IMG/VR virus record: IMGVR_UViG_3300021431_002946
Span: 289,291-353,290 of that record
Reading direction: 5' to 3' (one strand)
Length of the DNA: 64,000 bases
DNA from: a virus
Taxonomy: Duplodnaviria > Heunggongvirae > Uroviricota > Caudoviricetes
Under the pieces are notes generated by a model. The model ran no database searches. It was not told where the DNA came from and worked only from the letters and a program-made list of their open reading frames with translations. Positions 1-64,000 of the stretch are shown piece after piece. Numbering within the stretch: the first letter of the stretch is position 1; each line of letters opens with the position of its first letter. A program made the translations under genes and the position numbers.

Positions 1-137
1 ATCCCAGGTTGAGAGCCAAAAAAGAAGTGATAATTAAAGTATGCACAAAGGGAAGCCTTTATAAAGATCCAGTCATTTGACAAGATCTTGAATTAGTAGT
101 TTTGATGCCGGGACGCCGGTACATACGCTACCTGATA

Positions 138-212
138 TACTGGGAGGGTGTTGGTTCCCAAGTGAGAGTCATGATCTCACCCACGCTGGTTCAATTCCGG
201 CCCCAGCAACCA
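138..212 (+). tRNA. tRNA-like element (possible CAU anticodon; imperfect cloverleaf)
   Basis: T-arm GCTGG-TTCAATT-CCGGC, acceptor 3' CCCAGCA + A + CCA at 202-212. Anticodon-like arm TGAGA-GTCATGA-TCTCA (163-179). Acceptor 5' strand and D-arm do not fold cleanly. Confidence 0.4.
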
Positions 213-216
213 TTTT

Positions 217-236
217 GTAGCTTTTTAAAAAGCTAC
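217..236. repeat. perfect 20-bp palindrome GTAGCTTTTTAAAAAGCTAC just after the tRNA-like 3' end
   Basis: exact inverted repeat read directly. Confidence 0.7.
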
Positions 237-338
237 CGTGAACAGAAATCTTTTTTATTATAACGTAATTAAGTTGATAATAAAAAGAGACTAATTCCAG
301 CTTAGTACGTAAAGCTAAGGTTTTCTTTCTTTTGATAG

Positions 339-370
339 GCAGAGATCTTTTTAGGTCTCTGCTTTTTTAT
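339..370 (+). terminator. intrinsic terminator
   Basis: GCAGAGA..TCTCTGC stem followed by a T6 run. Confidence 0.6.
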
Positions 371-400
371 TTATAACATTGTTATTTTATAAAAAAATTA

Positions 401-429
401 TTTACGTTTTAATAATTATTTGATATAAT
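401..429 (+). promoter_or_regulatory. sigma70-like promoter TTTACG-N17-TATAAT (first of a repeated TTATTTAC family)
   Basis: -35 TTTACG 401-406, -10 TATAAT 424-429, RBS AAGGAG 467-472. Confidence 0.6.
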
Positions 430-479
430 TATATTATAAAAATAAACCACCAAATAACAAAAAATTAAGGAGATAATTT

Positions 480-2057
480 ATGACAGATACAATTAATGAT
501 ATTGCAAATGCAAAGATCACTGAATTTTTTGATAATTATAAAAAGAATAAGGCGTATTATGGACTTGGAATGGATGAGCAATGGAGAAGTGCATATTTTG
601 TATATTTAGATACAAATACTGGTATTACATATATTTCCGCAACAAGTAATACTTTTTATGAACCTTCAGAAAGATTTAATGTAAATCTTCATTTTGATTT
701 TTTATCTTTTATAGATTTAAAAGATCGTACGCCTAGTACAAATGATAATGCAATTATATCTCGTACTATTTTGCTTAATCCTCAAGAAATACTCACATAT
801 TATAGAACAAATAGACCTACTGAATATAATTGGATTATGAAAAATTTTAAGTCTGAAAAGCTTACTAGAAAGCTTGTAACAAGACTTAAGCTTGCAGTTG
901 TTTGGCCTGAACTTGTTCAGCTTAATATTCTTGGATATACATTTACAAATAAGCTTTGTAATGTAGAAATATATCGTTGGGATGCTAATTTTGATAGAAT
1001 TTGTAAAACTGAGTATGGTAGTCGTGATTGGACAGCTAAAAATGACTATACTTCTTTTTGGCTTAACTTTAAAGGAAATGGTCCTAAAGAAATTTTCTAT
1101 CCTATTCCAGAAAAGATGATTAAAACTCTTAAGAATGTAAATATTACTACTATTGAAACACTTAAGAATATTTATTCTGGATATGACAAAGAACATGCAG
1201 CTGAAAATAAAGATCGAATTGTTCAGTTCTTAAAGTCAATGCACCTTGATACATATGAAGAAATCATTAATTCAGAATTTAATGATAGTAACTTTTGGCA
1301 GATTCTTTCTGCAAAGCATAATGGTAAACCTGTATATAGTTATCAGAATCTTATTGATTATCTTGGAAGACTTGATACATTTCAGGCAATTGATAGAAGA
1401 GAAGCACTTTGCATTCTTAGAGATTATCTTCATATGTGTGAAATGCTGGGAATGGCTCCTGATAAGTATACTAACTCACTCAAGAGAGAACATGATATTG
1501 CAGTAAGAAACTTTAATGCAAGACAGGATGAACTTTCTAATAAAAAGATCGCTGAAGTTGGTAAAGAAATTTCAAAGTTTAATTATGTTGATGAGTCTGC
1601 TGGATTGTTTATTAGATCAATTACTGACTTTGAAGATCTTAAGAATGAAGGAATTAAAATGCATAACTGTGTTGGTTCATACTCAAGCAGAATTATAAAC
1701 GGTTATTCATATATCTTTGTAATTAGATCAATCAAGCATCCTAATGATCCAATTATTACTGTTGAACTTAATCCTTCAAATCTTAGTGTAGTTCAGAAGT
1801 ATTTGTCGTATAATAGAAGTATTACTGATGAACGTCATCTTCAGTTTATTGATGATTGGCATAGACATTGTCTTAAAGTAAACTCTAATTCAGTTAAGCC
1901 TGATAAGTATGTAAAAGCTGTATACAATATCGTACACAATATTGTTGAAGAAGAGGAAGAAATTAATCTTGCAACAATAAATCTTATTAAGGAATTAGTT
2001 GAACTTAAGCCTGAATATAATACTTCTGCTGAAGAAAAAGCACTTATGACTATATAA
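480..2057 (+). CDS. hypothetical protein (possibly PcfJ-like; tentative)
   Basis: 525-aa ORF with RBS; C-terminal HNCVGSYSSRI region vaguely recalls PcfJ-like proteins. Confidence 0.55.
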   Translation: MTDTINDIANAKITEFFDNYKKNKAYYGLGMDEQWRSAYFVYLDTNTGITYISATSNTFYEPSERFNVNLHFDFLSFIDLKDRTPSTNDNAIISRTILLNPQEILTYYRTNRPTEYNWIMKNFKSEKLTRKLVTRLKLAVVWPELVQLNILGYTFTNKLCNVEIYRWDANFDRICKTEYGSRDWTAKNDYTSFWLNFKGNGPKEIFYPIPEKMIKTLKNVNITTIETLKNIYSGYDKEHAAENKDRIVQFLKSMHLDTYEEIINSEFNDSNFWQILSAKHNGKPVYSYQNLIDYLGRLDTFQAIDRREALCILRDYLHMCEMLGMAPDKYTNSLKREHDIAVRNFNARQDELSNKKIAEVGKEISKFNYVDESAGLFIRSITDFEDLKNEGIKMHNCVGSYSSRIINGYSYIFVIRSIKHPNDPIITVELNPSNLSVVQKYLSYNRSITDERHLQFIDDWHRHCLKVNSNSVKPDKYVKAVYNIVHNIVEEEEEINLATINLIKELVELKPEYNTSAEEKALMTI

Positions 2058-2067
2058 TAGGAAATAT

Positions 2068-2502
2068 ATGAAATTTTATTCTGATGACGTTTTAGAACAA
2101 TTTTATTATATTCTTGTTTCTAACATAGAAGATCCATATGAGTATAATGCATTTATTAGTGTTATAAATGATTTTCGTAAACTTTATAAATTAAAGCCAG
2201 TTTATAAAAAAGATGAAGAGACAATAAATAAATTATTTGAAAATTGGTCACCATATGACTTATTATCTATAGGAGGAGAATTTTTATATGGATCTTTAGA
2301 TGATGAAGTTGAACCATTTTTTATATTTAGTAAAGATAAGTCTGAATATTATTTTGACTTTTTAGATGACCCACTTGCGGATCAATATAATAATAATTCA
2401 ATAAAAATTGAATTTATAAAGTATATAATAAATATAAAAAATCCAAATAAAGATGAATGGCTAGTTTATGATAAATTAATTGAAATTATGGAAAGTTATT
2501 GA
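2068..2502 (+). CDS. hypothetical protein
   Basis: 144-aa ORF. Confidence 0.5.
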   Translation: MKFYSDDVLEQFYYILVSNIEDPYEYNAFISVINDFRKLYKLKPVYKKDEETINKLFENWSPYDLLSIGGEFLYGSLDDEVEPFFIFSKDKSEYYFDFLDDPLADQYNNNSIKIEFIKYIINIKNPNKDEWLVYDKLIEIMESY

Positions 2503-2630
2503 TTAGGGAGCAGTACTTAGTCCAAATGAAACTTAGGGATATGGTCTTAAAGATTATATTGTTTTAGATAAATTTGAAGAACTGGTTCCTATAAATCAGT
2601 AACTGAAAGATTATTTAACTATATATATTT

Positions 2631-2657
2631 AAGAGGTTCTTTGAACCTCTTTTTTAT
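2631..2657 (+). terminator. intrinsic terminator
   Basis: AAGAGGTTC..GAACCTCTT stem + T-run. Confidence 0.6.
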
Positions 2658-2747
2658 TTGATTATTTTATTCATAATAATTGTTGTTTTATGAATAGTCC
2701 TGATGGAACAATAATCTCCAAATTATTATGTAATATATATATATTTA

Positions 2748-2776
2748 TTTACAAATTAACATAATTAGTATATAAT
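2748..2776 (+). promoter_or_regulatory. TTTACA-N17-TATAAT promoter
   Basis: -35 at 2748-2753, -10 at 2771-2776. Confidence 0.55.
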
Positions 2777-2804
2777 ATAAAAAATTTATTTATATGAGGT
2801 TTTT

Positions 2805-3605
2805 ATGATTTATGTAATATCTGACATTCATGGTTGTTATGATGAATTTCAGCAAATGCTTAAGAAAATAAATTTTAATCCTGAAAAAGATGAACTTATT
2901 ATTGATGGTGATATTATTGATAGAGGTTCTCAAAATTTTGAAATGCTTAGATATATGGAATCTAATCCTAAAGGAGTTACTTTTATACTTGGAAATCATG
3001 ATTATGATTTTATGTTTTATTGTAAAGGTATAAAACATATTTTTAGAGAACAATTTTGGGAAGATATGTATGATGTTTATGATTGTTTAGCTTTTAAGCG
3101 TTTTGTAAAAGATCATTATGGTACAGTAAAAGAACTTATTAAAACTCATAATGAGCTTACATTAAAAGATTTTGAAGTATGGCAAAAGAAATTTGAGTCT
3201 ATACCTTATTATGTAGAAAGAACAGTAAATGGTAAAAATTATATTATAGTTCATGGTGGTTATATTTCAAAAGAAAATTATGGACGACATATGAGAGATT
3301 TATATTATAATTATGGACTTGAAAATATAGAAACTTTCTATATTTGGGCAAGAAATGAACAACTTTATCTTGGTGGAAAACCTGATACAACAATAATTTT
3401 TGGTCATACTCCAACAATTTTTGCAGATGAAGGTTTTTATAATGATGGTCGAGTTTGGAAATATAATAGAAAAACAGATAATTGTACTTTTATAAATATT
3501 GATTGTGGGCTTGTTTATAAAAAACAATTTCCAAATGAATGTGATAATGGACGTCTTGCTTGTATAAGACTTGATGATGAAAAAATATTTTATGTGGAGG
3601 TATAA
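2805..3605 (+). CDS. Ser/Thr protein phosphatase (PPP-family metallophosphoesterase)
   Basis: DIHG..GDIIDRG..GNHD..HGG..GH motifs. Confidence 0.85.
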   Translation: MIYVISDIHGCYDEFQQMLKKINFNPEKDELIIDGDIIDRGSQNFEMLRYMESNPKGVTFILGNHDYDFMFYCKGIKHIFREQFWEDMYDVYDCLAFKRFVKDHYGTVKELIKTHNELTLKDFEVWQKKFESIPYYVERTVNGKNYIIVHGGYISKENYGRHMRDLYYNYGLENIETFYIWARNEQLYLGGKPDTTIIFGHTPTIFADEGFYNDGRVWKYNRKTDNCTFINIDCGLVYKKQFPNECDNGRLACIRLDDEKIFYVEV

Positions 3606-3606
3606 T

Positions 3607-3936
3607 ATGACTGATAAAGATTTTTTAGATAATGGTTTTATTGAATTTGAACCTAGTCCTTTTGATGGTGAAGTAGAAGCTTGTTTTCAGAAAATTTATA
3701 AAGATGATGTAGGCGAAAAATATTCTATTATAGTAAAGAAATGGGGAGATTTTAAACATCCTTATACTAATGAGGTATTTCCTTTAGGTTATGAATATAA
3801 TATTCAACTTTACAAAAAAGAAGAACATGATGCAGTTGATTTGTTATTTCATAATTCATGGGAATTAAAAGAAGTAGAAGAATATTTAGAAAAATTATGG
3901 CAAACAGGACTATTTGATTATAGTGAAAAATTTTAA
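3607..3936 (+). CDS. hypothetical protein
   Basis: ATG with GGAGG RBS; the listed 3571 start has no RBS. Confidence 0.5.
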   Translation: MTDKDFLDNGFIEFEPSPFDGEVEACFQKIYKDDVGEKYSIIVKKWGDFKHPYTNEVFPLGYEYNIQLYKKEEHDAVDLLFHNSWELKEVEEYLEKLWQTGLFDYSEKF

Positions 3937-3947
3937 TGAGGTGAATT

Positions 3948-4331
3948 ATGAAAATTATTGCATTACCTTATAATTGGGTTGATGATAAAAAATATAAAGA
4001 TTATAATAATACACCTTGGATTTATTTAGACGGAGAATTAGATAGAATTAATGGTTATGATCTTTGTCATGTAGAAGAAGTACCTAATCAAGACGGAATT
4101 TATGATTGTGAAGTAGATATTAATGGAAAACTTTATTCTGCAAAACTTTATTATTGGCATTCTAAATATTTAGATGGTCAATATAGTTCTAGATATATTG
4201 GATATGTAAGTGAAATTAATGATACATTTTCTAATGCAGTTGCACAACTAAAATATGATACAAAATCAGATTTTGCTGGAATATCAGAAGATGACACTAT
4301 AATTTTAAGACAGAAAGGATTTACAATATGA
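3948..4331 (+). CDS. hypothetical protein
   Basis: ORF with GAGG RBS. Confidence 0.5.
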   Translation: MKIIALPYNWVDDKKYKDYNNTPWIYLDGELDRINGYDLCHVEEVPNQDGIYDCEVDINGKLYSAKLYYWHSKYLDGQYSSRYIGYVSEINDTFSNAVAQLKYDTKSDFAGISEDDTIILRQKGFTI

Positions 4332-4672
4332 AATATAATTCTAGTATGAACGCTTATACTGATACAACAAATTTAGATGGACATGAAGTACCTATCTATT
4401 ATACATTAGATAGAACACATGATGTTGGAGATATTGTTGATCTTTATACAGATATTGATGTTGTTAAAGCAGTAAATACTACTAAAGCATTCGCAGAATA
4501 TGCAATGGCTACAGAATACGGGGTTGATATACAAGATTTTAAATTAGCTGGAATTTCAGTTTATAGTAGTTTTATTCTTTATATGTATAGATGTAGTTAT
4601 TTAGGTATGCGACATCTATTTAACGTTTATTATAGCTTTGATGAAAAAGTTATTGAATACAATATTTCATAA
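4328..4672 (+). CDS. hypothetical protein
   Basis: ORF whose start overlaps the previous stop (ATGA). Confidence 0.5.
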   Translation: MKYNSSMNAYTDTTNLDGHEVPIYYTLDRTHDVGDIVDLYTDIDVVKAVNTTKAFAEYAMATEYGVDIQDFKLAGISVYSSFILYMYRCSYLGMRHLFNVYYSFDEKVIEYNIS

Positions 4673-4701
4673 AAATATTTTTAATTAGTTATAAGTTATT
4701 T

Positions 4702-4729
4702 AAAGAGGCTATAAAAAGCCTCTTTTTTA
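4702..4729 (+). terminator. intrinsic terminator
   Basis: AAAGAGGCT..AGCCTCTTT + T6. Confidence 0.65.
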
Positions 4730-4824
4730 TTACATTATAACATTATAACGAAAGGCTATTTATAAATATAAGGTTTATATAAACTGAACAAAAACATTAT
4801 ATTGATTTTATATAAGGAGACTAT

Positions 4825-5715
4825 ATGGATATTTATGCAAAATCTATTTTATCTAGAGACCAGTTAGATTCAAAAATGAATATTGGTTGTGATGGAATAG
4901 AGATACAATTAATTAATGAACTTATAGATCTCCCTACAACTAAATATAGAACAATAAATCAAGCTTTTGATTTAAAACAATTTAATGATTATCCTATTAG
5001 AGCAATACACGCTCCATTAATTAAAGGATTCGATACGAACATTGAACAACTTTGTGATTTAAATGGTCAATTTCTTTTTTATAATATGTGTGAATTAGCT
5101 GAATATTTTGGTGAATTACAAAATAGAGATATTATAATAGTTATTCATACTGAAGAAAGATTAGATCATTTAAAAACTATAAATAATATATTAAATAATA
5201 TTTTACTTTTAATTGATAAAGGATTAAAATTATTTCCGCACATTAAAATAGCAATTGAAAATGTGCCTCCTATTGATTTTATTGATCAAAATATTCGATT
5301 AAGAAATAATGCGCAAGGCGAAAATATTATTTTAGTAAATTATATAAAAGAACAATTAAATACAAATAGAGTTGGAACTGTATTAGATACTTGTCACACT
5401 ATTATGACAAAAAAGTATATGGAACCTATTTGTAAAATAATTGGTGTTGAAAAAGATTTTTCAATGAAACATTATTTTGAAATAAATAAAAATGATATTA
5501 TGTTAGTCCATTTAGCGAACGCAATAAATAATGGATATGAAGATAATCACGGAACTGTTTTCGAAAATCCTGAAGATTGTTTTAAGATTTTAGATTTATA
5601 TAATGAATTTAATTACAATTGTCCAGTAACTTTAGAAGTTAGAGAGAAAGACTATTTAATTAATAATAATTATAGACTAATGAAACAATTAGTAGATAAA
5701 TATTTATGTATGTAA
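4825..5715 (+). CDS. xylose-isomerase-like TIM-barrel protein (endonuclease IV / sugar-phosphate isomerase-like; tentative)
   Basis: IAIENVPP, LDTCHTIM, VHLANA motifs recall the AP endonuclease family 2 fold. Confidence 0.45.
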   Translation: MDIYAKSILSRDQLDSKMNIGCDGIEIQLINELIDLPTTKYRTINQAFDLKQFNDYPIRAIHAPLIKGFDTNIEQLCDLNGQFLFYNMCELAEYFGELQNRDIIIVIHTEERLDHLKTINNILNNILLLIDKGLKLFPHIKIAIENVPPIDFIDQNIRLRNNAQGENIILVNYIKEQLNTNRVGTVLDTCHTIMTKKYMEPICKIIGVEKDFSMKHYFEINKNDIMLVHLANAINNGYEDNHGTVFENPEDCFKILDLYNEFNYNCPVTLEVREKDYLINNNYRLMKQLVDKYLCM

Positions 5716-5770
5716 ATTAAAAAATAAAGAAGAAAATTAAAAAATAAAATCTGAAAGGACGCGACAAATT

Positions 5771-6316
5771 ATGAAATCAGAAAAACTAAGTAACGTGTTA
5801 GGTGAAATTATTTACGATCTTTTATTTGATATTTCTGCTGGAAGAGGCGACGAGAAAATCGATGCTCCAGTAGTTAGTCAAGGAAAAGGTGCTGAACAAG
5901 ATTGTATTAATGAGTTAGTGCAATTTTGGGATGGAAATTCATCTGTAACACGTTATTTTTTATTTACAAACATTTTAAAGAAATGTACATCTAATAATGA
6001 CGTACTTCCTGAAATTGCAGGAATTCTTGCAGGTAACTATCCAGAAGAACAAGAAGCAAAACTTTCTTCTAATAGTATTTTAGCAAGTATTAAGTATTAT
6101 TGTAATAATGAAACTCCTACTGCACCTTCTGTTGAAGATGAAATAAATGACGTTAAGGAAAGTGTAGACACAAAGGAAATTTTTAAGGATCAAGATAAAA
6201 ATCCAAACTATTTAGTTAAGACAAATGAAGAGTCTGACGCTACTAAAAAGAAATTGGAAGCAATTGAAGTTAAGAAAGCGCTTGCCGCAGAAAGAGCTGC
6301 ATATAATGGCAAATAA
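5771..6316 (+). CDS. hypothetical acidic protein
   Basis: 181-aa ORF with RBS. Confidence 0.5.
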   Translation: MKSEKLSNVLGEIIYDLLFDISAGRGDEKIDAPVVSQGKGAEQDCINELVQFWDGNSSVTRYFLFTNILKKCTSNNDVLPEIAGILAGNYPEEQEAKLSSNSILASIKYYCNNETPTAPSVEDEINDVKESVDTKEIFKDQDKNPNYLVKTNEESDATKKKLEAIEVKKALAAERAAYNGK

Positions 6317-6388
6317 GCTATAAAGTAATCATGAATCTGGAGGGAAATTATTTTAATGCATTTTAATATTGTAGAAAGGAGAAACTTA

Positions 6389-7432
6389 ATGAGAACAAAA
6401 AAATTAGTTGCATCAGCCTTAGCGATGATCGTTGTTTTTGTACTAAGCAGCTCAGTATTTGCAGCTCCAGAAGAATTTGAATTAAAATTCAAACAAACTT
6501 ATTTAGTTACAAATAATATGAGCATTGCAACTATTCCAGAATTAGATCCTTTTACATATACGATTTCAAATGATGTAGATACAAGTTTTACTACACTAAA
6601 TGGAATAAATCAAATCTATAAAGGTGATTTAAGTAAAGTTACTTTAAAAACTACTGAAATTGATCTTACTCAAGAAATTGAAGCTAATACTACTGAAGAA
6701 GTTAGTTATGACATAGATCTTGAATTTAGTAATTTTGATAAAGTAGGTATTTATAGATATAGATTAGATCGAAATGATGGAGAATATGTTTACTTCGATA
6801 TTTATGTATTCAATGAAAATGGTACTCCAACTGTTGGTGGATGTAATTTCTATTCTAAAATATTTAGTAATTCTGAACAACATAAAGTATTAGATTTCTT
6901 AGATAGATATGAAGTAAATCAAGAAGAACAACTTTCACATACTCAAAATTCAATTATTCGATTTGTTGATCAAACTGGTAAAAAGATAAGAAATGATATT
7001 ATCTTAATCAGAAATTATAAAGATCCAATTAAAGCACAAAAGCCTATTAAACTTGAGTCAAGAAAGAAAATGGCAATAATTGATAATGAGATTGAAATGG
7101 TTGATGTTGCAACAAATGTTGACGCATGCATTGCAGAATATAAATCAAGCTTAAAATCTTATTTGAATAAAGCATATAAACTTATATCTGACCAAGTTGC
7201 AGATAATCTTGCTTTAGAAGCACCTGCATGGTTCAGTGAAGATGATCCAGATGAAGTTTTAGTTTTCGTAGTTAAAATGAAAGCACCTCCTTCAGGATTT
7301 ATTGGGCCTGGCACAGGTGATGCATTTAATCCTGTTTATTACACTACAATTGCACTTCTTAGTACCGGTGCAACTGCTTGTGCAATAATATATATTCGTA
7401 AGAAAATTAAAAAAATAGAAAAAACTAATTAA
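6389..7432 (+). CDS. secreted cell-wall-anchored pilin-like protein (signal peptide, C-terminal xPGTG + TM + KKIKK tail)
   Basis: RBS-supported ATG at 6389. N-terminal signal peptide AMIVVFVLSSSVFA. C-terminus GPGTGD..hydrophobic..RKKIKKIEK. Confidence 0.6.
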   Translation: MRTKKLVASALAMIVVFVLSSSVFAAPEEFELKFKQTYLVTNNMSIATIPELDPFTYTISNDVDTSFTTLNGINQIYKGDLSKVTLKTTEIDLTQEIEANTTEEVSYDIDLEFSNFDKVGIYRYRLDRNDGEYVYFDIYVFNENGTPTVGGCNFYSKIFSNSEQHKVLDFLDRYEVNQEEQLSHTQNSIIRFVDQTGKKIRNDIILIRNYKDPIKAQKPIKLESRKKMAIIDNEIEMVDVATNVDACIAEYKSSLKSYLNKAYKLISDQVADNLALEAPAWFSEDDPDEVLVFVVKMKAPPSGFIGPGTGDAFNPVYYTTIALLSTGATACAIIYIRKKIKKIEKTN

Positions 7433-7452
7433 AATGAGAGGAATGTGAACAA

Positions 7453-8808
7453 ATGAAGAAAACACATCAAAGAATTACTAGAGGACTTGCGGCTGGTCTT
7501 TTAGTAGCAGCCTTAGCCGCAATGCCTGTTTCTGCTGCGCCTATTGGTAGTGATACTGGTATCGCTGAAGGTGGACCATCAGTAACAATTGATAAGGTTA
7601 TAGCTATTTATAATGATGGTTATAATAAGTCTTGGAATCCAGATGTAACTTATACATTTGAAGTTTCTGCAGCTACAGTTGATAACGTAACTGTTACAGA
7701 TAGTAATGGTACAGTTGTTACAGTTAAGCCTGGTGTAGCAGCAGCTATCGCAGGTCAGTCTGGTGGTAAAGCAACTGTAACTTGCGATTTTGCATCTGCA
7801 GAAGTTGTTGATACTACTTCTACTCTTGCAGAAGGTCTTAAGAGTACATTTGAGATTGGATTTGATGTAACAGCGTTTGCTACTACTGGTCCTGGTATTT
7901 ATCGTTTTAAGATTGACGATGTTACTCCTGCTGCAACTCTTTTAGCTGCTGGTATTGTAAGACCTGCAGGTTATGAAGCAACAAAGTATCTTGACGTTTA
8001 TGTTAAGACAGATACTGCAGATCCTACTCAGTTAGTAATTGATGGTTATGTATTAATTGATACTAATACATCTCTTGAACCTGATGATAGTCATAAGGAT
8101 CCTGGATTTAGACCTGTTGTTACAGAAACTCAGATTCCTGTACCTGGTACAACTATAGAACAACCTAGTGCTACTACATCTAGTTATGGTGTAACTGGTA
8201 TTAATGGTGATAATACATTTGACTATTATAAGACAGTTAACCTTACAGTAAGTAAAGATATTACTGGTAACATGGCAGATACATCTCATGCATTCCCATT
8301 TGTAATTGGTCTTACAAATCAGACTGGTGCAGCTGTTCCTGCTACTGTTTATGTAGGTAATGCTGCAAATGCATTAACTGGTAAAACTAATGCATCATTT
8401 AATGCTAACTTAGCAAAAGATGGAACTTATCTTGTATATGGTATCAATCCTCTTGCTACTGTTAATGTAAAAGAGACAAATGATACAAATGATACATATA
8501 GAGCCTCTATTAAAGTAAATGGTGCTGATGACGGTGCACAAACAGCTCTTGCACATGGAGATGAAAAAGCTATGACTGCTTTAGCAGTATCTGACTATGA
8601 TTCTTCTGCAGCTGCAGTTCCTGCAACTATTACAACAGCTAATGGTGCTAATGCTTCTGCTACTGCTGCATTTGAGAATAATCTTAATGCTGGTACACCT
8701 ACAGGTATCGCTCTTATGGTTGCTCCTTTTATTGCAATTGCTGCAGTAATTGCTACAATTTTTGGTATTAACAAAATTAAGACCAAGAAAGAGACTGACG
8801 CTGAGTAA
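7453..8808 (+). CDS. secreted pilin-like surface protein with sortase-type C-terminal sorting signal (TPTG)
   Basis: signal peptide LAAMPVSAAP; C-terminus GTPTG + hydrophobic stretch + NKIKTKKE tail; T/V/A-rich beta-rich body. Confidence 0.6.
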   Translation: MKKTHQRITRGLAAGLLVAALAAMPVSAAPIGSDTGIAEGGPSVTIDKVIAIYNDGYNKSWNPDVTYTFEVSAATVDNVTVTDSNGTVVTVKPGVAAAIAGQSGGKATVTCDFASAEVVDTTSTLAEGLKSTFEIGFDVTAFATTGPGIYRFKIDDVTPAATLLAAGIVRPAGYEATKYLDVYVKTDTADPTQLVIDGYVLIDTNTSLEPDDSHKDPGFRPVVTETQIPVPGTTIEQPSATTSSYGVTGINGDNTFDYYKTVNLTVSKDITGNMADTSHAFPFVIGLTNQTGAAVPATVYVGNAANALTGKTNASFNANLAKDGTYLVYGINPLATVNVKETNDTNDTYRASIKVNGADDGAQTALAHGDEKAMTALAVSDYDSSAAAVPATITTANGANASATAAFENNLNAGTPTGIALMVAPFIAIAAVIATIFGINKIKTKKETDAE

Positions 8809-8894
8809 GTTTTAATGTAAAGGACATTACTTGACATTATTTTAATAGTAATGTTGAGTAATGTCCTATTTTAAAAAAAAATAGGTACTAAAAT

Positions 8895-9401
8895 ATGAAA
8901 AAGTGTAAGGAATTTATAAAAAAGCATAATGAATTATTTCTAGCAATATTGAAATTAACAGTATTTGCATTGGCTTTATTTATATGTTTTGGAGTAATTT
9001 TAGGTATAAAGACAATGGATTCAGATTATATGCGTCCTGGATTAAAATATCGAGATAATGTAGTTTACTCTCGTTATGGAAATGATTATATTTTAAGGGA
9101 TATGATTATTTATGAATATGAAGGAAAATTATATTTTGGACGAATTGTTGGAATGCCTGGAGTAACGATTCGAACTGATGCTAACGGCAATATTTATCAG
9201 AATGATAATCTTGTATACGAAGAAAACATCAACTATACTTCTAAACGATCGATGGAAGTAGAGTTATCCTTAAAAGATGACGAGTATTTTGTTATATGCG
9301 ATAATCGTTCTCAAAATTTTGATAGTAGAAAGTTTGGACCTATTTCAAAAGATAAATTTAAAGGAAAAGTAATAATGGTGTTGAGGCGATTCGAAATATG
9401 A
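8895..9401 (+). CDS. signal peptidase I (S26) homolog, apparently non-catalytic (SipA/LepA-like pilus assembly factor)
   Basis: box D GRIVGMPGV and box E DNRSQNFDSR present. Box B Ser is Tyr (DYMRPGL) and box D Lys is Gly by hand alignment to SipS. Confidence 0.65.
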   Translation: MKKCKEFIKKHNELFLAILKLTVFALALFICFGVILGIKTMDSDYMRPGLKYRDNVVYSRYGNDYILRDMIIYEYEGKLYFGRIVGMPGVTIRTDANGNIYQNDNLVYEENINYTSKRSMEVELSLKDDEYFVICDNRSQNFDSRKFGPISKDKFKGKVIMVLRRFEI

Positions 9402-10114
9402 AATGGGAAAAAAGAGTACATAAAATCGTTTCTTTATTTATAGAAATATGTTGTGTTATTATTCTTTTACTCATGGGATATTTTATATATGACGTTATTA
9501 ATATACAAAGATCTGCTAATGTAGATAATTATATAAAAGAAATTAAACCAACCATAAATAAAGAAACAAAAGAAGTAGATTTATCAGCTTTACAAGCAAT
9601 AAATCCTGATGTTGTAGGTTGGTTAACTCTAGATGATACAAGAATTGATTATCCTGTTTTACAAGGTAATCCTGATTATACGTATTTAAATAGAGATATG
9701 TACGGTAATGTAAGTCTTACTGGTTCATTATTTATAAGTTATCAAGCAAATCGTTATTTTGAAGATGATTATACCATAATATATGGTCATCATATGGAAG
9801 CTGGCGGTATGTTTGGCGCAATAGATTATTATGAAGATGAAAACTATTTTAATGAACATTTAACAGGCACTCTAATTACTGAAAAGAAAATTTATGATTT
9901 AAAAGTACAAGCGTTAATATATTTAGACGCATATAGCGAAATATATTCTAAAAAAGATATAAAAACATTAAAAAAATTTATTAAAAACACAAAAAATTAC
10001 GAAGTCAAAATTGGTAACATAGAGATTACAGACAAGACTTTATTACTGTCTACCTGTGGTCCCAATGGAAACACAGATAGAATTATTTTAATATTAAGTA
10101 TGGAGGAAAGATAA
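9398..10114 (+). CDS. srtB: class B sortase
   Basis: N-terminal TM; DYPVLQG, IIYGHHM (His), LLLSTCGP (TLxTC Cys), downstream Arg. Confidence 0.85.
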   Translation: MKWEKRVHKIVSLFIEICCVIILLLMGYFIYDVINIQRSANVDNYIKEIKPTINKETKEVDLSALQAINPDVVGWLTLDDTRIDYPVLQGNPDYTYLNRDMYGNVSLTGSLFISYQANRYFEDDYTIIYGHHMEAGGMFGAIDYYEDENYFNEHLTGTLITEKKIYDLKVQALIYLDAYSEIYSKKDIKTLKKFIKNTKNYEVKIGNIEITDKTLLLSTCGPNGNTDRIILILSMEER

Positions 10115-13100
10115 TGCTAAAGACAAAAAGAAAACTTCTGGCAACACTTGTAGCATTCACATTAGTCATGACATCAATTATGCCTAATGTTGCTTTGGCG
10201 TTAGAGTCAGTAGAAGACACTCAGCCTACTACTAAGATTACAGAAACAGAGCCTGCTGCTTCTACAAAATCTACAAAAAAGCCAGAATCTTCAAAGCCTA
10301 AAGAAGCAAAAGAGGCAACTGAAGATACAACAAAAGCTACTTCTGAATCAACAAAGGCAACTTCAGAAACAACTAAAAAGCAAGTAGAAATAACTACTAA
10401 GGCTACTGAAGAAACTAAGGCTACTGAAGCTACTACTTCAGAGACCACTAAGACGTCAGAAGAGACTAAAGCTAGTGAATCTACTCCAAAGGAATCAACA
10501 GAAACTTCAGCTGAAACAGCAAGTACAACTGAAACTTCTGAGACTAAGGAGACTAAAGAAACTGCAGAAACAACTGTAGAAACTTCTGAATCTTCTAGTA
10601 ATACAGTACCTTTAGAGTCTACTACTGAGGAATCAAAGTCTTCTGAATCTACTACAGAAGAAACTATTCCTACTGAATCTGGAGAAGTTACTGAGTCTTC
10701 TGATCCTATTGAGAGCACAGAATCTACAGAGTCAACTGAGCCTACAGAGTCAACTGAAGAAACAGAACCTTCAGAGTCAAGTTCAGAAACTAGTGAACCT
10801 GAAGAAACAGAATTTAATCAGTCTATTACAGTAGATGGAATTAAGATTACTGTTACAGCTGATAAAGGTGTTTTCCCTAATGGAGCAGAATTAACTGCTA
10901 AAAAGGTTGAAAATAATAAAATTAATAAAGAAGATAACGTAGTTGCTTCTATGACTTTTGATATTGCTATTATGCTCAATGGAGAAGAAATTGAGCCTGA
11001 TACTACAAAGGGTCAAGTAAAAGTTACTTTCTTTGATGAAAGATTTGAAGATAAGAACTTAGACGCAGCTATTTACCATACTTCAGATGATAAAAAGACT
11101 GAGGAATTAAAGATTAAGAATGTTGAAGGTGGTGCTGAGGTTACTACTGATGGATTCTCTCTTTATACAGTCGAATTTACTTATGAAGATATGAAGTATA
11201 CTTTAACTGGATATGCTTCAGCTCCTCTTAAGACAATTCTTGAAAAAGTTGGTCTTACTGGTGAAGTTACAGACGTTAAAATAAGTAATGAAAAACTCGT
11301 TAGATATGAAAATGGTTATATCTTTGCAGTTAAAGCTTTCTCTACAAAAGAATGGATGAAAGTTACTATTAATGATATTACTTATATTATTACTCTTACA
11401 GATAGTCCTGACTCTCCTGAAGACGCTACTGCTGGAACTGATGCTTATGCAATTCTTTATGATTCTGGTAAATTAGTTTTCCAGAAAGGTCAAGATGTTA
11501 TTGGCGCTTATGGTACTAAGCAACAAGAATGGTTAGTTCCTACAGAATTTGTAGATAATTCTGATACTACAGATGTAGATGAATCTATTCCTGCTTGGTG
11601 TTCTTATGCAGAAAACATTAATAAAATCATATTTGTAGATAACATTAAGGGTATTACTTCTTTAAAGACATATTTTAAGGGTCTTAAAAATATTACTACA
11701 ATTTCTAATATTGATAGATTAGATGTTTCAACAGTTACTACTCTTAATGCTTTATTCATGGATTGTTCATCTATTACAATATTAGATTTATCATCTTGGA
11801 ATACTGCAAAAGTTACAGATATGTGCGCAATATTTAATGGATGTTCTTCATTAAAAACATTAAATTTATCTGGTTGGAATTTCAGAGGATTAAATTATGG
11901 TGGTGCATTTAGTGGTGCACTTAATGGATGTACATCATTAAAGACTTTAGATTTATCTAGTGTTAAAATGCCTGTAAAAACTTATGATGTAGGTTTATGC
12001 CTTGGTTGGCATGCTGCAGGTGGTGGAATAAATCTTGATAGTATTGATGTATCAAATATTGATTTAACACAGACTAAATCTTTGTATGGTTTCTTAACTA
12101 TTTCAGCAAAACAGATTATTGGTCTTACTACTTGGGATGTTTCTAGAGTAGAATGTATTAGTAGTTTGTTTAATGGAAATAATCTTGTTGAAAACATTGA
12201 TATTTCTGGTTGGGATTTAAGAAATATGACAAATACTAATGGTTCTGCAATATTTTCTGGTTGTGCTAATCTTAAGACATTAAATATGTCTAATGTAAAA
12301 ATGCCTGCTGATACTGGTGCATCTAATTTCCAATTAGGTTGGGGTAATATTGGTGGTACTTTAAATAGCATTAATGTTACTAACTTAGACTTATCAAATA
12401 CAACAAGTCTTTGTGGTTTCTTAACAGTTCCTGCTAAGAATATTATAGGTCTTGATACATGGGATACGTCTAATGTAACAAATTTCAATAGTTTATTTAA
12501 TGGTCAAAAATTTATTACTGAATTAGATTTATCTAATTTCACATTTAAATCAGGTGATACAGTTTATGCTATGTGTGCATCAATGCCTAAATTAACTAAG
12601 ATTATATTACCTGCATCATATAATAATTTAACCATTAATGAAGATAATAACATAAGTGTTTCTTATATTTGGACTAATGTAGAAACTGGAGAAAGTTTTA
12701 AAGCAGATCAAATTACTTCCGCTGGTACATATGAAAGAATTTTAGGTAATGATGCATATGTAAACACAAATGCTTATGCGATTCTTTATACAGATGGTAC
12801 ACTTATCTTCCAGAATAATGATGAAGTAGATTCTACACATGGTTCTGTAGTACAGACTTGGGAAGTTGATGAATCATCACATCCTTGGACTTCATCTGAA
12901 TATAAAGATCAAGTTACTAAAATTATTTTTGCAAATAAATTAATTGGTAGAACATCTGCGTACTATATGTTTAGTAATATGTCTAATTTAACTACAATTG
13001 AAAATTGTGGAAATTTAGATACTTCAAACATAACTACAATGAACTCAATGTTCTATAATGCTTGTAACTTAACATCTATTGATGTTTCAGATTGGGATAC

Positions 13101-16100
13101 GTCAAAAGTTACTAATTTTAGATGGATGTTTGGTTGTGATGATAATGCAGCTAATAATTCTAAATTAGTTTCTGTAATAGGAGCTAAGAATTTAATAAAG
13201 GTTGCTGCTACTGCTGCAAATGCAATGTTCAATAATAACTATTCTTTAAAGAATATTGATACATCTAATTGGAACATGTCAAATATAACAAATACTAGCT
13301 CAATGTTCGCACAGTGTGATGCATTAACAAGTCTTAATACTACAAATTGGAATATGTCAAACAATACAAATATGTATGCTATGTTCTATGATAGTAATTC
13401 ATTGAAGACAGTTGATATATCTAACTGGAATATTTCTAGTAATATGACTAATACAAGTTGGTCATTTACAAGAACAAAAGTTACATCACTTGATATGAGT
13501 AATTGGAATATGTCTAATGTAACTGATACATATTATATGTTCGGTGGATGTAATGATTTAACTAGTGTTAAATTGGGCGCTAATTGGAAATTTGCAACAA
13601 ATAATAGTAGTGGAACTTTTGGTTATAATCCTACATTTAAGAATTCATCTAATGAATATGTTCAAATGTCTGATATTTATTCTTGGGATTCTAGTAAAGC
13701 AGATACATATATTATATGCGCAACTGTTGGAGAAAATGCTTATGCTTTACTTTATGGAGATGGATATTTAGTATTCCAAAAAGGTCCTACGCCAGATCCT
13801 AATCATGGTGAATTAATTGCTTCTTGGGCAGTTAAGGACGCTAATTATGATTGGACAGGTTATTCATCAAACATTAAATATGTTGATTTTAAGGATGAAA
13901 TTTATGGTAGAACATCCACAGATCATATGTTTAATGAATGTGTATACTTAAACGAAGTATATAATGCACAAAAACTTGATATGTCTCAAGTTACTAACAT
14001 GTCATTTATGTTTGCATATGATAAACAGTTAACTAAAATTAATGGATTAGAACAATGGAAACCTTCTAATTGTACAGAATTCAATTATGCATTTGGTTCA
14101 TATAATGCAGAAGGTACTAAATTAACTGAAATTGATATGTCTAATTGGCAGATTAATGAAGTACATCAATTATTTAGAATGTTTGAGAATTGTTCTAATC
14201 TTAGAGTAATTGATTTATCTGGTTTTAACTGCGTAAGTGGTTATGCATGTGATAATATGGTAAATGGTTGTAAGAGTTTATCTAAGATTATTTTACCTGA
14301 AAGTATTGCTGTATATTCTGAAAATAATAGAACGAGAATTGGTTTAAATTCATCAAGTCAAACTTGGTTAAAAGATGGAACTACTGTAGTTGATTATCAA
14401 GAAGCTATTGTTGGTGGTACTTATGAGAAAATTCTTAATGTAGTTACATTTAAGAAAGACTCAGATGCTGCTAATGATGTAATTTTCTATATTACTGAAA
14501 CTAATACATCTTTTGAAATACCTGATGAATTAAAAACTTTACCTAACAATACTGAAGGTGAAGCATTTATTGGATGGTATGATGGTCAGGATAATAAATA
14601 TACAAATGAAAATATTACAAGAAATACTCCAAGTACATTATATGCAAAATTTGGTCATGCACCTCAAGATGCAATTTATGGAGATGACTTGTATAAATTA
14701 CTTTATATAGATGCAAATAATCAGTATGTAGTTGTATATCAAAAAGGAAATACTCCTACTTCTGGTTACGGTACATTTGTAAGTAGCACATTAGTTACAA
14801 CAAGTCAATCAAATGAATATGTAAATGGCGTTTATACTCCAGTTACAATATTAGATTTTGATTCTTATACAACAAATAATTATTCTAATATGCCTACAAA
14901 GGTAGTATTTAGAGATAGATTGATTAATTTACCTAAAGCTGATGTTAGATTTACATCAGAAAGAGTTAAAAAGTATGAAAACTTAGATTATATTGATATG
15001 TCTAATGCAACTGGTATTAGATTTTCTAATAAGTCTAATGTATATGGTTGTTCTGGAATGGCAACTTGGAATACCACTAATATTACTAATATGTATCAAT
15101 TATTCTATAATACAAAAGTTGCTACTACAGATATTCCTAATTTAAGTAATTGGAATACAAGTAATGTTACAAATTTAAGTTATGCATTCTATAGTACAAA
15201 TGGTGAAGTTAAAGGTCTTGAATCTTGGAATACTTCTAATGTAACAGATATGTCTTACATATTCTATAGTGCTAATATGCTTAATACAGATTCAATTAAA
15301 GATTGGAATGTATCTAAAGTTAAAAAATTTAAGTCTGCATTTTCATCAAATACAGCATTACTTGAAGCAGAATTAAATTGGGATATGAGATCTGCTGAAG
15401 ATATGTCTTATATGTTTGATAGTTGTTATAAATTATCTAAAATTAAAACTAATAAGACATTTATTGCAACAGCTAATACTAATAATATAAATCATATTTT
15501 CTATTGCTGCGATAAATTAACAGATATTACAGATTTAGCAAAATGGGATGTTTCTAATGTAACAGATATGTCTTATGCATTTGCAAATTGTAATAAATTA
15601 GCTATTATAAATGCATTAAGTGGATGGGATGTTTCTAATGTTACTACAATGAAACACATGTTTAGTGCATTTGCTAATGCTAGTTATGATACTTGGTCAG
15701 GCTATGATGCTGAACGTGGTCCTGGAAATTTAGTTGATTTATCTGCATTAAGTAATTGGCAAACTAGTAGTCTTACAGATATTAGTTTCATGTTCTATTG
15801 CCAAGCTTATTTAAATAATATTAATGGAATATCTGGTTGGGATGTATCTCATGTTACAGATATGACAGCTACATTCTGTGGATTAAGCAGACTTACTTCT
15901 TTAGAAGCACTTTCTAGTTGGACAACTAGTTCATTAACTAAATTATGTTCTACATTTAAAGGAATGTATGCATTAAAATCTGTTGATGGATTAGAGAATT
16001 GGGATGTAACTAATGTTACTGATATGTCATTTATGTTAGATCTGCGTTATTATGCAAACTCATTAAGAGATGTATCTGCACTTTCTAATTGGCATGCTAA

Positions 16101-19100
16101 TTCTTTAAATGATTATAGATATATGCTCTATAACTGTAATTTAATTCCTGAAGTAGATTTTAGTAATTGGGATTTATCTAGAACTGGTACAAATTCTAGA
16201 AGTGATTATGTATTTAATGGATGTGATAAACTCATAAAAATTACTTTACCTGCAAATTTTGTAGTTTATAGTTCTTCTTCATATGGTACTCCATTTAATT
16301 CAGATTGGATTTATACAAAAGATAATTCTGTTGTAAACTTACAAACTGAATTCTCTAATTGGACTGTTGATAAAGCTGGTACATATATAAAGAATTATTA
16401 TGTATCATTATATCCTATGGGTGGTACAGTTGATCCTACTAAGATTGAAACTAATTTGAATCAGTCTATAGACGAACTTCCTACACCTGTAAGAGATGGA
16501 TATAATTTCTTAGGTTGGTTTGATTCTGAAGGAACTCTTAGAACTTCAATTCCAGCTGGAGAGTATATAACTAGCTTATTTGCTCAATGGGAGTCAAAAG
16601 GAACTTATACATTAGTATTAGATCCTAATATTAATGGTTATGAACCTTATGTTGTAGAATTAAAACTTGATGAAAAGTTTAGACTTGATTATACTCTTTT
16701 AAATATTCCTGATTCATTTGAATTTAGTCAGTGGACAGAAAGAAAGAGTGGAGATGGTGAAGTTTATACTCAAAATCAAATCGTAGTTGGATTAGCTGAA
16801 CTTGGTGAAACAGTTACAATTTATGCACAGTGGATAACACATAGTTCATTCCCTGTAAAGATGCATGCAGTTAATATTTTAACTGGTGAAAGAACATCTC
16901 TTGGAAATGTAGATGTACGTACTAATGAATATTTTGATATTTCTGCTATAAAAAATATAGTTAAAAATAAAGTTGGTAATACATATATTTATTATGCATC
17001 TTATAGAAATGATTTAGATTGTGTACATTTTGAATATAATGAAGAAGATGTAATTCATTATGAGAATCAAGGTTATAATTCTGCGTATACAAATGCAGGA
17101 AAATCTACTGGTGAAGATTTCTATTATACATATGATAGAATAAAAGATGATAGAGGTCAATTTGTTAATTCTTCACATATGTGGACTTTAGATGATTTTA
17201 ATAATGATATATATGTTTATTATATACCTGCATTAAAAGCAAGAGTCTGGTTTAACAAAGAATCTGTATCTAAATTACCAGTAGATGAGCTTATTATGAC
17301 TGTCGATGGTAAACAATATAAATCTGGTGAATATGTATTTGATTTAGATAATTCTAGATTTTCACCTAGTGCAAGAGTAAGTATTGGTGAAGGATATGTT
17401 CCTTCTGCTTATGCTAATGCTCGTTGGGAATATTATACAGATTCACTTCTTAGAAATTTTGCATATATGATGGCAGAAGAAAAGAATTATTCATTTAATT
17501 ATCCTGTTTCATTAAATAATGCAAGAGAAGGTAAGGGTTGTCATAAGAGTGAAGAAGCTACAGGAATGAAGTATAGTTATTTGTGGTGGAATTCTCCTAA
17601 TGATATAATGGATATTAGTATTACATTTGATTTAAATGTAGTATATGATTTTAATAATTCTGGACAATATGCTGGTCCATCTGGTTTACAAGCAAGAAAT
17701 CTTTATACATATTATTCACAATATCCATATAGTATAGATAATATTACTCAGGTATATGGTATAACAGCAGAATCTAATGATGGTTATATTATTGAAGGTT
17801 GGTATACTGCGCCTGAAGGTGGTACTAAAGTATATGATCCTAATGCAGAATCATATAGAAATCCTATGACACCTCCTATAGACTTTTCTAATTGTCCAGT
17901 TGTAGATTATTCAGATAAATTAGACCAAATTAATAATGATATTTATGTATTTGGTGAACCTAGAATGACGCAAAATAAGTATGTTACTTTATATGCGCAT
18001 TGGGTTCCTAAGTCTGAATATAATGCAAGCTCATCACAATCTACATTTACAGTAATTCATATTAATGATTCACATAATCCAACTGTAACAGAATATGGAT
18101 ATTCACAAAAATTTGTAGCTCCAAATAAGCTTACAGATGTACGTTGGAATAGCTATATGGATGATAGTTGGTCTTATGTAGATAATCCAGATGAATCATA
18201 TTATTATGATGGTTATTGGACAATGGAGAAAGACTATGCTTGGGAGAAAGATCCAATAGAATTTGAAGATCATATCTTTGGTGGATGGTACACAGAACCT
18301 AATGGTCAAGGCACAAAAATTACAAAAGATATGATAATAACTGAAACTGGCGATATTACATTCTATGCATATTGGAAGAAACCTACTGAAAAGATTAATT
18401 TTAGTCTTGAAACAAATGGAGATCATCCAACTAGTGCTGAAATTAAGTTTAGTAATACAGCATATTCAAATTATTATTATATTACACCTACTACTGCATA
18501 TATTTATGGTGCAGACACAGTAGCTGGTTATATGATTCCTTATGCTATGACTGATGAAGAGTATGATTTTATTGGTTGGTATGATTCAAATAATCATAAA
18601 CTTGAAGTTGGTGATACATTTGTAGATGGTGCAACTTATTATGCTAAATGGGAAAAGAATATTGTTTCAGTTGAAGGTATAGATTATGATTTTAATTTTA
18701 CTTTCAAAAATAGCAAAAATAAGATGAAATTAAGTAATCCTTATATTTCAAATGCATCTATAGATATATTATTTAAAATTAGTCATACAGAAAATATTTT
18801 ACCTGAAAAAGCTATTAAAATCTATATACCTACTACAAATATTTTAAATACATCTGTTATTAGTTATAATGGTGATTTAGAAAATGGTAAATACTATAGG
18901 TATGATAATCCATCTTATGATGAGACTACTTATAATAATTATAATTGTATGATTTGTAATGCATATGATATTACAGGTAGTGCTGGTTTTACTAATGAAA
19001 AATCTAATGTTTCAATTGAAGAAGATGGCTCTGGTATACAATTCTATGATGCAGATGGTAATATATATAAACCTGGAAAAGATTATTATTCTAAAGTATA

Positions 19101-22100
19101 TAAATCAGATCCTATTATATTAACTATTGATACAAATGGAGATGGTACTCCTGATATAGTTAAGTATAAATATTTATATATTGAAAGTGATCCTATTACA
19201 GGTGCTGGCGTATCTAATTTTGATAATATTAATATTAATGGTTATATAACTAAAACTTGGAATTCTGAGTGGGGTGAAGAACCTGCAGACGCTAGCGATT
19301 ATCTATTTGTAACATGGCAAATTAGTAATACATATCTTGATATGTATGATCGTACACAGTATTATAATAACCAAGACATGTATTTCTTTGCAAATACTAA
19401 GTTACCTATAACCAGTGCTGGTCAAAAAGTATATAATAAGCAAGTTGAACATAATGGAGAAAATTATGAATTTGCATTTTCTGTACTTGCAAAACCAGGT
19501 AATTATAGTACTCAAGAAACACATTCTGAGAATAATACTATTGTTATGAAATATCCTAAGTCTCAGTTTAGTTATGATGCGCAATTAGGTGAAATTTCTC
19601 AGCAATTTGAGATTTTAGTATCACCAAGAAATCCTTATATTAATGGTCAATGGTATGAAGATACTGTTATTAAGACTGGTAAGGTTACTTGGAGTTGGGC
19701 TGAAGGTTCATCTGAAACCAATGGTCGTGATATGTGGGCTAATATGGGACGTTTCAGCGGTGGTTATGTAAGTTCTGTAAATAGTAGAAATACTATTCAG
19801 AAACAAAGACAATATGCTGTTTTAAATAACACTCTTGAAATGGAATGGTATAGCTTATATGCCCAGAGAATTATTAATGGTAATGATGAATTTAGTGTTT
19901 CAGTAAAACCTGGAGATTTCTCTTATGCTTCAGGTGCTTCAGAAAATTGTTATATGTGGCAACCTGCAACTGGAAGAACAGATTTAAGTACATATGATTA
20001 TTGTATTACTGGAATTCAATACGCTGTATTTAATGGTTATTCTGAAAAGTTAAATGATGGTTATGATCCTAATGTACCTATATATGTTGGAGATATTCAA
20101 GAAGTTAACAGAAATAAATATGTTGAAATCTATGTAATGTATAGAGGTTCTAATACTTGGACTTTACTTGATAAAAATGGTTCTGTTTGGAGTGCGCCTT
20201 CTAACTTAAGGTCTTATAATGATGGACATGTTAATGTTCAATTTAATCGTGGTTATTCTCGTAATTTCGATTCTGATGAATGGGAATACGGTGAACCTTA
20301 TAGTTATATTTATGATACTAGAGTTGTTGGTGTTAAAGTTAAAGCTAAGTTTGAAACTGGATCTAATTATCAAGCTGTAGTTGTTGTTCCTAAGATTAAA
20401 ATTTTCCCTAGCTTTACAACACAAGACAAAGTTAAAATGGACTTTGATCAAGAAGTAAAATCTGCTATTACTATGACTGACTTTACAATTGATGGTTATA
20501 AGTCTAATGCATCTTATAGAAAAGGACAATGGTCTGATGTTACTGGTGCAATTACTGATTTAGGTCTTACTACTTGGTATCTTACTTCAGATGTTACTGA
20601 TCTTGATTTAAGAAATAATATTAAAACATTAAATCTTAATACAGGCAATGTAAGTGGTCTTGAAGAAGGAGATGCACAGGTTGTTTGTGAAGTTATAAAT
20701 CAGGCGCAAAATAGTACATATTACAAAGCAATTACTTCTGGTGATTATTATGTATTATTACCTGAAAATACTTCACTTAAGTTAGCTGAAACATACTTTG
20801 CTGGTACTAGTTATGCAAATTCAAGCTATTTTACAAATACAGATATAAATAGCTGGAATTATGGTGGATTAAGTTATGACAGTATGGGCGGATTAACTCC
20901 AGAAGAATGTAGTGTTGAAACTATTGAAAACTGGGAAAATAGTGGTAGAACAATGGTTATTTATCATCTTAAAGATTTAACTAAGAAATATACTGAAATA
21001 GATTTATCTCATTATAATAGTTTAATCTTTAAATTAACACTTCATAGAGAGAATGAAGATATTTATGGTATTAATGGTGATGTTGCAACTCTCTTTGTAG
21101 ATAAGTCTGGTACTTTCTACATAAATAGAAGAGAAAAGTATGAAAATGCTGGTGCAACTGTACATGAATACTTTAGTAACTTAAATTCTCAAAATGCAGC
21201 TAAAGAAAGATCTATGGCTTATGCTTATGCTGACTTTACTTTCTATACTGAAATCTATAATACTGGTTCCGGTAATGAAAATATGGCGCATCAAGATGGA
21301 TTTAATGATTATGTTGCAAATAGTTCAAATCAATATACTAATAATGTAAATGTTTTCCCTGGTGAAAACTATACATATAAAGTTCTTTGGTCACAAAGCG
21401 GTAAGAAGATTATCGATTATGGAGATCATACAGATGAAATTGATAATGAAACTAATAATGCAATAATTTATACAAGACTTGATGGTGTTGGTGTATTTAA
21501 AGGCGTTTATGCACCTGCTATAACAGGTAAAGTTTATTTAGATGATGAACATTTAACATCAGAAAATGTAACTGTTACACCTACTATCTGGTACTGTAAA
21601 GATCCTAATTTTGCAAGTATAAATAATTTTGCTGATTATGATTTAAGCACAATTATTTTAGATGCAGATCACGGTTGGTATACTTCTGCAAATCTTGATA
21701 GTGATGCTAAGGTATATGGAATGGCATTTGATTATTCTAAAGATAGTCAAGGCAGAGATGTATATCTTGCAGGTGATAAATTTATTGGTATTACTATTTA
21801 TCAACAGAATTTAGAGTTAGCAAATCAAACATTTAATAGTGAGAGTAGAATTTCTATTACAAACTTTAATAGTGCTGATTATGGTGGATTAGTAACAGTT
21901 AATGTAGCTATTCCTGACCTTAAGATTGATGTAGTTTCAAATCCTGCGTCTGGTACAGCAACTAATCCTACTGCAGTTCGTTATGAACAAGACTTAGTTT
22001 ATACTTGGACAGTTCATAATAGAGAAGATAGAGCTATTAATGATGTTATAGTTTCATTTAAGGTTCCTGATGCAACTACTTGTACATTAGATAAAATTAA

Positions 22101-22476
22101 AGTTGGTAATATCTCTATAACAGATTCTATTGCTATTAAAAATGCTACACTTGAAAATGGTATAGTTACACTTACTATTAAGACATTAAGTGCAAATGAA
22201 GATTTTGTAATAACTGAAAATACTTATGTATCTACAGGTGAAAATGGAATTATGATTACAAATCAAGGTTTCATTAATGGATATAATGGAATAATTCCTA
22301 CTGATACTCAAATAGATGCAATGAAATCAGATATTACATATCATATTACATTAACAATGCCTGAACCTACAGGTATAGTATTAAACGTAATGCCTTATGC
22401 TTTAATCTTTGGTGCAATCTGCGTAACATTCTTTGTTTCAAAGAAAACATTAAAGAAAAAAGAAGAAGAGGAATAA
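10114..22476 (+). CDS. giant (4120 aa) sortase-anchored adhesin: S/T/E-rich stalk, 4 BspA/DUF285-type LRR modules, Listeria-Bacteroides repeats, DUF11-like domain, C-terminal PEPTG sorting signal
   Basis: Uninterrupted 12.4-kb ORF. Signal peptide; WDxSNVTxMxxMF repeats; FxGWYTxxxGxxxxxYAKW repeats x5 or more; C-terminus PEPTG + TM + KKTLKKKEEEE. Confidence 0.85.
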   Translation: MLKTKRKLLATLVAFTLVMTSIMPNVALALESVEDTQPTTKITETEPAASTKSTKKPESSKPKEAKEATEDTTKATSESTKATSETTKKQVEITTKATEETKATEATTSETTKTSEETKASESTPKESTETSAETASTTETSETKETKETAETTVETSESSSNTVPLESTTEESKSSESTTEETIPTESGEVTESSDPIESTESTESTEPTESTEETEPSESSSETSEPEETEFNQSITVDGIKITVTADKGVFPNGAELTAKKVENNKINKEDNVVASMTFDIAIMLNGEEIEPDTTKGQVKVTFFDERFEDKNLDAAIYHTSDDKKTEELKIKNVEGGAEVTTDGFSLYTVEFTYEDMKYTLTGYASAPLKTILEKVGLTGEVTDVKISNEKLVRYENGYIFAVKAFSTKEWMKVTINDITYIITLTDSPDSPEDATAGTDAYAILYDSGKLVFQKGQDVIGAYGTKQQEWLVPTEFVDNSDTTDVDESIPAWCSYAENINKIIFVDNIKGITSLKTYFKGLKNITTISNIDRLDVSTVTTLNALFMDCSSITILDLSSWNTAKVTDMCAIFNGCSSLKTLNLSGWNFRGLNYGGAFSGALNGCTSLKTLDLSSVKMPVKTYDVGLCLGWHAAGGGINLDSIDVSNIDLTQTKSLYGFLTISAKQIIGLTTWDVSRVECISSLFNGNNLVENIDISGWDLRNMTNTNGSAIFSGCANLKTLNMSNVKMPADTGASNFQLGWGNIGGTLNSINVTNLDLSNTTSLCGFLTVPAKNIIGLDTWDTSNVTNFNSLFNGQKFITELDLSNFTFKSGDTVYAMCASMPKLTKIILPASYNNLTINEDNNISVSYIWTNVETGESFKADQITSAGTYERILGNDAYVNTNAYAILYTDGTLIFQNNDEVDSTHGSVVQTWEVDESSHPWTSSEYKDQVTKIIFANKLIGRTSAYYMFSNMSNLTTIENCGNLDTSNITTMNSMFYNACNLTSIDVSDWDTSKVTNFRWMFGCDDNAANNSKLVSVIGAKNLIKVAATAANAMFNNNYSLKNIDTSNWNMSNITNTSSMFAQCDALTSLNTTNWNMSNNTNMYAMFYDSNSLKTVDISNWNISSNMTNTSWSFTRTKVTSLDMSNWNMSNVTDTYYMFGGCNDLTSVKLGANWKFATNNSSGTFGYNPTFKNSSNEYVQMSDIYSWDSSKADTYIICATVGENAYALLYGDGYLVFQKGPTPDPNHGELIASWAVKDANYDWTGYSSNIKYVDFKDEIYGRTSTDHMFNECVYLNEVYNAQKLDMSQVTNMSFMFAYDKQLTKINGLEQWKPSNCTEFNYAFGSYNAEGTKLTEIDMSNWQINEVHQLFRMFENCSNLRVIDLSGFNCVSGYACDNMVNGCKSLSKIILPESIAVYSENNRTRIGLNSSSQTWLKDGTTVVDYQEAIVGGTYEKILNVVTFKKDSDAANDVIFYITETNTSFEIPDELKTLPNNTEGEAFIGWYDGQDNKYTNENITRNTPSTLYAKFGHAPQDAIYGDDLYKLLYIDANNQYVVVYQKGNTPTSGYGTFVSSTLVTTSQSNEYVNGVYTPVTILDFDSYTTNNYSNMPTKVVFRDRLINLPKADVRFTSERVKKYENLDYIDMSNATGIRFSNKSNVYGCSGMATWNTTNITNMYQLFYNTKVATTDIPNLSNWNTSNVTNLSYAFYSTNGEVKGLESWNTSNVTDMSYIFYSANMLNTDSIKDWNVSKVKKFKSAFSSNTALLEAELNWDMRSAEDMSYMFDSCYKLSKIKTNKTFIATANTNNINHIFYCCDKLTDITDLAKWDVSNVTDMSYAFANCNKLAIINALSGWDVSNVTTMKHMFSAFANASYDTWSGYDAERGPGNLVDLSALSNWQTSSLTDISFMFYCQAYLNNINGISGWDVSHVTDMTATFCGLSRLTSLEALSSWTTSSLTKLCSTFKGMYALKSVDGLENWDVTNVTDMSFMLDLRYYANSLRDVSALSNWHANSLNDYRYMLYNCNLIPEVDFSNWDLSRTGTNSRSDYVFNGCDKLIKITLPANFVVYSSSSYGTPFNSDWIYTKDNSVVNLQTEFSNWTVDKAGTYIKNYYVSLYPMGGTVDPTKIETNLNQSIDELPTPVRDGYNFLGWFDSEGTLRTSIPAGEYITSLFAQWESKGTYTLVLDPNINGYEPYVVELKLDEKFRLDYTLLNIPDSFEFSQWTERKSGDGEVYTQNQIVVGLAELGETVTIYAQWITHSSFPVKMHAVNILTGERTSLGNVDVRTNEYFDISAIKNIVKNKVGNTYIYYASYRNDLDCVHFEYNEEDVIHYENQGYNSAYTNAGKSTGEDFYYTYDRIKDDRGQFVNSSHMWTLDDFNNDIYVYYIPALKARVWFNKESVSKLPVDELIMTVDGKQYKSGEYVFDLDNSRFSPSARVSIGEGYVPSAYANARWEYYTDSLLRNFAYMMAEEKNYSFNYPVSLNNAREGKGCHKSEEATGMKYSYLWWNSPNDIMDISITFDLNVVYDFNNSGQYAGPSGLQARNLYTYYSQYPYSIDNITQVYGITAESNDGYIIEGWYTAPEGGTKVYDPNAESYRNPMTPPIDFSNCPVVDYSDKLDQINNDIYVFGEPRMTQNKYVTLYAHWVPKSEYNASSSQSTFTVIHINDSHNPTVTEYGYSQKFVAPNKLTDVRWNSYMDDSWSYVDNPDESYYYDGYWTMEKDYAWEKDPIEFEDHIFGGWYTEPNGQGTKITKDMIITETGDITFYAYWKKPTEKINFSLETNGDHPTSAEIKFSNTAYSNYYYITPTTAYIYGADTVAGYMIPYAMTDEEYDFIGWYDSNNHKLEVGDTFVDGATYYAKWEKNIVSVEGIDYDFNFTFKNSKNKMKLSNPYISNASIDILFKISHTENILPEKAIKIYIPTTNILNTSVISYNGDLENGKYYRYDNPSYDETTYNNYNCMICNAYDITGSAGFTNEKSNVSIEEDGSGIQFYDADGNIYKPGKDYYSKVYKSDPIILTIDTNGDGTPDIVKYKYLYIESDPITGAGVSNFDNININGYITKTWNSEWGEEPADASDYLFVTWQISNTYLDMYDRTQYYNNQDMYFFANTKLPITSAGQKVYNKQVEHNGENYEFAFSVLAKPGNYSTQETHSENNTIVMKYPKSQFSYDAQLGEISQQFEILVSPRNPYINGQWYEDTVIKTGKVTWSWAEGSSETNGRDMWANMGRFSGGYVSSVNSRNTIQKQRQYAVLNNTLEMEWYSLYAQRIINGNDEFSVSVKPGDFSYASGASENCYMWQPATGRTDLSTYDYCITGIQYAVFNGYSEKLNDGYDPNVPIYVGDIQEVNRNKYVEIYVMYRGSNTWTLLDKNGSVWSAPSNLRSYNDGHVNVQFNRGYSRNFDSDEWEYGEPYSYIYDTRVVGVKVKAKFETGSNYQAVVVVPKIKIFPSFTTQDKVKMDFDQEVKSAITMTDFTIDGYKSNASYRKGQWSDVTGAITDLGLTTWYLTSDVTDLDLRNNIKTLNLNTGNVSGLEEGDAQVVCEVINQAQNSTYYKAITSGDYYVLLPENTSLKLAETYFAGTSYANSSYFTNTDINSWNYGGLSYDSMGGLTPEECSVETIENWENSGRTMVIYHLKDLTKKYTEIDLSHYNSLIFKLTLHRENEDIYGINGDVATLFVDKSGTFYINRREKYENAGATVHEYFSNLNSQNAAKERSMAYAYADFTFYTEIYNTGSGNENMAHQDGFNDYVANSSNQYTNNVNVFPGENYTYKVLWSQSGKKIIDYGDHTDEIDNETNNAIIYTRLDGVGVFKGVYAPAITGKVYLDDEHLTSENVTVTPTIWYCKDPNFASINNFADYDLSTIILDADHGWYTSANLDSDAKVYGMAFDYSKDSQGRDVYLAGDKFIGITIYQQNLELANQTFNSESRISITNFNSADYGGLVTVNVAIPDLKIDVVSNPASGTATNPTAVRYEQDLVYTWTVHNREDRAINDVIVSFKVPDATTCTLDKIKVGNISITDSIAIKNATLENGIVTLTIKTLSANEDFVITENTYVSTGENGIMITNQGFINGYNGIIPTDTQIDAMKSDITYHITLTMPEPTGIVLNVMPYALIFGAICVTFFVSKKTLKKKEEEE

Positions 22477-22491
22477 GTTAGCTTAATTAAA

Positions 22492-22525
22492 TAGGAGAGT
22501 CATTAATTTGGCTCTCCTATTTTTA
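22492..22525 (+). terminator. intrinsic terminator after the giant gene
   Basis: TAGGAGAG..CTCTCCTA + T5. Confidence 0.7.
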
Positions 22526-22621
22526 ATTTAGTAACAAATTTTTAATAGTCTATTTAATTATAATATAGTGTATGTAAAAATAAAAAATTTTTAAAATTTT
22601 TTAAAAATCGATAAAAAGTTA

Positions 22622-22650
22622 TTTACATACCAAAGATAATTATATATAAT
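22622..22650 (+). promoter_or_regulatory. TTTACA-N17-TATAAT promoter
   Basis: exact consensus spacing. Confidence 0.6.
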
Positions 22651-22705
22651 ACAATTATAAGCTAATTAAAAATTTAGAAATCTAGCTGAAAAGGAGATTT
22701 ACAAT

Positions 22706-23731
22706 ATGAAGAAGATTATTCAGAATTCAAAGAGAGGTTTTACCCTTGTAGAGATGCTTCTTGTAATTGCAGTTATTGTAATTCTGTCTGGCGTAACTAT
22801 CGTTGGTATTAGAGCAATGATTGATAATGCAAACAAGAATGCTGCAGCAGTTGAACTCCATGCAGGTTGTTGGTATGTAGAAGATCCGAATGGTTCTACA
22901 ATATTGCCTGGTACAACTACAAAAATTCGAGTTGTAGATAGAAATACGCCTGGCGCTCAGTATTATAGCGATATGGACGCTATGTACGCACAGGTAAAAA
23001 GTATTCAGGGAACAGTACCTAACATAGAGCCTGAGCATGCACATGTAAATACTGGTGATGATGGATTCGACGATGAATGGTGGGCAAAGAATGATGCGGA
23101 TTGGCAGAAGCAGATTGATGATTTGATTAAGGCTGGATGCCCTCAGGATCAGATTAAGGTTGTTAGAAATACGGAAGGTCATATCGTTGGTGTAAGTACA
23201 GATTGGAAGCCTGATTCTAATTCTGGAAATTCTGGTAACAATGATGCTAATACAGGATCAAATGGTTCTGGTAATTCTGATTCAAATACTGGAAACAATA
23301 CTGGTTCAAATACAGGTTCTAATACTGGAAACGGTGATGCAAACACAGGTTCAAATGGTTCTGGTAATACTGGTAATACTGGTAATACCGGTAATACCGG
23401 TAATACAGGCAATACTGGAACACAGTCTTCTGGAGCAATTACAGTTCCTAATACTGTAACATCTGGTACAGGTGTTAAGAATTTTACAAATAATAATGAT
23501 GGAACAACTACTGCAACATTAATTCTTAATACTTATAATACTGGTGAAGTTAAGTTTAGAACAAATCCTGATGGTACTCACTCAATTTATTGTGTAGGCA
23601 AGGATGGTCATACTGTTGTAGGTAATGTAATTGGTTATACACAGGATAATCAGTGGTGTAATGAAAATACTTGGATTAAGTTAACACCTGCAGATTGGGC
23701 TAAGCTTTCATCAAGTTACGGATTTAATTAA
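22706..23731 (+). CDS. type IV pilin/pseudopilin-like protein (prepilin N-terminal methylation motif) with G/N/S/T-rich repeats
   Basis: KRGFTLVEMLLVIAVIVILSG class III signal; (GNT)n low-complexity segment. Confidence 0.7.
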   Translation: MKKIIQNSKRGFTLVEMLLVIAVIVILSGVTIVGIRAMIDNANKNAAAVELHAGCWYVEDPNGSTILPGTTTKIRVVDRNTPGAQYYSDMDAMYAQVKSIQGTVPNIEPEHAHVNTGDDGFDDEWWAKNDADWQKQIDDLIKAGCPQDQIKVVRNTEGHIVGVSTDWKPDSNSGNSGNNDANTGSNGSGNSDSNTGNNTGSNTGSNTGNGDANTGSNGSGNTGNTGNTGNTGNTGNTGTQSSGAITVPNTVTSGTGVKNFTNNNDGTTTATLILNTYNTGEVKFRTNPDGTHSIYCVGKDGHTVVGNVIGYTQDNQWCNENTWIKLTPADWAKLSSSYGFN

Positions 23732-23754
23732 TCTAAATAATTAAATTAAAAAAT

Positions 23755-23786
23755 AAAGAGGTAGCATTAAGCTACCTCTTTTTTAT
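23755..23786 (+). terminator. intrinsic terminator
   Basis: AAGAGGTAGC..GCTACCTCTT + T-run. Confidence 0.7.
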
Positions 23787-23815
23787 TTACGAAGCTTTAT
23801 ATATTAGTATATAAT
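23786..23815 (+). promoter_or_regulatory. TTTACG-N18-TATAAT promoter
   Basis: motif read directly. Confidence 0.55.
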
Positions 23816-23911
23816 ATATAATATATAAAAATAATAATAACATATTTATTATATAATAACATTTAAATTGTTATTGTGCAATATTTATGTTACTATAAAT
23901 GAGGTATACTT

Positions 23912-24268
23912 ATGTATAAGAATGGTTATCAAATTAAAATAGAATGTAATCCACTTCCTAGAAATTGTCATGAATGCCCTTTTTATCAATATCAAGGAAT
24001 GGATGATTATGGATGGGATAAGTTTAGATGTTCTCTTATTACTCCTATAACTATTTTTGGTTGTGCCTTACATAGACCTGCAGATTGTCCATTAGTAGGT
24101 AAAGAAATTAATGAAGATCCACCTACAGAAAAACAAGATGAATATGCAAGAAAGTTAGCGAGTGAAAAAGATAAAAATTATTGTTGTGGTTTCTATCCAA
24201 GCTTAAGAATACCATATACTAAAAAAGCATATTGGAAATTCATAAATGAAAATAAAGATAAAGATTGA
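23912..24268 (+). CDS. Cys-rich hypothetical protein
   Basis: 118-aa ORF with GAGG RBS. Confidence 0.5.
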   Translation: MYKNGYQIKIECNPLPRNCHECPFYQYQGMDDYGWDKFRCSLITPITIFGCALHRPADCPLVGKEINEDPPTEKQDEYARKLASEKDKNYCCGFYPSLRIPYTKKAYWKFINENKDKD

Positions 24269-24297
24269 GTATGGTTTTTACCACACTCAATTTTTTT
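24265..24297 (+). terminator. intrinsic terminator
   Basis: TTGAGTATGG..CCACACTCAA + T7. Confidence 0.6.
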
Positions 24298-24395
24298 ATA
24301 AAAATTTTTATTCATACGGTTTATAAATTAAAAAAATATATTATAATATAATTAAACAAATTAAATATATGCATTAAAGAAAGGAATTTATATAT

Positions 24396-24521
24396 ATGTT
24401 TAAAGCAATAACTTTAGGATTAATTGTGGCTTCAATTATAACTATTGTGGCGTTTAATATTATAATTGAATATAAAAAGCGCCAGCAAGTTTCTCCTTTT
24501 GATACAGATTGTCCAATATAG
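24396..24521 (+). CDS. small membrane peptide (41 aa, MFKAITLGLIVASIITIVAF..)
   Basis: AAAGGAA RBS, one TM helix; absent from the ORF track (short). Confidence 0.4.
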   Translation: MFKAITLGLIVASIITIVAFNIIIEYKKRQQVSPFDTDCPI

Positions 24522-24574
24522 AAAATATTTTTAGTACCGGCTAAATAATTTTGATATTTGTAATAGAAAAAGTA

Positions 24575-24602
24575 TTTACTTCTGACCACAACGATATATA
24601 AT
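24575..24602 (+). promoter_or_regulatory. TTTACT-N16-TATAAT promoter giving a ~170-nt leader for the 24784 gene
   Basis: motif read directly. Confidence 0.45.
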
Positions 24603-24783
24603 AAGAGCTATATGAAAAAGTACTCAAAGTATTACCACGTATACGTTTGAATAAAAAATGTAATATTTCTCTTGTTTACTTTTCGCGATTTCTAATATAT
24701 AATTAAACTATAAAACAAAAGAAAAATAACACACACCAAACACCAATAAATTAATTATTTAAAGCACGGAGGAAATAGCCATT

Positions 24784-25074
24784 ATGAAAAAAATTATCGT
24801 CTTTCTCGCAGTAGTAGTAACTTTACTTACAGTTTCTACAACAGTATTTGCAACTAACGTAAATGAGAATGAGATGGAAAAACTTGCTCTCACTGCAAAC
24901 AAGACAATTGAAGCTCCAGTAATAGTTGAAGAAGCAGATACTGAAATTCCTAACATTTGGGAAGTAATGCGAACAGAGCAGCCTGCAAAAGTAAGAACAA
25001 TTGAAGATGATGGAAAAGTTATTCTTGAAGTTGAGGTTGGAGAGTATACATACGGATATGTAATTAATGAATAA
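24784..25074 (+). CDS. small secreted protein (signal peptide)
   Basis: MKKIIVFLAVVVTLLTVSTTVFA signal; GGAGG RBS. Confidence 0.6.
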   Translation: MKKIIVFLAVVVTLLTVSTTVFATNVNENEMEKLALTANKTIEAPVIVEEADTEIPNIWEVMRTEQPAKVRTIEDDGKVILEVEVGEYTYGYVINE

Positions 25075-25111
25075 ATAAGAACCAAAAAAAAATGTGTGTG
25101 ATATAAAAAGA

Positions 25112-25147
25112 GAAGGTGAGCCTGGAGGTGCTCACCTCTTTTTATTT
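25112..25147 (+). terminator. intrinsic terminator
   Basis: AGGTGAGC..GCTCACCT + T-run. Confidence 0.7.
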
Positions 25148-25180
25148 TATGAAAGTATATTTAATTATATTAAAAAGTGG

Positions 25181-25209
25181 TTTACAAAGCAAAAGTTTAG
25201 GTATATAAT
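25181..25209 (+). promoter_or_regulatory. TTTACA-N17-TATAAT promoter of the tRNA operon
   Basis: -10 ends 24 nt before the tRNA-Gln 5' end. Confidence 0.6.
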
Positions 25210-25232
25210 ACAATTATTGAAAATTTAATTAT

Positions 25233-25306
25233 TGAGGTGTGGTGTAGCGGCAGCACACGGGTCTTTGACACCCTTGGTGTAGGTTCAACCCCTACCACCT
25301 CAGCCA
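25233..25306 (+). tRNA. tRNA-Gln (anticodon UUG)
   Basis: Hand-folded cloverleaf. Acceptor TGAGGTG/CACCTCA, D-stem GTGT/GCAC (one GU), anticodon loop CTTTGAC, T-arm GTAGG-TTCAACC-CCTAC, discriminator G, encoded CCA. Confidence 0.8.
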
Positions 25307-25310
25307 AAAT

Positions 25311-25386
25311 GCTCCAGTAGCTCAGTTGGTAGAGCAATAGACTTTTAATCTATGGGCCGTGCGTTCGAACCGCATCTGGGGCACCA
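25311..25386 (+). tRNA. tRNA-Lys (anticodon UUU)
   Basis: Acceptor GCTCCAG/CTGGGGC, D-arm GCTC-AGTTGGTA-GAGC, anticodon arm ATAGA-CTTTTAA-TCTAT, T-arm GTGCG-TTCGAAC-CGCAT, discriminator A, encoded CCA. Confidence 0.85.
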
Positions 25387-25606
25387 AATTTTTATTAAGA
25401 AAAAAGTGGATTATATATAAACGGGTTCTCTCACTCTCCCTCTTAATAATAAACTTTCAAAATTTGCATATGAGCTTCCTTATATAGAGGATCGTTTTAC
25501 ATTAGAATTTTAGCTCTCGCGAATGAAAGAAAACATAAATGCATAGACGCTTCCTTACTTTCTGAGGATTATAAAATTACATTTTAGCGTTCGCAATTCT
25601 TTTATT

Positions 25607-25641
25607 CCGTAGTAGCAAAAAGTTACTACGGATTTTTTTTA
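25607..25641 (+). terminator. intrinsic terminator closing the tRNA/ncRNA region
   Basis: CCGTAGTAGC..GTTACTACGG + T8. Confidence 0.7.
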
Positions 25642-25689
25642 CAACAAACTATATTAAATCTCGCCTAGAAAGGCATAGGAGGAATTATA

Positions 25690-27558
25690 ATGAATAAGTT
25701 AAATGAAGCTTTAGTTAAGTTGACACACGCAGTTATTTCAGATGCTAAGGGTACTCAAGTAGAGACGTCTAAGTATCTTAATAACGGTTTAGTATTTATA
25801 GATAAGAATGGTCTTGTTAAGACTATTTCTGAAAATGCAGGTAATTCTGTTGTAACGTATCTCAACAGAGATTTTTCTGCATGGAATAGACATTTTCATC
25901 AGTCTTGGAAAAAGGTAGCAGATGCTCCTATTGAGCAGCTTGTATTTGAGCAGCTTATGCACTATTTCTCTACTTATGGTCTTGAATCATTAGGTTTTGC
26001 AGCAATGCCTGTATTACCTTGTGAGACTGTTATTTCTGACGAAAATATGAGACCTACAGATCTTAAGGCATTTACAGTAATTAGAGTTGTTTCTGAGAAG
26101 GAAGCAATTGAATTACTTAATGATTATGTAAGATCTGTTAAGAAGCCTAGTGCAGATAATATGAGACTTATTATTGGTGTCATTAATTCATTAACAGTTA
26201 ATGTTGATGAAATTCCTTCATTTGAAGTTAAGTGTGCATATTGTAAGGCAAAGAATATTGTTCCTACAAATGGTCAAGATTTCTTGAGATATGCTGTATA
26301 TATTACAACAAACTCTACACTTCTTATCAAGAATAAGAAGGAAATTGAGACAATTAAGTCTACTCTTACTTATAGTTGGAATAAGTCTATTGCAGATGCA
26401 GTTGCAGATTTGTTTACAAAGGCAGATCTTGTAGAGTGCTCTAAGGTATTCTTGAGAAATAAGGCATTGTTCCTTGCATTCAAAGTAGATAAGAGAAATG
26501 CTCCTATCATCAATAAGATTAGAAGACTTGCTGTTGATAACCACCAGCCTCTTTCTGAACTTACTGTTGCAAATATTATGGGTCTTCTTGGTCAGAACAA
26601 GAAGGATGATGTTCTTAAGATAATTAAGAAGACATCTAATAGAAACCTTATTAAGTTGATTAACGTAGCTAATAATGATGAGACTGAAGACAGAATCTAT
26701 AATATTAGAAATGGTAAGGTTTATGTCAATAACAAGGTTATAGATAAGACAAAGACAAAGTGGCTCTATAAGGAGTGTTTGAAGCAGCTTTCTCTTAACT
26801 TAGCTGGTAAGTTAGCTGATAAGACATTCTATATTCCTGCAGGTATTGATTATAAGGCACCTATTTCAGAGAAGCAGATGATTGGTAATATACCTTATGG
26901 TTCAACAATTACTGCTGATACTGATGACGATGCACTTTGTGTATCTATTGCTTGGGAAAACTATGATGGTATGCGTACAGATATTGACTTCCACCTTAAT
27001 TCTGCCACAAGACAGTTTGGTTGGAATAGTGGTTATAGATCTGGTGAAGATATTCTTTTCTCTGGCGATATGACTGATGCAACTAATGGTGCAACAGAAA
27101 CATTTAGAGTTAAGGCTTCAGATGAAATATTCCTTGCAACAGTATCACTATATAGTGGTCACGATAAGTGTCCTTTTAAGGTATTTTTGTCTGGTGCAGA
27201 TAACTTTAGAGATAGAAACAAGGGTCTTGTTGATATTAACAAGGCATTAGTAATGCCTGTTGGCTTAGCTTTCAATGGTACTAGATCTATGTCTATCGGT
27301 TATATGGTAGATAAGACATTCACTTTCTATGGTGGTAATCTTGGTGCAAATATTGTACCTAAGGCTGATTTGTATAAGAATGCACTTAATGCTATTACAA
27401 ATAGATGTGCAGCAATGATTTCATTAGCTGATGTTATCACTTTAGCAGGTGGTACAATTGTTACAGAAGTTCCTGAAGCAACAGATGAAGAAGTAATCAA
27501 TCTTGCACCTGAGAATATTACTGAACAAATGATCTTCTCTATTGTTGATGGAGATTAA
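25690..27558 (+). CDS. hypothetical protein (622 aa)
   Basis: long ORF with AGGAGG RBS; no recognisable motif. Confidence 0.6.
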   Translation: MNKLNEALVKLTHAVISDAKGTQVETSKYLNNGLVFIDKNGLVKTISENAGNSVVTYLNRDFSAWNRHFHQSWKKVADAPIEQLVFEQLMHYFSTYGLESLGFAAMPVLPCETVISDENMRPTDLKAFTVIRVVSEKEAIELLNDYVRSVKKPSADNMRLIIGVINSLTVNVDEIPSFEVKCAYCKAKNIVPTNGQDFLRYAVYITTNSTLLIKNKKEIETIKSTLTYSWNKSIADAVADLFTKADLVECSKVFLRNKALFLAFKVDKRNAPIINKIRRLAVDNHQPLSELTVANIMGLLGQNKKDDVLKIIKKTSNRNLIKLINVANNDETEDRIYNIRNGKVYVNNKVIDKTKTKWLYKECLKQLSLNLAGKLADKTFYIPAGIDYKAPISEKQMIGNIPYGSTITADTDDDALCVSIAWENYDGMRTDIDFHLNSATRQFGWNSGYRSGEDILFSGDMTDATNGATETFRVKASDEIFLATVSLYSGHDKCPFKVFLSGADNFRDRNKGLVDINKALVMPVGLAFNGTRSMSIGYMVDKTFTFYGGNLGANIVPKADLYKNALNAITNRCAAMISLADVITLAGGTIVTEVPEATDEEVINLAPENITEQMIFSIVDGD

Positions 27559-27586
27559 AAAATAATTTATAAATTTAAAAAAGTTA

Positions 27587-27615
27587 TTTATAAGTTATTA
27601 TGTGTATGATAAAAT
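27587..27615 (+). promoter_or_regulatory. TTTATA-N17-TAAAAT promoter variant (TG-extended)
   Basis: motif read directly. Confidence 0.4.
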
Positions 27616-27657
27616 ATATATATAATAACTTATATTTATAAAAGGAGTTGTTTTTAA

Positions 27658-28164
27658 ATGATTGAACAAATATATAAGAGAGCTGATGGTTCTAAGTACA
27701 CATGTAAAGAAGTAATTTCTACGATTGCAGAATTTATTGCTAAAAATCCTGATTATGAGTACGAACTTACTGTAGGTACAGACTCTCAGACTTTCGCAGA
27801 TCATACTAAGATTGTAGAAGTTATTGCTCTTCATAGACTTGGTCACGGTGGTATTTACTTTTATCATATTGATTATGTTGAAAAGTTTAGAACACTTAGA
27901 GATAAGATTTATGAAGAAACAGCAAGATCTCTTGAAGTATCTAAAGATATGCTACTTGATGTTGCTGTAATTCTTGATGAAAAAGGAATAAACATTGACG
28001 ATATTAATGTTCACTTCCAAATTCATTGCGATATTGGTACATCTGGTAAGACAAAAGAACTTATTAAGGAAATCGTTGGTTGGGTAACATCTGAAGGTTA
28101 CGACTGCCTTATTAAACCTGACTCTTATACTGCAAACGCTATTGCAGATAGATATTCTAAGTAA
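27658..28164 (+). CDS. YkuK/DUF458-like RNase H-fold protein (tentative)
   Basis: VGTDSQ motif near the N-terminus and ~165 aa length. Confidence 0.35.
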   Translation: MIEQIYKRADGSKYTCKEVISTIAEFIAKNPDYEYELTVGTDSQTFADHTKIVEVIALHRLGHGGIYFYHIDYVEKFRTLRDKIYEETARSLEVSKDMLLDVAVILDEKGINIDDINVHFQIHCDIGTSGKTKELIKEIVGWVTSEGYDCLIKPDSYTANAIADRYSK

Positions 28165-28167
28165 GAT

Positions 28168-28203
28168 CACTGGTTATGTGTAATAGCATAACCAGTTTTT
28201 ATT
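28168..28203 (+). terminator. intrinsic terminator
   Basis: ACTGGTTATG..CATAACCAGT + T5. Confidence 0.7.
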
Positions 28204-28230
28204 TACGTATAATTTTTTATATGATATAAT
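28202..28230 (+). promoter_or_regulatory. TTTACG-N17-TATAAT promoter
   Basis: exact consensus. Confidence 0.6.
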
Positions 28231-28257
28231 ATATAAAATTTAATTAGGAGATTAATT

Positions 28258-28764
28258 ATGTATATACCTGCAAATGAAGAAGAAAGAAAATATCTTGAAA
28301 AATATGATCCTAATAAGTATGCAAAGCCTTGTGTAACTGTTGATCTTATTGTTTATATTAAGGGTTTAGGTTTACTTCAGGTAAAGAGAGGCAATTATCC
28401 TTATAAGGATTATTGGGCATTGCCTGGAGGTTTTCTTGATGTTGGTAAAGAAAATACAGAAGAAGCTGCAATAAGAGAACTTAAAGAAGAAACTAATCTT
28501 GACGTAAATGTTGATCAGCTTACACTTGTTGGAGTATATAGTAATCCTGAAAGAGACCCTAGAGATCATGTAGTAGATATAGTATACACAATTGAGCTTG
28601 ATAGTTCTTATATAGATAAAGTAAAAGCTGGAGATGATGCTAAAGAAACAAGATTTGTTCAGTTAAATAGAGGTCCTGTTACTGATGATCCTACATATAG
28701 TAAAGAACTGCCTATGGCATTTGATCATAATAAGATTATTAAAGATTGGATGAATAAAAGATGA
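28258..28764 (+). CDS. NUDIX hydrolase (ADP-ribose/NAD pyrophosphatase-like)
   Basis: Nudix box GGFLDVGKENTEEAAIRELKEETNL. Confidence 0.85.
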   Translation: MYIPANEEERKYLEKYDPNKYAKPCVTVDLIVYIKGLGLLQVKRGNYPYKDYWALPGGFLDVGKENTEEAAIRELKEETNLDVNVDQLTLVGVYSNPERDPRDHVVDIVYTIELDSSYIDKVKAGDDAKETRFVQLNRGPVTDDPTYSKELPMAFDHNKIIKDWMNKR

Positions 28765-29387
28765 CTCGTACAATAGATCCGTCAAATATACCATCTTCGT
28801 CTGGTTATAATTTTGGAAAACCTAATTGGACTACGCTTATTAATTCTGGTAAGTGGAATTCAAGTATGAGTTCAAAATGTTCTGCGTGGGTTACTAGTCC
28901 TTATCAAAAGATAAAGTCAAATAATAATTCACAAGAAATGGTTAATAAAGATAAATTTACTCCTTGTTTGATTGGAGTAAAAACAGGTCATTATATTGAA
29001 GTAATTAAGTCTTTAAATGAAGGCAAGTTAAATAAAACTGGTAAAATACTTTTAAAGTATTATAAAGATATTAAAAATATTGATAAGTTAATAAATAATG
29101 GAACGATAAAAAAAGTTACAGAATATGCAGAGGACATAGAAAAAGTTAATAAAACATTTGATATTCAAAATTATTGTACAATTAAAGAAGTTATAGATTT
29201 TGCATCTAAAAGTAAAATTTCAATTATTTATATTTATGATGTAGATTTTGGTCAATGGTTTGTAAATGCAACAACAATTTCATTAGCAGATTATTCTTTT
29301 TATAATTTTTATAATTCTGTATCAATTACTTTAGATGATTCTGATAGTGCAAGATTTGTTTTATTAAAGGATTTGCTTAATTATTAA
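28761..29387 (+). CDS. hypothetical protein
   Basis: 208-aa ORF overlapping the upstream stop. Confidence 0.5.
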   Translation: MTRTIDPSNIPSSSGYNFGKPNWTTLINSGKWNSSMSSKCSAWVTSPYQKIKSNNNSQEMVNKDKFTPCLIGVKTGHYIEVIKSLNEGKLNKTGKILLKYYKDIKNIDKLINNGTIKKVTEYAEDIEKVNKTFDIQNYCTIKEVIDFASKSKISIIYIYDVDFGQWFVNATTISLADYSFYNFYNSVSITLDDSDSARFVLLKDLLNY

Positions 29388-29558
29388 TGTTAATAACTAA
29401 AATAAAAGATAATATGTTAGATTTTCCTTGTATATTTGCAGTTAAAGATGGTATCTATTTTAAATAACTGTAATATTGTATTTTATGATGATAGTCAAGA
29501 CGGTTTTATAAATTTAAATGATTTATATAATATATTAAGTAAATAAGGAGTTAAAATT

Positions 29559-29705
29559 ATGAACATTGAAGAACTTTTAAACAAAATACAAAATTTTAAT
29601 GAATTTACTGCAGAAGAGAAAGCATTTTTGATACAAGCTGTAGCGGACGCTGAGAATTATAAAAGCAGAGCTAATCAAGATGAAGATATTTTTTATGGTG
29701 ATTAA
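29559..29705 (+). CDS. small hypothetical protein (48 aa)
   Basis: AAGGAG RBS; not in the ORF track. Confidence 0.4.
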   Translation: MNIEELLNKIQNFNEFTAEEKAFLIQAVADAENYKSRANQDEDIFYGD

Positions 29706-29708
29706 AAT

Positions 29709-30080
29709 ATGAAAACAGTTGCATTACTATTTATTATTCTTGCATTTATTGGATTATTTATTGTCTTATTAGCTAATACAACTAAGTTTGGTGAAATTGG
29801 AATTGGACTATTTGTATTAGGTTTAGCAGGATTTGCATTTAATATGTTAATTTTTGGATCAAATAAAATTCCTAGATTAGAAATACATGAATATACTTCA
29901 CCATATTATAATATTGCACAAATGGCGGAAGAAAATAAAGCAAAGATAGAAAATGTAACTTGTAATGAGAGATTAGTTTATACTAGAAATAAGAGAACTA
30001 ATGAAACTGAATGGATTTATTATAAACTTGATGATAGATTAATTGCTAAAGAAACTGAAGCTACTAAAAAGAAAAAATAA
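29709..30080 (+). CDS. small membrane protein (2 TM)
   Basis: hydrophobic N-terminal half. Confidence 0.5.
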   Translation: MKTVALLFIILAFIGLFIVLLANTTKFGEIGIGLFVLGLAGFAFNMLIFGSNKIPRLEIHEYTSPYYNIAQMAEENKAKIENVTCNERLVYTRNKRTNETEWIYYKLDDRLIAKETEATKKKK

Positions 30081-30092
30081 GGAGTTAGTTAT

Positions 30093-30512
30093 ATGATAAA
30101 TAGTTTTAAGGGCGAATATTATTTTTTGTCTAATTTTTATGAAGTGCCTGTTTTCTTTGATGGAATTCAATATAAAAATTCAGAAGCAGCATTTCAAGCA
30201 CAGAAATGTGAAAATTTTGAAGATAGAAAAGCATTTAGTCAATTAAATGCATCTGAAGCAAAACTTAAAGGTAGAAGAGTTAAGTTAAGATCTGATTGGG
30301 AATCAGTTAAGATTGATCTTATGACTAAGATCGTAGAAGCGAAGTTTACTCAAAATAAAGAACTTGCTCAAAAGCTCATTAATACTGGTTCTGAATATCT
30401 TGAAGAAGGTAATCATTGGGGAGATAAAGTTTGGGGAACGGTTAACGGAATAGGTCAAAATAATCTTGGCAAGATTCTTATGCAAATAAGAGATAAATTG
30501 AAAAATGGTTAA
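30093..30512 (+). CDS. NADAR-domain protein (YbiA-like ADP-ribose processing hydrolase)
   Basis: FLSNFY..FDGIQY..SEAAFQAQK..DWESVK..HWGDK aligns closely with E. coli YbiA. Confidence 0.85.
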   Translation: MINSFKGEYYFLSNFYEVPVFFDGIQYKNSEAAFQAQKCENFEDRKAFSQLNASEAKLKGRRVKLRSDWESVKIDLMTKIVEAKFTQNKELAQKLINTGSEYLEEGNHWGDKVWGTVNGIGQNNLGKILMQIRDKLKNG

Positions 30513-30522
30513 TTAAAAATTA

Positions 30523-30551
30523 TTTACAAGTAACCAAAATTAGTATAAAAT
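30523..30551 (+). promoter_or_regulatory. TTTACA-N17-TAAAAT promoter
   Basis: motif read directly. Confidence 0.5.
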
Positions 30552-30636
30552 AATATCAATACAAATTTTGGAGGTATACTATGAAATGTTAGTTTTGTGG
30601 AAGTAAGGGAATTTTAATTAATGAAAGGAAAAAGAA

Positions 30637-31656
30637 ATGTCAAGAAATTTTAATTTTTCAGAACTAAACTCAAATAGAAATAAGATGCCTATAATTGCTA
30701 AGCTGATTATAGCAGGTATTATTATTGTTCTATTAATTATTTGCGGGTTTAGATGTTTTTATTCAGTAAATGAGCAGCATAATGCAGTAGTAACTCAGTT
30801 TGGTACTGTACTTAAGGTAGATACTGCAGGTTTCTATTTTAAGGCACCTTGGCAGTCAGTAAAGAAAGTTGATATGACTACGCATGGTACGCCAATTGGT
30901 TATTCAATTCAAGATGGTCAGAATATTCCTAATACAGATGATGGTATTATGATTACAGAAGATTACAACTTCTTGAATATTGACTTTTATATGGAATATG
31001 CTGTATCAGATCCTATTGCATATTTGTATAATACAAAAAATCCTGAACTTGTTTTAAGAAGTATTGCTCAGGCAAATATTAGAACTATTGTTTCTAACTA
31101 TACAGTTGATGAAGCAATGACAACTGCAAAGGGACAGATTCAGGCAGATATTAAACAGGCAATTATTGATGAGCTTGATAAGAATAATATCGGTCTTAAG
31201 ATTATCAATATTACAATTCAGGACTCAGAACCTCCTAAGGATGAAATTAAAGCTGCATTCCAGTCTGTAGAAAATGCAAAGCAGAATGCAGATACTGCAA
31301 TGAATAAGGCTAAGGAATATCAGAATAGTCAGCTTCCTGCAGCTCAGGCTAAAGCTGATAATATTGTTAAGCAGGCTGAAGCTGATAAGGCTGCAAGAAT
31401 TGCAGAAGCTAAAGGTCAGGTTGAAAGATTTAATAAGATGTATGAAGAATATAAGCAGTTTCCTCTTGTAACTAAGACAAGACTTTTCTATGAAAAGATG
31501 GAAAAGGTACTGCCTGGTTGTAAGATTATTATTACAGATGGAAAGACTTCTACTGTATATCCATTGGATTCTTTTACAAAGTCTAATACAAAACCGCCTT
31601 ATGCAACATCTAATACAACAACTGATACGACTACAACTGATGGAGGAAATGGTTAA
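30637..31656 (+). CDS. hflK: SPFH/band-7 protein, HflK-like
   Basis: N-terminal TM, SPFH core, Q/A-rich coiled coil, S/T-rich tail. Confidence 0.7.
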   Translation: MSRNFNFSELNSNRNKMPIIAKLIIAGIIIVLLIICGFRCFYSVNEQHNAVVTQFGTVLKVDTAGFYFKAPWQSVKKVDMTTHGTPIGYSIQDGQNIPNTDDGIMITEDYNFLNIDFYMEYAVSDPIAYLYNTKNPELVLRSIAQANIRTIVSNYTVDEAMTTAKGQIQADIKQAIIDELDKNNIGLKIINITIQDSEPPKDEIKAAFQSVENAKQNADTAMNKAKEYQNSQLPAAQAKADNIVKQAEADKAARIAEAKGQVERFNKMYEEYKQFPLVTKTRLFYEKMEKVLPGCKIIITDGKTSTVYPLDSFTKSNTKPPYATSNTTTDTTTTDGGNG

Positions 31657-31657
31657 T

Positions 31658-32533
31658 ATGAAGAAGTATATAATTGGAATTTTAGCAGTTATTGCAGTAC
31701 TTATTGGAATTATTATCTTCTTGGCTTCTGCATATACAGTAAAGACCAAGGAATCTGCAATTGTAGTAAGACTTGGTAAAGCTCAGACAATTGTAACTGA
31801 GACTGGTCTTCATACACATACACCTTTTATTGAGTCAACAGTAAAGATTTATATGGGTGAAGTTTTGTATGATATGCCTAAGTCAGATGTAATTACTTCA
31901 GATAAGAAATCAATGATTGCAGATAATTATGTTATTTGGGAAGTTACAGATCCTTTGAAGTATTACCAGACACTTGGTGGTGTTAAGGGTAGAGCAGAAG
32001 AAAGAGTTGAAGCTGCAGTTTATAATGCAACTAAGAACACAATTTCTTCAATGACTCAGGAAGAAATTATTGCTGCAAGAGGTATGACTCTTACAAATGC
32101 AATTACAACAGCGTCTAATTCTGATATTGCTCAGTATGGTATTAATATTAAAATTGCTGAAATTAAGGCGCTTGATCTTCCTGACAATAACAAAGCTGCA
32201 GTTTATAATAGAATGATTTCTGAAAGACAGAATATTGCAGCAGGTTATAAGGCGCAGGGTGATAGAGAAGCACAGATTGTTATAAATGAAACAGATAAGC
32301 AGGTTGCAATTATAATTGCTGATGCTGAAGCAAAGGCTGCAATTTCTAGAGCTGAAGGCGAAGCTGAGTACATGAAGATTTTGTCAGCTGCTTATAATGA
32401 TAAGGATAAGGCTGCATTCTATAATTATCTTAGAGGTCTTGATGCTCTTGAAGCTCTTGCAAAGTCAGACTCTACAATCATTCTTGATAAGAACTCTGAA
32501 TATGCAAAGATTCTTTATGGAATTAGCAAGTAA
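31658..32533 (+). CDS. hflC: SPFH/band-7 protein, HflC-like
   Basis: RBS-supported ATG at 31658 (the 31490 TTG/ATG extension is rejected); TM + SPFH domain. Confidence 0.7.
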   Translation: MKKYIIGILAVIAVLIGIIIFLASAYTVKTKESAIVVRLGKAQTIVTETGLHTHTPFIESTVKIYMGEVLYDMPKSDVITSDKKSMIADNYVIWEVTDPLKYYQTLGGVKGRAEERVEAAVYNATKNTISSMTQEEIIAARGMTLTNAITTASNSDIAQYGINIKIAEIKALDLPDNNKAAVYNRMISERQNIAAGYKAQGDREAQIVINETDKQVAIIIADAEAKAAISRAEGEAEYMKILSAAYNDKDKAAFYNYLRGLDALEALAKSDSTIILDKNSEYAKILYGISK

Positions 32534-32556
32534 AAATAATTTTATATTATAATGAA

Positions 32557-32586
32557 AGAGCCTATTTTATATAGGCTCTTTTTTAT
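32557..32586 (+). terminator. intrinsic terminator
   Basis: AGAGCCTAT..ATAGGCTCT + T7. Confidence 0.7.
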
Positions 32587-32615
32587 TTACAATTTGATTA
32601 CAATGATATTATAAT
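32586..32615 (+). promoter_or_regulatory. TTTACA-N18-TATAAT promoter
   Basis: motif read directly. Confidence 0.55.
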
Positions 32616-32754
32616 ATTTTTAATGAAGTAAATTATAAAGAATTTAAGAAGTTTATTTGTATTATGAATGAAAATATACAAATATATGGATCAGAACAAG
32701 CATTCATTATGAATGCTATAGAGTATGACTGCTATATTTTAAAGGTTAAATGAT

Positions 32755-33216
32755 ATGGATATTGGTAGTGGAAATGGTTATCCAGCTGGAAGTTTATCTA
32801 ACTTTGCACCTCATAGATTTATAATTGATGGAGTAGAATGCGCTTCTATGGAAGGCTTTTTACAGTCATTGAAATTTAGCAATCCTGACATGCAAAAAGA
32901 AGTTTGTAAGTTAGTAGGTAGAGCAGCTAAATCTAAAGGTATTAATAAAAACTGGCAGCAAAAACAGATTCTTTATTGGCAAGGAAAAACCTATAAGAGA
33001 AATAGTCAAGAATATCAAGATTTACTTGATAAAGCTTTTAATGCTTTAGCTGAAAATACATCATTTCAAAAAGCATTATTGGCTACTGAAAATGCTACTT
33101 TGACTCATAGTAAAGGTAAAAATAAAATTACAGAAACTGTTTTAACTACTAGAGAATTTATTTCTAGATTAAATAGAATAAGAAGTGAATTAAAGAATAA
33201 AGATAATACTAAGTAA
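32755..33216 (+). CDS. second, divergent NADAR-domain protein
   Basis: SLSNFAPHRFIIDGVECASMEGFLQSLKF and FQKALLATENATLTHS align with YbiA. Confidence 0.7.
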   Translation: MDIGSGNGYPAGSLSNFAPHRFIIDGVECASMEGFLQSLKFSNPDMQKEVCKLVGRAAKSKGINKNWQQKQILYWQGKTYKRNSQEYQDLLDKAFNALAENTSFQKALLATENATLTHSKGKNKITETVLTTREFISRLNRIRSELKNKDNTK

Positions 33217-33241
33217 GAAACAAAAATTAGGTGGTGACAAT

Positions 33242-33394
33242 ATGAATTATTGGAAAGAAAAAATAGAATCAGAAGATTTTGTACTTTTTTATCATAGTAA
33301 AGATAGTTGGAGTCAAAATGATACTTATACAGCACCAAACATCACTAGAGAAAAAAGCATGAACTATATATTAATTAAAGGACTATTTAATTAA
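33242..33394 (+). CDS. small hypothetical protein (50 aa)
   Basis: AGGTGGTGA RBS; not in the ORF track. Confidence 0.35.
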   Translation: MNYWKEKIESEDFVLFYHSKDSWSQNDTYTAPNITREKSMNYILIKGLFN

Positions 33395-33422
33395 AAATAT
33401 AGTAATATAAGGAGTCCATAAT

Positions 33423-34223
33423 ATGATTTTAGATGAATATAAAGATATTTTAGAAAAGGTAGACGAAATACTTCCGCCTAGAGAATGTATTGCATTTAAT
33501 TTTTCTGATGATTTTACAACAGTATTTGATAATAAGCTTGGAGGTATTCCATATTATCCAAAAGATAAAGAATATCCAATAAATATGAAAACTGGAGAAC
33601 CTTTAGCATTATTGGTTCAAATTAATTTTGATACATTTAAGTCTATTCCTAATTATCCTGAAACTGGAATTCTTCAAATCTATATTTCTACTGAAGATTA
33701 TGGTATGAATTTTAATGACCAAACAGATAATACTGGATTTAGAATAATTTATCATAAAGATATTATTGAAGATACCTCAAAGTTACTTAATGAAATACCA
33801 TATAATACTGAAGATCTTCCATATCAGAAAGAATATAAGCTTATTCCAACTGAACCTTATAAAATGTATGCTTCTATGAAAGAAGCAGATTTTGAGCCTA
33901 CTTTTGTTGAAGAATATAATAAGTTAAGAAATGCAAATGCTGAATATATAGATGATATTGATGAAGAGCTAGAAAGAGCATTATATGAAAGAAATGAATC
34001 TCAGTATTTATGGCTTGGGGGTTATCCCACGTTTACCCAGGATGATCCCAGAACTACTCCTAAATATAGTAAATATGATTTAGTATTATTTGCTTCAGAT
34101 ACATATTCTGACGATTATGATTTCATGTGGGGAGATGCAGGAACTGCTCAATTCTTTATAACCGAAGAAGCATTGAAAAATTTAGATTTTTCAGATATTC
34201 TATACAATTGGGATTGTTGTTAA
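33423..34223 (+). CDS. DUF1963/YwqG-like protein (tentative)
   Basis: KLGGIPYYP..LALLVQINF and C-terminal WGDAGTAQFFI resemble the YwqG family. Confidence 0.5.
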   Translation: MILDEYKDILEKVDEILPPRECIAFNFSDDFTTVFDNKLGGIPYYPKDKEYPINMKTGEPLALLVQINFDTFKSIPNYPETGILQIYISTEDYGMNFNDQTDNTGFRIIYHKDIIEDTSKLLNEIPYNTEDLPYQKEYKLIPTEPYKMYASMKEADFEPTFVEEYNKLRNANAEYIDDIDEELERALYERNESQYLWLGGYPTFTQDDPRTTPKYSKYDLVLFASDTYSDDYDFMWGDAGTAQFFITEEALKNLDFSDILYNWDCC

Positions 34224-34251
34224 AATAAAATCAAAACTAAAATATATAAAA

Positions 34252-34280
34252 ATGGTCTACTTTTGTAGATCATTTTTTAT
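34252..34280 (+). terminator. intrinsic terminator
   Basis: ATGGTCTAC..GTAGATCAT + T7. Confidence 0.65.
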
Positions 34281-34308
34281 TTACGCATGTTATTATAAAA
34301 GATATAAT
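34279..34308 (+). promoter_or_regulatory. TTTACG-N18-TATAAT promoter
   Basis: motif read directly. Confidence 0.55.
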
Positions 34309-34452
34309 AAAATTAATTTTATAATAAAGGAGTCTAATTATGCAGTTTGGAATATCTTTTATTTTAACAATTTTTGTAATTTTGATTATTATTTTTACTA
34401 GAGGATAAAAAAATAATTCCATTTTAGTATAATATATGATATAATAGATTAT

Positions 34453-35043
34453 ATGAAATATACATCAGAACAAATACATAAAATTATTGATGATTATGAT
34501 ACTTTATGTGATAAAGTATTAGTTCATTTGCGTAAAAATTATGATCCTGAACTAGACTTAATAGATGAAATTTCGTGTATTTATCTAAATACAGAATCAA
34601 TATTTTTAGTTAGAGCTGCTAAATTTGAAAACTATAAAAAAATAGAAAGAAGATATAGATTTAGAGAGTCATTATTCTTTGAAAATAAAGCGTATAATAT
34701 AATTAAAAAATATAAAAATTTATGCTTCGAAATACAAAATAGATTATGTACAGATAAAGTATTTATATTGACTACTAATTATTATATATATAAAGTTTAT
34801 TATGTAAAAACAAGAAAGCATCAAAATTTAATAAAATATATAATAAATGATGCTTTTTATACACGAAATACTATTGCTAAAAATAATTATATACCAGAAT
34901 TTTGGTTAACATGTTCAAAAAAAGATTTAAATAGCGCAAAAAATAAAACAAACGCTATATTAAAAATTATAAATAAAAATTTAGATAATTATTATGAAAT
35001 AAGAGAAGAAACGCATAATATAAAAGATGAAGAAGAAACTTAA
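34453..35043 (+). CDS. paralog 1 of a 5-gene tandem family (hypothetical, MKYT.. start, apparently leaderless)
   Basis: shared motifs IIDDYDxLC, YK(V/I)YY(V/I)K, (E/N)WL(E/N)YSx(E/D)QL(D/E)R; TATAAT 9 nt upstream of the ATG, no SD. Confidence 0.55.
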   Translation: MKYTSEQIHKIIDDYDTLCDKVLVHLRKNYDPELDLIDEISCIYLNTESIFLVRAAKFENYKKIERRYRFRESLFFENKAYNIIKKYKNLCFEIQNRLCTDKVFILTTNYYIYKVYYVKTRKHQNLIKYIINDAFYTRNTIAKNNYIPEFWLTCSKKDLNSAKNKTNAILKIINKNLDNYYEIREETHNIKDEEET

Positions 35044-35629
35044 TACAAAGTCAATAACATATTATAAAAATCGTGAAGATATACAAAAAATTATCAATGA
35101 TTATGATAATCTTTGTAGGTTTGTAGAATCTCTTTTAAAAGATGTGTATAGTGATCTTATTGAATTTGATTATCTTGAACAAATTATATGTATAAAAAAT
35201 ACTGAACTTTTAGAGTATTATGCAATATTATGTATACATAAAAATAAAAAAACAGTAAGAACAAAATTTAATATATATTTAGGTGAATTAATAAGATTTA
35301 AGCCAGACATAGAATGTATACTTAATCGTTATTATGATGTATGTACTAATATATATCATATATTGCAAAGATTGAATATAAGATGCGGAATAAATGAATT
35401 TGTATATAAAATATATTATATAAAAAATACTAAAAAGCAAGGACGTCTTGCAGTTCTTACTTATAATCTAGAAACAGATAAGATTAAGAATTGTTTGTCT
35501 ATTGTAGATAAATGGTTAGAATATTCAAATGATCAATTAGACAGAGTATATCTTATATTGACTACATTACCTTTTGAAGATCAATATCTTGCGCTTAGAC
35601 ACATAACTCATGATGATATAGGAAATTAA
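35027..35629 (+). CDS. paralog 2 of the tandem family
   Basis: IINDYDNLC, KIYYIKNTKKQ, EWLEYSNDQLDRV. Confidence 0.55.
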   Translation: MKKKLNTKSITYYKNREDIQKIINDYDNLCRFVESLLKDVYSDLIEFDYLEQIICIKNTELLEYYAILCIHKNKKTVRTKFNIYLGELIRFKPDIECILNRYYDVCTNIYHILQRLNIRCGINEFVYKIYYIKNTKKQGRLAVLTYNLETDKIKNCLSIVDKWLEYSNDQLDRVYLILTTLPFEDQYLALRHITHDDIGN

Positions 35630-35633
35630 AATA

Positions 35634-36266
35634 ATGCATATAAGAATATATATAAAGAAAACAATAAAAGAATATGAAAACTTACTTAAAAAAGTAGGTA
35701 AAATTGTTAAGAATAAAGTTAATGTAGAATTTGATTTTGTTGATAGTGTATATTATACAGAGTATAAGTCTGAATGGCTTAAAAATATTAAAAAAATTTT
35801 AGTTACTGTATATTCTGCAAAAAATAATGAGCATTGTCAATATGAAATTGACACAGAAGAATTAACTAATCACGATATTAAAATAATTAAGAATTATAGA
35901 AAATTGTGCGATAAAGCTACTAGTATTTATAAAAGCACACAAATATCAAAATATCTTATTTTTAATAATACTTATTTTTATAAAACTATTATGTTTAATC
36001 CTGTAAATGAAAATGCAAATGTATATAAAATATATTATTCAACAAATAATACAAATAAATTAAGTTTAAAATTTTATGACCCATCTATAAAGTTTTATTT
36101 TGCAAAACATAATATAATTCATGATGATTGGTTAGACTCTAATATAACAAATTATACTTTTAATAACTATATAACAAATTTATATCGTATAATATTTAAA
36201 CGCTATAAACAATCTTCAGATTTTATAAAATTAAGAGCAATGACGCATAAAGGCATATTAGATTGA
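35634..36266 (+). CDS. paralog 3 of the tandem family (more divergent)
   Basis: KIYYSTNNTNK and DWLDSNITNY motifs. Confidence 0.5.
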   Translation: MHIRIYIKKTIKEYENLLKKVGKIVKNKVNVEFDFVDSVYYTEYKSEWLKNIKKILVTVYSAKNNEHCQYEIDTEELTNHDIKIIKNYRKLCDKATSIYKSTQISKYLIFNNTYFYKTIMFNPVNENANVYKIYYSTNNTNKLSLKFYDPSIKFYFAKHNIIHDDWLDSNITNYTFNNYITNLYRIIFKRYKQSSDFIKLRAMTHKGILD

Positions 36267-36856
36267 TTACGTATATGAAATATACTGAAGAATATCTACA
36301 ACAAATTATAGATGATTATAATGAAGTAATTAAGAAAATTTATCATTTACTTCAGTATCAAAATTATGACATTATAGAGTATATTCTCTATAATGAATAT
36401 TATAATGTTATAGAAGTTTATGTTTATTCTATTGACACTCATTATAAATTACGTATAAAGCAACTTGATAAGTGTGAAATAGGCGCAGAAGTTTTTTCTA
36501 AAAAAGAAATTAAAGCAATAAAAGATTATATTGAAGTTTGTGATAAACTTACTAATATTATTAGATATGTATATAGGAATTATTCATATTTAAACGTAGT
36601 TAGATTTTATTTTGTATCAAATAAATTAAATTTAAAAAGAAAATTAGCTTTTGGAACTACGCATATAGTTAAAAATTCACAAACTGGTTTACATAAATAT
36701 GAACATTGTCATATATCTCCAAAATGGTTATCTTATTCTGATGAGCAGCTAAATAGAGTAAGATATAAATTAGGTATAATAAGAGCTGGAATAAAAAAAT
36801 ATAATGAAGTTTATTCGCGTTTAATAAGTAAAACACATCTTAACGTGACTAATTAA
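36263..36856 (+). CDS. paralog 4 of the tandem family
   Basis: MKYTEEYLQQIIDDYNEV and WLSYSDEQLNRV. Confidence 0.55.
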   Translation: MITYMKYTEEYLQQIIDDYNEVIKKIYHLLQYQNYDIIEYILYNEYYNVIEVYVYSIDTHYKLRIKQLDKCEIGAEVFSKKEIKAIKDYIEVCDKLTNIIRYVYRNYSYLNVVRFYFVSNKLNLKRKLAFGTTHIVKNSQTGLHKYEHCHISPKWLSYSDEQLNRVRYKLGIIRAGIKKYNEVYSRLISKTHLNVTN

Positions 36857-36890
36857 TTAGACTAAAATTACAATTTATTTACAAAAAATA

Positions 36891-36919
36891 TTTACGCATT
36901 TAAAAAAGTATATTATAAT
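36891..36919 (+). promoter_or_regulatory. TTTACG-N17-TATAAT promoter (a second TTTACA -35 lies 13 nt upstream); the -10 ends 11 nt before the ATG, so the mRNA is probably leaderless
   Basis: motif read directly. Confidence 0.55.
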
Positions 36920-36929
36920 AATATAATAT

Positions 36930-37472
36930 ATGAAGTATACACATGAGAATATACAATCTATTTTAAATGATTATAATAAGTTGGTTAAAAAGGTTGAACA
37001 CCAGCTTATTAAAAAGGGTAAATGCTTATACGTAAGAGGAATTATTTTATCTCATAATGAAAAATATATGCATATAGCATATGAAGTAGTTATTAATAAT
37101 CATACTAAAACTATATTAGAGTCTGTTAATATTAAGGATTTTAATAAGAATGATATTATGAGATTAAAGAAATATAGAGCAGTATATGATATAATAGATA
37201 AAATTCTTATACTTGCAGAAATAACTACATTAAATACGAGTACTGGTTTATTAAAATTTTATTATGAACCAACTAGAAAGAATAAGTTTGCAGTCATATT
37301 ATTTGATATAAAAAAATCAACTACATCAAAAGCTACTTTATATATACCTGAAAATTGGTTAAATTATTCTAATGAACAATTAGAAAGAGCTATTTCAAAA
37401 TATAATAATATAAAAAATTATTATAAACAATATAATGAAATAAGATCAAATACACATAAGGATATTACTTAA
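36930..37472 (+). CDS. paralog 5 of the tandem family
   Basis: MKYTHENIQSILNDYNKL, KFYYEPTRKNKF, NWLNYSNEQLERA. Confidence 0.55.
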   Translation: MKYTHENIQSILNDYNKLVKKVEHQLIKKGKCLYVRGIILSHNEKYMHIAYEVVINNHTKTILESVNIKDFNKNDIMRLKKYRAVYDIIDKILILAEITTLNTSTGLLKFYYEPTRKNKFAVILFDIKKSTTSKATLYIPENWLNYSNEQLERAISKYNNIKNYYKQYNEIRSNTHKDIT

Positions 37473-37490
37473 AAAGGAGTTGAAAAATAA

Positions 37491-39338
37491 ATGGATTTTT
37501 GGTTATTTAAAGGAATAACAGAATTTGTTTATTGGTACCCCGCATTGATGGCTATGCTGTGGGTACTTGGCTCTCTTATTTTCTATTTTTCAAATGAAAG
37601 AAAGGGAGCATTGCCAATAGACGATCTGCCTTTTGTTTCAATCTTAATGCCTGCACATAATGAAGGTGACATTCTTTATAATGTTGTAGAGGAAATGACA
37701 AAATTAAATTATCCTAATTATGAGATTATTCTTATTAATGATGGTAGTTCAGATAATACTGCAGAAGTATTGAAAAATATTGTAAAAGCTTATGATATTG
37801 TAAGAGTTATTGATTTACATCCAAATTGCGGTAAAGCAAATGCATTATATCTTGGAACTATTGCAGCTAAGGGTGAAATCTTAGTAGGAGTAGATTCAGA
37901 TTCATATTTGGATAAAAATGCTCTTAGATACTTAGTTTCACATTTTACAAATAAACATAATGGTGAAAGAGTCGGCGCTGTAACTGGTAATCCTCGTGTA
38001 AGAAATAGAGGTACATTACTTAGTAAGTTACAGTTGTGTGAATATGCATCAATTATTTCTTTAATTAAGAGAACTCAGAGAGTCTTAGGTAAAGTAATGA
38101 CAGTCTCTGGAGTTTGTGTTGCATATAGAAAAAGAGCTCTTATGGAATGTGGTTTCTGGGATAGAGACATGATGACAGAAGATATTGCTGTTACATGGAA
38201 ATTAGAGAAAAACTTCTGGGATGTTAGATATGAACCAAGAGCTCTTTGTTGGATGCTTGTTCCTGAAACAGTAAAAGGTCTTTGGAAACAAAGAAAAAGA
38301 TGGGCTTCAGGCGGTCTTGAAGTTATTTTTAGACATTATGATATTTGGGGTTCTTGGAAGAGAAGAAGAATGACTCCAATATATCTTGAACAGGTTTGCT
38401 CTTTCTTTTGGTCTGTTTGTTGGCTAATTCTGACTATTATTCTTTTAATAATGGAATTTAATAGTCAGCATGTTTTTACAGAATATTTATGGAAGAGTCA
38501 ATTCTTATCATTTGTATGTTTATTTCAGTTTGGAGTAGCAATGTGGCTTGAACAACATTATGATAAGAATATTCTTAAATCAACTTGGTCAGTTATTTGG
38601 TACCCTCTTATTTATTGGTATGTTAATGTATTTATTACATTAGCAGCTCTTTTGAAAGCTATACTTCCTAAAAAGAAGCTTGCTACATGGAAGTCTCCTG
38701 ATAGAGGCATAACTCAAATGAATAAGACTGATACTGAAGAAGTCATAATAAAAACAGATAATGAACTTAATGTCACTTATGATGATATTAAAATGAGTAG
38801 ACTTATTCAATCTATTGATACAGATGGTACAAAAGATCTTTCTTCTCCATTGATTGATGGTACAATTGAAAATCCTGTTACTGATCCTCATTCTACAAAA
38901 CATATTGAAACTAGAACTGTTCAAAAGAAATGGAAAACTGTAATTGAAATTATTTTGACTGTAATAGCATGGATTTATATGCTTATATATTGGGCATTTA
39001 TGATTTATGGAATTATTTGTGATAAGTTAGGTAAACCAATTAAAGAATGGTGGATTTATAATACAAATACAATAAGACAAACAGAGCATCATTTCTATAT
39101 TTTATTTATTGCAATATTAATTGAAATCTTAGTTCTTATTATTTGGAAAGAATATAATAAGCATAGATTTGGTAAAAAAGATAGAAGAAAGTTCAAGCCA
39201 CATGTAACAGAAGAAGAGCTTGATGAATATTTCAAATTAGATGAGGCACTGGCTTATTCTTTGCATCATGATAAATATATTGAGCTACTAGAAAATCCTA
39301 TACCTCAAGGAATGGGACAAGGCAGAAATCATAAATAA
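37491..39338 (+). CDS. processive family-2 glycosyltransferase (PgaC/IcaA/HasA/cellulose-synthase-like) with extra C-terminal membrane domain
   Basis: DGSSDNT, DSD, QRKRW (QxxRW) motifs; multiple TM helices. Confidence 0.8.
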   Translation: MDFWLFKGITEFVYWYPALMAMLWVLGSLIFYFSNERKGALPIDDLPFVSILMPAHNEGDILYNVVEEMTKLNYPNYEIILINDGSSDNTAEVLKNIVKAYDIVRVIDLHPNCGKANALYLGTIAAKGEILVGVDSDSYLDKNALRYLVSHFTNKHNGERVGAVTGNPRVRNRGTLLSKLQLCEYASIISLIKRTQRVLGKVMTVSGVCVAYRKRALMECGFWDRDMMTEDIAVTWKLEKNFWDVRYEPRALCWMLVPETVKGLWKQRKRWASGGLEVIFRHYDIWGSWKRRRMTPIYLEQVCSFFWSVCWLILTIILLIMEFNSQHVFTEYLWKSQFLSFVCLFQFGVAMWLEQHYDKNILKSTWSVIWYPLIYWYVNVFITLAALLKAILPKKKLATWKSPDRGITQMNKTDTEEVIIKTDNELNVTYDDIKMSRLIQSIDTDGTKDLSSPLIDGTIENPVTDPHSTKHIETRTVQKKWKTVIEIILTVIAWIYMLIYWAFMIYGIICDKLGKPIKEWWIYNTNTIRQTEHHFYILFIAILIEILVLIIWKEYNKHRFGKKDRRKFKPHVTEEELDEYFKLDEALAYSLHHDKYIELLENPIPQGMGQGRNHK

Positions 39339-39371
39339 TAATTATATAATAAAAAAATAAGGAGATAAATT

Positions 39372-39926
39372 ATGGATTTAAATCAAATTTCAAAGTTTAT
39401 AAGTTTGATTCTTCGACATAAACCTGAAACAATAAATATTACGCTTGACTCACATGGTTGGGCAAATGTAGATGAACTTATTAATGGTATTGCTAAGCAA
39501 TATAAAGGTTTTAATATGAATATGCTTGAAGAAATTGTCAGAACAGACAATAAACAGAGATATTCATTTAATGAAGATAAAACAAAAATTAGAGCTAATC
39601 AAGGACATTCTATTAAAGTAGATGTTGAACTTGAAGAAAAAGAACCGCCTACAGTATTATATCATGGTACGGCAACAAAGTCAATAAATAGTATTTATGC
39701 TCAAGGTCTTAAATCAATGTCAAGACTTTATGTACATCTTTCAAAAGATATTGAAACTGCAACTAAAGTCGGTTTGAGACATGGAGAACTTGCAATTATT
39801 GTAATTGATGCACAAAAAATGTATAAAGATGGTTATAAGTTCTATCTTTCTGCAAATGGTGTATGGCTTACAGAAAAAGTTCCAGTAGAATACTTTAAAG
39901 AATTGTTATATGGTAATTCAATATGA
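39372..39926 (+). CDS. kptA: RNA 2'-phosphotransferase Tpt1/KptA
   Basis: ILRHKPE.., [18 protein letters not shown] motifs of the KptA family. Confidence 0.85.
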
Positions 39927-40306
39927 TTTACAAAGATATAGATGATAGAGGCATTAAAGTTATACTTAAAGAAGATAATATAATAATAAGTGAATGCAAA
40001 ATTTCTTTAAGTAATGGAATTTGGAGTATTACTGAGTGGTTTACTACAAAATTTTATATGAACCAAGGTTATGGTAAACAAACAATGAAAGAAGCAGTTA
40101 ATTCTCTATACGAAGCTTTTGGAATGCCTGAACAAATTAGATATAATTGGAATGGTGTAAATGAATATGTTTATCTTTGGTTAAAAAAACATTTTAATGC
40201 AGTTCCATTACATCCTCCAATTATTGACTCTGAATGTGATAGTTGGGAAGATCATATCTATATTCTAGATAAAATTAAATTTATAAATTATTTTAAAACT
40301 GAATAA
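39923..40306 (+). CDS. hypothetical protein
   Basis: 127-aa ORF. Confidence 0.5.
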
Positions 40307-40322
40307 TTAAAAATTTTTAATA

Positions 40323-40358
40323 AAAAGATACTTTTTAATAAGTATCTTTTATTTTTTA
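40323..40358 (+). terminator. intrinsic terminator
   Basis: AAAGATACTT..AAGTATCTTT + T-run. Confidence 0.7.
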
Positions 40359-40386
40359 TTTACAACGTATATATAAATATGATAAT
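40358..40386 (+). promoter_or_regulatory. TTTACA-N17-GATAAT promoter
   Basis: motif read directly. Confidence 0.5.
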
Positions 40387-40420
40387 ATATATAAGATATA
40401 AAATAAAAGGAGTGATGCTA

Positions 40421-40804
40421 ATGAAACTTAAAGATATTTCAGATATGACACAGTTCCTTACATACAGATGTTACTGTCCAGGTGAAATTTACGATAGAAC
40501 TGGTTTCTTCTTTGAGATTTTTAAGGAAGATGATGATTGTGAAATTCTTGTAGAAGGTTCTTACAAGGATGATAAGGTAACAGCAGTTGTATGTAAAAAT
40601 CAGATTCTTTGTTTTTGGTTTAATGAAGATGGTACCATTATGGATGCCACTAGATATGATGCTACACCAAATAATACAGAAGAAATTGTAAAAGTTTTGA
40701 CAGGTAAGAAAACAGCTATTGATCCTGATGACTTTAAGCCTGGTCAGACTGAAGCAAATCTTAAGGAAATTCTTGGTATAGCTGATGCTATTATGATTTC
40801 TTAA
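40421..40804 (+). CDS. hypothetical protein
   Basis: AAAAGGAG RBS 8 nt before ATG 40421; the listed 40379 start lies inside the promoter. Confidence 0.5.
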   Translation: MKLKDISDMTQFLTYRCYCPGEIYDRTGFFFEIFKEDDDCEILVEGSYKDDKVTAVVCKNQILCFWFNEDGTIMDATRYDATPNNTEEIVKVLTGKKTAIDPDDFKPGQTEANLKEILGIADAIMIS

Positions 40805-40845
40805 ATATAGTATTTAATAAAATATATAAAAAGGAGATAAAAAAC

Positions 40846-42063
40846 ATGAAGTTACCTCAGATTATTAACAGCCTTTTAGAGAGTGATTTGTACAAATTTT
40901 CTATGGGTCAGGCAATTATGATTAAGCATCCTGAATATATGACTACTTGGTCTTTTAAGTGTAGAAATAAGGATGTTAAGTTTACACCTGAAATGGTAGA
41001 AGAGATTAAGGAACAGATTAAGGCATATTGTAAGCTTAGATTTACTGAAGACGAACTTGAATATTTGAATAATATTCCTTGGTTTAAGGGAAGTTATATT
41101 AATTTTCTTAGACTTTGGCAGCCTAGATATGAAGATTTTGAAATTGGAACTGATGCAGAATGTGGATTGGCAGTTGAAACTAAGGGAACTTGGCTCAATA
41201 CATCTATGTATGAAATTCCTACTCTTGCAATTGTAAATGAAGTTTATTTTAGAATGGCTTATGATTATGATAAGTTGTTTGAAAGCTTTAAGAAGAGACT
41301 TGACGAGAAGTATGAAAAGCTTCATAGTTCTAAGTGGTATCTTGGAGTATTTTCTGAGTTTGGTCTTAGACGTAGACTTTCTGCAGAAGCTCAGGAACTT
41401 GCTATAGAAAAGTTTAGTCATCTTAATGATACAATGCATTGTTCTAGCAAGTTTATTGGTACATCTAATGTATATCTTGCAAAGAAGTATGGACTTACTC
41501 CTGTAGGTACAATGGCACATGAATGGATCATGTGTGTAGGTCAGGGAGATCATTCTCATAATCCTGCATATTCTAATAGATTTGCTCTTAATGATTGGGT
41601 AGATGTATATGGAATTAAGAATGGTATTGCACTTACTGATACAATTACAACAGATTGTTTCCTTAGAGATTTTGATGATAGATTTGCAACATTGTTTAGT
41701 GGTGTAAGACATGACTCTGGTGACCCTATTGAATGGGGCGAAAAGATGATTAAGCACTACGAAAAGCTTGGAATTAATCCTAAAACAAAGACTTTGTTGT
41801 TCTCTGATAGTTTGAATTTTGAAAAAGCAGATGCTATTTGGAGACATTTCCATGATAGAATTAATGTTGCTTTTGGTATTGGTACTTATATTGCAAATGA
41901 TACTGATGTACCTGCACTTAATATTGTTATGAAGACTACTTTGTGCAATGGTATGGATGTTGCTAAGGTTTCTGATACACCTGGTAAGGGTATGTGCAAG
42001 AATCCTGATTATGTTGATTATCTCCAGAGAACAATTAAATGGAGAATGGAAAATGATAAGTAA
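40846..42063 (+). CDS. pncB: nicotinate phosphoribosyltransferase
   Basis: GTSNVYLAKKYGLTPVGTMAHEW and GVRHDSGDPIEWGEKMIKHYEKLGINPKTKTLLFSDSL closely match E. coli PncB. Confidence 0.9.
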   Translation: MKLPQIINSLLESDLYKFSMGQAIMIKHPEYMTTWSFKCRNKDVKFTPEMVEEIKEQIKAYCKLRFTEDELEYLNNIPWFKGSYINFLRLWQPRYEDFEIGTDAECGLAVETKGTWLNTSMYEIPTLAIVNEVYFRMAYDYDKLFESFKKRLDEKYEKLHSSKWYLGVFSEFGLRRRLSAEAQELAIEKFSHLNDTMHCSSKFIGTSNVYLAKKYGLTPVGTMAHEWIMCVGQGDHSHNPAYSNRFALNDWVDVYGIKNGIALTDTITTDCFLRDFDDRFATLFSGVRHDSGDPIEWGEKMIKHYEKLGINPKTKTLLFSDSLNFEKADAIWRHFHDRINVAFGIGTYIANDTDVPALNIVMKTTLCNGMDVAKVSDTPGKGMCKNPDYVDYLQRTIKWRMENDK

Positions 42064-42071
42064 GTGATAAT

Positions 42072-42587
42072 ATGGCAAATATGTATTTAGTTTGTGGAAT
42101 TAGTGGCGGTGGTAAGTCTGTCTTAACGGATAGACTTATTACTGCTAATCCATATTTAACAAAATTTGATCCTGATATGTATTATGCTAAAATTAATGGT
42201 GATGAATGTGACAGATCAAATTGGTTTGATGTATGGATGTCATTATATCAAGATATTCATAAAGCAGAATTAGCAAATAAAGATATAATTGTTACAACAA
42301 ATTCATTAACTGTATCGCAAAGAACTCAGTTTTTAGAATGGTTTCCAACATTTACACATCATATTTTATGGGTAACTGCACCAAAAGAACAATGTCTTGA
42401 AGGTAATAATAGCAGACGCAGACATGTACCTGAAAAGAGATTATTACAGCAATGGGAAGAAATGGAATTTCCTAATGCAAGTGAAAAAGGTTGGGAAACT
42501 ATAACTCAAATAACTAATTTCTGGGAAGAAGATAATTATATTATTTTTAATCTTAAAGGTGATATTAAAAATTATTTAATTTTTTAA
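42072..42587 (+). CDS. P-loop kinase (ribosylnicotinamide-kinase-like or polynucleotide-kinase-like; uncertain)
   Basis: Walker A GISGGGKS; 171 aa. Confidence 0.5.
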   Translation: MANMYLVCGISGGGKSVLTDRLITANPYLTKFDPDMYYAKINGDECDRSNWFDVWMSLYQDIHKAELANKDIIVTTNSLTVSQRTQFLEWFPTFTHHILWVTAPKEQCLEGNNSRRRHVPEKRLLQQWEEMEFPNASEKGWETITQITNFWEEDNYIIFNLKGDIKNYLIF

Positions 42588-42675
42588 AACGGAGTATTAT
42601 AATATGTATAAGATTTCCGATTTTCTTTTTAATCATGAACCGCTAAATAATATAAACAAGAAGGAAGAATAAATA

Positions 42676-43029
42676 ATGGATTGGCATATACCTGAAATTC
42701 AGAAAGATATGAAAACATTTCTTAAAACTATTAATATAGATAATGCTGTAAATGAAAAGTGTAAGTTTATGGTTCATTGGGAATGTATTGATAATAGAAT
42801 AAATGTTTGTATTAGATGTGATTTTAAGAATTATGGAGAATATGATCTTTATCCTTATCAAAAGATAAGTTCTATTGAAAATATAGAGCTTCCTTCTGAT
42901 ATTTTCAAAAAGATCGAAGTAATATCAGGTTCAATTCTTGACTCCTTTGATGAATATATTATGAATTATGCAAAAGAAAAGAATGTAACAATTAAAAGAT
43001 TAAATAATGAAATGTGGCAAGTTTTGTAA
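42676..43029 (+). CDS. hypothetical protein
   Basis: 117-aa ORF. Confidence 0.45.
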   Translation: MDWHIPEIQKDMKTFLKTINIDNAVNEKCKFMVHWECIDNRINVCIRCDFKNYGEYDLYPYQKISSIENIELPSDIFKKIEVISGSILDSFDEYIMNYAKEKNVTIKRLNNEMWQVL

Positions 43030-43041
43030 GGAGGTATAAAT

Positions 43042-43551
43042 ATGAAGAAACTTTTAGTAATTGTAGATATGCAGAATGATTTTGTAACTGGAGCTCTTGC
43101 AAATCCAGATGCAAAGAAGATTATAAAGAAGATTAAGAAGTATGCAGAATCTTTTGATGGAGATATTGTTTTCACAAGAGATACACATACTAAGAATTAT
43201 ATGGAGACTCAGGAAGGTAAGAATTTGCCTGTACCACATTGTATTAGAGGAACTGAAGGTTGGCAGATTGTAGATGAACTTAAAGATATTCCTGCAAAGT
43301 ATTATTTTAATAAGCATACATTTGGTTCTACTGATCTTGCAAAGGTGATTAGGAGAGAATATGCAGATGCAGAAATTTATTTTTGTGGAACATGTACAGG
43401 AATTTGTGTAATTAGTAATGCAATGCTTGCAAAGGCAAGTGCTCCTGAGGCTAAGATCAATGTTCTTGGTAAGCTTTGTGCTTGTGTTACACCTGAATCT
43501 CATCATACAGCACTTGAGGCAATGAAGATGTGTCAGATTAAGGTAATTTAA
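43042..43551 (+). CDS. pncA: nicotinamidase (isochorismatase family)
   Basis: VDMQNDF, conserved Cys in CGTCTGICV. Confidence 0.8.
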   Translation: MKKLLVIVDMQNDFVTGALANPDAKKIIKKIKKYAESFDGDIVFTRDTHTKNYMETQEGKNLPVPHCIRGTEGWQIVDELKDIPAKYYFNKHTFGSTDLAKVIRREYADAEIYFCGTCTGICVISNAMLAKASAPEAKINVLGKLCACVTPESHHTALEAMKMCQIKVI

Positions 43552-43563
43552 TAGAGGACTAAT

Positions 43564-44232
43564 ATGTTTAAGAAAGTATCATTTACTGGTATTGATAATA
43601 AAACTAATATAAAGAGACTATTAGAAATTGCTGAAAAATATCCAAACACTGAATTTGGTTTCTTGATTTCTGAAGCAAATACTAATAAGAATATCAATAA
43701 TAGATACCCAAACTTAGTTTTGCTGCAACAACTTAAGAATAAGAATATCAATCTTGCTTTACATGTCTGTGGAAAGCTTGCACGAACAGTTGCTAAGACA
43801 GGATCGTTGGGTTGTGTAAAGGAATTTATGGGTTCTTATTTTGATATGTTTCAGAGAATTCAGTTAAATCTTGTTGGTAATACAGTTGCTATTCCAATTA
43901 CAAATACTTATGGAAAGCAAGTTATTATTCAAACAAATCTTGACGAACCTAAGTCAAAGGCTAATTATGAGTTATATGAACAAACTAATGTTGAGAATAT
44001 AGTTTATTTGTCAGATAAATCTGGTGGTCACGGTGAAGTAACTGATTTTGATTTCTTTGATAAATATCAAGGTTTTGCAGGTGGTCTTAATCCAGAAAAT
44101 ATTCTTAATAGAAAAGCTGATATTGATATGTTAGTTGATTATGATTATTGGCTTGATATGGAATCTGGTGTAAGAACAAATGATTGGTTTGATCTTGACA
44201 AAGTAGAAGATATTTGTAGAAAGTTATTTTAA
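43564..44232 (+). CDS. hypothetical protein
   Basis: 222-aa ORF. Confidence 0.5.
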   Translation: MFKKVSFTGIDNKTNIKRLLEIAEKYPNTEFGFLISEANTNKNINNRYPNLVLLQQLKNKNINLALHVCGKLARTVAKTGSLGCVKEFMGSYFDMFQRIQLNLVGNTVAIPITNTYGKQVIIQTNLDEPKSKANYELYEQTNVENIVYLSDKSGGHGEVTDFDFFDKYQGFAGGLNPENILNRKADIDMLVDYDYWLDMESGVRTNDWFDLDKVEDICRKLF

Positions 44233-44234
44233 AT

Positions 44235-44699
44235 ATGATAATTGCTTTAACTGGACATAGAGAACAAAGATTAAATTTACCTAGTGATGTTGCCTTGGAT
44301 GATTGGAAAAGTATAAGGCAATGGATTAGACAACAAATTATTGATAATAAAGCTGATACTGTTTTATCTGGTATGGCAGGTGGTTCTGATCTTGCTATTG
44401 CCTATGAAGTAGTTCAAATGAAAAAAGAAGGTTATCCAATCAAACTTACTTGTGTATTTCCTTGTAAAAACTATAATGTTTCAAATCAATATTATAAATA
44501 TATAACTAGTAATGCAGATAATATAGTTGAGATACATAATGAATGGTTTAAAGGTTGTGATAATGATCGAGATCAATATATGGTAGATAATTGTGATATA
44601 CTTCTTGCTATATTTGATGGAAATAAAAATGGTGGAGTATATAGTACAATAAGAAAAGCAGAGAAGAAAAATAAGAAAATAATTTATTATCCTATGTGA
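44235..44699 (+). CDS. YpsA/DUF1273-like SLOG-family protein (tentative)
   Basis: IALTGHR..SGMAGGSD..CDILLAIFDG pattern of the YpsA family. Confidence 0.45.
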   Translation: MIIALTGHREQRLNLPSDVALDDWKSIRQWIRQQIIDNKADTVLSGMAGGSDLAIAYEVVQMKKEGYPIKLTCVFPCKNYNVSNQYYKYITSNADNIVEIHNEWFKGCDNDRDQYMVDNCDILLAIFDGNKNGGVYSTIRKAEKKNKKIIYYPM

Positions 44700-44760
44700 G
44701 GTAATGCATATGTACGATAATTGTGATGATTTTTATGGAAAATTTAAGGAGAAATAATTT

Positions 44761-45186
44761 ATGAGTGTTTTAGATCGATTAACTCAAATACAAAATGGTT
44801 GGATGATCGCAATGTTTGCAGGTATGGGGTTTCTTTTGTTTTTTATTATTATTATTGGAATACTGTTTGCTTGTATAATTAAAAATAATCACGCATTGGA
44901 TAAGGCATTTACAGTAGTAACCGTTGCTAGTATATTTTGTGTGATTGAAATCTTTGTTAGTCTTGCTGGACTTTTTATTTCAAGCAGTCAAGTGTCTAAG
45001 ACCACATATTATGCTGACAGATACGATATAAAACAAATGGCTAATGATTATAATGCCAGAATTATTGAAGATGATAGAGAGCATAATCAGTATTTAGTAC
45101 ATTATGAAGGATATGGAATGGAAGAGTGGGTATATTATATAGGAAAGCCTGACCCTCAAGCCCAATATTTAATACAGAAGAGCTGA
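44761..45186 (+). CDS. membrane protein, hypothetical
   Basis: two N-terminal TM helices. Confidence 0.5.
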   Translation: MSVLDRLTQIQNGWMIAMFAGMGFLLFFIIIIGILFACIIKNNHALDKAFTVVTVASIFCVIEIFVSLAGLFISSSQVSKTTYYADRYDIKQMANDYNARIIEDDREHNQYLVHYEGYGMEEWVYYIGKPDPQAQYLIQKS

Positions 45187-45251
45187 TAAAGTTTGTGAAG
45201 AATATAAGCAACACATATCTTGAATTATTTATGCTTTAAGGAGTAAAAAGA

Positions 45252-45623
45252 ATGGAATATAAACCTTTGAATATGTTTATGAAACAAACAGATGAATTAA
45301 AGAAACTTATTGCTGAGCACCCAGATTATCCAATTGTAGTACTTTGTGGAAATGAAGTAGTATGTGATGATAGTTGGGGATATTGGTATGCTCCTCGACT
45401 CTCTTTTGCTTTGACAGAGATACTTGATTGTGAGCAAGCGGTTAATGATGAAAAGACCTATGTGGATCGAGATGAACTGGAAGAGGACATCAGATATAAC
45501 TTTGAATGCTGTGACGAATACGATAATTTGTCTGAAGAAGAGTTTGATAAGTTGGTAGAAGCTGAAATGAAAAAGTATGACCCTTATTGGCGAGATGTTA
45601 TTGCAATTTATGCAGATGTATAA
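45252..45623 (+). CDS. acidic hypothetical protein
   Basis: 123-aa ORF with GGAG RBS. Confidence 0.5.
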   Translation: MEYKPLNMFMKQTDELKKLIAEHPDYPIVVLCGNEVVCDDSWGYWYAPRLSFALTEILDCEQAVNDEKTYVDRDELEEDIRYNFECCDEYDNLSEEEFDKLVEAEMKKYDPYWRDVIAIYADV

Positions 45624-45628
45624 AAATT

Positions 45629-45662
45629 ATTTACAAATAGTACTAATTTATAGTATTATAAT
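45629..45662 (+). promoter_or_regulatory. TTTACA promoter with TATAAT-like -10
   Basis: motif read directly. Confidence 0.45.
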
Positions 45663-45715
45663 CATAAAAATATTAAATTTTGTCCACTTTATGGTAAGGA
45701 ATTGCAGGAAGATCT

Positions 45716-45889
45716 ATGACAGATAAAAGAATTAGAATGGAATGTCCATTTTGTCATACAAAAGCTGAAGAGATTCAACTTGTGGCTATAGGTAATTATG
45801 TAGAAGTAAGATGTCCTAATAATAAATGTGCAGTAAAAATTACAGGCACAAGTAAGCAAGATGTAATAGATAGATGGAATAGAAGATGA
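45716..45889 (+). CDS. lar: Lar-family restriction alleviation protein (57-aa zinc ribbon)
   Basis: MTDKRIRMECPFCH..VRCPNNKCAV..DRWNRR: two CxxC pairs and a C-terminal WNRR, hallmark of the Lar family; not in the ORF track. Confidence 0.6.
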   Translation: MTDKRIRMECPFCHTKAEEIQLVAIGNYVEVRCPNNKCAVKITGTSKQDVIDRWNRR

Positions 45890-46179
45890 AGTATATCGTA
45901 TATCAAAATTCTAGAACTGAAGGTATTAAATTAAATATCATAGGTATTTATGATACTGAACAAATGGCAAAAGCAGTTCAAAATAAAGTAAGATCTAAAT
46001 TACTTGAAAAAACAAATTTAGTACAAGATACTGAGATTTATATTATGCCAATTGAAGAAAATAAAACTTATTCATTTGAGTATAGTGTTGGAGATAATGA
46101 TATTAAGATTAATGGTCAATTATCTGAAGTAAAGAATTTAATAAATAAAACAATAGATACAGACTATCTTCCATTTTGA
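45886..46179 (+). CDS. hypothetical protein
   Basis: 97-aa ORF overlapping the lar stop (ATGA). Confidence 0.5.
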   Translation: MKYIVYQNSRTEGIKLNIIGIYDTEQMAKAVQNKVRSKLLEKTNLVQDTEIYIMPIEENKTYSFEYSVGDNDIKINGQLSEVKNLINKTIDTDYLPF

Positions 46180-46193
46180 AAGGAGAAAAAATT

Positions 46194-46301
46194 ATGTTAG
46201 AAAAAATTATAATATTTGTAGTTGGATTTTTTGTTGGAGCATGCGTAGGTATTGTTTTAATTGCTTTAGTTTCAGCAAATAGACAGTCTGATGAAAAGTA
46301 A
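46194..46301 (+). CDS. small membrane peptide (35 aa)
   Basis: GGAGAAAAAATT-ATG RBS, one TM helix. Confidence 0.4.
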   Translation: MLEKIIIFVVGFFVGACVGIVLIALVSANRQSDEK

Positions 46302-46544
46302 ATATGAAATTTGTATTTAATCCAGTTACATATGATATAACTTAGCTTAACTTTATGTATATGTTCAGAGATAGTGAACCATTAATAGATTTTGATACTT
46401 GGTTAATTAAAAATAAGTATGTTTGGAAAGTAAATAATAAAATTTTTATAAATTTTAATGAAATGTATAAATATATGATAGAAAAATATAGTACTAATAT
46501 TGGTTTTGATATAATACTACTTGAAGATGATTGAGGTTAATAAT

Positions 46545-47762
46545 ATGATTGGTATAGTTTTTGGTTGTTTTATTCCATTACATAGAGGACATATGACGCT
46601 TATAAATAAAGCTTTATCTGAATGTGATAAAGTTATTATTGGAATATGTGGTTCTGATGAAGATAGAGGTAAGGATTTTATTCCTTTTAAACATAGAATT
46701 GATTTAATGAAAAAAGCTTATAATGCAGACAATATTACTATTGTATCTATTGATGATAAAAAACTTGGTTTAACTGGAAAGTTTGATAAACCTTCTTGGG
46801 AAATTTGGAGTAAAGAACTTTTTGCAAATGCAAATGTAGATCCAAATAGTGATATTAGATGGTATATGGGTGAACAGCCTTATGCAGATAGATTAAGTGA
46901 AATTTATCCAAATCATGAATTTACAGTATTAGATAGAACTAAAGGTACTATTTCTGGTACTGCAATTAGAAATGCAATTAATTTAAAGGATTTTTCCAGT
47001 GTAATTCATCCAGTGTTTTATGAATATTTGAGATTAAAAATAGAAAAAGATAATATAATTAAGTGGATTCAAACATGGTTTAATGAAAATGGTCCTAAAG
47101 CAAAAGCAGTAATTGGAATTTCTGGTGGTAAAGACTCTACAATAATTGCAAAGCTTTTAGTTGATGCTCTTGGTAAAGATAGAGTTATTGGTGTTATGAT
47201 GCCTAACGGAGTTCAGCCTGATATTTCAGATAGTGAAAAAGTAATTGAACTTCTTGGTATTAAAGGTTATGAAGTAAATATTTATGATCAGTATAATGCA
47301 GAAGTAAGTGCTTTAAATGAAGCAGGAATTATTCCTTCTAAAGATACATTAATCAATATTACTCCAAGACTTAGAATGACTACATTATATGCAGTTGCTC
47401 AATCTCTTCCTGAAGGCGGTAGAGTATGTAATACATGTAATAAATCTGAAGATTATATTGGTTACTCTACTAAATTTGGTGATGCAGCTGGAGATTTTAG
47501 TCCTTGTGCAGATTTTACTGTTACAGAAATGTTACAAATTGGAGATATTTTAGGATTACCTTATGATTTAGTACATAAGATTCCTTCTGATGGTCTTTGT
47601 GGAAAAACTGATGAAGATAATCTTGGTTTTACTTATGCAGAACTTGATAAGTATATTGAAACTAAACAGATTGATGATCTAAATAAAAAGGAAATTATTG
47701 ACAGAAAACATTTACAGAATTTACATAAACTTAAAACAATTCCAACATATAGAAAGGAATAA
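46545..47762 (+). CDS. bifunctional NMN/NaMN adenylyltransferase (NadM-like) - NH3-dependent NAD+ synthetase (NadE) fusion
   Basis: N-terminal GCFIPLHRGH nucleotidyltransferase motif; C-terminal PP-loop GISGGKDST; start moved to the RBS-supported ATG at 46545. Confidence 0.8.
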   Translation: MIGIVFGCFIPLHRGHMTLINKALSECDKVIIGICGSDEDRGKDFIPFKHRIDLMKKAYNADNITIVSIDDKKLGLTGKFDKPSWEIWSKELFANANVDPNSDIRWYMGEQPYADRLSEIYPNHEFTVLDRTKGTISGTAIRNAINLKDFSSVIHPVFYEYLRLKIEKDNIIKWIQTWFNENGPKAKAVIGISGGKDSTIIAKLLVDALGKDRVIGVMMPNGVQPDISDSEKVIELLGIKGYEVNIYDQYNAEVSALNEAGIIPSKDTLINITPRLRMTTLYAVAQSLPEGGRVCNTCNKSEDYIGYSTKFGDAAGDFSPCADFTVTEMLQIGDILGLPYDLVHKIPSDGLCGKTDEDNLGFTYAELDKYIETKQIDDLNKKEIIDRKHLQNLHKLKTIPTYRKE

Positions 47763-47995
47763 TAATATGACAAAGAAAGATTTTATGTAGAATGATCTTA
47801 AGACTAAGGTTATACATGCATTAGCTGAACATAATATTGAAGCTAGTACTTTTAGTCAGACTGACCTTGATTTAGTTCTTAAGTGGATGGATGAAATTGA
47901 AAAGAAGTATAGGGAATAAAAATTAAATCAAAACTTATAAATGTAATATAATTAAGTAGGCAGAATTTATCTGTCTATTTTTTTTATAAAAACTA

Positions 47996-48025
47996 TTTAC
48001 GAATGTATAATTAAAGGTTTATAAT
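47996..48025 (+). promoter_or_regulatory. TTTACG-N18-TATAAT promoter
   Basis: motif read directly. Confidence 0.5.
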
Positions 48026-48058
48026 TATAAAGTAAATAACAGTAATGGAGAGAAAAAA

Positions 48059-48598
48059 GTGAAGTATTATATATCAGATTTACATTTTGGTCATGAAAAC
48101 ATAATTCGTTTGTGTAATAGACCATTTAGTTCTGTTAGTGAAATGGATAAGGCACTAATAGATAATTGGAATTCAGTTGTTAAGCCTAACGATGAGGTTT
48201 ATATACTTGGAGATATAGTTTTTAAGTCTGCTAATAATCCTATAGATTATTTTAAGCAGTTAAATGGTAAGAAGTATCTTATAACTGGAAATCATGATAA
48301 TCCAAAGCCAGAGTGGTATTCATATTTTGAAAAGATTAAGCCAGATTATTTTGTAGTTGACAATGGTAGAAAGGTTAAAATGTATCATTATCCAGTTGTA
48401 GAATGGGATGGTTATTTTAGAGGAACAATTTCTCTTTATGGTCATACTCATAATAATACAACAAATCTTGCATATAAAATTATGAGAGATATTCCAAATA
48501 CATATAATGTTGGTGCAGATATTCTTGATTTTACACCAAGAACTTTAGATGAAGTAATTGAATATAATAAGAAGTTTAATGCAGAGCATAAAATTTAA
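48059..48598 (+). CDS. metallophosphoesterase (calcineurin-like), GTG start
   Basis: DLHFGH..GDIVF..GNHD..GHTH motifs. Confidence 0.7.
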   Translation: MKYYISDLHFGHENIIRLCNRPFSSVSEMDKALIDNWNSVVKPNDEVYILGDIVFKSANNPIDYFKQLNGKKYLITGNHDNPKPEWYSYFEKIKPDYFVVDNGRKVKMYHYPVVEWDGYFRGTISLYGHTHNNTTNLAYKIMRDIPNTYNVGADILDFTPRTLDEVIEYNKKFNAEHKI

Positions 48599-48615
48599 TT
48601 AAAGGAGATATAACT

Positions 48616-49197
48616 ATGAGTAAGATTTATGTTGTTTCAAGATGTAAATATCCTAGTGATTATGATGCAACATTTGAGCCTTATAAGGCATTTAAAAATT
48701 TGGTAACTGCTGAAGTTTATGTTGCAGGTAAGAAAGATAGCGCAGAATATTCTATTACACCTATTGATTACTCTGAGTCTGATCTTGGAGTTGGAGAAGA
48801 GCATGTATATGCTTATTATGGTTATGGTAGATTAACAGAAAATCGTGAAAAAGATTTTGAAAAGATTCATGTTTATATGAGTAAGCATAAATCAAACACA
48901 CCTACTTATTTTCAGAGAACAAAGAAATCTTATTATAGATGTAAAGGTTTTGTAATTGCTAAAACATCTGCTGAAGCAAAGAAAAAGATTATACAGACTC
49001 TTATAAATGCTTCAACATGTTATGAATATATTGAAACAATTCAGAATGGTGAAACAGTCTATACTGAATTGACAAAAAATGTTTTTTTGAAGAAATATAA
49101 TCTGACTGCAGAAGAATTTGGTAGATATGGTATACTGCCTGCATATGAATGTTCTTTAAGTAATGATAACTTTAAAAAGTGGTTAATTACTGTTTAA
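48616..49197 (+). CDS. hypothetical protein
   Basis: 193-aa ORF with AAGGAG RBS. Confidence 0.55.
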   Translation: MSKIYVVSRCKYPSDYDATFEPYKAFKNLVTAEVYVAGKKDSAEYSITPIDYSESDLGVGEEHVYAYYGYGRLTENREKDFEKIHVYMSKHKSNTPTYFQRTKKSYYRCKGFVIAKTSAEAKKKIIQTLINASTCYEYIETIQNGETVYTELTKNVFLKKYNLTAEEFGRYGILPAYECSLSNDNFKKWLITV

Positions 49198-49218
49198 TTA
49201 TTGCAGAGTATCTTAAGA

Positions 49219-49482
49219 ATGAATAATATTTCAGATATTGATAAAGTAAAAGCATTAAGGCAAATTACAAATTGTTCTACAGTAGACTGTAAGAATGCTA
49301 TTCTTTATTGTAAAGATCATACTGATTGCAATGAAGTTGGTTATCTTATGTCTAAAAGTTTTGCAGTTGTAACGCATTGTACAGAAGATGAAAGAATTCG
49401 ACATTTTAGTAAATATGCCGAGTCACATTCTAGTGGTATACTATGGAAGAAATTTTTAGAAACTGGTGAAATACCATATTAA
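49219..49482 (+). CDS. hypothetical protein
   Basis: ATG inside the listed 49201 TTG-start ORF. Confidence 0.4.
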   Translation: MNNISDIDKVKALRQITNCSTVDCKNAILYCKDHTDCNEVGYLMSKSFAVVTHCTEDERIRHFSKYAESHSSGILWKKFLETGEIPY

Positions 49483-49524
49483 TTTTCTTATCTTAATAAA
49501 AAATTTTTAAGGATGATAAATGAA

Positions 49525-49890
49525 ATGAATCTTAATGATAATGTAAATAAAATTGTAAAACTTGCTAAAGAATCAAATGGTATAATTGAATTTATTATTA
49601 AAGGTGATGTAAATGACGCAGATTATATTTATAAGAAACGTCAGTATACTCTTGCAGAATTTAAAGCAAATAAAATTGATAGAGCATATAAGTTTTTTAA
49701 AACTTTAGTAGATGAAGTTTGGTGTTCTGATCATGAAGAAATTTTACAAAATCTTAATGATAAAGACTATATTGCACCAGAATGTAAAAAGTATTGGATG
49801 GAAAATTTAATAAATTTTGTTCCATTTAGTTATGACATGGCACATACTATTGTAGATGTTGAGCTCAGAGTTATTGTAGCAGAAGTTTAG
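49525..49890 (+). CDS. hypothetical protein
   Basis: the start could equally be 49513. Confidence 0.45.
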   Translation: MNLNDNVNKIVKLAKESNGIIEFIIKGDVNDADYIYKKRQYTLAEFKANKIDRAYKFFKTLVDEVWCSDHEEILQNLNDKDYIAPECKKYWMENLINFVPFSYDMAHTIVDVELRVIVAEV

Positions 49891-49973
49891 CTAGAGATAC
49901 TCGATTTAGATGTAAAATTGAAGAATTTATACCTGAATATGTAGAAAATTCATAATTTATACTTATAAAATTA

Positions 49974-50002
49974 TTTACAAGAAAAAACTCTTAGTTTATA
50001 AT
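49974..50002 (+). promoter_or_regulatory. TTTACA-N17-TATAAT promoter embedded in a 34-bp palindrome
   Basis: exact consensus; inverted repeat ACTCTTAGTT..AACTAAGAGT flanks the -10. Confidence 0.55.
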
Positions 50003-50042
50003 AATTATATAACTAAGAGTTATTTTATAAAGGAGATAAATT

Positions 50043-50276
50043 ATGACAAAATATGAGTATGAGCAGGTAAAAGAAATAGAAGCAGATAAGTGGACTGCTG
50101 CTATTTATTTTTTAATTACATTTATATGGATTTTAAGATTTTTTACACCTTTAGATAGTACAAGTATTATTATGAATTGCGTATGTATTTTTCTTTTGGC
50201 ATCTTGTGGTATTATTAGAGTTATCTCATATATACATGAAAAGAAAAAAATACATTTTGAAGAGGAGATTAAATAA
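50043..50276 (+). CDS. small membrane protein
   Basis: GGAG RBS, two TM helices. Confidence 0.5.
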   Translation: MTKYEYEQVKEIEADKWTAAIYFLITFIWILRFFTPLDSTSIIMNCVCIFLLASCGIIRVISYIHEKKKIHFEEEIK

Positions 50277-50285
50277 AAAATAAGT

Positions 50286-50708
50286 ATGAGCGCTAATGAA
50301 CTATTTAAGCAGCAACAGCAATTGAGTCTAGAAAAGAATTCAATTATAAATAAGATTGCTGATATAAATTTACAATTAGTTGAATATTTTAATAGTAGAC
50401 TTACAGCAATTAAGGAAGTTGTTAAAACATCTCCTGAATTGAAAGATGGATATGAAGATGTATTGAATATGCAGCTTATTGAAAAAGTTGATTCTTATTG
50501 GAAGAAGCCACTTATAAAAGAAGAAGTTTTAAAGTTGCAGGTTTCATATGTAACATATAATCTTAATACATTGAAAGTATATTTAGTAACTGGAGATCCA
50601 TTTTGTGGAGCAACTTGGATATTTCATGTAGAAGATAATATTGAAGACTTTTTGAATTCAAATACTATTAGAGGTAAGATTTATGCCAGACACAATGATA
50701 AAATTTAA
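50286..50708 (+). CDS. hypothetical protein
   Basis: 140-aa ORF. Confidence 0.5.
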   Translation: MSANELFKQQQQLSLEKNSIINKIADINLQLVEYFNSRLTAIKEVVKTSPELKDGYEDVLNMQLIEKVDSYWKKPLIKEEVLKLQVSYVTYNLNTLKVYLVTGDPFCGATWIFHVEDNIEDFLNSNTIRGKIYARHNDKI

Positions 50709-51159
50709 GTCAATTAATTGTTCTCCAAATCATAAAGATGACAAGTCTTTTATTTCTGATTTGTGTATAACTGAGGATGAATTAGCTCTTGTAATTTATC
50801 ATCTTTTAAAGAACTTGGATTTTTTGCCTTATGATTATAAATTAAAGGATAATACTATAAATAAATTAGATAAGATTATATCTGATATACCTAAAGATAG
50901 TGTATATAATGCATTTGGAGAGATCTTTGAGTATATTGATTATTTAATCGCAATTGCACTTAATAAGCAGATGCAAGCAGCTCAGGCATCTTTATCAACA
51001 GGAATTGATTTTTTATGCTCAATTCTTGAAAGTGATGAAGATTTTAAGAAATATAGTTTTGCTGAAAATTTTATAAAACTGCACGAACAAGATAAATATA
51101 GTATGAATTTTTGTTACAATGCAGCAAACGAAGAGTTATTTAATAATATCATCAAGTAG
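50683..51159 (+). CDS. hypothetical protein
   Basis: 158-aa ORF overlapping the upstream gene. Confidence 0.45.
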   Translation: MPDTMIKFKSINCSPNHKDDKSFISDLCITEDELALVIYHLLKNLDFLPYDYKLKDNTINKLDKIISDIPKDSVYNAFGEIFEYIDYLIAIALNKQMQAAQASLSTGIDFLCSILESDEDFKKYSFAENFIKLHEQDKYSMNFCYNAANEELFNNIIK

Positions 51160-51176
51160 AAAGGAAATTAACTAAT

Positions 51177-51476
51177 ATGAGAGTTGAATTTATTGAAGCT
51201 GATAAAGGTGATCATATTGTAACAGAAATAATGTCATTTGCACTAATGTCTACTAGTAAAAATGAACCGATTGTTTGGTTGATTACGCCAGATGATATGG
51301 AAGATTATTTTTCTAAGGATGACGAATTGGTTGCAAATTTTGATAAGTTATCAAGTCAAATACTTAAAGACGGTTATGTAAAATTAACTGATTATTTGTT
51401 CTATACTGATCCTGGTTATGATGAGGGTGAAGACTTTGGTGATAGCTTTGATGATGACGGTTGGGATCTTAATTGA
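51177..51476 (+). CDS. acidic hypothetical protein
   Basis: 99-aa ORF with GGAAA RBS. Confidence 0.5.
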   Translation: MRVEFIEADKGDHIVTEIMSFALMSTSKNEPIVWLITPDDMEDYFSKDDELVANFDKLSSQILKDGYVKLTDYLFYTDPGYDEGEDFGDSFDDDGWDLN

Positions 51477-51566
51477 TGTAATAGAATTGTTATACTAAAA
51501 ATATTTACACCTTTGCGTATAAAAGATATAATAAAACTATCAATTAAAGCAAAGGAGAAATAAACA

Positions 51567-51941
51567 ATGACACCAGCTAGAAAGAATTATATTGCTCGTG
51601 CTAACTTTGTAAAGAAAATTACAATTGTTAGAAACATTTGTGCTATACTCAGTTTTCTTTGTTTTGTTGCAACAATTGGAGAATATACTGGTAGACATTA
51701 TATGTTATTTTATAATATTGGATTAGTACTTATTCTTGTATTTACAGGTTTAGTTGTAGGAATTGAATATTTTGTTTTAAATGTTGCAATCTTTGATGGT
51801 GATATTGATTTTAAACCTATCTTTGGTTGGAACATTGATTTTCCTTTTATTTCTTACAATGAATTTCTTAAAAAAAATGAATTAGAAGACACAGACAAAA
51901 ATTATAGTGAATATAGAAAGGTGACAAAGAAATGTATCTAA
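51567..51941 (+). CDS. membrane protein
   Basis: GGAG RBS, TM helices. Confidence 0.5.
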   Translation: MTPARKNYIARANFVKKITIVRNICAILSFLCFVATIGEYTGRHYMLFYNIGLVLILVFTGLVVGIEYFVLNVAIFDGDIDFKPIFGWNIDFPFISYNEFLKKNELEDTDKNYSEYRKVTKKCI

Positions 51942-52180
51942 AATGTAGAATTGCATTTGCAGCTGCTGTCACACTTTTAATTATATTATTGTCTATGCTT
52001 ATATTTGAACCTCTTGCTGAAAAAGCAACAGCAAGAAAAATGAAAAAGTTTAATATTCTAACTTTAGAAGAAGTCTATAATATTACTTATACTCCAACTG
52101 CTTCTGCAAATATAGAAACAGATCCTGATCAAGAATTTTATAGACAATTTATTTTAGACAGTCTTGGAACTGAACTCTGA
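51932..52180 (+). CDS. small membrane/secreted protein
   Basis: N-terminal hydrophobic segment. Confidence 0.45.
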   Translation: MYLKCRIAFAAAVTLLIILLSMLIFEPLAEKATARKMKKFNILTLEEVYNITYTPTASANIETDPDQEFYRQFILDSLGTEL

Positions 52181-52213
52181 GTACCAAAAAAGTTTCATAT
52201 TTATTCTCCTAAA

Positions 52214-52250
52214 ATAGCCTGCAATTTTTTGTAGGCTATTTTTCTTTTTC
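52214..52250 (+). terminator. intrinsic terminator
   Basis: ATAGCCT..AGGCTAT + T-rich tail. Confidence 0.7.
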
Positions 52251-52489
52251 GTAAACAAAAATTATTTACAAAATTTATATAAATATTTGTATAGTTTGAT
52301 ACCTTCCTGTTGGTTTATTTTTTAACCTCCATATAGTATAATATAATTATGAAAAATAAAAACGGAGGTATTAAATGATTGCAGCACTACTACTTATTTA
52401 TTTCTTATATGTATTAGTAAAGTAACTAAACAACTTAAACACACACCAAAAAATCACATCAATAAATTAAGAAAGGAACTTAACAAAAC

Positions 52490-52735
52490 ATGAAGTACAA
52501 GTGCCCTACCCTCACATTATCTGACATTAAGGCTATTATGCTTGCAAATGGTTGGTACGAAGCTGGTTCTAGCGGAGATCATTTCTACTTTAAGAAAAAT
52601 GAAATAAATTTTAAATTTTGTGTTACTCAGAGACACATTGATCAAAATAGAGTACTGAATGATTTTAAAAAGCTCGGTATTATACCAGATGTAAAACTTG
52701 CAAGAAAATATAGAAAGAAAGTTGCTGCAAAATAA
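52490..52735 (+). CDS. HicA-like (YcfA family) small protein, no adjacent HicB
   Basis: LANGWYEAGSSGDHFYFKK resembles the HicA G(W/F)..GSH core. Confidence 0.45.
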   Translation: MKYKCPTLTLSDIKAIMLANGWYEAGSSGDHFYFKKNEINFKFCVTQRHIDQNRVLNDFKKLGIIPDVKLARKYRKKVAAK

Positions 52736-52758
52736 AAAACAATTTAATATATAATAGT

Positions 52759-52791
52759 AATGGACCTATTACTTAGGTCCATTATTTTTTA
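52759..52791 (+). terminator. intrinsic terminator
   Basis: AATGGACCT..AGGTCCATT + T6. Confidence 0.7.
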
Positions 52792-52802
52792 TAAAAAAAA
52801 TA

Positions 52803-52831
52803 TTTACACTAATAAAAAAGTATGATATAAT
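52803..52831 (+). promoter_or_regulatory. TTTACA-N17-TATAAT promoter
   Basis: exact consensus. Confidence 0.6.
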
Positions 52832-52864
52832 AAATTATATTAAAATAAAAAGAAGAGTAAAAAT

Positions 52865-53329
52865 ATGTTTAAATTTAAATCAAATAAAATTTATAAAGTA
52901 TTTTCAAGATCTAATTGTGAAAGATTTTGTAAACAGAAGCATGACAAAAATTCAATAATTATATCGATTAAATCTACTCATGATAAAAAGGCATCTAAAG
53001 TATTTTGTGATGAAAAGAATAATGTAAAAGCAATTTTATTTTTATCTTTTGATGATATTGAACAAGAAGATGTTCAATTTACTAATGGAAAAGAATTTTG
53101 TATGTCATTTGAAGATGGTAGAAAAATTGCAAAGTTCATTAATGAATGGTATGATAAAGTTGATATGATTATTGTTCATTGTGATGGTGGAATATCTAGA
53201 TCTGCTGGAATAGCTGCAGCAATTATGAGAGTTAGAGAAGGTTTGGATTGGCCTATATTTGCAAATAAAAATAAGCATCCAAATATGACATGTTACTTAA
53301 GAACATTAAAAGCATTTAAATACATTTAA
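52865..53329 (+). CDS. dual-specificity / Cys-based protein phosphatase
   Basis: HCDGGISRS (CX5R) active-site loop. Confidence 0.75.
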   Translation: MFKFKSNKIYKVFSRSNCERFCKQKHDKNSIIISIKSTHDKKASKVFCDEKNNVKAILFLSFDDIEQEDVQFTNGKEFCMSFEDGRKIAKFINEWYDKVDMIIVHCDGGISRSAGIAAAIMRVREGLDWPIFANKNKHPNMTCYLRTLKAFKYI

Positions 53330-53342
53330 AAGGAGATTTATT

Positions 53343-53699
53343 ATGAATTATAGAGAAATTGCAGAAGAATATATGCATCTTAAAAAAATTGCTGAAAAGA
53401 TTGTTGAAGTATATTTTAATGTATCTGGTTATAAGGTAGCAAATGTTACTTTTAATGATGATAATACAATCAATATTGATTATTATGATGTAATGTCGCC
53501 TAGAACAATTACTGTACCTGAAAAGTGGTTATATTTGAATCAAGACGAACTTGAAGCTGCATATGAAGAATTTAAAATTATTAAGCATCAAGCATACGTT
53601 GAAGAGTCAAAAAGAATAAATGCACAGAATAAGATTAATATCGCAAATAGTGAAAGAGAAGCTTACGAAGCTATGAAGAAAAAATTTGGAGATTCGTAA
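53343..53699 (+). CDS. hypothetical protein
   Basis: 118-aa ORF with AAGGAG RBS. Confidence 0.5.
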   Translation: MNYREIAEEYMHLKKIAEKIVEVYFNVSGYKVANVTFNDDNTINIDYYDVMSPRTITVPEKWLYLNQDELEAAYEEFKIIKHQAYVEESKRINAQNKINIANSEREAYEAMKKKFGDS

Positions 53700-53707
53700 A
53701 AAAGTTA

Positions 53708-53736
53708 TTTACAAGTATATATTCATATGATATAAT
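53708..53736 (+). promoter_or_regulatory. TTTACA-N17-TATAAT promoter
   Basis: exact consensus. Confidence 0.6.
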
Positions 53737-53784
53737 AAAATTACAAACTTAATAAAAAATACTTTTTTTAAAGGAGACAACAAT

Positions 53785-54003
53785 ATGAAGACATCTACAA
53801 AGAAGAAGATTAGCTTTATGGTACTTATCTGGACAATTCTCTTGGCTATGATTTACACAGGTGGTGGTGCACTCCACGTTATCACATCTCCTGTAATTGG
53901 AATCATCCACTTTGCAGTAGCAATCATGTGGGGAGTAATTGCAGTACTTGCTGCAAAGTTCTATGCAACACTTACCAAGACTGAGATTATTGAGAAGGCA
54001 TAA
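53785..54003 (+). CDS. small membrane protein (2 TM)
   Basis: AAGGAG RBS. Confidence 0.5.
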   Translation: MKTSTKKKISFMVLIWTILLAMIYTGGGALHVITSPVIGIIHFAVAIMWGVIAVLAAKFYATLTKTEIIEKA

Positions 54004-54015
54004 GGAGAGATCTAT

Positions 54016-54282
54016 ATGACTAATGGAGGAATTGCACTTGCAGTTACTGTATCAATTATAGTTACAGTTATTGCAACTCTTATTCTAGCATACTTCCATA
54101 AGGAAGAAGCGCCTAGAGCATTTTCAGTTGGAGTTATTGCGCTTGCAATGATCATCATCAATGGTTTTTGGATCTATCAGATGTACTACTACAACAGCAC
54201 ACCTGAAGGTCAGGCTAAGATGGCTGAACAGAAGATTGAATTTGCTGAAAAGAAAGAAGCAATGTTTAGTCGAATGAGATAA
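54016..54282 (+). CDS. small membrane protein (2 TM)
   Basis: AGGAG RBS. Confidence 0.5.
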   Translation: MTNGGIALAVTVSIIVTVIATLILAYFHKEEAPRAFSVGVIALAMIIINGFWIYQMYYYNSTPEGQAKMAEQKIEFAEKKEAMFSRMR

Positions 54283-54309
54283 GCTTTTTAATAAACAATT
54301 TTAATACAA

Positions 54310-54346
54310 AAGGACCTATACATTTATTGTGTAGGTCTTTTTTATT
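54310..54346 (+). terminator. intrinsic terminator
   Basis: AGGACCTA..TAGGTCTT + T6. Confidence 0.65.
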
Positions 54347-54373
54347 TACAAAAATTTTTATATAAAATATAAT
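54345..54373 (+). promoter_or_regulatory. TTTACA-N17-TATAAT promoter
   Basis: exact consensus. Confidence 0.6.
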
Positions 54374-54404
54374 ATTTTATATAATAAACTTATAGGAGTA
54401 TAAT

Positions 54405-55124
54405 ATGAATATTCTAATTACCGCTGGCGGAACATCAGAATTAATTGATAAAAGGTATAAGTTATATACTAAAAGTTATGATAATAGTAGTTTAGCATCT
54501 AAGATTGCTGATCAACTTCTTTTCAGAGATAAGATTGCAGATCAAATAGAAAATCTTTTTTATATTTATACACCAGATGCAACATTAGTACCAGTTAAAA
54601 GTAACAAAGTAAAATATATTAAAGTAACTGATGTTATGTCTTTTGTTGATGCGCTTAAAATAATTTATGAAGAAAATACAATTGATTATTGTATTCATTT
54701 AATGAATATTTCTATTTATTATATTGATTATAGAACAGATGCAGATTCTTTATATTATGATATAAATAAATATGAAAATGACTCAATTAAAAATATAATT
54801 CTTGCAGGTCATTCAAGACAAAATAGAGAAGAAGATTATATGTATAATGACTGTATTGTAGTTTTTAAACCATCTCCAAATATTGAAAAGTTTATAAAAG
54901 AAACTTCACCTAATACAATACTTTTTAAATATTGTCAAACATTTGATCGAAGTATTGGAACTGCAAATGCATTATCTTATTACGATAATGTCTATACAAT
55001 TATAGATTATCTTAATAGGTTTCAATTAATGTCAAATAAATTAAAATCATCTGATGAATTTAAAACAGAATATGAGATAAGTTCATACATTGCTCACTTT
55101 ATTTACAAAGATATTACATTGTAA
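54405..55124 (+). CDS. hypothetical protein
   Basis: 239-aa ORF. Confidence 0.5.
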   Translation: MNILITAGGTSELIDKRYKLYTKSYDNSSLASKIADQLLFRDKIADQIENLFYIYTPDATLVPVKSNKVKYIKVTDVMSFVDALKIIYEENTIDYCIHLMNISIYYIDYRTDADSLYYDINKYENDSIKNIILAGHSRQNREEDYMYNDCIVVFKPSPNIEKFIKETSPNTILFKYCQTFDRSIGTANALSYYDNVYTIIDYLNRFQLMSNKLKSSDEFKTEYEISSYIAHFIYKDITL

Positions 55125-55246
55125 AAAGTTATTTACTAAAAATTTGTTTTGAGATACTATATAAATATCAAATAAAAAATAAGGAGGTTCTTGAATGTAT
55201 AATAATCGAATTCCTTTGGATTTGCCAGATACTGACGAAGATCCTT

Positions 55247-55549
55247 TTGATTATTAAAAAATGGCTTATGAGGTATACATTAAAACGAATCGATCATTAT
55301 GATATAGATACTAACAATAAAACTACTGTTGAACAATATTATGAAAAGACTGGTAGTGTTGGTATGGATGTAGATGAATTTGATATTTTTAGAGCAATTT
55401 GTAAAATGACAAATGAACCTCTCATTTTTACAAGTGATCTCTCTGCAAAAACAATTACAAAAACTAAAAATAATAAAAAGTATTTTACAGAATATAGATT
55501 AGAACCTATATTTGAAGAAGATGATTTTAAAATTGAATTTACATTTTAA
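55247..55549 (+). CDS. hypothetical protein
   Basis: 100-aa ORF; start uncertain. Confidence 0.4.
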   Translation: MIIKKWLMRYTLKRIDHYDIDTNNKTTVEQYYEKTGSVGMDVDEFDIFRAICKMTNEPLIFTSDLSAKTITKTKNNKKYFTEYRLEPIFEEDDFKIEFTF

Positions 55550-55618
55550 AGAGGAATATTAATGGTTGAAAAGTAAAGTTCAATTAGAAAAGAACCTTTT
55601 AATGATTATATTGATCGA

Positions 55619-55957
55619 ATGATTAAAATGAACCCAAATCTAAAAGATTATTGGGAAAATGTTAGAATTAAACTTAATAAACAAGAAATATTTAAAAAGA
55701 AAATTAGTAAAAAATTTAAATTAGTAGATATATCAGCTAAAATTTTTGTTATTGATATTTTAGATAAAACAGAATTTAAAGACTATACAAAACTTTATGA
55801 TCTTGAAACTCTTGAAATTGTAAAGAAGAAAGATTTTAAGAATTATGATTATTTAGGTTTGATTAGTGTACAAGCAGGTTGTTTTGAATTTGTATTTTTT
55901 GATGTATATGAATATATAGAACAAAAATTAGATGAAATTTGGAAGGCGCCAAAATGA
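55619..55957 (+). CDS. hypothetical protein
   Basis: 112-aa ORF. Confidence 0.45.
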   Translation: MIKMNPNLKDYWENVRIKLNKQEIFKKKISKKFKLVDISAKIFVIDILDKTEFKDYTKLYDLETLEIVKKKDFKNYDYLGLISVQAGCFEFVFFDVYEYIEQKLDEIWKAPK

Positions 55958-56139
55958 ATAAACTTATTATAAACGGAAATTTATGCTTTGATACAGAAGA
56001 TACAGATAATCTTACAGAGATTATTAATAGCATAGAAACATTAATTTTGTCAAAGTTAGGTGTAAAAATTGATGTTAAAATGGTGCAACTTAAAGATGAA
56101 AATAATAATGAAATTGCTAGTTATGAGTCTAAAATTTAG
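55939..56139 (+). CDS. hypothetical small protein
   Basis: 66-aa ORF. Confidence 0.4.
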   Translation: MEGAKMNKLIINGNLCFDTEDTDNLTEIINSIETLILSKLGVKIDVKMVQLKDENNNEIASYESKI

Positions 56140-56199
56140 TAATTTTGTACAAATTTAATTAGTTATAAATATATAATAATTAGTTATAAATATATAAAA

Positions 56200-56230
56200 G
56201 GCAAACAAATAAAGTTTGTCTTTTTTTTAT
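56200..56230 (+). terminator. intrinsic terminator
   Basis: GGCAAAC..GTTTGTC + T9. Confidence 0.7.
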
Positions 56231-56297
56231 TTTATATTTTACTATATAAAAAAAATGAAATATAATATTACAAATAAAAAATAAGAGGAGGTATTAA

Positions 56298-56462
56298 ATG
56301 ATACACAAATTCCGATGCGATAGATGCGGAAAGACTTATTCACCATATCAAACAGAGGATATGAGTGAGTTTAATTTAGTTGAAATTACCGAGGACTGTA
56401 TACTTGAGAAGGATCTTTGTCAAGATTGTTATCAAGAATTAGTTGAGTGGTTTAATAAATAA
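56298..56462 (+). CDS. small zinc-ribbon protein (54 aa; CDRC..CQDC)
   Basis: GAGGAGG RBS; two CxxC pairs; not in the ORF track. Confidence 0.45.
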   Translation: MIHKFRCDRCGKTYSPYQTEDMSEFNLVEITEDCILEKDLCQDCYQELVEWFNK

Positions 56463-56480
56463 TCGAGGAAAGGAAAATAA

Positions 56481-56987
56481 ATGGCGAGTTTTGATAATGC
56501 AAGAAAAGAGGTAAAAGATCTTTACAGTCAATTGGCTCCAATTGTCGATGAAGTTGTTGCCAAGAATAGTAAAGAAATTGATTCCATTATAAAAAACATT
56601 AAATCAAACCTCACAAATTTAACTAATAAGGAATTGCACGAATATATGTTGCAATTGCAGATTGAAGCGTACGAGTTTGCTAGAACGAAAGATATGTCTA
56701 TTCTTCAGCAAGAGTGCGCTTTAACTTTGCTTAAGGAAAAGCAAGCAAACGTATATAATGGAACTGCTGGAACACAAAGTGCACGAAGTAATCAAGCTAT
56801 TATTGATAGCGTAGATAAGCAAGCAGTCAGTATGCTATATAATGCTGTATCAAATCGTATGAAATCAAAGTTAGATGAAACTCATAGAATGATTAACATA
56901 CTTTCAAATGTCCTTATTAGTAAGAATGCTGAGGCAAAATTACGCGGTGGACAGAAAGATGACGATTTATACGATAACAATGTTTGA
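56481..56987 (+). CDS. hypothetical protein
   Basis: 168-aa ORF with GGAAAGGA RBS. Confidence 0.5.
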   Translation: MASFDNARKEVKDLYSQLAPIVDEVVAKNSKEIDSIIKNIKSNLTNLTNKELHEYMLQLQIEAYEFARTKDMSILQQECALTLLKEKQANVYNGTAGTQSARSNQAIIDSVDKQAVSMLYNAVSNRMKSKLDETHRMINILSNVLISKNAEAKLRGGQKDDDLYDNNV

Positions 56988-57288
56988 AAAATTAACAAAA
57001 ATTGAAGAAGATAGTGATGGTAATATTTATGTTTTACCATTTCCAGAGTTCGGCAATAAACGATGCGCAGGTTTTTTTACAGATATTAATGAAGCGCTAG
57101 AAACTATAGAAAATGATGCTGAACGATTACATGATTACAGTTATGATTTTTGTATAATTGAAGAGTACACTGATGGTATTTTTATACCTACAGATAATCG
57201 ATATTTATTCATGTGGCAAGATAATAAATTTGTTCAAATAGATGAACCTATTATTATGCATACAGTTACTAATTTTGCAATGGGTTAA
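56980..57288 (+). CDS. hypothetical protein
   Basis: ATG overlapping the upstream stop (ATGTTTGA); replaces the listed 56908 start. Confidence 0.45.
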   Translation: MFEKLTKIEEDSDGNIYVLPFPEFGNKRCAGFFTDINEALETIENDAERLHDYSYDFCIIEEYTDGIFIPTDNRYLFMWQDNKFVQIDEPIIMHTVTNFAMG

Positions 57289-57381
57289 ACGAAAGACTAT
57301 TTAATTATATATATCCTAGATATATTTTTTGTTAACTTCTATTAAAATTGTTTATTAAAAAAGAAAGGAATTTATAAAAAA

Positions 57382-58623
57382 ATGAGTAGTGTTTTAGAAG
57401 TAGCAAAGGCCATAAATAGAGCCTGGAAGACAGATGTATTGACATCAGCGCAGATGATACCACCAATTAAGAAATGTTCGATGGGTACATTGTCTGCAGA
57501 TTATGCCTTATATGGTGGTATTCCTCTCGGAAAACTCACTGTATTAGCTGGAGAATCTGGTGCAGGTAAGTCGCTTGGTGCAGCAATCATCATGAAGAAT
57601 TATCAAGATAAAAATAAAGATCGTGTTTGTGTTTATGTAGATGCAGAAGAAACTCTTAGAGGTCAGCTTGATTGGATGGTACAAATGACTGGACTTGATA
57701 TTTCACCTGAAAGATTTATTAGATATGATTGTTCTGGTAAGTCTGCAGAAGAAATTTTTCAAGATATTATTCAGCTTCAGCAAGCATCTGATATTGGAAT
57801 GATAGTTATTGACTCAGCACCAATGCTTATTTCTCAAGGTGATATTGATAATGAGTTTACTAAGGATAATGGTCAGAGAGCTTCAATTGCAAAGTCTATG
57901 GGTAAGTTCTTAAAGTTCATGATTCCTGCAATTGCAAAGGCAGATAATCCTCTTATTATTATTAACCATACGCGTGTTGCAGGTACAACATTTACTGGTG
58001 CTAAGATCTATACTGAACCTTGTGGATATGCTCTTAATTACTATCCTACACTTAAGATTAGATTTGCAGCTCGTAAGTTTACTAAGGGTGATAAGCTTGA
58101 TATTTCAGCATCTCAGGCTGATGATACAGATGGTTTCTGCATGACATTCTCAGTAACTAAGAATAGACTTGGACCTCTTAATAGAAATGGTGCTAAGATT
58201 ATCTTTAGATATGATACAGGTCTTGATACAACAACTGACCTTATTGAAATTATTACTAAGTATGAGATTGCAAAGAAGCTTTCAACAGTTACTTGGTTAC
58301 TGGTAAGACCTGGTACTGATGATCCATACCTTGATGAGAATGGTAAGGAACTTCAATTTGCAGGTAAGCAGAAGATGATTGACTATATTAAGTCTCATGA
58401 TGAGTTTAGAGAAGAATATACTAAGGCAGTATCTGATTATATCAATAAGACTGGTAAGGATATTTCTCTTATTGATGATGAAGATCTTGCTGAGATCATA
58501 GCTGCTGAACGTGGTGTTGAGGAAACATCAAAGAAAGAAAAGGAAGAGTTTGAGCTTGATGAAAAAGCTGAAACTAAGGAAGAAACAAAAGCTACTGCTA
58601 ATAACAGTGAAAATGAAGAGTAA
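57382..58623 (+). CDS. RecA-family recombinase (phage UvsX/RecA-like)
   Basis: Walker A GESGAGKS, RecA-fold core, acidic C-terminal tail. Confidence 0.75.
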   Translation: MSSVLEVAKAINRAWKTDVLTSAQMIPPIKKCSMGTLSADYALYGGIPLGKLTVLAGESGAGKSLGAAIIMKNYQDKNKDRVCVYVDAEETLRGQLDWMVQMTGLDISPERFIRYDCSGKSAEEIFQDIIQLQQASDIGMIVIDSAPMLISQGDIDNEFTKDNGQRASIAKSMGKFLKFMIPAIAKADNPLIIINHTRVAGTTFTGAKIYTEPCGYALNYYPTLKIRFAARKFTKGDKLDISASQADDTDGFCMTFSVTKNRLGPLNRNGAKIIFRYDTGLDTTTDLIEIITKYEIAKKLSTVTWLLVRPGTDDPYLDENGKELQFAGKQKMIDYIKSHDEFREEYTKAVSDYINKTGKDISLIDDEDLAEIIAAERGVEETSKKEKEEFELDEKAETKEETKATANNSENEE

Positions 58624-58841
58624 TTAAATAAAATTTTATAGTGGCGGAATAGGTAGACGCTAAAGGCAAGGTAAGAGCAAAGTGAATTAAGATGGTTGGA
58701 ATAGCAATGGTATTAAATCAGCAAAGCCCAACTCACTGATATATACTAAAACCTTCGAGCCGTAAAATGGTTACCATTGTATATATTGCTCATATAAGGT
58801 GCAAATCCTTATCTATAAAATATATTTTATAAATTAAGATT

Positions 58842-59246
58842 ATGAGATTACAAAGAGATAACAGTAATAATGAAAATAGTATGAGGCTTCATAAAGATGA
58901 TGGAAAAAAGAAGCCAACAAGATACTTTTCTGATAAACAAGAAAAGTCTATTGCTAAAGCTATAGGAGCTAAGCAAACTAAAAATTCTGGAGCAACAGCG
59001 TATCAAAAAGGTGATGTTCTTGATGATAATTGGTTGATAGAGGCGAAAACTTGTACTAAAGATCAAAAAACATTTACAATGCATAAAGAATGGTTTGATA
59101 AAAATTTATCAGAATCAATTTTTATGAAAAAAGATTATACAGCTGTAGTTTTTAGTTTTGGACCGTCTAGTAAGAACTACTACTGCGTTGATGAACAAAC
59201 TTTCAAAAGAATGAAAGAATTATTAGATTTATATGGAGATGGTTAA
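58842..59246 (+). CDS. hypothetical protein (possible PD-(D/E)xK-like nuclease; weak)
   Basis: GDVLDD..LIEAKT pattern. Confidence 0.35.
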   Translation: MRLQRDNSNNENSMRLHKDDGKKKPTRYFSDKQEKSIAKAIGAKQTKNSGATAYQKGDVLDDNWLIEAKTCTKDQKTFTMHKEWFDKNLSESIFMKKDYTAVVFSFGPSSKNYYCVDEQTFKRMKELLDLYGDG

Positions 59247-59267
59247 ATAATTAGAGGAGCAGTAAAA

Positions 59268-59501
59268 ATGAGTGAAAAGGAAATTTATGAAACAATTAAG
59301 TCACAACTAGTTTACTATGATCGTGCAAAGATTTATAAAAATAAATACGATTATTTTATTGATTTAACAATGAGTTGTGATAGACAGGAAGCAATTGATC
59401 AGTGTACTTATTTTATAAATGATGCAATTGAACATTGGGATATATTTGGAATATTAGCTGCGTATGATTTAAGAGAATATTTGAAGAAGCAAAGTAGATG
59501 A
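59268..59501 (+). CDS. hypothetical protein
   Basis: 77-aa ORF with GGAG RBS. Confidence 0.5.
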   Translation: MSEKEIYETIKSQLVYYDRAKIYKNKYDYFIDLTMSCDRQEAIDQCTYFINDAIEHWDIFGILAAYDLREYLKKQSR

Positions 59502-60037
59502 AAACAAAACTTTTAGTTGAAGGTCTATTATATATGAATCCTGCTTTAGAAATATTTTTTAGAGCAGCGCATATTATAAATGATAAAGACAGAAACTGGA
59601 AACCAGTAGAGCATAATGAGATAGGATTTATACATAAGTTTATGAATCCTAAATTTTTAGTTATTGTAGAAAATCAAATACATGTATTTCTTTTTGGAGA
59701 TCCATATATTGATGAGTTTGGTAAAGAACGTGGTTTTCATGTTTATGTGATTGATGGTTTTAATTGTAAACATACGGCAGTTGATAAAAAGAAATTAATT
59801 GAGGAAATTAAATTTATTACAAGTCAAGAAAGATTTTTGCCTGATGAATGTATGAATCGAATAATATATATGGATAATAAGAGCGTTTATATATTCAATA
59901 AAATAACAGGTAAAAAGTTGTTCGGTAAATCTACTTGGAGTACCGGTACAGATATTTATAATGCAGGTGCAGTATCATATGAAACATCTGCTGACGAAAT
60001 AATAAAAGAATGTTATAAACACATCGAAGAGCTTTAA
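59498..60037 (+). CDS. hypothetical protein
   Basis: 179-aa ORF. Confidence 0.5.
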   Translation: MKTKLLVEGLLYMNPALEIFFRAAHIINDKDRNWKPVEHNEIGFIHKFMNPKFLVIVENQIHVFLFGDPYIDEFGKERGFHVYVIDGFNCKHTAVDKKKLIEEIKFITSQERFLPDECMNRIIYMDNKSVYIFNKITGKKLFGKSTWSTGTDIYNAGAVSYETSADEIIKECYKHIEEL

Positions 60038-60052
60038 AGGAGAAAAAAGAAT

Positions 60053-60397
60053 ATGAGTAAACGTGGTACTAATGATCAGCAACATATTATTGATGCCTTA
60101 AATAAAGGTGATTATAATTATGTATGGGAAAAAGTAAAATATATTGGTTATAAGAAAATGCCAGATATAAATGACAGATATATTATTTTCTGTAAAAAAG
60201 TTAAAGACTTTGATACTGAAAAGAATAATAATTTTATTCAGTGGTATTCACAATATATTGGTTATAATTCATCAAATGTAAAGAATTCTAGAATTACTCA
60301 ATCTAGAGGAGTTCTTGATAAATGTAAAAATGAATATATTTCGCCAACTGATTGTAAAGGTTTTCCTATTGTAAAAGACATTAAGAATTGGCATTAA
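60053..60397 (+). CDS. hypothetical protein
   Basis: 114-aa ORF with AGGAG RBS. Confidence 0.5.
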   Translation: MSKRGTNDQQHIIDALNKGDYNYVWEKVKYIGYKKMPDINDRYIIFCKKVKDFDTEKNNNFIQWYSQYIGYNSSNVKNSRITQSRGVLDKCKNEYISPTDCKGFPIVKDIKNWH

Positions 60398-60421
60398 TAT
60401 ATTATGAAGGGAAATTAAACA

Positions 60422-60958
60422 ATGATTGACATAGTAAGATTAGCTGGAGAAAAAATTGATCTCTGTATTATGAGAACAGATGAAGAATCAATTAAACTTT
60501 ATACAAAGTGGCAAAATGATGAAACTATAAATAAGTGGATTCATGCTAATGATAGAGTTATGCAATATAATCAAGAAGCTAATTGGATAAATAATTTAGA
60601 TGAAGATACTTGTCAATTTTGTATAGTTGTTAAAGATAGTCGTAAACTTATTGGAACTTGTTCTTGTGGAATTTTTGGCAATGCTAGAAATGGTACTGTT
60701 GGAATTTATATGGGAGATGAGTTTAATAAAGGTTATGGTACTGAAGCAATTAAATTAATGGTTAAATTTCTCTTTAATGAGAAAAATGCGCATAAAGTAG
60801 AACTTAGCGTTATTGGAGGCAATAAAAGAGCAATGACATGTTATACAAAAGCTGGATTTAAAGAATGTGGCAGAAGACATGATCATTGTTATCATGATGG
60901 AAAATATGATGATTTAGTTATAATGGAAATATTAAGAAAAGATTGGAAGGATAATTAA
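60422..60958 (+). CDS. GNAT family N-acetyltransferase (RimJ/RimL-like)
   Basis: GIYMGDEFNKGYGTEA..VELSVIGGNKRAMTCYTKAGF acetyl-CoA binding motif. Confidence 0.75.
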   Translation: MIDIVRLAGEKIDLCIMRTDEESIKLYTKWQNDETINKWIHANDRVMQYNQEANWINNLDEDTCQFCIVVKDSRKLIGTCSCGIFGNARNGTVGIYMGDEFNKGYGTEAIKLMVKFLFNEKNAHKVELSVIGGNKRAMTCYTKAGFKECGRRHDHCYHDGKYDDLVIMEILRKDWKDN

Positions 60959-60961
60959 AAA

Positions 60962-61678
60962 ATGTTTATTAATACAGAAAAAATGAAAAAGATATTGACC
61001 ATTCAAGCAAATATCTTTGATGACTCCAGGGTGTCTCTGGGAGCTAAGGGACTATTTACTCAAATATATTACTGTAATAAAGATATAAGTACTTTAAATG
61101 ATATTCTGAAGTACGTGAATAATACTGAAGAAGAACTCAAAACATTATTTGAAGAATTAGTTACTACTGGTTATATTGTTAAAACTAAGACAGGTTTTAA
61201 GTTAGTTACTAGTGTTTCGAATAAAGATAAGCAAGGAATTGAAAATGTAGAAGAAGTTATTAAAGAAGCAAATGAATATGCTGAACAAACACAACCTAAA
61301 GCATTGTCAATTTATGATAAGATTAAGCTTATTATTGATAGTTATGAACTTACACAAAATGTAAAGAACCTTTTACTTGTATATTTTGAAGCAAGACTTA
61401 GTAAGAAAGGTAGATTTGCAGAAGGTGATGCATTGCATGCTAATCAAGTTAGAGCTATGATTGGAGATCTTGTAAGTTTTCATCTTAGTGAAGACCAAGA
61501 ACTTGAATGCATACAGAAATCAATTGACATGCAGTGGTATAAGTTTGTTAAACCTGCACCTAAGCCTACATTTGATAAAACACAGATTCAAAGCGGTACA
61601 TATACAGAAGAAGCAATTGAAGAGATTAAGAAGAAAGCAAAGATTTTAGAGCAGAATGGTGAGCAAGGAGTATTCTAA
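60962..61678 (+). CDS. putative replication initiation/organiser protein (DnaD-like; tentative)
   Basis: sits directly before the DnaC-like loader and DnaB-like helicase; no firm motif. Confidence 0.35.
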   Translation: MFINTEKMKKILTIQANIFDDSRVSLGAKGLFTQIYYCNKDISTLNDILKYVNNTEEELKTLFEELVTTGYIVKTKTGFKLVTSVSNKDKQGIENVEEVIKEANEYAEQTQPKALSIYDKIKLIIDSYELTQNVKNLLLVYFEARLSKKGRFAEGDALHANQVRAMIGDLVSFHLSEDQELECIQKSIDMQWYKFVKPAPKPTFDKTQIQSGTYTEEAIEEIKKKAKILEQNGEQGVF

Positions 61679-62346
61679 TGAAATTACATGATTGTTTTTA
61701 TAAAAATGTTTGTACTAAGAAAGATTCTGAATGCACAGAATTTTGTATTAGATATATTCAAATGCAAAGATTATTTGAACTTAGTAATTTACCTATAAAG
61801 TATAGAACTCCTGTTACTATTATTAGTGTTGATGAAGATAGACCTAATTATATTAAACTTGCAAAGATAAAAGAAAAGATTACTGAATTTGTTCAAAAAG
61901 GTAAAAATCTTTATATTTGCTCTAATACATGTGGTAATGCAAAAACAACTTGGGCAGTAAAATTAATGCTCAGATATTTTGATAGAATGTGGCCAAATAG
62001 TTATGATATAACTAGAGGTCTTTATGTTCATGTACCTACATTATTACTTGATTTAAAAAAGTTTAATAATAGACCTGCATATATTGATAGAATTGCAGAA
62101 GCTGATTTAGTTATTTGGGATGATATTGCGCTCTCAACATTAACTGAATATGAGCATGAACAATTATTGCAGTTTATTGATAATAGAATGGCAAATGGTT
62201 TAAGTAATATTTATACAAGTAATATTACTAATGCAAATGATCTTGCTACATTAGTTGGTAACAGATTATCTAGTAGAATATATAGTAATTCACAAGTTAT
62301 TGAATTTAAAGCTGGCGACTGGAGAATTGGAGGTAAATTAGAATGA
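61678..62346 (+). CDS. DnaC/IstB-like AAA+ helicase loader
   Basis: degenerate Walker A CGNAKTT; DLVIWDDIA..STL..IYTSNI box typical of DnaC/IstB. Confidence 0.65.
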   Translation: MKLHDCFYKNVCTKKDSECTEFCIRYIQMQRLFELSNLPIKYRTPVTIISVDEDRPNYIKLAKIKEKITEFVQKGKNLYICSNTCGNAKTTWAVKLMLRYFDRMWPNSYDITRGLYVHVPTLLLDLKKFNNRPAYIDRIAEADLVIWDDIALSTLTEYEHEQLLQFIDNRMANGLSNIYTSNITNANDLATLVGNRLSSRIYSNSQVIEFKAGDWRIGGKLE

Positions 62347-63629
62347 TACAACAACAAGCATTAAATTATATTTTAAAGAATAGAGATGCAGATCTCTTAA
62401 TTACGTATGACGAAAAGTATTATTTTAATTATACTGATGAATATAAAGCAATTCGCCAGCATTATGATAAGTATAAGACAATTCCAGACGTATTGACAGT
62501 CTTAGAAAAAGTTCCTGATTTTAAAATTATTGATACAAATGAATCAAAGCAATATATTGAACAAAAATTGTATGAAGAGTATGTATATGAATTTACTCGT
62601 AAAACAATGGATAAAAAGAGAGAGTTATTCATAGAAGATGCAGTTAAAGCAAAGAATGAAGTTATTACTGCTTTATCTGCTTTACATCCTCCAAGATTAA
62701 GTTATGGTACAGATATTGTTGCAGAAGCACAAGCAAGATATGATAATTTGTTAGATACTCTTGCTGCTCCTAATGCAAATAAATTCAGTACTGGACTTCC
62801 TGAATTAGATGTAATTCTTGGTGGTGGATTACATAGAGGAGAAGAATTCTTTGTAATCTTTGCAAGAACAAATAATGGTAAATCTTGGATTGCAGAAAAG
62901 ATTGCTGTTTCTGTTTGGGCAGACGGAAATAATGTTGGTTTCTTCTCTCCAGAAATGAGTGCAATTTCAATTGGTCAAAGATTTGATACATTATATAAGA
63001 ATTTCAGTAATAAAGGTGTACAAGGCGATGAGCCTGATTTTGGAACTGATAAATATAGAACTTACATTAATAATTTAAGTAAGAACAAAACAAAGTTCAG
63101 TGTTACAACTCCATTAGATTTTGATAAGGAAGTAACTGTATCAAAGCTTGCAAAATGGGTTAGAGATTTAGATTTAAAGCTTTTGGTTATTGATGGTCTT
63201 ACATATCTTAAGAATGAAAGAGCAACTGGTCATCAACAAGAAACACAAAAGTTAACAGATCTTTCAGAAGATTTAATGACACTTAGTAATGAGTTATCAA
63301 TTCCTGTAATTGCAGTTGTACAAGCAAATAGAGAAGCCGCAAGAGATGCAAATGGTGAAGTTAATAATGATACTCCTGAAATTGATACAATTCGTGGTTC
63401 TGATGGTATTTCACATAATGCATCAAGAGTTCTTTCAGTTAGATTTAAAGATGGTACATTAACTCTTTATGTAAATAAAAACCGTTATGGTGAAGTTAAT
63501 AAAAAGTTAGTTTGGAAGTTTGATATAAATCATGGTAGATTTGTATATGTGCCTAATCCAAAAGATGGTATTGCACTTGATCCTGACGATACAAGAAATG
63601 GTTTTCCAGATTCAGGTGAGCCTACATGA
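62343..63629 (+). CDS. DnaB-family replicative DNA helicase
   Basis: GLPELD..GGGL, Walker A NNGKS, LVIDGLTYL, VVQANRE (SQLNR-like) motifs. Confidence 0.75.
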   Translation: MIQQQALNYILKNRDADLLITYDEKYYFNYTDEYKAIRQHYDKYKTIPDVLTVLEKVPDFKIIDTNESKQYIEQKLYEEYVYEFTRKTMDKKRELFIEDAVKAKNEVITALSALHPPRLSYGTDIVAEAQARYDNLLDTLAAPNANKFSTGLPELDVILGGGLHRGEEFFVIFARTNNGKSWIAEKIAVSVWADGNNVGFFSPEMSAISIGQRFDTLYKNFSNKGVQGDEPDFGTDKYRTYINNLSKNKTKFSVTTPLDFDKEVTVSKLAKWVRDLDLKLLVIDGLTYLKNERATGHQQETQKLTDLSEDLMTLSNELSIPVIAVVQANREAARDANGEVNNDTPEIDTIRGSDGISHNASRVLSVRFKDGTLTLYVNKNRYGEVNKKLVWKFDINHGRFVYVPNPKDGIALDPDDTRNGFPDSGEPT

Positions 63630-64000
63630 GAATAGAAAATTTAGAAATAAATACAGATATATATAAAATTCTTGATAAATTATTTAAAGACTTAAATAAA
63701 GCAGATAAAAATCTTTTTGCAAAAGGCTTTAAAGAATCAGGAGATTATTTGATGGTTCAATGCCCATATCATAAGTATGGACAAGAAAGCCATCCTTCTG
63801 CAGAATTTAGAAAATCTGATGGTTTCTTTTATTGTTTTAATTGTAAAACATCTAAATCATTACCTAAAGTTATTTATGATTTATTAGGTGTTAGTGGAAA
63901 GTCTTGGTTATTAAATAATTTTGAAGGTTCAAGTACAGAAGACAGATATATTGATGATTTTGCACTGCCTGAAAGAAATACAGAACAAAAACATTATATT
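63627..64000 (+). CDS. DNA primase (zinc-finger CHC2 N-terminus), 3'-truncated by the window edge
   Basis: CPYHKYGQESHPS..YCFNCK zinc-binding motif; ATG overlaps the helicase stop. Confidence 0.55.

What the first reader, a model, noticed from the sequence alone, without database searches (positions are those of the whole stretch)
27658..33216. ADP-ribose/NAD-processing gene set next to the salvage pathway: two NADAR paralogs, a Nudix hydrolase and (at 39372) Tpt1/KptA
Both 30093-30512 and 32755-33216 align by eye to E. coli YbiA (NADAR). NADAR enzymes reverse DarT-type ADP-ribosylation of guanine in DNA, so phage-borne copies are plausible anti-DarTG factors. The Nudix protein could clear ADP-ribose or cyclic-ADPR signals. 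Tpt1 is NAD-dependent and removes RNA 2'-phosphates; phages carry it with RNA-repair functions. Two diverged NADARs suggest two distinct substrates or defence targets. Together with the NAD salvage genes this is a coherent NAD/ADP-ribose counter-defence island.
Basis: partly seen in the sequence, partly recalled or inferred. Interest (0 to 1): 0.65.

Follow-up and report, generated by a model that had tools for sequence, protein, structure and literature searches.

The report
NAD and ADP-ribose genes in a rumen jumbo phage
A large rumen phage carries several already known kinds of NAD/ADP-ribose genes, including a homologue of the phage T4 enzyme that strips ADP-ribose off DNA to beat the DarT defence. 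They are separate genes loosely grouped in a variable region, not one conserved island.

Summary
- 30093-30512 is a YbiA-type NADAR.
- 32755-33216 is a NADAR-fold protein of Pfam family Phage_30_3. That is the family of T4 gp30.3, now called AdfN, a published anti-DarTG1 DNA ADP-ribosylglycohydrolase.
- 28258-28764 is a Nudix of the NadM/NrtR ADP-ribose-pyrophosphatase clade.
- 39372-39926 is Tpt1/KptA.
- A PncA-PncB-NadD/NadE salvage set follows.

Catalytic residues are conserved in both NADARs and in Tpt1.

The two NADARs belong to different subfamilies (26% identity; third catalytic residue Glu versus His), so they are not recent paralogs.

The "island" is not a conserved unit. No NADAR lies within 10 kb of PncB in any of 80 related viral loci. 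In the two large-contig relatives that carry both genes, salvage lies 67-70 kb from the NADAR/Tpt1 genes. Unrelated genes (RNase H-like DUF458, HflK/HflC, DUF1963, PgaCD, a paralog array) sit between the NAD genes.

The AdfN gene arrived as a 756-bp cassette that carries fragments of its former neighbours. The cassette is missing from a 93-96% identical relative.

All components and their co-occurrence in jumbo phages are already published (2022-2025). This is a new member of a known kind, of modest interest.

The parts
27658..28164 (+). RNase H-like protein (DUF458/YkuK family). It lies inside the finding's span but has no evident link to NAD or ADP-ribose.
   Evidence: Pfam PF04308 E 7.7e-47. 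No homologue near PncB in 80 related loci.
28169..28230 (+). Terminator-like hairpin (28169-28196) followed directly by the promoter-like motif TTTATTTACG-N17-TATAAT (28198-28230). Probable start of the Nudix transcription unit (inferred).
   Evidence: The motif occurs 6 times on the + strand against 0.02 expected.
28258..28764 (+). Stand-alone Nudix hydrolase of the NadM/NrtR (ADP-ribose pyrophosphatase) clade. RELKEE (73-78) is intact. There is a one-residue insertion in the GX5E part of the Nudix box. It has no wHTH domain, so it is not an NrtR regulator.
   Evidence: Pfam NUDIX 1.1e-16. Best NCBIfam matches are the NrtR Nudix domain and NadM-Nudix. PDB matches: 2YYH, 2FML, 2QJT, 3GZ5, 2QJO. 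Residue positions.
28761..29387 (+). 208-aa protein of unknown function. Its start overlaps the Nudix stop codon by 4 nt.
   Evidence: No Pfam or NCBIfam match; weak phrog_1987 hit.
29709..30080 (+). 123-aa predicted membrane protein, 13 nt upstream of NADAR1. The pairing is kept in L104 and L109.
30093..30512 (+). YbiA-type NADAR ('NADAR1') with catalytic residues E31, K38 and E105 and ADP-ribose contacts R61, W69, K73, D111 and W114.
   Evidence: PF08719 93.4 bits. 2B3W E 1.2e-15 and 8BAU E 5e-8. TIGR02464 73.9 against a cut-off of 73.7. The residues are invariant in 20 homologues; positions.
30637..32533 (+). HflK-like (30637-31656) and HflC-like (31658-32533) SPFH pair lying between the two NADARs. 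Not related to NAD.
   Evidence: Pfam Band_7. TIGR01933 194.8 against 159.4 and TIGR01932 153.2 against 134.4.
32554..32615 (+). Terminator-like hairpin (32554-32582) followed by the promoter-like TTTACA-N18-TATAAT (32586-32615). The AdfN cassette begins 2 nt after the -10 box.
32618..33373 (+). 756-bp inserted cassette. It holds the last 45 or so codons of a methyltransferase gene, the AdfN-like gene, and a 5' fragment of a 138-aa gene. In relative L104 these 756 bp are replaced by 2 bp.
32755..33216 (+). AdfN-like (T4 gp30.3 family) NADAR-fold protein with E33, K40 and H118.
   Evidence: PF08010 197 bits. 36% identity to T4 gp30.3, E 9e-27. Residues invariant. NADAR fold. hhalign against NADAR1.
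33242..33394 (+). 50-aa ORF. Its first 29 residues are a remnant (79% identity) of a longer gene that lies downstream of AdfN in relative L102.
39372..39926 (+). Tpt1/KptA RNA 2'-phosphotransferase. The R15-H16-R74-R118 tetrad is present.
   Evidence: PF01885 1.2e-53. NF002014 267 against 239. 7KW8 E 4.5e-54. Positions.
40846..47762 (+). NAD+ salvage region. PncB 40846-42063; AAA_33 kinase 42072-42587; isochorismatase/PncA-like 43042-43551; YpsA-type SLOG 44235-44699; NadD+NadE fusion 46521-47762 (the gene caller starts it at 46545).
   Evidence: The cassette is conserved in 76-77 of 80 loci.

Best explanation
The window is part of the accessory region of a >200-kb rumen or gut jumbo phage. 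All genes are on one strand, GC is about 29%, and many genes have their own promoter-like motif. The host is probably a Gram-positive Firmicute. The region carries several independently acquired genes of already described kinds that deal with NAD+ and ADP-ribose. They are loosely grouped and are not one operon or a conserved island.

(1) 32755-33216 belongs to the T4 AdfN (gp30.3) family. It most likely cleaves the N-glycosidic bond between ADP-ribose and guanine in nucleic acid, using E33, K40 and H118. That would undo modification of phage DNA by DarT1-type host ADP-ribosyltransferases. It reached this position as a 756-bp cassette cut out of a radical-SAM / methyltransferase / AdfN locus and dropped just behind a promoter.

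(2) 30093-30512 is a YbiA-type NADAR with a complete ADP-ribose pocket. It most likely removes base-linked ADP-ribose from DNA or RNA, with a different specificity.

(3) The Nudix enzyme most likely splits free ADP-ribose into AMP and ribose-5-phosphate.

(4) Tpt1 uses NAD+ to remove RNA 2'-phosphates.

(5) PncA, PncB and NadD-NadE rebuild NAD+ from nicotinamide by the Preiss-Handler route.

Shown here: family membership, catalytic residues, fold, gene order, and the insertion. Inferred: all enzyme activities, the substrates, the counter-defence role and the host.
For: - Family and residue evidence.
- Published function of the AdfN family: T4 gp30.3 de-ADP-ribosylates guanine in DNA and defeats DarTG1, and E36A and K43A mutants are impaired (PMC11825919, PMC11125620).
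- NADARs of all subfamilies hydrolyse guanine-ADP-ribose on DNA and RNA (PMC11543638, PMC11833690).
- Insertion:
  - L104 is 93-96% identical, has the same gene order and lacks the 756 bp.
  - The cassette ends carry a methyltransferase 3' remnant and a 5' remnant of a downstream gene. Both are intact in L102. The methyltransferase is also intact in L105 and L001.
- Not a conserved unit: 0 of 80 PncB loci have a NADAR within 10 kb; 67-70 kb apart in the two large-contig relatives.
- Jumbo-phage origin:
  - Relatives sit on IMG/VR contigs of 250-400 kb.
  - The exact Tpt1 sequence occurs on two contigs of 0.2-1 Mb.
  - There are two tRNA genes.
  - Relative L105 carries a DNA polymerase A and a clamp loader.
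- Separate transcription units: terminator-plus-promoter motifs at 28169-28230 and 32554-32615. The motif is 6 against 0.02 expected.
Against: - No enzyme activity was measured.
- No DarT or other ADP-ribosyltransferase was seen in the window, and the host genome is unknown. So the target of either NADAR is unproven.
- In E. coli, T4 AdfN needed the T-even phage context to work, so homology does not guarantee function here.
- NADAR1 just reaches the NCBIfam cut-off of a 'riboflavin intermediates N-glycosidase' model (73.9 against 73.7).
- The clustering is loose but real. Eight or nine NAD-related genes lie within 20 kb. NADAR1, AdfN and Tpt1 also lie within 9 kb of each other in L001, L002, L105 and L106. 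Some functional coupling therefore cannot be excluded.
- Promoter-like hits in general are no more frequent than in shuffled sequence (52 against 48).
Confidence: 0.65

Rival explanations
1. A coherent, co-selected NAD/ADP-ribose counter-defence island. The NADARs release ADP-ribose, the Nudix clears it, the salvage genes rebuild NAD+ and Tpt1 consumes it, and the genes are kept together because they work as one pathway.
For: - All these genes lie within 20 kb on one strand.
- Nudix sits directly beside PncA-PncB in 4 related loci (L036, L040, L097, L099) and Tpt1 within 10 kb in 9.
- Iyer et al. 2022 (PMC9503650) report above-chance co-occurrence of NADAR, Nudix, SLOG and salvage genes in large phages.
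Against: - 0 of 80 PncB loci have a NADAR within 10 kb.
- The genes are 67-70 kb apart in the two large-contig relatives.
- AdfN is a recent insertion and is absent from L104.
- HflKC, DUF1963, five paralogs and PgaCD lie between the NAD genes.
- Terminator and promoter motifs split the region.
Confidence: 0.15
2. NADAR1 (30093-30512) is a metabolic N-glycosidase acting on riboflavin-pathway intermediates, as reported for E. coli YbiA and plant COG3236 proteins. It would not be a nucleic-acid de-ADP-ribosylase.
For: - TIGR02464 'riboflavin biosynthesis intermediates N-glycosidase' scores 73.9 bits against a cut-off of 73.7.
- JGI names for homologues read 'ribA/ribD-fused uncharacterized protein'.
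- In L001 the next gene is an ECF riboflavin-transporter S component.
Against: - No riboflavin genes were found in the window.
- Homologues sit among DNA or RNA metabolism genes of mobile elements: Thg1 and Tpt1, SSB and SbcCD-like genes, TopA, RecJ and a DNA methylase.
- E. coli YbiA itself hydrolyses guanine-ADP-ribose in vitro (PMC11125620).
- The RibU-like neighbour is not present in L105.
Confidence: 0.1
3. The NADARs, the Nudix and the SLOG protein mainly destroy or bind soluble ADP-ribose-derived immune signals (cADPR isomers and the like from Thoeris or TIR systems) rather than repairing nucleic acids.
For: - This was proposed for phage NADAR, Nudix and SLOG domains by Iyer et al. 2022 (PMC9503650).
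- A YpsA-type SLOG gene is present at 44235-44699.
Against: - Every NADAR tested since 2023, including T4 gp30.3, acts on base-linked ADP-ribose in nucleic acids (PMC11543638, PMC11125620, PMC11833690, PMC11825919).
- I found no report of a NADAR acting on cyclic ADPR signals.
- Nothing in the window distinguishes between these substrates.
Confidence: 0.12
4. NADAR1 and Tpt1 belong to an RNA-repair module. With a Thg1-like tRNA 5'-end repair enzyme and an HD/OB nuclease in relatives, they would restore RNAs damaged or ADP-ribosylated by host toxins.
For: - HD/OB, Bax1-I, Thg1, NADAR1, two further genes, then Tpt1 is the gene order in L001, L002, L105 and L106.
- A Thg1-like gene follows AdfN in L013.
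- NADARs remove guanosine-ADP-ribose from RNA (PMC11833690).
- Iyer et al. suggested NADAR may act with KptA (PMC9503650).
Against: - The window has no Thg1, RNA ligase, 2H or Pnkp gene among the ORFs scanned.
- NADARs are inactive on the phosphate-end ADP-ribosylation that Tpt1-type enzymes make (PMC11833690).
- In other lineages the same NADAR family sits with DNA-metabolism genes.
Confidence: 0.1

Closest known systems
Phage T4 gp30.3 = AdfN (anti-DarT factor NADAR), Pfam Phage_30_3 PF08010
   Same: - Full-length homology: 36% identity, E 9e-27, 153 against 152 aa.
- Same Pfam family.
- Catalytic Glu and Lys and the phage-type His are conserved.
- NADAR fold.
   Different: - It is encoded by a low-GC rumen jumbo phage. 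A relative of that phage carries a family-A DNA polymerase, so it is probably not T4-like.
- The neighbours differ: T4 gp30.2 is not homologous to the downstream DUF1963 gene.
- Activity and the DarT target are untested.
- T4 AdfN needed the T-even context to work (PMC11825919).
E. coli YbiA / YbiA-subfamily NADARs (PDB 2B3W; P. nicotianae NADAR 8BAU; C. crocatus YbiA antitoxin of YarT)
   Same: - NADAR1 matches 2B3W at E 1.2e-15 and 8BAU at E 5e-8.
- It has the subfamily-defining Glu in the last strand (E105) and all the ADP-ribose contacts.
- It is a bare YbiA domain with no extension.
   Different: - It is phage-borne.
- It is not in a LexA operon and not next to an ADP-ribosyltransferase toxin.
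- Its substrate is unknown.
DarG1 (BC4488-subfamily NADAR antitoxin of DarTG1)
   Same: Same superfamily. It presumably carries out the same chemistry on guanine-ADP-ribose.
   Different: - Neither window protein has the Asp variant of the last-strand residue; they have Glu and His.
- Both are too short (139 and 153 aa) for the DNA-binding N-terminal extension of DarG1.
- No adjacent DarT appeared in the Pfam scans of the neighbours.
NadM-Nudix / NrtR ADP-ribose pyrophosphatase-type Nudix domains
   Same: - The best NCBIfam and PDB matches belong to this clade.
- The REx2EE catalytic core is intact.
- It is one of the two major phage Nudix clades (PMC9503650).
   Different: - It stands alone, with neither the NadM adenylyltransferase nor the NrtR wHTH domain.
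- It has a one-residue insertion in GX5E and Asn in place of the final Gly of the Nudix box.
'NAD-jumbo phages' with Preiss-Handler pncB-nadD-nadE clusters (Microbiome 2024, PMC11662467), and the phage NAD+ reconstitution pathways NARP1, NARP2 and NARP3
   Same: - PncA-PncB-NadD/NadE cassette in a gut or rumen jumbo phage.
- The presumed purpose is the same: keeping NAD+ available during infection.
   Different: - It is not NARP1 (no Adps/Namat), NARP2 (PncB is a nicotinate, not a nicotinamide, phosphoribosyltransferase) or NARP3 (no PnuC/NadR pair found).
- That paper does not mention NADAR, KptA or Nudix.
Tpt1/KptA (Runella slithyformis 7KW8, C. thermocellum 6E3A)
   Same: - E 4.5e-54 to 7KW8.
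- Above the NCBIfam equivalog cut-off.
- The R-H-R-R tetrad is present.
   Different: - It is phage-encoded.
- No RNA ligase partner was seen in the window.

Membership tests
NADAR superfamily (PF08719), for 30093-30512 | Profile match above the curated cut-off | tested here: met
   93.4 bits against 35.1. 2B3W E 1.2e-15.
NADAR superfamily, for 30093-30512 | Catalytic Glu and Lys (PnNADAR E43 and K50) and the ADP-ribose contacts R79, W89, R93, D130 and W133 | tested here: met
   E31, K38, R61, W69, K73 (Arg to Lys), D111 and W114, read from the HMMER alignment to 8BAU. Positions. All are invariant in 20 homologues.
YbiA subfamily of NADARs, for 30093-30512 | Glutamate in the last strand (PnNADAR E125); bare YbiA domain | tested here: met
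   E105 aligns with E125. The protein is 139 aa with no extension.
Riboflavin-intermediate N-glycosidase (TIGR02464), for 30093-30512 | Score above the curated cut-off, and a riboflavin-pathway context | tested here: inconclusive
   73.9 against 73.7 bits. No rib genes were found in the window. A RibU-like neighbour occurs only in L001.
AdfN / Phage_30_3 (PF08010), for 32755-33216 | Profile match above the cut-off and full-length homology to T4 gp30.3 | tested here: met
   197.3 against 36 bits. 36% identity, E 9e-27 over 150 residues.
AdfN / Phage_30_3, for 32755-33216 | Catalytic E36 and K43 of T4 AdfN, and His in the last strand | tested here: met
   E33, K40 and H118 are invariant in A2 (17 sequences including T4) and A3 (20 sequences).
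AdfN / Phage_30_3, for 32755-33216 | NADAR (YbiA-like) fold | tested here: met
   AF2 model with pLDDT 78.7 and pTM 0.76. The Foldseek top three are 2B3W (E 7e-4, TM 0.61), 8BAT and 8BAU. hhalign to the NADAR1 family gives probability 84%.
AdfN / Phage_30_3, for 32755-33216 | Removes ADP-ribose from guanine in DNA and rescues phage from DarTG1 | not testable with these tools
   Needs biochemistry and plaque assays. Known only for the T4, Bas32 and Bas60 proteins (PMC11825919).
DarG1-type (BC4488) antitoxin NADAR, both proteins | Asp in the last strand, an N-terminal DNA-binding extension, and an adjacent darT1 | tested here: not met
   The last-strand residue is Glu (E105) or His (H118). Lengths are 139 and 153 aa. 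No DarT appeared among the neighbours scanned.
Nudix hydrolase, NadM/NrtR ADPR-pyrophosphatase clade, for 28258-28764 | Nudix box GX5EX7REUXEEXGU | tested here: inconclusive
   E65-X7-R73-E74-L-K-E77-E78 is present. However, it reads GX6E (a one-residue insertion relative to 2YYH) and the final Gly is Asn.
Nudix hydrolase, NadM/NrtR clade, for 28258-28764 | Closest relatives are ADPR-specific Nudix domains | tested here: met
   Top NCBIfam hits are the NrtR Nudix domain (1.4e-21) and NadM-Nudix (7e-17). PDB matches: 2FML, 2QJT, 3GZ5, 2QJO.
NrtR transcriptional regulator, for 28258-28764 | C-terminal winged-helix DNA-binding domain | tested here: not met
   The protein is 168 aa and covers only profile positions 4-150 of 245. 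It scores 77 bits against a cut-off of 400.
Tpt1/KptA, for 39372-39926 | Equivalog score and the Arg-His-Arg-Arg catalytic tetrad | tested here: met
   NF002014 267.2 against 239. R15, H16, R74 and R118 align with 7KW8.
Preiss-Handler NAD+ salvage | PncA, PncB, NadD and NadE all present | tested here: met
   - PncB: NF003704 480 against 379.
- NadE: TIGR00552 150 against 63.65, fused to a CTP_transf_like adenylyltransferase domain.
- PncA: only at isochorismatase-family level (96.8 bits). Its nicotinamidase specificity is not shown.
NARP1 / NARP2 / NARP3 | Adps+Namat; Nampt+Nmnat; PnuC+NadR | tested here: not met
   None of these pairs was found in the window. The phosphoribosyltransferase is the nicotinate type.

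The most novel reading that the evidence does not exclude
The AdfN gene is a mobile counter-defence cassette that varies in presence within a natural rumen phage population. That would imply DarT1-like guanine ADP-ribosylation is an active defence in rumen Firmicutes. In addition, the second, YbiA-type NADAR sits beside a Thg1-like enzyme and Tpt1 in relatives. It could define a so far undescribed phage module that repairs ADP-ribosylated or damaged RNA rather than DNA.
Probability: 0.12. Interest if true: 0.55.

Novelty: new member of a known kind. Interest (0 to 1): 0.3.

Why it matters
It extends the T4 AdfN (gp30.3) type of anti-DarT enzyme to uncultivated rumen and gut jumbo phages that are probably not T4-like. 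The literature I read places this type mainly in the T4 superfamily.

It also shows one phage carrying two NADAR subfamilies, and it catches the AdfN gene as a recent cut-and-paste insertion that still carries scraps of its old neighbours. That is a useful natural example of how counter-defence genes move, and it gives candidate enzymes for testing NADAR specificity.

It does not reveal a new mechanism. The gene kinds, their anti-defence role and their co-occurrence with NAD+ salvage in jumbo phages are already published.

Tried and rejected
1. Is the DUF1963 gene downstream of AdfN the counterpart of T4 gene 30.2, which would mean a conserved 30.3-30.2 pair? Rejected: no similarity.
I repeated it with database homologues.
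3. The search for related loci with NADAR1 in viral contigs found nothing. Context was obtained through the look-up of encoding contigs instead.
4. I looked for RNA ligase, 2H, Macro, Thg1 and CinA in the window by Pfam and tblastn. None was found.
5. Could the 622-aa protein upstream (25690-27558) be an Alt-like ADP-ribosyltransferase? There was no Pfam, PHROG, PADLOC or PDB match, so it remains unresolved.
6. General promoter scan: counts do not exceed shuffled sequence (52 against 48). Only the specific extended motif is significant.
7. Is the radical-SAM / methyltransferase / AdfN arrangement general? No. It is confined to the closest clade and absent from L003-L020.
8. Microhomology at the cassette junctions: only a few bases, with no repeats or a recombinase gene. 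The mechanism is unknown.

Full report
What the sequence holds

The window has about 29% GC and every substantial ORF lies on the + strand. Within and near the flagged span, Pfam gives the following:
- 27658-28164: RNase H-like DUF458
- 28258-28764: NUDIX
- 28761-29387 and 29709-30080: no family
- 30093-30512: NADAR
- 30637-31656 and 31658-32533: SPFH/Band 7
- 32755-33216: Phage_30_3
- 33423-34223: DUF1963
- 34453-37472: five tandem paralogs with no family match
- 37491-39338: glycosyltransferase 2 plus PgaD
- 39372-39926: Tpt1/KptA
- 40846-42063: NAPRTase
- 42072-42587: AAA_33 kinase
- 43042-43551: isochorismatase
- 44235-44699: YpsA-type SLOG
- 46521-47762: adenylyltransferase plus NAD synthase

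The span also contains genes unrelated to NAD, and an HflK/HflC-like pair separates the two NADARs (NCBIfam equivalog cut-offs reached).

The two NADARs

NADAR1 (30093-30512) is a plain YbiA-type NADAR.
- It scores 93.4 bits on PF08719.
- It matches the E. coli YbiA structure at E 1.2e-15 and the ADP-ribose-bound P. nicotianae NADAR at E 5e-8.
- I read the HMMER alignment against the residues named by Schuller et al. 2023 (PMC11543638). E43, K50, R79, W89, R93, E125, D130 and W133 of PnNADAR correspond to E31, K38, R61, W69, K73, E105, D111 and W114.
- All of these are invariant in 20 homologues of 62-72% identity.
- The last-strand glutamate places it in the YbiA subfamily.

The second protein (32755-33216) does not reach PF08719. 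It scores 197 bits on Phage_30_3.
- It is 36% identical over its full length to T4 gp30.3 (E 9e-27).
- T4 gp30.3 has been renamed AdfN. It is a NADAR-fold DNA ADP-ribosylglycohydrolase that lets T-even phages escape DarTG1, with E36 and K43 required (PMC11825919). Its in vitro activity on guanine-ADP-ribose was shown independently (PMC11125620).
- Here E33, K40 and the phage-type histidine H118 are invariant in two alignments.
- A profile-profile comparison of the two families aligns E31/K38/E105 with E33/K40/H118 (probability 84%, E 7e-6, 25% identity).

The two proteins are therefore superfamily relatives from different subfamilies. They are not products of a recent duplication.

Nudix, Tpt1 and salvage

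The Nudix protein is closest to the Nudix domains of NrtR and of NadM-Nudix. This is the ADP-ribose-pyrophosphatase clade, which Iyer et al. 2022 list as one of two major phage Nudix clades (PMC9503650).
- The REx2EE core is intact.
- There is a one-residue insertion in GX5E, and an Asn replaces the final Gly.
- It lacks the NrtR DNA-binding domain.

Tpt1 exceeds the NCBIfam equivalog cut-off (267 against 239). It matches 7KW8 at E 4.5e-54 with the Arg-His-Arg-Arg tetrad in place.

PncB is a nicotinate, not a nicotinamide, phosphoribosyltransferase. With the PncA-like amidase and the NadD-NadE fusion, this is a Preiss-Handler route.

What kind of genome this is

- Window 29372-49926 is 100% identical to a 63-kb JGI metagenome contig. 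The exact Tpt1 protein also occurs on two contigs of 0.2-1 Mb.
- Homologues of the AdfN-like gene lie on IMG/VR viral contigs of up to 394 kb.
- A relative carries a clamp loader and a family-A DNA polymerase.
- The window has two tRNA genes.
- Several sample names appear to refer to rumen metagenome studies (STEW19, SHIW14). This reading of the names is mine.
- A sortase, an S26 signal peptidase and a pilin-like protein suggest a Gram-positive host. So do MAG names such as Ruminococcus, Clostridiales and Bacilli attached to homologues. This is inference.

Is it an island?

I fetched 80 viral loci around PncB homologues (76-81% identity) and searched them with all window proteins.
- PncA, PncB and NadD/NadE co-occur in 76-77 of 80 loci.
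- Within 10 kb of PncB, Tpt1 occurs in 9 loci, the SLOG gene in 5, Nudix in 4, and either NADAR in none.
- In the two large contigs that carry both AdfN and PncB, the genes are 67-70 kb apart.

Around AdfN homologues, the closest clade (L001, L002, L105, L106) shows a different and apparently older arrangement. The core order is radical SAM, methyltransferase, AdfN, then HD/OB, Bax1-I, Thg1, NADAR1, two further genes, and Tpt1. CinA lies upstream of this order in L105 and between AdfN and HD/OB in L001.

More distant AdfN loci share none of these neighbours. There are two exceptions: a second NADAR follows AdfN in L012, and a Thg1-like gene follows it in L013.

NADAR1-family genes elsewhere sit beside SSB and SbcCD-like genes. 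They also occur in 276-821-kb plasmid-like contigs beside topoisomerase, RecJ, a DNA methylase and Mob_Pre.

The tight conserved unit is therefore the salvage cassette. The NADARs, Nudix and Tpt1 are accessory genes whose neighbours change. NADAR1, AdfN and Tpt1 do recur near one another within one clade.

The AdfN cassette

Contig L104 is 93-96.5% identical to the window. It has the same order: membrane protein, NADAR1, HflK, HflC, DUF1963, paralogs, PgaCD, Tpt1. It has no AdfN gene.

Base-by-base comparison shows that window 32618-33373 (756 bp) replaces 2 bp of L104.
- The left 137 bp of the cassette encode the tail of a methyltransferase. Read from 32610, the window gives YNIFNEVNYKEFKKFICIMNENIQIYGSEQAFIMNAIEYDCYILKVK*, which matches the last 47 codons of that gene. 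The intact gene precedes AdfN in L102, L103, L105, L001 and L002.
- The right part encodes the first 29 residues (79% identity) of a 138-aa gene found downstream of AdfN in L102.

A gene flanked by fragments of its former neighbours argues for insertion here rather than deletion in L104.

The insertion point lies 2 nt after the -10 box of a terminator-plus-promoter element (32554-32615). The extended motif TTTATTTAC-N16-19-TATAAT occurs six times on the + strand against 0.02 expected, including upstream of the Nudix gene.

Only trivial microhomology is seen at the junctions. Both cassette-plus contigs (L109, L110) and a cassette-minus contig (L104) exist in public metagenomes.

How it most likely works

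Shown here: family membership, intact active sites, fold, gene order, and the insertion event.

Inferred from published biochemistry of the families:
- The AdfN-like enzyme hydrolyses guanine-linked ADP-ribose placed on phage DNA by a DarT1-type toxin.
- NADAR1 does similar chemistry with another specificity. NADARs of all subfamilies act on guanine-ADP-ribose in DNA and RNA but differ in which toxin they rescue from (PMC11125620, PMC11833690).
- The Nudix enzyme degrades free ADP-ribose.
- Tpt1 consumes NAD+ to remove RNA 2'-phosphates.
- The Preiss-Handler enzymes regenerate NAD+.

Nothing here shows that the host has a DarT.

The rival readings cannot be excluded, but each has weaker support:
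- a metabolic riboflavin glycosidase role for NADAR1, which sits at the TIGR02464 cut-off;
- degradation of immune signals (PMC9503650);
- an RNA-repair module (Thg1-NADAR1-Tpt1 in relatives).

NADARs are reported to be inactive on the phosphate-end ADP-ribosylation that Tpt1-type enzymes produce (PMC11833690). That argues against a simple Tpt1-NADAR writer-eraser pair.

Comparison with what is known, and verdict

Each element has a published precedent:
- AdfN as an anti-DarTG1 factor (2025) and NADAR biochemistry (2023-2026).
- Co-occurrence of NADAR, Nudix, SLOG, KptA and salvage genes in jumbo phages (2022).
- Preiss-Handler clusters in gastrointestinal jumbo phages (2024, PMC11662467), although that paper does not mention NADAR, KptA or Nudix.
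- NARP1, NARP2 and NARP3.

Four points go modestly beyond the papers I read:
- A gp30.3-type AdfN occurs in uncultivated rumen or gut jumbo phages that are probably not T4-like. The family has 4,544 database homologues at E <= 0.001, mostly unnamed.
- One genome carries two NADAR subfamilies.
- The AdfN cassette varies in presence and carries flanking gene remnants.
- Within one clade there is a Thg1-NADAR-Tpt1 neighbourhood.

Interest is about 0.3.

Noticed in passing
window 7453-23731: A surface or pilus-like module in a phage genome. It comprises a DUF7601 pilin-like protein (7453-8808), an S26 signal peptidase (8895-9401), a sortase (9398-10114) and a 4120-aa ORF with 11 DUF285 repeats plus Flg_new repeats (10114-22476). 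A protein with an N-terminal methylation motif follows (22706-23731). A PcfJ-like protein lies at 480-2057.
   Followed up: no
window 30637-32533: A phage-encoded pair that reaches the NCBIfam equivalog cut-offs for the FtsH modulators HflK (194.8 against 159.4) and HflC (153.2 against 134.4). It lies between the two NADAR genes and is conserved in L104 and L109.
   Followed up: partly
window 37491-39338: A single 615-aa protein that fuses PgaC (poly-beta-1,6-GlcNAc synthase, TIGR03937 488 against 422) to PgaD (52.5 against 31.45). It sits directly upstream of Tpt1. An exopolysaccharide synthase in a phage is unusual.
   Followed up: no
window 34453-37472; L104 4063-7606: Five tandem paralogs of about 200 aa with no match in Pfam (two scanned) or PADLOC (one scanned). 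The 93-96% identical relative L104 has six, so the copy number varies.
   Followed up: no
window 2744, 23782, 28198, 32582, 34276, 54341 (+ strand): The extended promoter-like motif TTTATTTAC-N16-19-TATAAT occurs six times, all intergenic and on the + strand, against 0.02 expected. Two copies directly follow terminator hairpins (28169-28196 and 32554-32582). Looser versions (ATTTAC[AG] plus TATAAT) precede about 20 more genes.
   Followed up: partly
window 25233-25386: Two adjacent tRNA genes: tRNA-Gln(TTG) and tRNA-Lys(TTT).
   Followed up: no
window 32618-33373 versus L104 2982-2983: The AdfN gene sits in a 756-bp insertion carrying a 3' methyltransferase remnant and a 5' remnant of another gene. 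Cassette-plus (L109, L110) and cassette-minus (L104) genomes both occur in public metagenomes.
   Followed up: yes
L102 8460-10447; L105 4239-6233; L001 8286-10462: In the closest clade, AdfN directly follows a radical-SAM gene and a methyltransferase gene. This conserved triad could point to a nucleic-acid modification function linked to AdfN. It is absent from the more distant AdfN loci L003-L020.
   Followed up: partly
L107, L108, L115 (contigs of 276-821 kb): NADAR1-family genes (62-65% identity) lie in very large plasmid-like contigs beside a topoisomerase, RecJ, a DNA methylase, Mob_Pre and a GGDEF protein. This NADAR family is therefore shared between jumbo phages and other mobile elements.
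   Followed up: no
window about 45716-45889: A 57-aa ORF with a weak Lar_restr_allev (restriction alleviation) Pfam hit, lying between the SLOG gene and NadD-NadE. The hit comes from the precomputed annotation of the identical contig L109.
   Followed up: no
window 32745-33160: Within the 7.5-kb query 27000-34500, only the AdfN-like gene showed nucleotide-level similarity (66-68%) to cultured phages. All the listed hits are T4-like phages of Enterobacteria, including Yersinia phiR1-RT and Enterobacter and Klebsiella phages.
   Followed up: partly
window 25690-27558: A 622-aa ORF just upstream of the finding with no match in Pfam, PHROGs, PADLOC or the PDB. I wondered whether it might be an Alt-like ADP-ribosyltransferase, but nothing supports that.
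   Followed up: partly

What the first reader, a model, noticed from the sequence alone, without database searches (positions are those of the whole stretch)
34453..37472. Tandem array of five divergent paralogs (180-210 aa) with apparently leaderless mRNAs
Five consecutive ORFs share an N-terminal I(I/L)(D/N)DY(D/N)xL(C/V)xKV block, a central K(I/V)YY(I/V)K.TKK block and a C-terminal (E/N)WL(N/E/S)YS(N/D)(E/D)QL(D/E/N)R(V/A) block. Elsewhere identity is low, which points to old duplications under diversifying pressure. Three begin MKYT and sit 9-11 nt after a TATAAT box with no Shine-Dalgarno, so they are probably leaderless, unlike the rest of the window. Arrays of diverged paralogs in phages often encode host-takeover or anti-defence decoys. 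The function is unknown.
Basis: seen in the sequence. Interest (0 to 1): 0.6.

Follow-up and report, generated by a model that had tools for sequence, protein, structure and literature searches.

The report
Orphan paralog array in huge phage
Five neighbouring genes in a giant phage-like genome are real, ancient copies of one protein family found nowhere else. Most of them change unusually fast, and at least one seems to be made from an mRNA with almost no leader, but what the proteins do is still unknown.

Summary
The five ORFs are real, collinear paralogs. All 15 pairs, including a sixth copy, beat 500/500 shuffles, and BLASTP E-values reach 9e-9. They encode basic, soluble proteins of about 190 aa.

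AlphaFold models (pLDDT 78-81) show a duplicated helix + three-strand module, then C-terminal helices ending in an invariant Thr-His. PDB, BFVD, Pfam, PHROGs, NCBIfam and PADLOC give no match. An exhaustive HMM search of 1.84 billion proteins finds only this locus's orthologues, plus a sixth paralog in a sister lineage.

The window belongs to a 0.38-0.47 Mb phage-like genome, inside an NAD+/ADP-ribose gene island.

In three lineage comparisons the array has pN/pS 0.46-0.51 against 0.08-0.11 for flanking genes (p <= 3e-11). A-C are fastest (0.45-0.87, with in-frame indels); E is conserved (0.11-0.13).

A genome-specific promoter consensus, TTTACR-N17-TATAAT, has 12 hits, all on the coding strand (0.21 expected). 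Two lie here:
- one before a conserved 22-aa hydrophobic sORF upstream of A;
- one 10 nt before E's ATG, the only protein-gene case without an SD leader.

So E is probably (near-)leaderless, A possibly, D not. Function is unproven; a fast-evolving host-interaction binder family is my best guess.

The parts
34248..34277 (+). Intrinsic-terminator-like hairpin (13 bp stem, UUUU loop, then a U-run) that closes the upstream DUF1963 gene and marks the start of the array's transcription unit
   Evidence: RNA fold -14.2 kcal/mol, z = -8.1, 0/200 shuffles fold as well. Identical in L005 and L001 and present in L012.
34280..34308 (+). Promoter P1: TTTACG-N17-TATAAT
   Evidence: One of 12 matches to TTTACR-N17-TATAAT in the window. 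All 12 are on the + strand, against 0.21 expected and 0/100 shuffles reaching 12. The -35 reads TTTACA in L005 and L012, and the -10 is conserved.
34340..34408 (+). Candidate small ORF encoding a 22-aa hydrophobic peptide, MQFGISFILTIFVILIIIFTRG. An AAGGAG SD lies at 34327-34332, 7 nt before the ATG.
   Evidence: Intact in L001, L005 (two synonymous changes plus S6A) and L012 (Q2L plus one synonymous change). No family match.
34437..34445 (+). Extended -10-like TGATATAAT, 7 nt upstream of the ATG of A. It is a possible second promoter that would give a leaderless A mRNA.
   Evidence: It has no TTTACR -35 at 17 nt. The motif is not enriched in the window (16 found, 12.9 expected). The same sequence also occurs in E's coding region at 37187. 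It is 100% conserved in L001, L005 and L012.
34453..35043 (+). Paralog A (196 aa): no SD, and the fastest-evolving copy in two of the three lineage comparisons
   Evidence: pN/pS 0.55-0.76, with in-frame indels between lineages. AF2 model pLDDT 77.7, same topology as E.
35027..35629 (+). Paralog B (200 aa). Its ATG lies 17 nt inside the 3' end of A and has no SD. It carries a 12-aa N-terminal extension.
   Evidence: pN/pS 0.45-0.60.
35634..36266 (+). Paralog C (210 aa), the most divergent copy. It has a weak AGGA 10 nt upstream and a 20-25-aa insertion after the central helix.
   Evidence: pN/pS 0.58-0.87.
36275..36856 (+). Paralog D (193 aa from the ATG, MKYT...). It starts 8 nt after C's stop and has neither an SD nor a promoter, so translational coupling is the likely route.
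   Evidence: Gene calls in L001, L005 and L012 use this ATG. pN/pS 0.30-0.75.
36891..36919 (+). Promoter PE: TTTACG-N17-TATAAT, ending 10 nt before the ATG of E
   Evidence: It is the only one of the 11 consensus promoters that precede protein genes to lack an SD-bearing leader; the others have 27-55 nt. The hexamers and both spacings are invariant in six loci.
36930..37472 (+). Paralog E (180 aa), the conserved member and a predicted (near-)leaderless gene. An in-frame stop lies one codon upstream of the ATG.
   Evidence: pN/pS 0.11-0.13. AF2 pLDDT 81.1, pTM 0.75.

Best explanation
**What it is (shown).** The locus is a lineage-restricted multigene family in a very large (0.38-0.47 Mb) phage-like genome, probably with a Gram-positive host.
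- It holds five tandem genes, six in one sister lineage.
- Each encodes a basic, soluble protein of about 190 aa.
- Each protein is itself a duplication of a long-helix + three-stranded-sheet module, followed by C-terminal helices ending in an invariant Thr-His.
- The copies are ancient. All are kept intact in at least four lineages.
- They evolve at graded rates. A-C change fast, mainly in loops and sheets and with in-frame indels. E is strongly conserved.

**How it is expressed (inferred from sequence).**
- After a terminator, consensus promoter P1 drives a 22-aa hydrophobic sORF and reads on into A-D.
- A starts without an SD, possibly from its own extended -10 promoter as a leaderless mRNA.
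- B and D, which also lack an SD, are probably translated by coupling to the gene before them. C has a weak AGGA 10 nt upstream.
- A second consensus promoter, PE, ends 10 nt before E's ATG. E's transcript therefore has a leader of about 0-4 nt, and it probably continues into the PgaC-PgaD glycosyltransferase gene.

**What it does (inferred, unproven).** I propose that the proteins are stoichiometric binding proteins aimed at host, or competing-element, components: host-takeover or counter-defence effectors. E would handle a conserved target or act as the core member. A-C would track variable targets.
For: **Paralogy and real coding**
-.

**Fold**
- Two AF2 models share the topology H-EEE-H-EEE-h-H-H (pLDDT 81 and 78).
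- The N-half and C-half profiles align, matching IIDDYDTLCDKV to IIKKYKNLCFEI (hhalign P = 5.5e-5).

**Orphan status**
- A word-indexed profile search of 5.8 billion proteins returned 7 hits, all from this lineage.
- An exhaustive HMMER search of 1.84 billion representatives also returned 7: the five paralog clusters, a fragment, and the sixth paralog.
- Pfam, PHROGs, PADLOC and NCBIfam gave nothing.
- PDB sequences gave nothing.
- No loci were found in IMG/VR, JGI metagenome contigs, GTDB genomes or INPHARED.

**Rates**
- Array vs flank pN/pS was 0.46 vs 0.10 (p = 6e-20), 0.48 vs 0.11 (p = 3e-11) and 0.51 vs 0.08 (p = 2e-12).
- Changed positions make up 17.5% of loop positions, 14.6% of strand positions and 9.1% of helix positions.

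**Copy number**
- L005 carries a sixth paralog F. The window, L001, L007 and L013 do not, and L012 apparently does not either.
- The window's E/PgaCD junction matches L005's E sequence up to GATAT and L005's F tail after it.

**Expression**
- Promoter consensus and spacing.
- SD survey.
- Terminator.
- No structure between E and PgaCD.

**Context**
- The neighbours are NUDIX, NADAR, gp30.3, DUF1963, Tpt1, NAPRTase, an isochorismatase-family (nicotinamidase-like) protein, an NMNAT-NAD synthase fusion and YpsA.
- This is the gene set reported for 'NAD-jumbo phages' of animal guts, where it is linked to counter-defence (PMC11662467).
Against: - No experiment, homolog or fold match points to any function. 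The binder/counter-defence role rests on evolutionary rate, orphan status, copy-number change and neighbourhood, and none of these is specific.
- Gene-wide dN/dS is below 1 for all copies. A is statistically indistinguishable from neutral (binomial p = 0.19), so relaxed constraint explains much of the signal.
- Between the two closest lineages (99% identity) the array is not significantly different from its flanks (p = 0.23).
- The proteins are basic, unlike the classic acidic DNA-mimic anti-restriction proteins.
- Leaderless transcription is inferred from promoter geometry alone.
- Phage identity is inferred without any virion gene.
Confidence: 0.4

Rival explanations
1. The array is redundant duplicates drifting under relaxed constraint. 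There is no arms race. The high protein-level rate and extreme AT-richness of A-C simply reflect weak selection on dispensable accessory genes. E, and perhaps D, carries whatever function exists.
For: - All gene-wide pN/pS values are below 1, and A does not differ from neutral.
- The array has the lowest GC in the region at all three codon positions (19-23%), as expected under AT mutation pressure with weak selection.
- F is present or absent among close relatives.
Against: - Copies that share only 20-33% identity have all stayed as intact ORFs in four lineages.
- Every indel seen is in frame.
- The invariant residues (Y15, Y82, W143, T175, H176) are kept in every copy, including F.
- B, C and D each show significantly fewer nonsynonymous changes than neutral expectation (p = 0.04, 0.04 and 0.006).
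Confidence: 0.25
2. The proteins bind nucleic acid: RNA or DNA chaperones, or regulators of phage gene expression, built from tandem alpha-beta repeats in the manner of tandem dsRBDs or PUR/Whirly repeats.
For: - pI is 8.3-9.6 and net charge is +3 to +13, more basic than the neighbouring proteins.
- The top Foldseek PDB hits, though not significant, are tandem dsRBD proteins, MRP1/MRP2, Whirly, PURA and PCNA.
Against: - Those hits have E >= 0.012 and TM 0.14-0.22.
- Lys-rich basic proteins are expected anyway at 20% GC.
- Five or six divergent copies with fast-changing sheets and loops fit poorly with one conserved nucleic-acid ligand.
Confidence: 0.15
3. The proteins are accessory or regulatory partners of the co-transcribed PgaC-PgaD-like polysaccharide synthase, or of the membrane more generally, together with the 22-aa hydrophobic peptide.
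For: - E, or F in L005, always sits 18 nt upstream of the PgaCD gene. No terminator or notable structure lies between them.
- The unit opens with a small hydrophobic peptide gene.
- Two Band_7/SPFH membrane proteins lie just upstream.
Against: - The paralogs have no signal peptide or hydrophobic segment (GRAVY -0.3 to -0.7).
- Known Pga/Ica systems have no such partners (my own knowledge, not tested).
- Adjacency in a genome where every gene lies on one strand is weak evidence.
Confidence: 0.08
4. The proteins are virion-associated internal or ejected proteins. Paralogous families of this kind are known among head 'inner body' proteins of giant phages such as phiKZ.
For: They are basic, small, paralogous, lineage-specific proteins in a giant phage. 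The analogy is from my own knowledge.
Against: - The array lies in a metabolic/accessory region next to sigma-A-type promoters, not in a structural module.
- No virion gene is nearby.
- No PHROG head or packaging match was significant.
Confidence: 0.07

Closest known systems
Lineage-specific, fast-evolving accessory gene clusters of large phages (host-takeover or anti-defence regions, e.g. anti-CRISPR loci and the T4/T5/SPO1 early-gene blocks)
   Same: - The proteins are small and have no homologs outside a narrow phage lineage.
- The genes are clustered, preceded by host-type promoters and variable in content between close relatives.
- Protein-level evolution is elevated.
- The array sits next to NAD+/ADP-ribose genes, which PMC11662467 links to counter-defence in jumbo phages.
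   Different: - Here all members belong to one family, five or six ancient paralogs, rather than a mix of unrelated genes.
- No regulator of the Aca type is present.
- No defence target is known.
- The proteins are basic, not acidic mimics.
Leaderless phage and bacterial mRNAs (e.g. lambda cI from PRM). They are characterised by a -10 box immediately upstream of the start codon and direct 70S binding (PMC5397173).
   Same: E has a complete promoter whose -10 ends 10 nt before the ATG, with no SD. The spacing is invariant in six loci.
   Different: - The predicted start would leave about 0-4 nt of leader rather than exactly zero.
- No transcript 5' end has been mapped.
- The rest of this genome is strongly SD-dependent: 40 of the 61 other ORF starts have an SD core of at least 4 nt.
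Tandem cystatin-like / NTF2-like alpha+beta roll proteins (e.g. latexin, a two-domain protein inhibitor of carboxypeptidases)
   Different: - Only one module (about 55-70 residues) aligns.
- The family has three strands per module, not four or five, plus an extra C-terminal helical hairpin.
- No sequence relationship was found.
SUKH (SMI1/KNR4) and other immunity-protein families that occur as tandem arrays of divergent paralogs in polymorphic toxin loci
   Different: - No SUKH profile match was found.
- No toxin gene is adjacent.
- The setting is a phage-like genome rather than a bacterial toxin locus.

Membership tests
Any curated protein family (Pfam-A, PHROGs v4, NCBIfam 20, PADLOC-DB 2) | Significant profile-HMM match | tested here: not met
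   No hit reaches a gathering score. The best E-values are 0.002-0.9, on short stretches.
Leaderless mRNA genes | A promoter -10 element placed so that transcription starts at, or within a few nt of, the start codon | tested here: met
   - E: met. TTTACG-N17-TATAAT ends 10 nt before the ATG and is conserved in six loci.
- A: inconclusive. TGATATAAT lies 7 nt upstream, but without the consensus -35 and with no motif enrichment.
- D: not met.
Leaderless mRNA genes | No Shine-Dalgarno sequence upstream of the start | tested here: met
   A, B, D and E have no SD core of 3 nt or more within 3-13 nt of the ATG. By contrast, 40 of the 61 other ORF starts in the window have a core of at least 4 nt.
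Leaderless mRNA genes | An experimentally mapped 5' end at the start codon | not testable with these tools
   No transcript data were available. This needs dRNA-seq or 5'-RACE.
SUKH / SMI1-KNR4 immunity proteins | SUKH fold or profile match, plus an adjacent polymorphic toxin gene | tested here: not met
Cystatin-like / latexin-type tandem inhibitors | Cystatin-like fold in both modules | tested here: inconclusive
Tandem dsRBD / PUR-Whirly nucleic-acid-binding repeats | Structural superposition with a significant score | tested here: not met
   Foldseek vs PDB: E >= 0.012, TM 0.14-0.22.
Acidic DNA-mimic anti-restriction proteins (Ocr/ArdA type) | Strongly acidic surface (low pI) | tested here: not met
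   pI 8.3-9.6, net charge +3 to +13.
2H phosphoesterases (considered because of the Thr-His motif, the internal duplication and the neighbouring Tpt1) | Two H-x-T/S-x motifs, one per lobe | tested here: not met
Diversity-generating retroelement targets / DNA-level cassette systems | Template/variable DNA repeats and a reverse transcriptase | tested here: not met
   The longest DNA repeats within the array are 42-51 nt stretches at the homologous 5' gene ends, at 69-81% identity. There is no near-identical TR/VR pair.

The most novel reading that the evidence does not exclude
The array is a new protein fold family that a giant phage uses as an adaptive set of inhibitors against variable host defence or takeover targets.
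- One conserved 'anchor' member, E, would be expressed from a leaderless mRNA in a host where translation otherwise depends strongly on SD sequences.
- Copy number would be adjusted by recombination between the conserved C-terminal Thr-His-Lys-Asp-Ile codons.
Probability: 0.2. Interest if true: 0.65.

Novelty: new member of a known kind. Interest (0 to 1): 0.4.

Why it matters
If the function were found, this would add a new protein family, possibly a new fold, to the phage-host interaction repertoire of uncultivated giant phages from animal-associated microbiomes.

It would also be a clean natural example of paralog subfunctionalisation, with one conserved copy and four fast ones.

The promoter result has practical use now. 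TTTACR-N17-TATAAT marks transcription units in this genome, and E is a specific, testable candidate for leaderless translation in an otherwise SD-dependent system.

As it stands, the finding is a well-characterised orphan family without a function.

Tried and rejected
**AT-rich artefact: rejected.** Shuffle tests, composition-corrected BLAST, ORF length and purifying selection on D and E all argue against it.

**Searches for relatives that found nothing outside the lineage**
- INPHARED phage records, by DNA and by tblastn.
- IMG/VR.
- GTDB genomes.
- Word-indexed profile search of 5.8 billion proteins.
- Exhaustive HMMER search of 1.84 billion representatives.

**A more distant DUF1963 homolog (58% identity, L011)** sits in a different neighbourhood with no array, so synteny could not be extended.

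**TATAAT or TGNTATAAT alone as promoter evidence: rejected.**
- Generic sigma-70-like sites are at chance level in this DNA (54 found, 49.6 expected).
- TGNTATAAT is not enriched.
- Only the composite TTTACR-N17-TATAAT is informative.

**A second leaderless candidate at ATG 46527** (TGATATAAT + 11 nt): rejected on reading the sequence. A GAGG and a second in-frame ATG follow 18 nt downstream, so this is probably a normal SD-led start.

**Promoter regions P1 and PE as relics of paralog 3' ends.** Both contain ACGCAT, which is the Thr-His codon pair in A and C. Nucleotide alignments are not significant (z <= 2.8), so I dropped the idea.

**Internal duplication at the single-sequence level** is significant only for D (z = 3.2) and marginal for B (z = 2.5). 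It rests mainly on the profile alignment and the predicted topology.

**Rfam:** only the two tRNAs.
Full report
**1. Observation**

The region holds five consecutive + strand ORFs:
- A, 34453-35043
- B, 35027-35629
- C, 35634-36266
- D, 36275-36856 (the ORF lister starts it at a TTG at 36263; the alignment and the gene calls in three relatives favour the ATG at 36275)
- E, 36930-37472

A multiple alignment is collinear from end to end.

The paralogy is statistically solid.
- Composition-corrected BLASTP links E to D (9e-9), to A (7e-7) and to B (1e-6). It links A to B (4e-4) and C to D (8e-3).
- All 15 pairwise local alignments, including a sixth paralog found elsewhere, exceed every one of 500 shuffles, with z = 4-16.
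- Mononucleotide shuffles of this 3-kb stretch give stop-free runs of 55 codons on average and 102 at most, against the observed 180-210.

So the AT-rich low-complexity artefact named as the refuting outcome is excluded.

The invariant residues among the five window paralogs and their orthologues (8 sequences) are two equivalent Tyr (Y15, Y82), Y111, W143-L144 and a C-terminal T175-H176, in E numbering. When the sixth paralog is added, five stay invariant and Y111 and L144 become nearly invariant.

**2. The proteins**

They are soluble and basic: pI 8.3-9.6, net charge +3 to +13, GRAVY -0.3 to -0.7.

AlphaFold2 on the small family alignment gives confident models for E (pLDDT 81.1, pTM 0.75) and A (77.7, 0.72). 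Both have the same order of elements:
- a 24-residue helix, then three strands;
- a 23-residue helix, then three strands;
- a short helix at the WL motif;
- two C-terminal helices that end at the Thr-His.

The two halves are related.
- A profile-profile comparison aligns the N-terminal helix motif (IIDDYDTLCDKV) with the central one (IIKKYKNLCFEI), hhalign P = 5.5e-5.
- At the single-sequence level this is significant only for D.

I therefore call the internal duplication probable, not proven.

**3. Relatives**

A profile search of 5.8 billion proteins returned seven hits, all orthologues in near-identical contigs. An exhaustive HMMER search of 1.84 billion cluster representatives also returned seven: the five paralog clusters, a fragment, and a 173-aa protein.

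That 173-aa protein is a sixth paralog, F. It lies between E and the downstream gene in locus L005.

Searches with no significant result:
- Pfam, PHROGs, PADLOC, NCBIfam and PDB sequences.
- Foldseek against PDB and BFVD: nothing at E <= 1e-3, TM <= 0.34.
- INPHARED, IMG/VR, JGI metagenome contigs and GTDB genomes: no locus.

**4. Genome context**

The window's exact A and E proteins occur on contigs of 380,505 and 467,278 nt. No ORF of 120 aa or more that is not nested in or overlapping a longer + strand ORF lies on the - strand.

The window carries:
- two tRNAs;
- a UvsX-like recombinase, a DnaC-like loader and a DnaB helicase;
- T4 gp30.3 and NADAR proteins;
- a sortase, a 4120-aa ORF and a prepilin-type protein;
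- a complete-looking NAD+ salvage set: NAPRTase, an isochorismatase-family (nicotinamidase-like) protein and an NMNAT-NAD synthase fusion, along with NUDIX, Tpt1/KptA and YpsA.

This matches the 'NAD-jumbo phages' described from animal gut metagenomes, where these genes are linked to replication, repair and counter-defence (PMC11662467).

Phage identity and a Gram-positive host are inferences. The host inference rests on the sortase, the strong AGGAG SDs and the sigma-A-type promoters. No virion gene lies in the window.

The array sits between a DUF1963/YwqG (TYPP-superfamily) gene and a PgaC-PgaD fusion glycosyltransferase. PMC4275035 proposes that TYPP proteins are chaperone-like.

**5. Evolution**

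I compared three diverged lineages, each against flanking genes: the window, L005 and L012. Flanking DNA is about 93-97% identical.

| Comparison | Array pN/pS | Flank pN/pS | Fisher p |
|---|---|---|---|
| window vs L005 | 0.46 | 0.10 | 6e-20 |
| window vs L012 | 0.48 | 0.11 | 3e-11 |
| L005 vs L012 | 0.51 | 0.08 | 2e-12 |

Synonymous divergence is similar in array and flanks. The ratios are graded across the copies:

| Copy | pN/pS range |
|---|---|
| A | 0.55-0.76 |
| B | 0.45-0.60 |
| C | 0.58-0.87 |
| D | 0.30-0.75 |
| E | 0.11-0.13 |

Further points:
- Within the array, indels occur only in A-C (one flanking gene, Band7a, has a single-codon indel), and all of them are in frame.
- Changed positions make up 17.5% of predicted loop positions, 14.6% of strand positions and 9.1% of helix positions.
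- The low-confidence loops of the A model (residues 102-107 and about 130-145) coincide with A's variable segments.
- A codons 101-144 have 22.3 nonsynonymous against 1.7 synonymous differences, a ratio of 3.1. The counts are small.
- Gene-wide, A is not distinguishable from neutral (p = 0.19). B, C and D are mildly constrained, and E is strongly constrained (p = 1e-7).
- The array is the most AT-rich coding DNA in the region at all codon positions.

Copy number is polymorphic. F is present in L005. It is absent from the window, L001, L007 and L013, and apparently from L012. F is as divergent from the other copies as they are from each other, so it is not a recent duplicate. The window's E/PgaCD junction reads like L005's E up to ...ACACATAAGGATAT and like L005's F tail afterwards. 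This fits recombination between the conserved Thr-His-Lys-Asp-Ile codons.

**6. Expression signals**

Generic sigma-70-like sites occur at chance frequency in this DNA (54 found, 49.6 expected), and TGNTATAAT is not enriched. A TATAAT near an ATG therefore means little on its own.

The composite TTTACR-N17-TATAAT is different. It occurs 12 times in the window, always on the coding strand, against 0.21 expected.
- Ten copies are followed by a 27-55-nt leader with an SD and an ATG.
- One precedes tRNA-Gln.
- One, PE at 36891-36919, is followed by E's ATG after only 10 nt, with no SD.

PE and both spacings are invariant in six loci. The second TATAAT, 2 nt from the ATG, is TATAGT in three of them. 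An in-frame stop lies one codon upstream of E's ATG, so the start is fixed. E's mRNA should therefore carry about 0-4 nt of leader.

The other consensus promoter, P1 (34280-34308), follows a strong terminator hairpin (-14.2 kcal/mol, z = -8.1). P1 drives a 22-aa hydrophobic sORF with a good SD (34340-34408), which is conserved in all lineages.

Starts of the other copies:
- A's ATG lies 44 nt after the sORF stop and 7 nt after a TGATATAAT that lacks the consensus -35. A leaderless A transcript is possible but not required.
- B starts 17 nt inside A.
- C starts 4 nt after B's stop and has a weak AGGA 10 nt upstream.
- D starts 8 nt after C's stop, with no promoter or SD, which suggests translational coupling.

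Overall, four of the five array genes lack an SD, whereas 40 of the 61 other ORF starts have a core of at least 4 nt. A, D and E also share a 51-nt block starting at TAT-ATG-AAR-TAT-AC, at 71-80% DNA identity. That is far above the rest of the genes.

The literature supports the reasoning. A -10 box immediately upstream of a start codon marks leaderless mRNAs, which bind 70S ribosomes directly. S1-dependent SD-independent initiation may not operate in some Firmicutes (PMC5397173).

**7. Interpretation**

Shown:
- a real, ancient, lineage-restricted paralog family with a predicted duplicated alpha+beta architecture;
- graded and elevated protein-level evolution;
- copy-number polymorphism;
- an unusual promoter-to-start geometry for E.

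Inferred:
- (near-)leaderless expression of E;
- translational coupling for B and D, with C possibly helped by its weak SD;
- a role as binding proteins in host takeover or counter-defence.

The functional inference is weak, at about 0.4. The rivals are relaxed constraint on redundant copies, nucleic-acid binding, partnership with PgaCD or the membrane, and virion-internal proteins. None is excluded.

**8. Novelty and score**

Tandem families of fast-evolving orphan genes are a familiar feature of large phage genomes, so I file this as a new member of a known kind.

The family itself is undescribed and has no confident fold match. The leaderless E and the conserved upstream micro-ORF are specific, testable details.

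Interest: 0.4.

Noticed in passing
window 34340-34408 (+): A candidate 22-aa hydrophobic micro-protein, MQFGISFILTIFVILIIIFTRG. It has an AAGGAG SD and its own consensus promoter, sits directly after a terminator, and is conserved in four lineages with mostly synonymous or conservative changes. It could be a small membrane protein or a toxin-like peptide. No family match.
   Followed up: partly
window, 12 sites: 401, 2748, 22622, 25181, 28202, 34280, 36891, 49974, 51504, 52803, 53708, 54345 (+): A genome-specific promoter consensus, TTTACR-N17-TATAAT. All 12 matches are on the coding strand, against 0.21 expected by chance. Typical leaders are 27-55 nt with an AGGAG-type SD. One site drives the tRNA-Gln/tRNA-Lys pair.
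   Followed up: yes
L005 7085-7606 (between E and PgaCD): A sixth, highly divergent paralog F (173 aa) is present in one sister lineage and absent from the window and several others. Junction sequences suggest gain or loss by recombination between the conserved C-terminal THKDI codons.
   Followed up: partly
window 53343-53699 (+): A 118-aa orphan protein with a normal SD weakly matches the second module of the family, including PEKWL..L..DEL. HMM score is 15.9 bits against a maximum of 9.8 in 1000 shuffles; hhalign P = 5e-4, probability 31%. It may be a single-module relative. It too has no homologs outside this lineage.
   Followed up: partly
window 27658-33216 and 39372-47762: A dense NAD+/ADP-ribose gene island: RNaseH-like, NUDIX, NADAR, gp30.3, Tpt1/KptA, NAPRTase, AAA_33 kinase, an isochorismatase-family (nicotinamidase-like) protein, PRAI-like, YpsA (SLOG) and an NMNAT-NAD synthase fusion. 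This matches the 'NAD-jumbo phage' gene set of PMC11662467.
   Followed up: partly
window 37491-39338 (+): A 615-aa fusion of a PgaC-like family-2 glycosyltransferase with a PgaD-like C-terminal domain, encoded in a phage-like genome. It lies 18 nt downstream of E with no terminator between them. A phage-borne PNAG-type synthase could alter the host surface.
   Followed up: no
window 7453-23731 (+): A cluster with a DUF7601 protein, a sortase, a 4120-aa ORF (10114-22476) and a protein with a prepilin N-terminal methylation motif. It looks like a Gram-positive-style surface or pilus module inside the phage-like genome.
   Followed up: no
L012 6861-7280: One lineage carries an extra 139-aa orphan gene between DUF1963 and the terminator/P1, so the boundary upstream of the array is also a site of gene-content change.
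   Followed up: no
window 34283, 35011, 36243, 36659, 36894 (+): Five of the window's ten + strand ACGCAT hexamers lie in this 3.2-kb locus. Two are the Thr-His codons of A and C, one is a Thr-His pair inside D, and two are the -35 blocks (TTTACGCAT) of P1 and PE. A test for relic homology between the promoters and the gene 3' ends was not significant. Unexplained.
   Followed up: partly
window 34450-34500, 36272-36322, 36927-36977 (+): The first roughly 50 nt of A, D and E, starting 3 nt before the ATG (TAT ATG AAR TAT AC...), are 71-80% identical at the DNA level, although the proteins share only about 30% identity overall. This could reflect constraint on the N-terminal helix or on translation initiation.
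   Followed up: no
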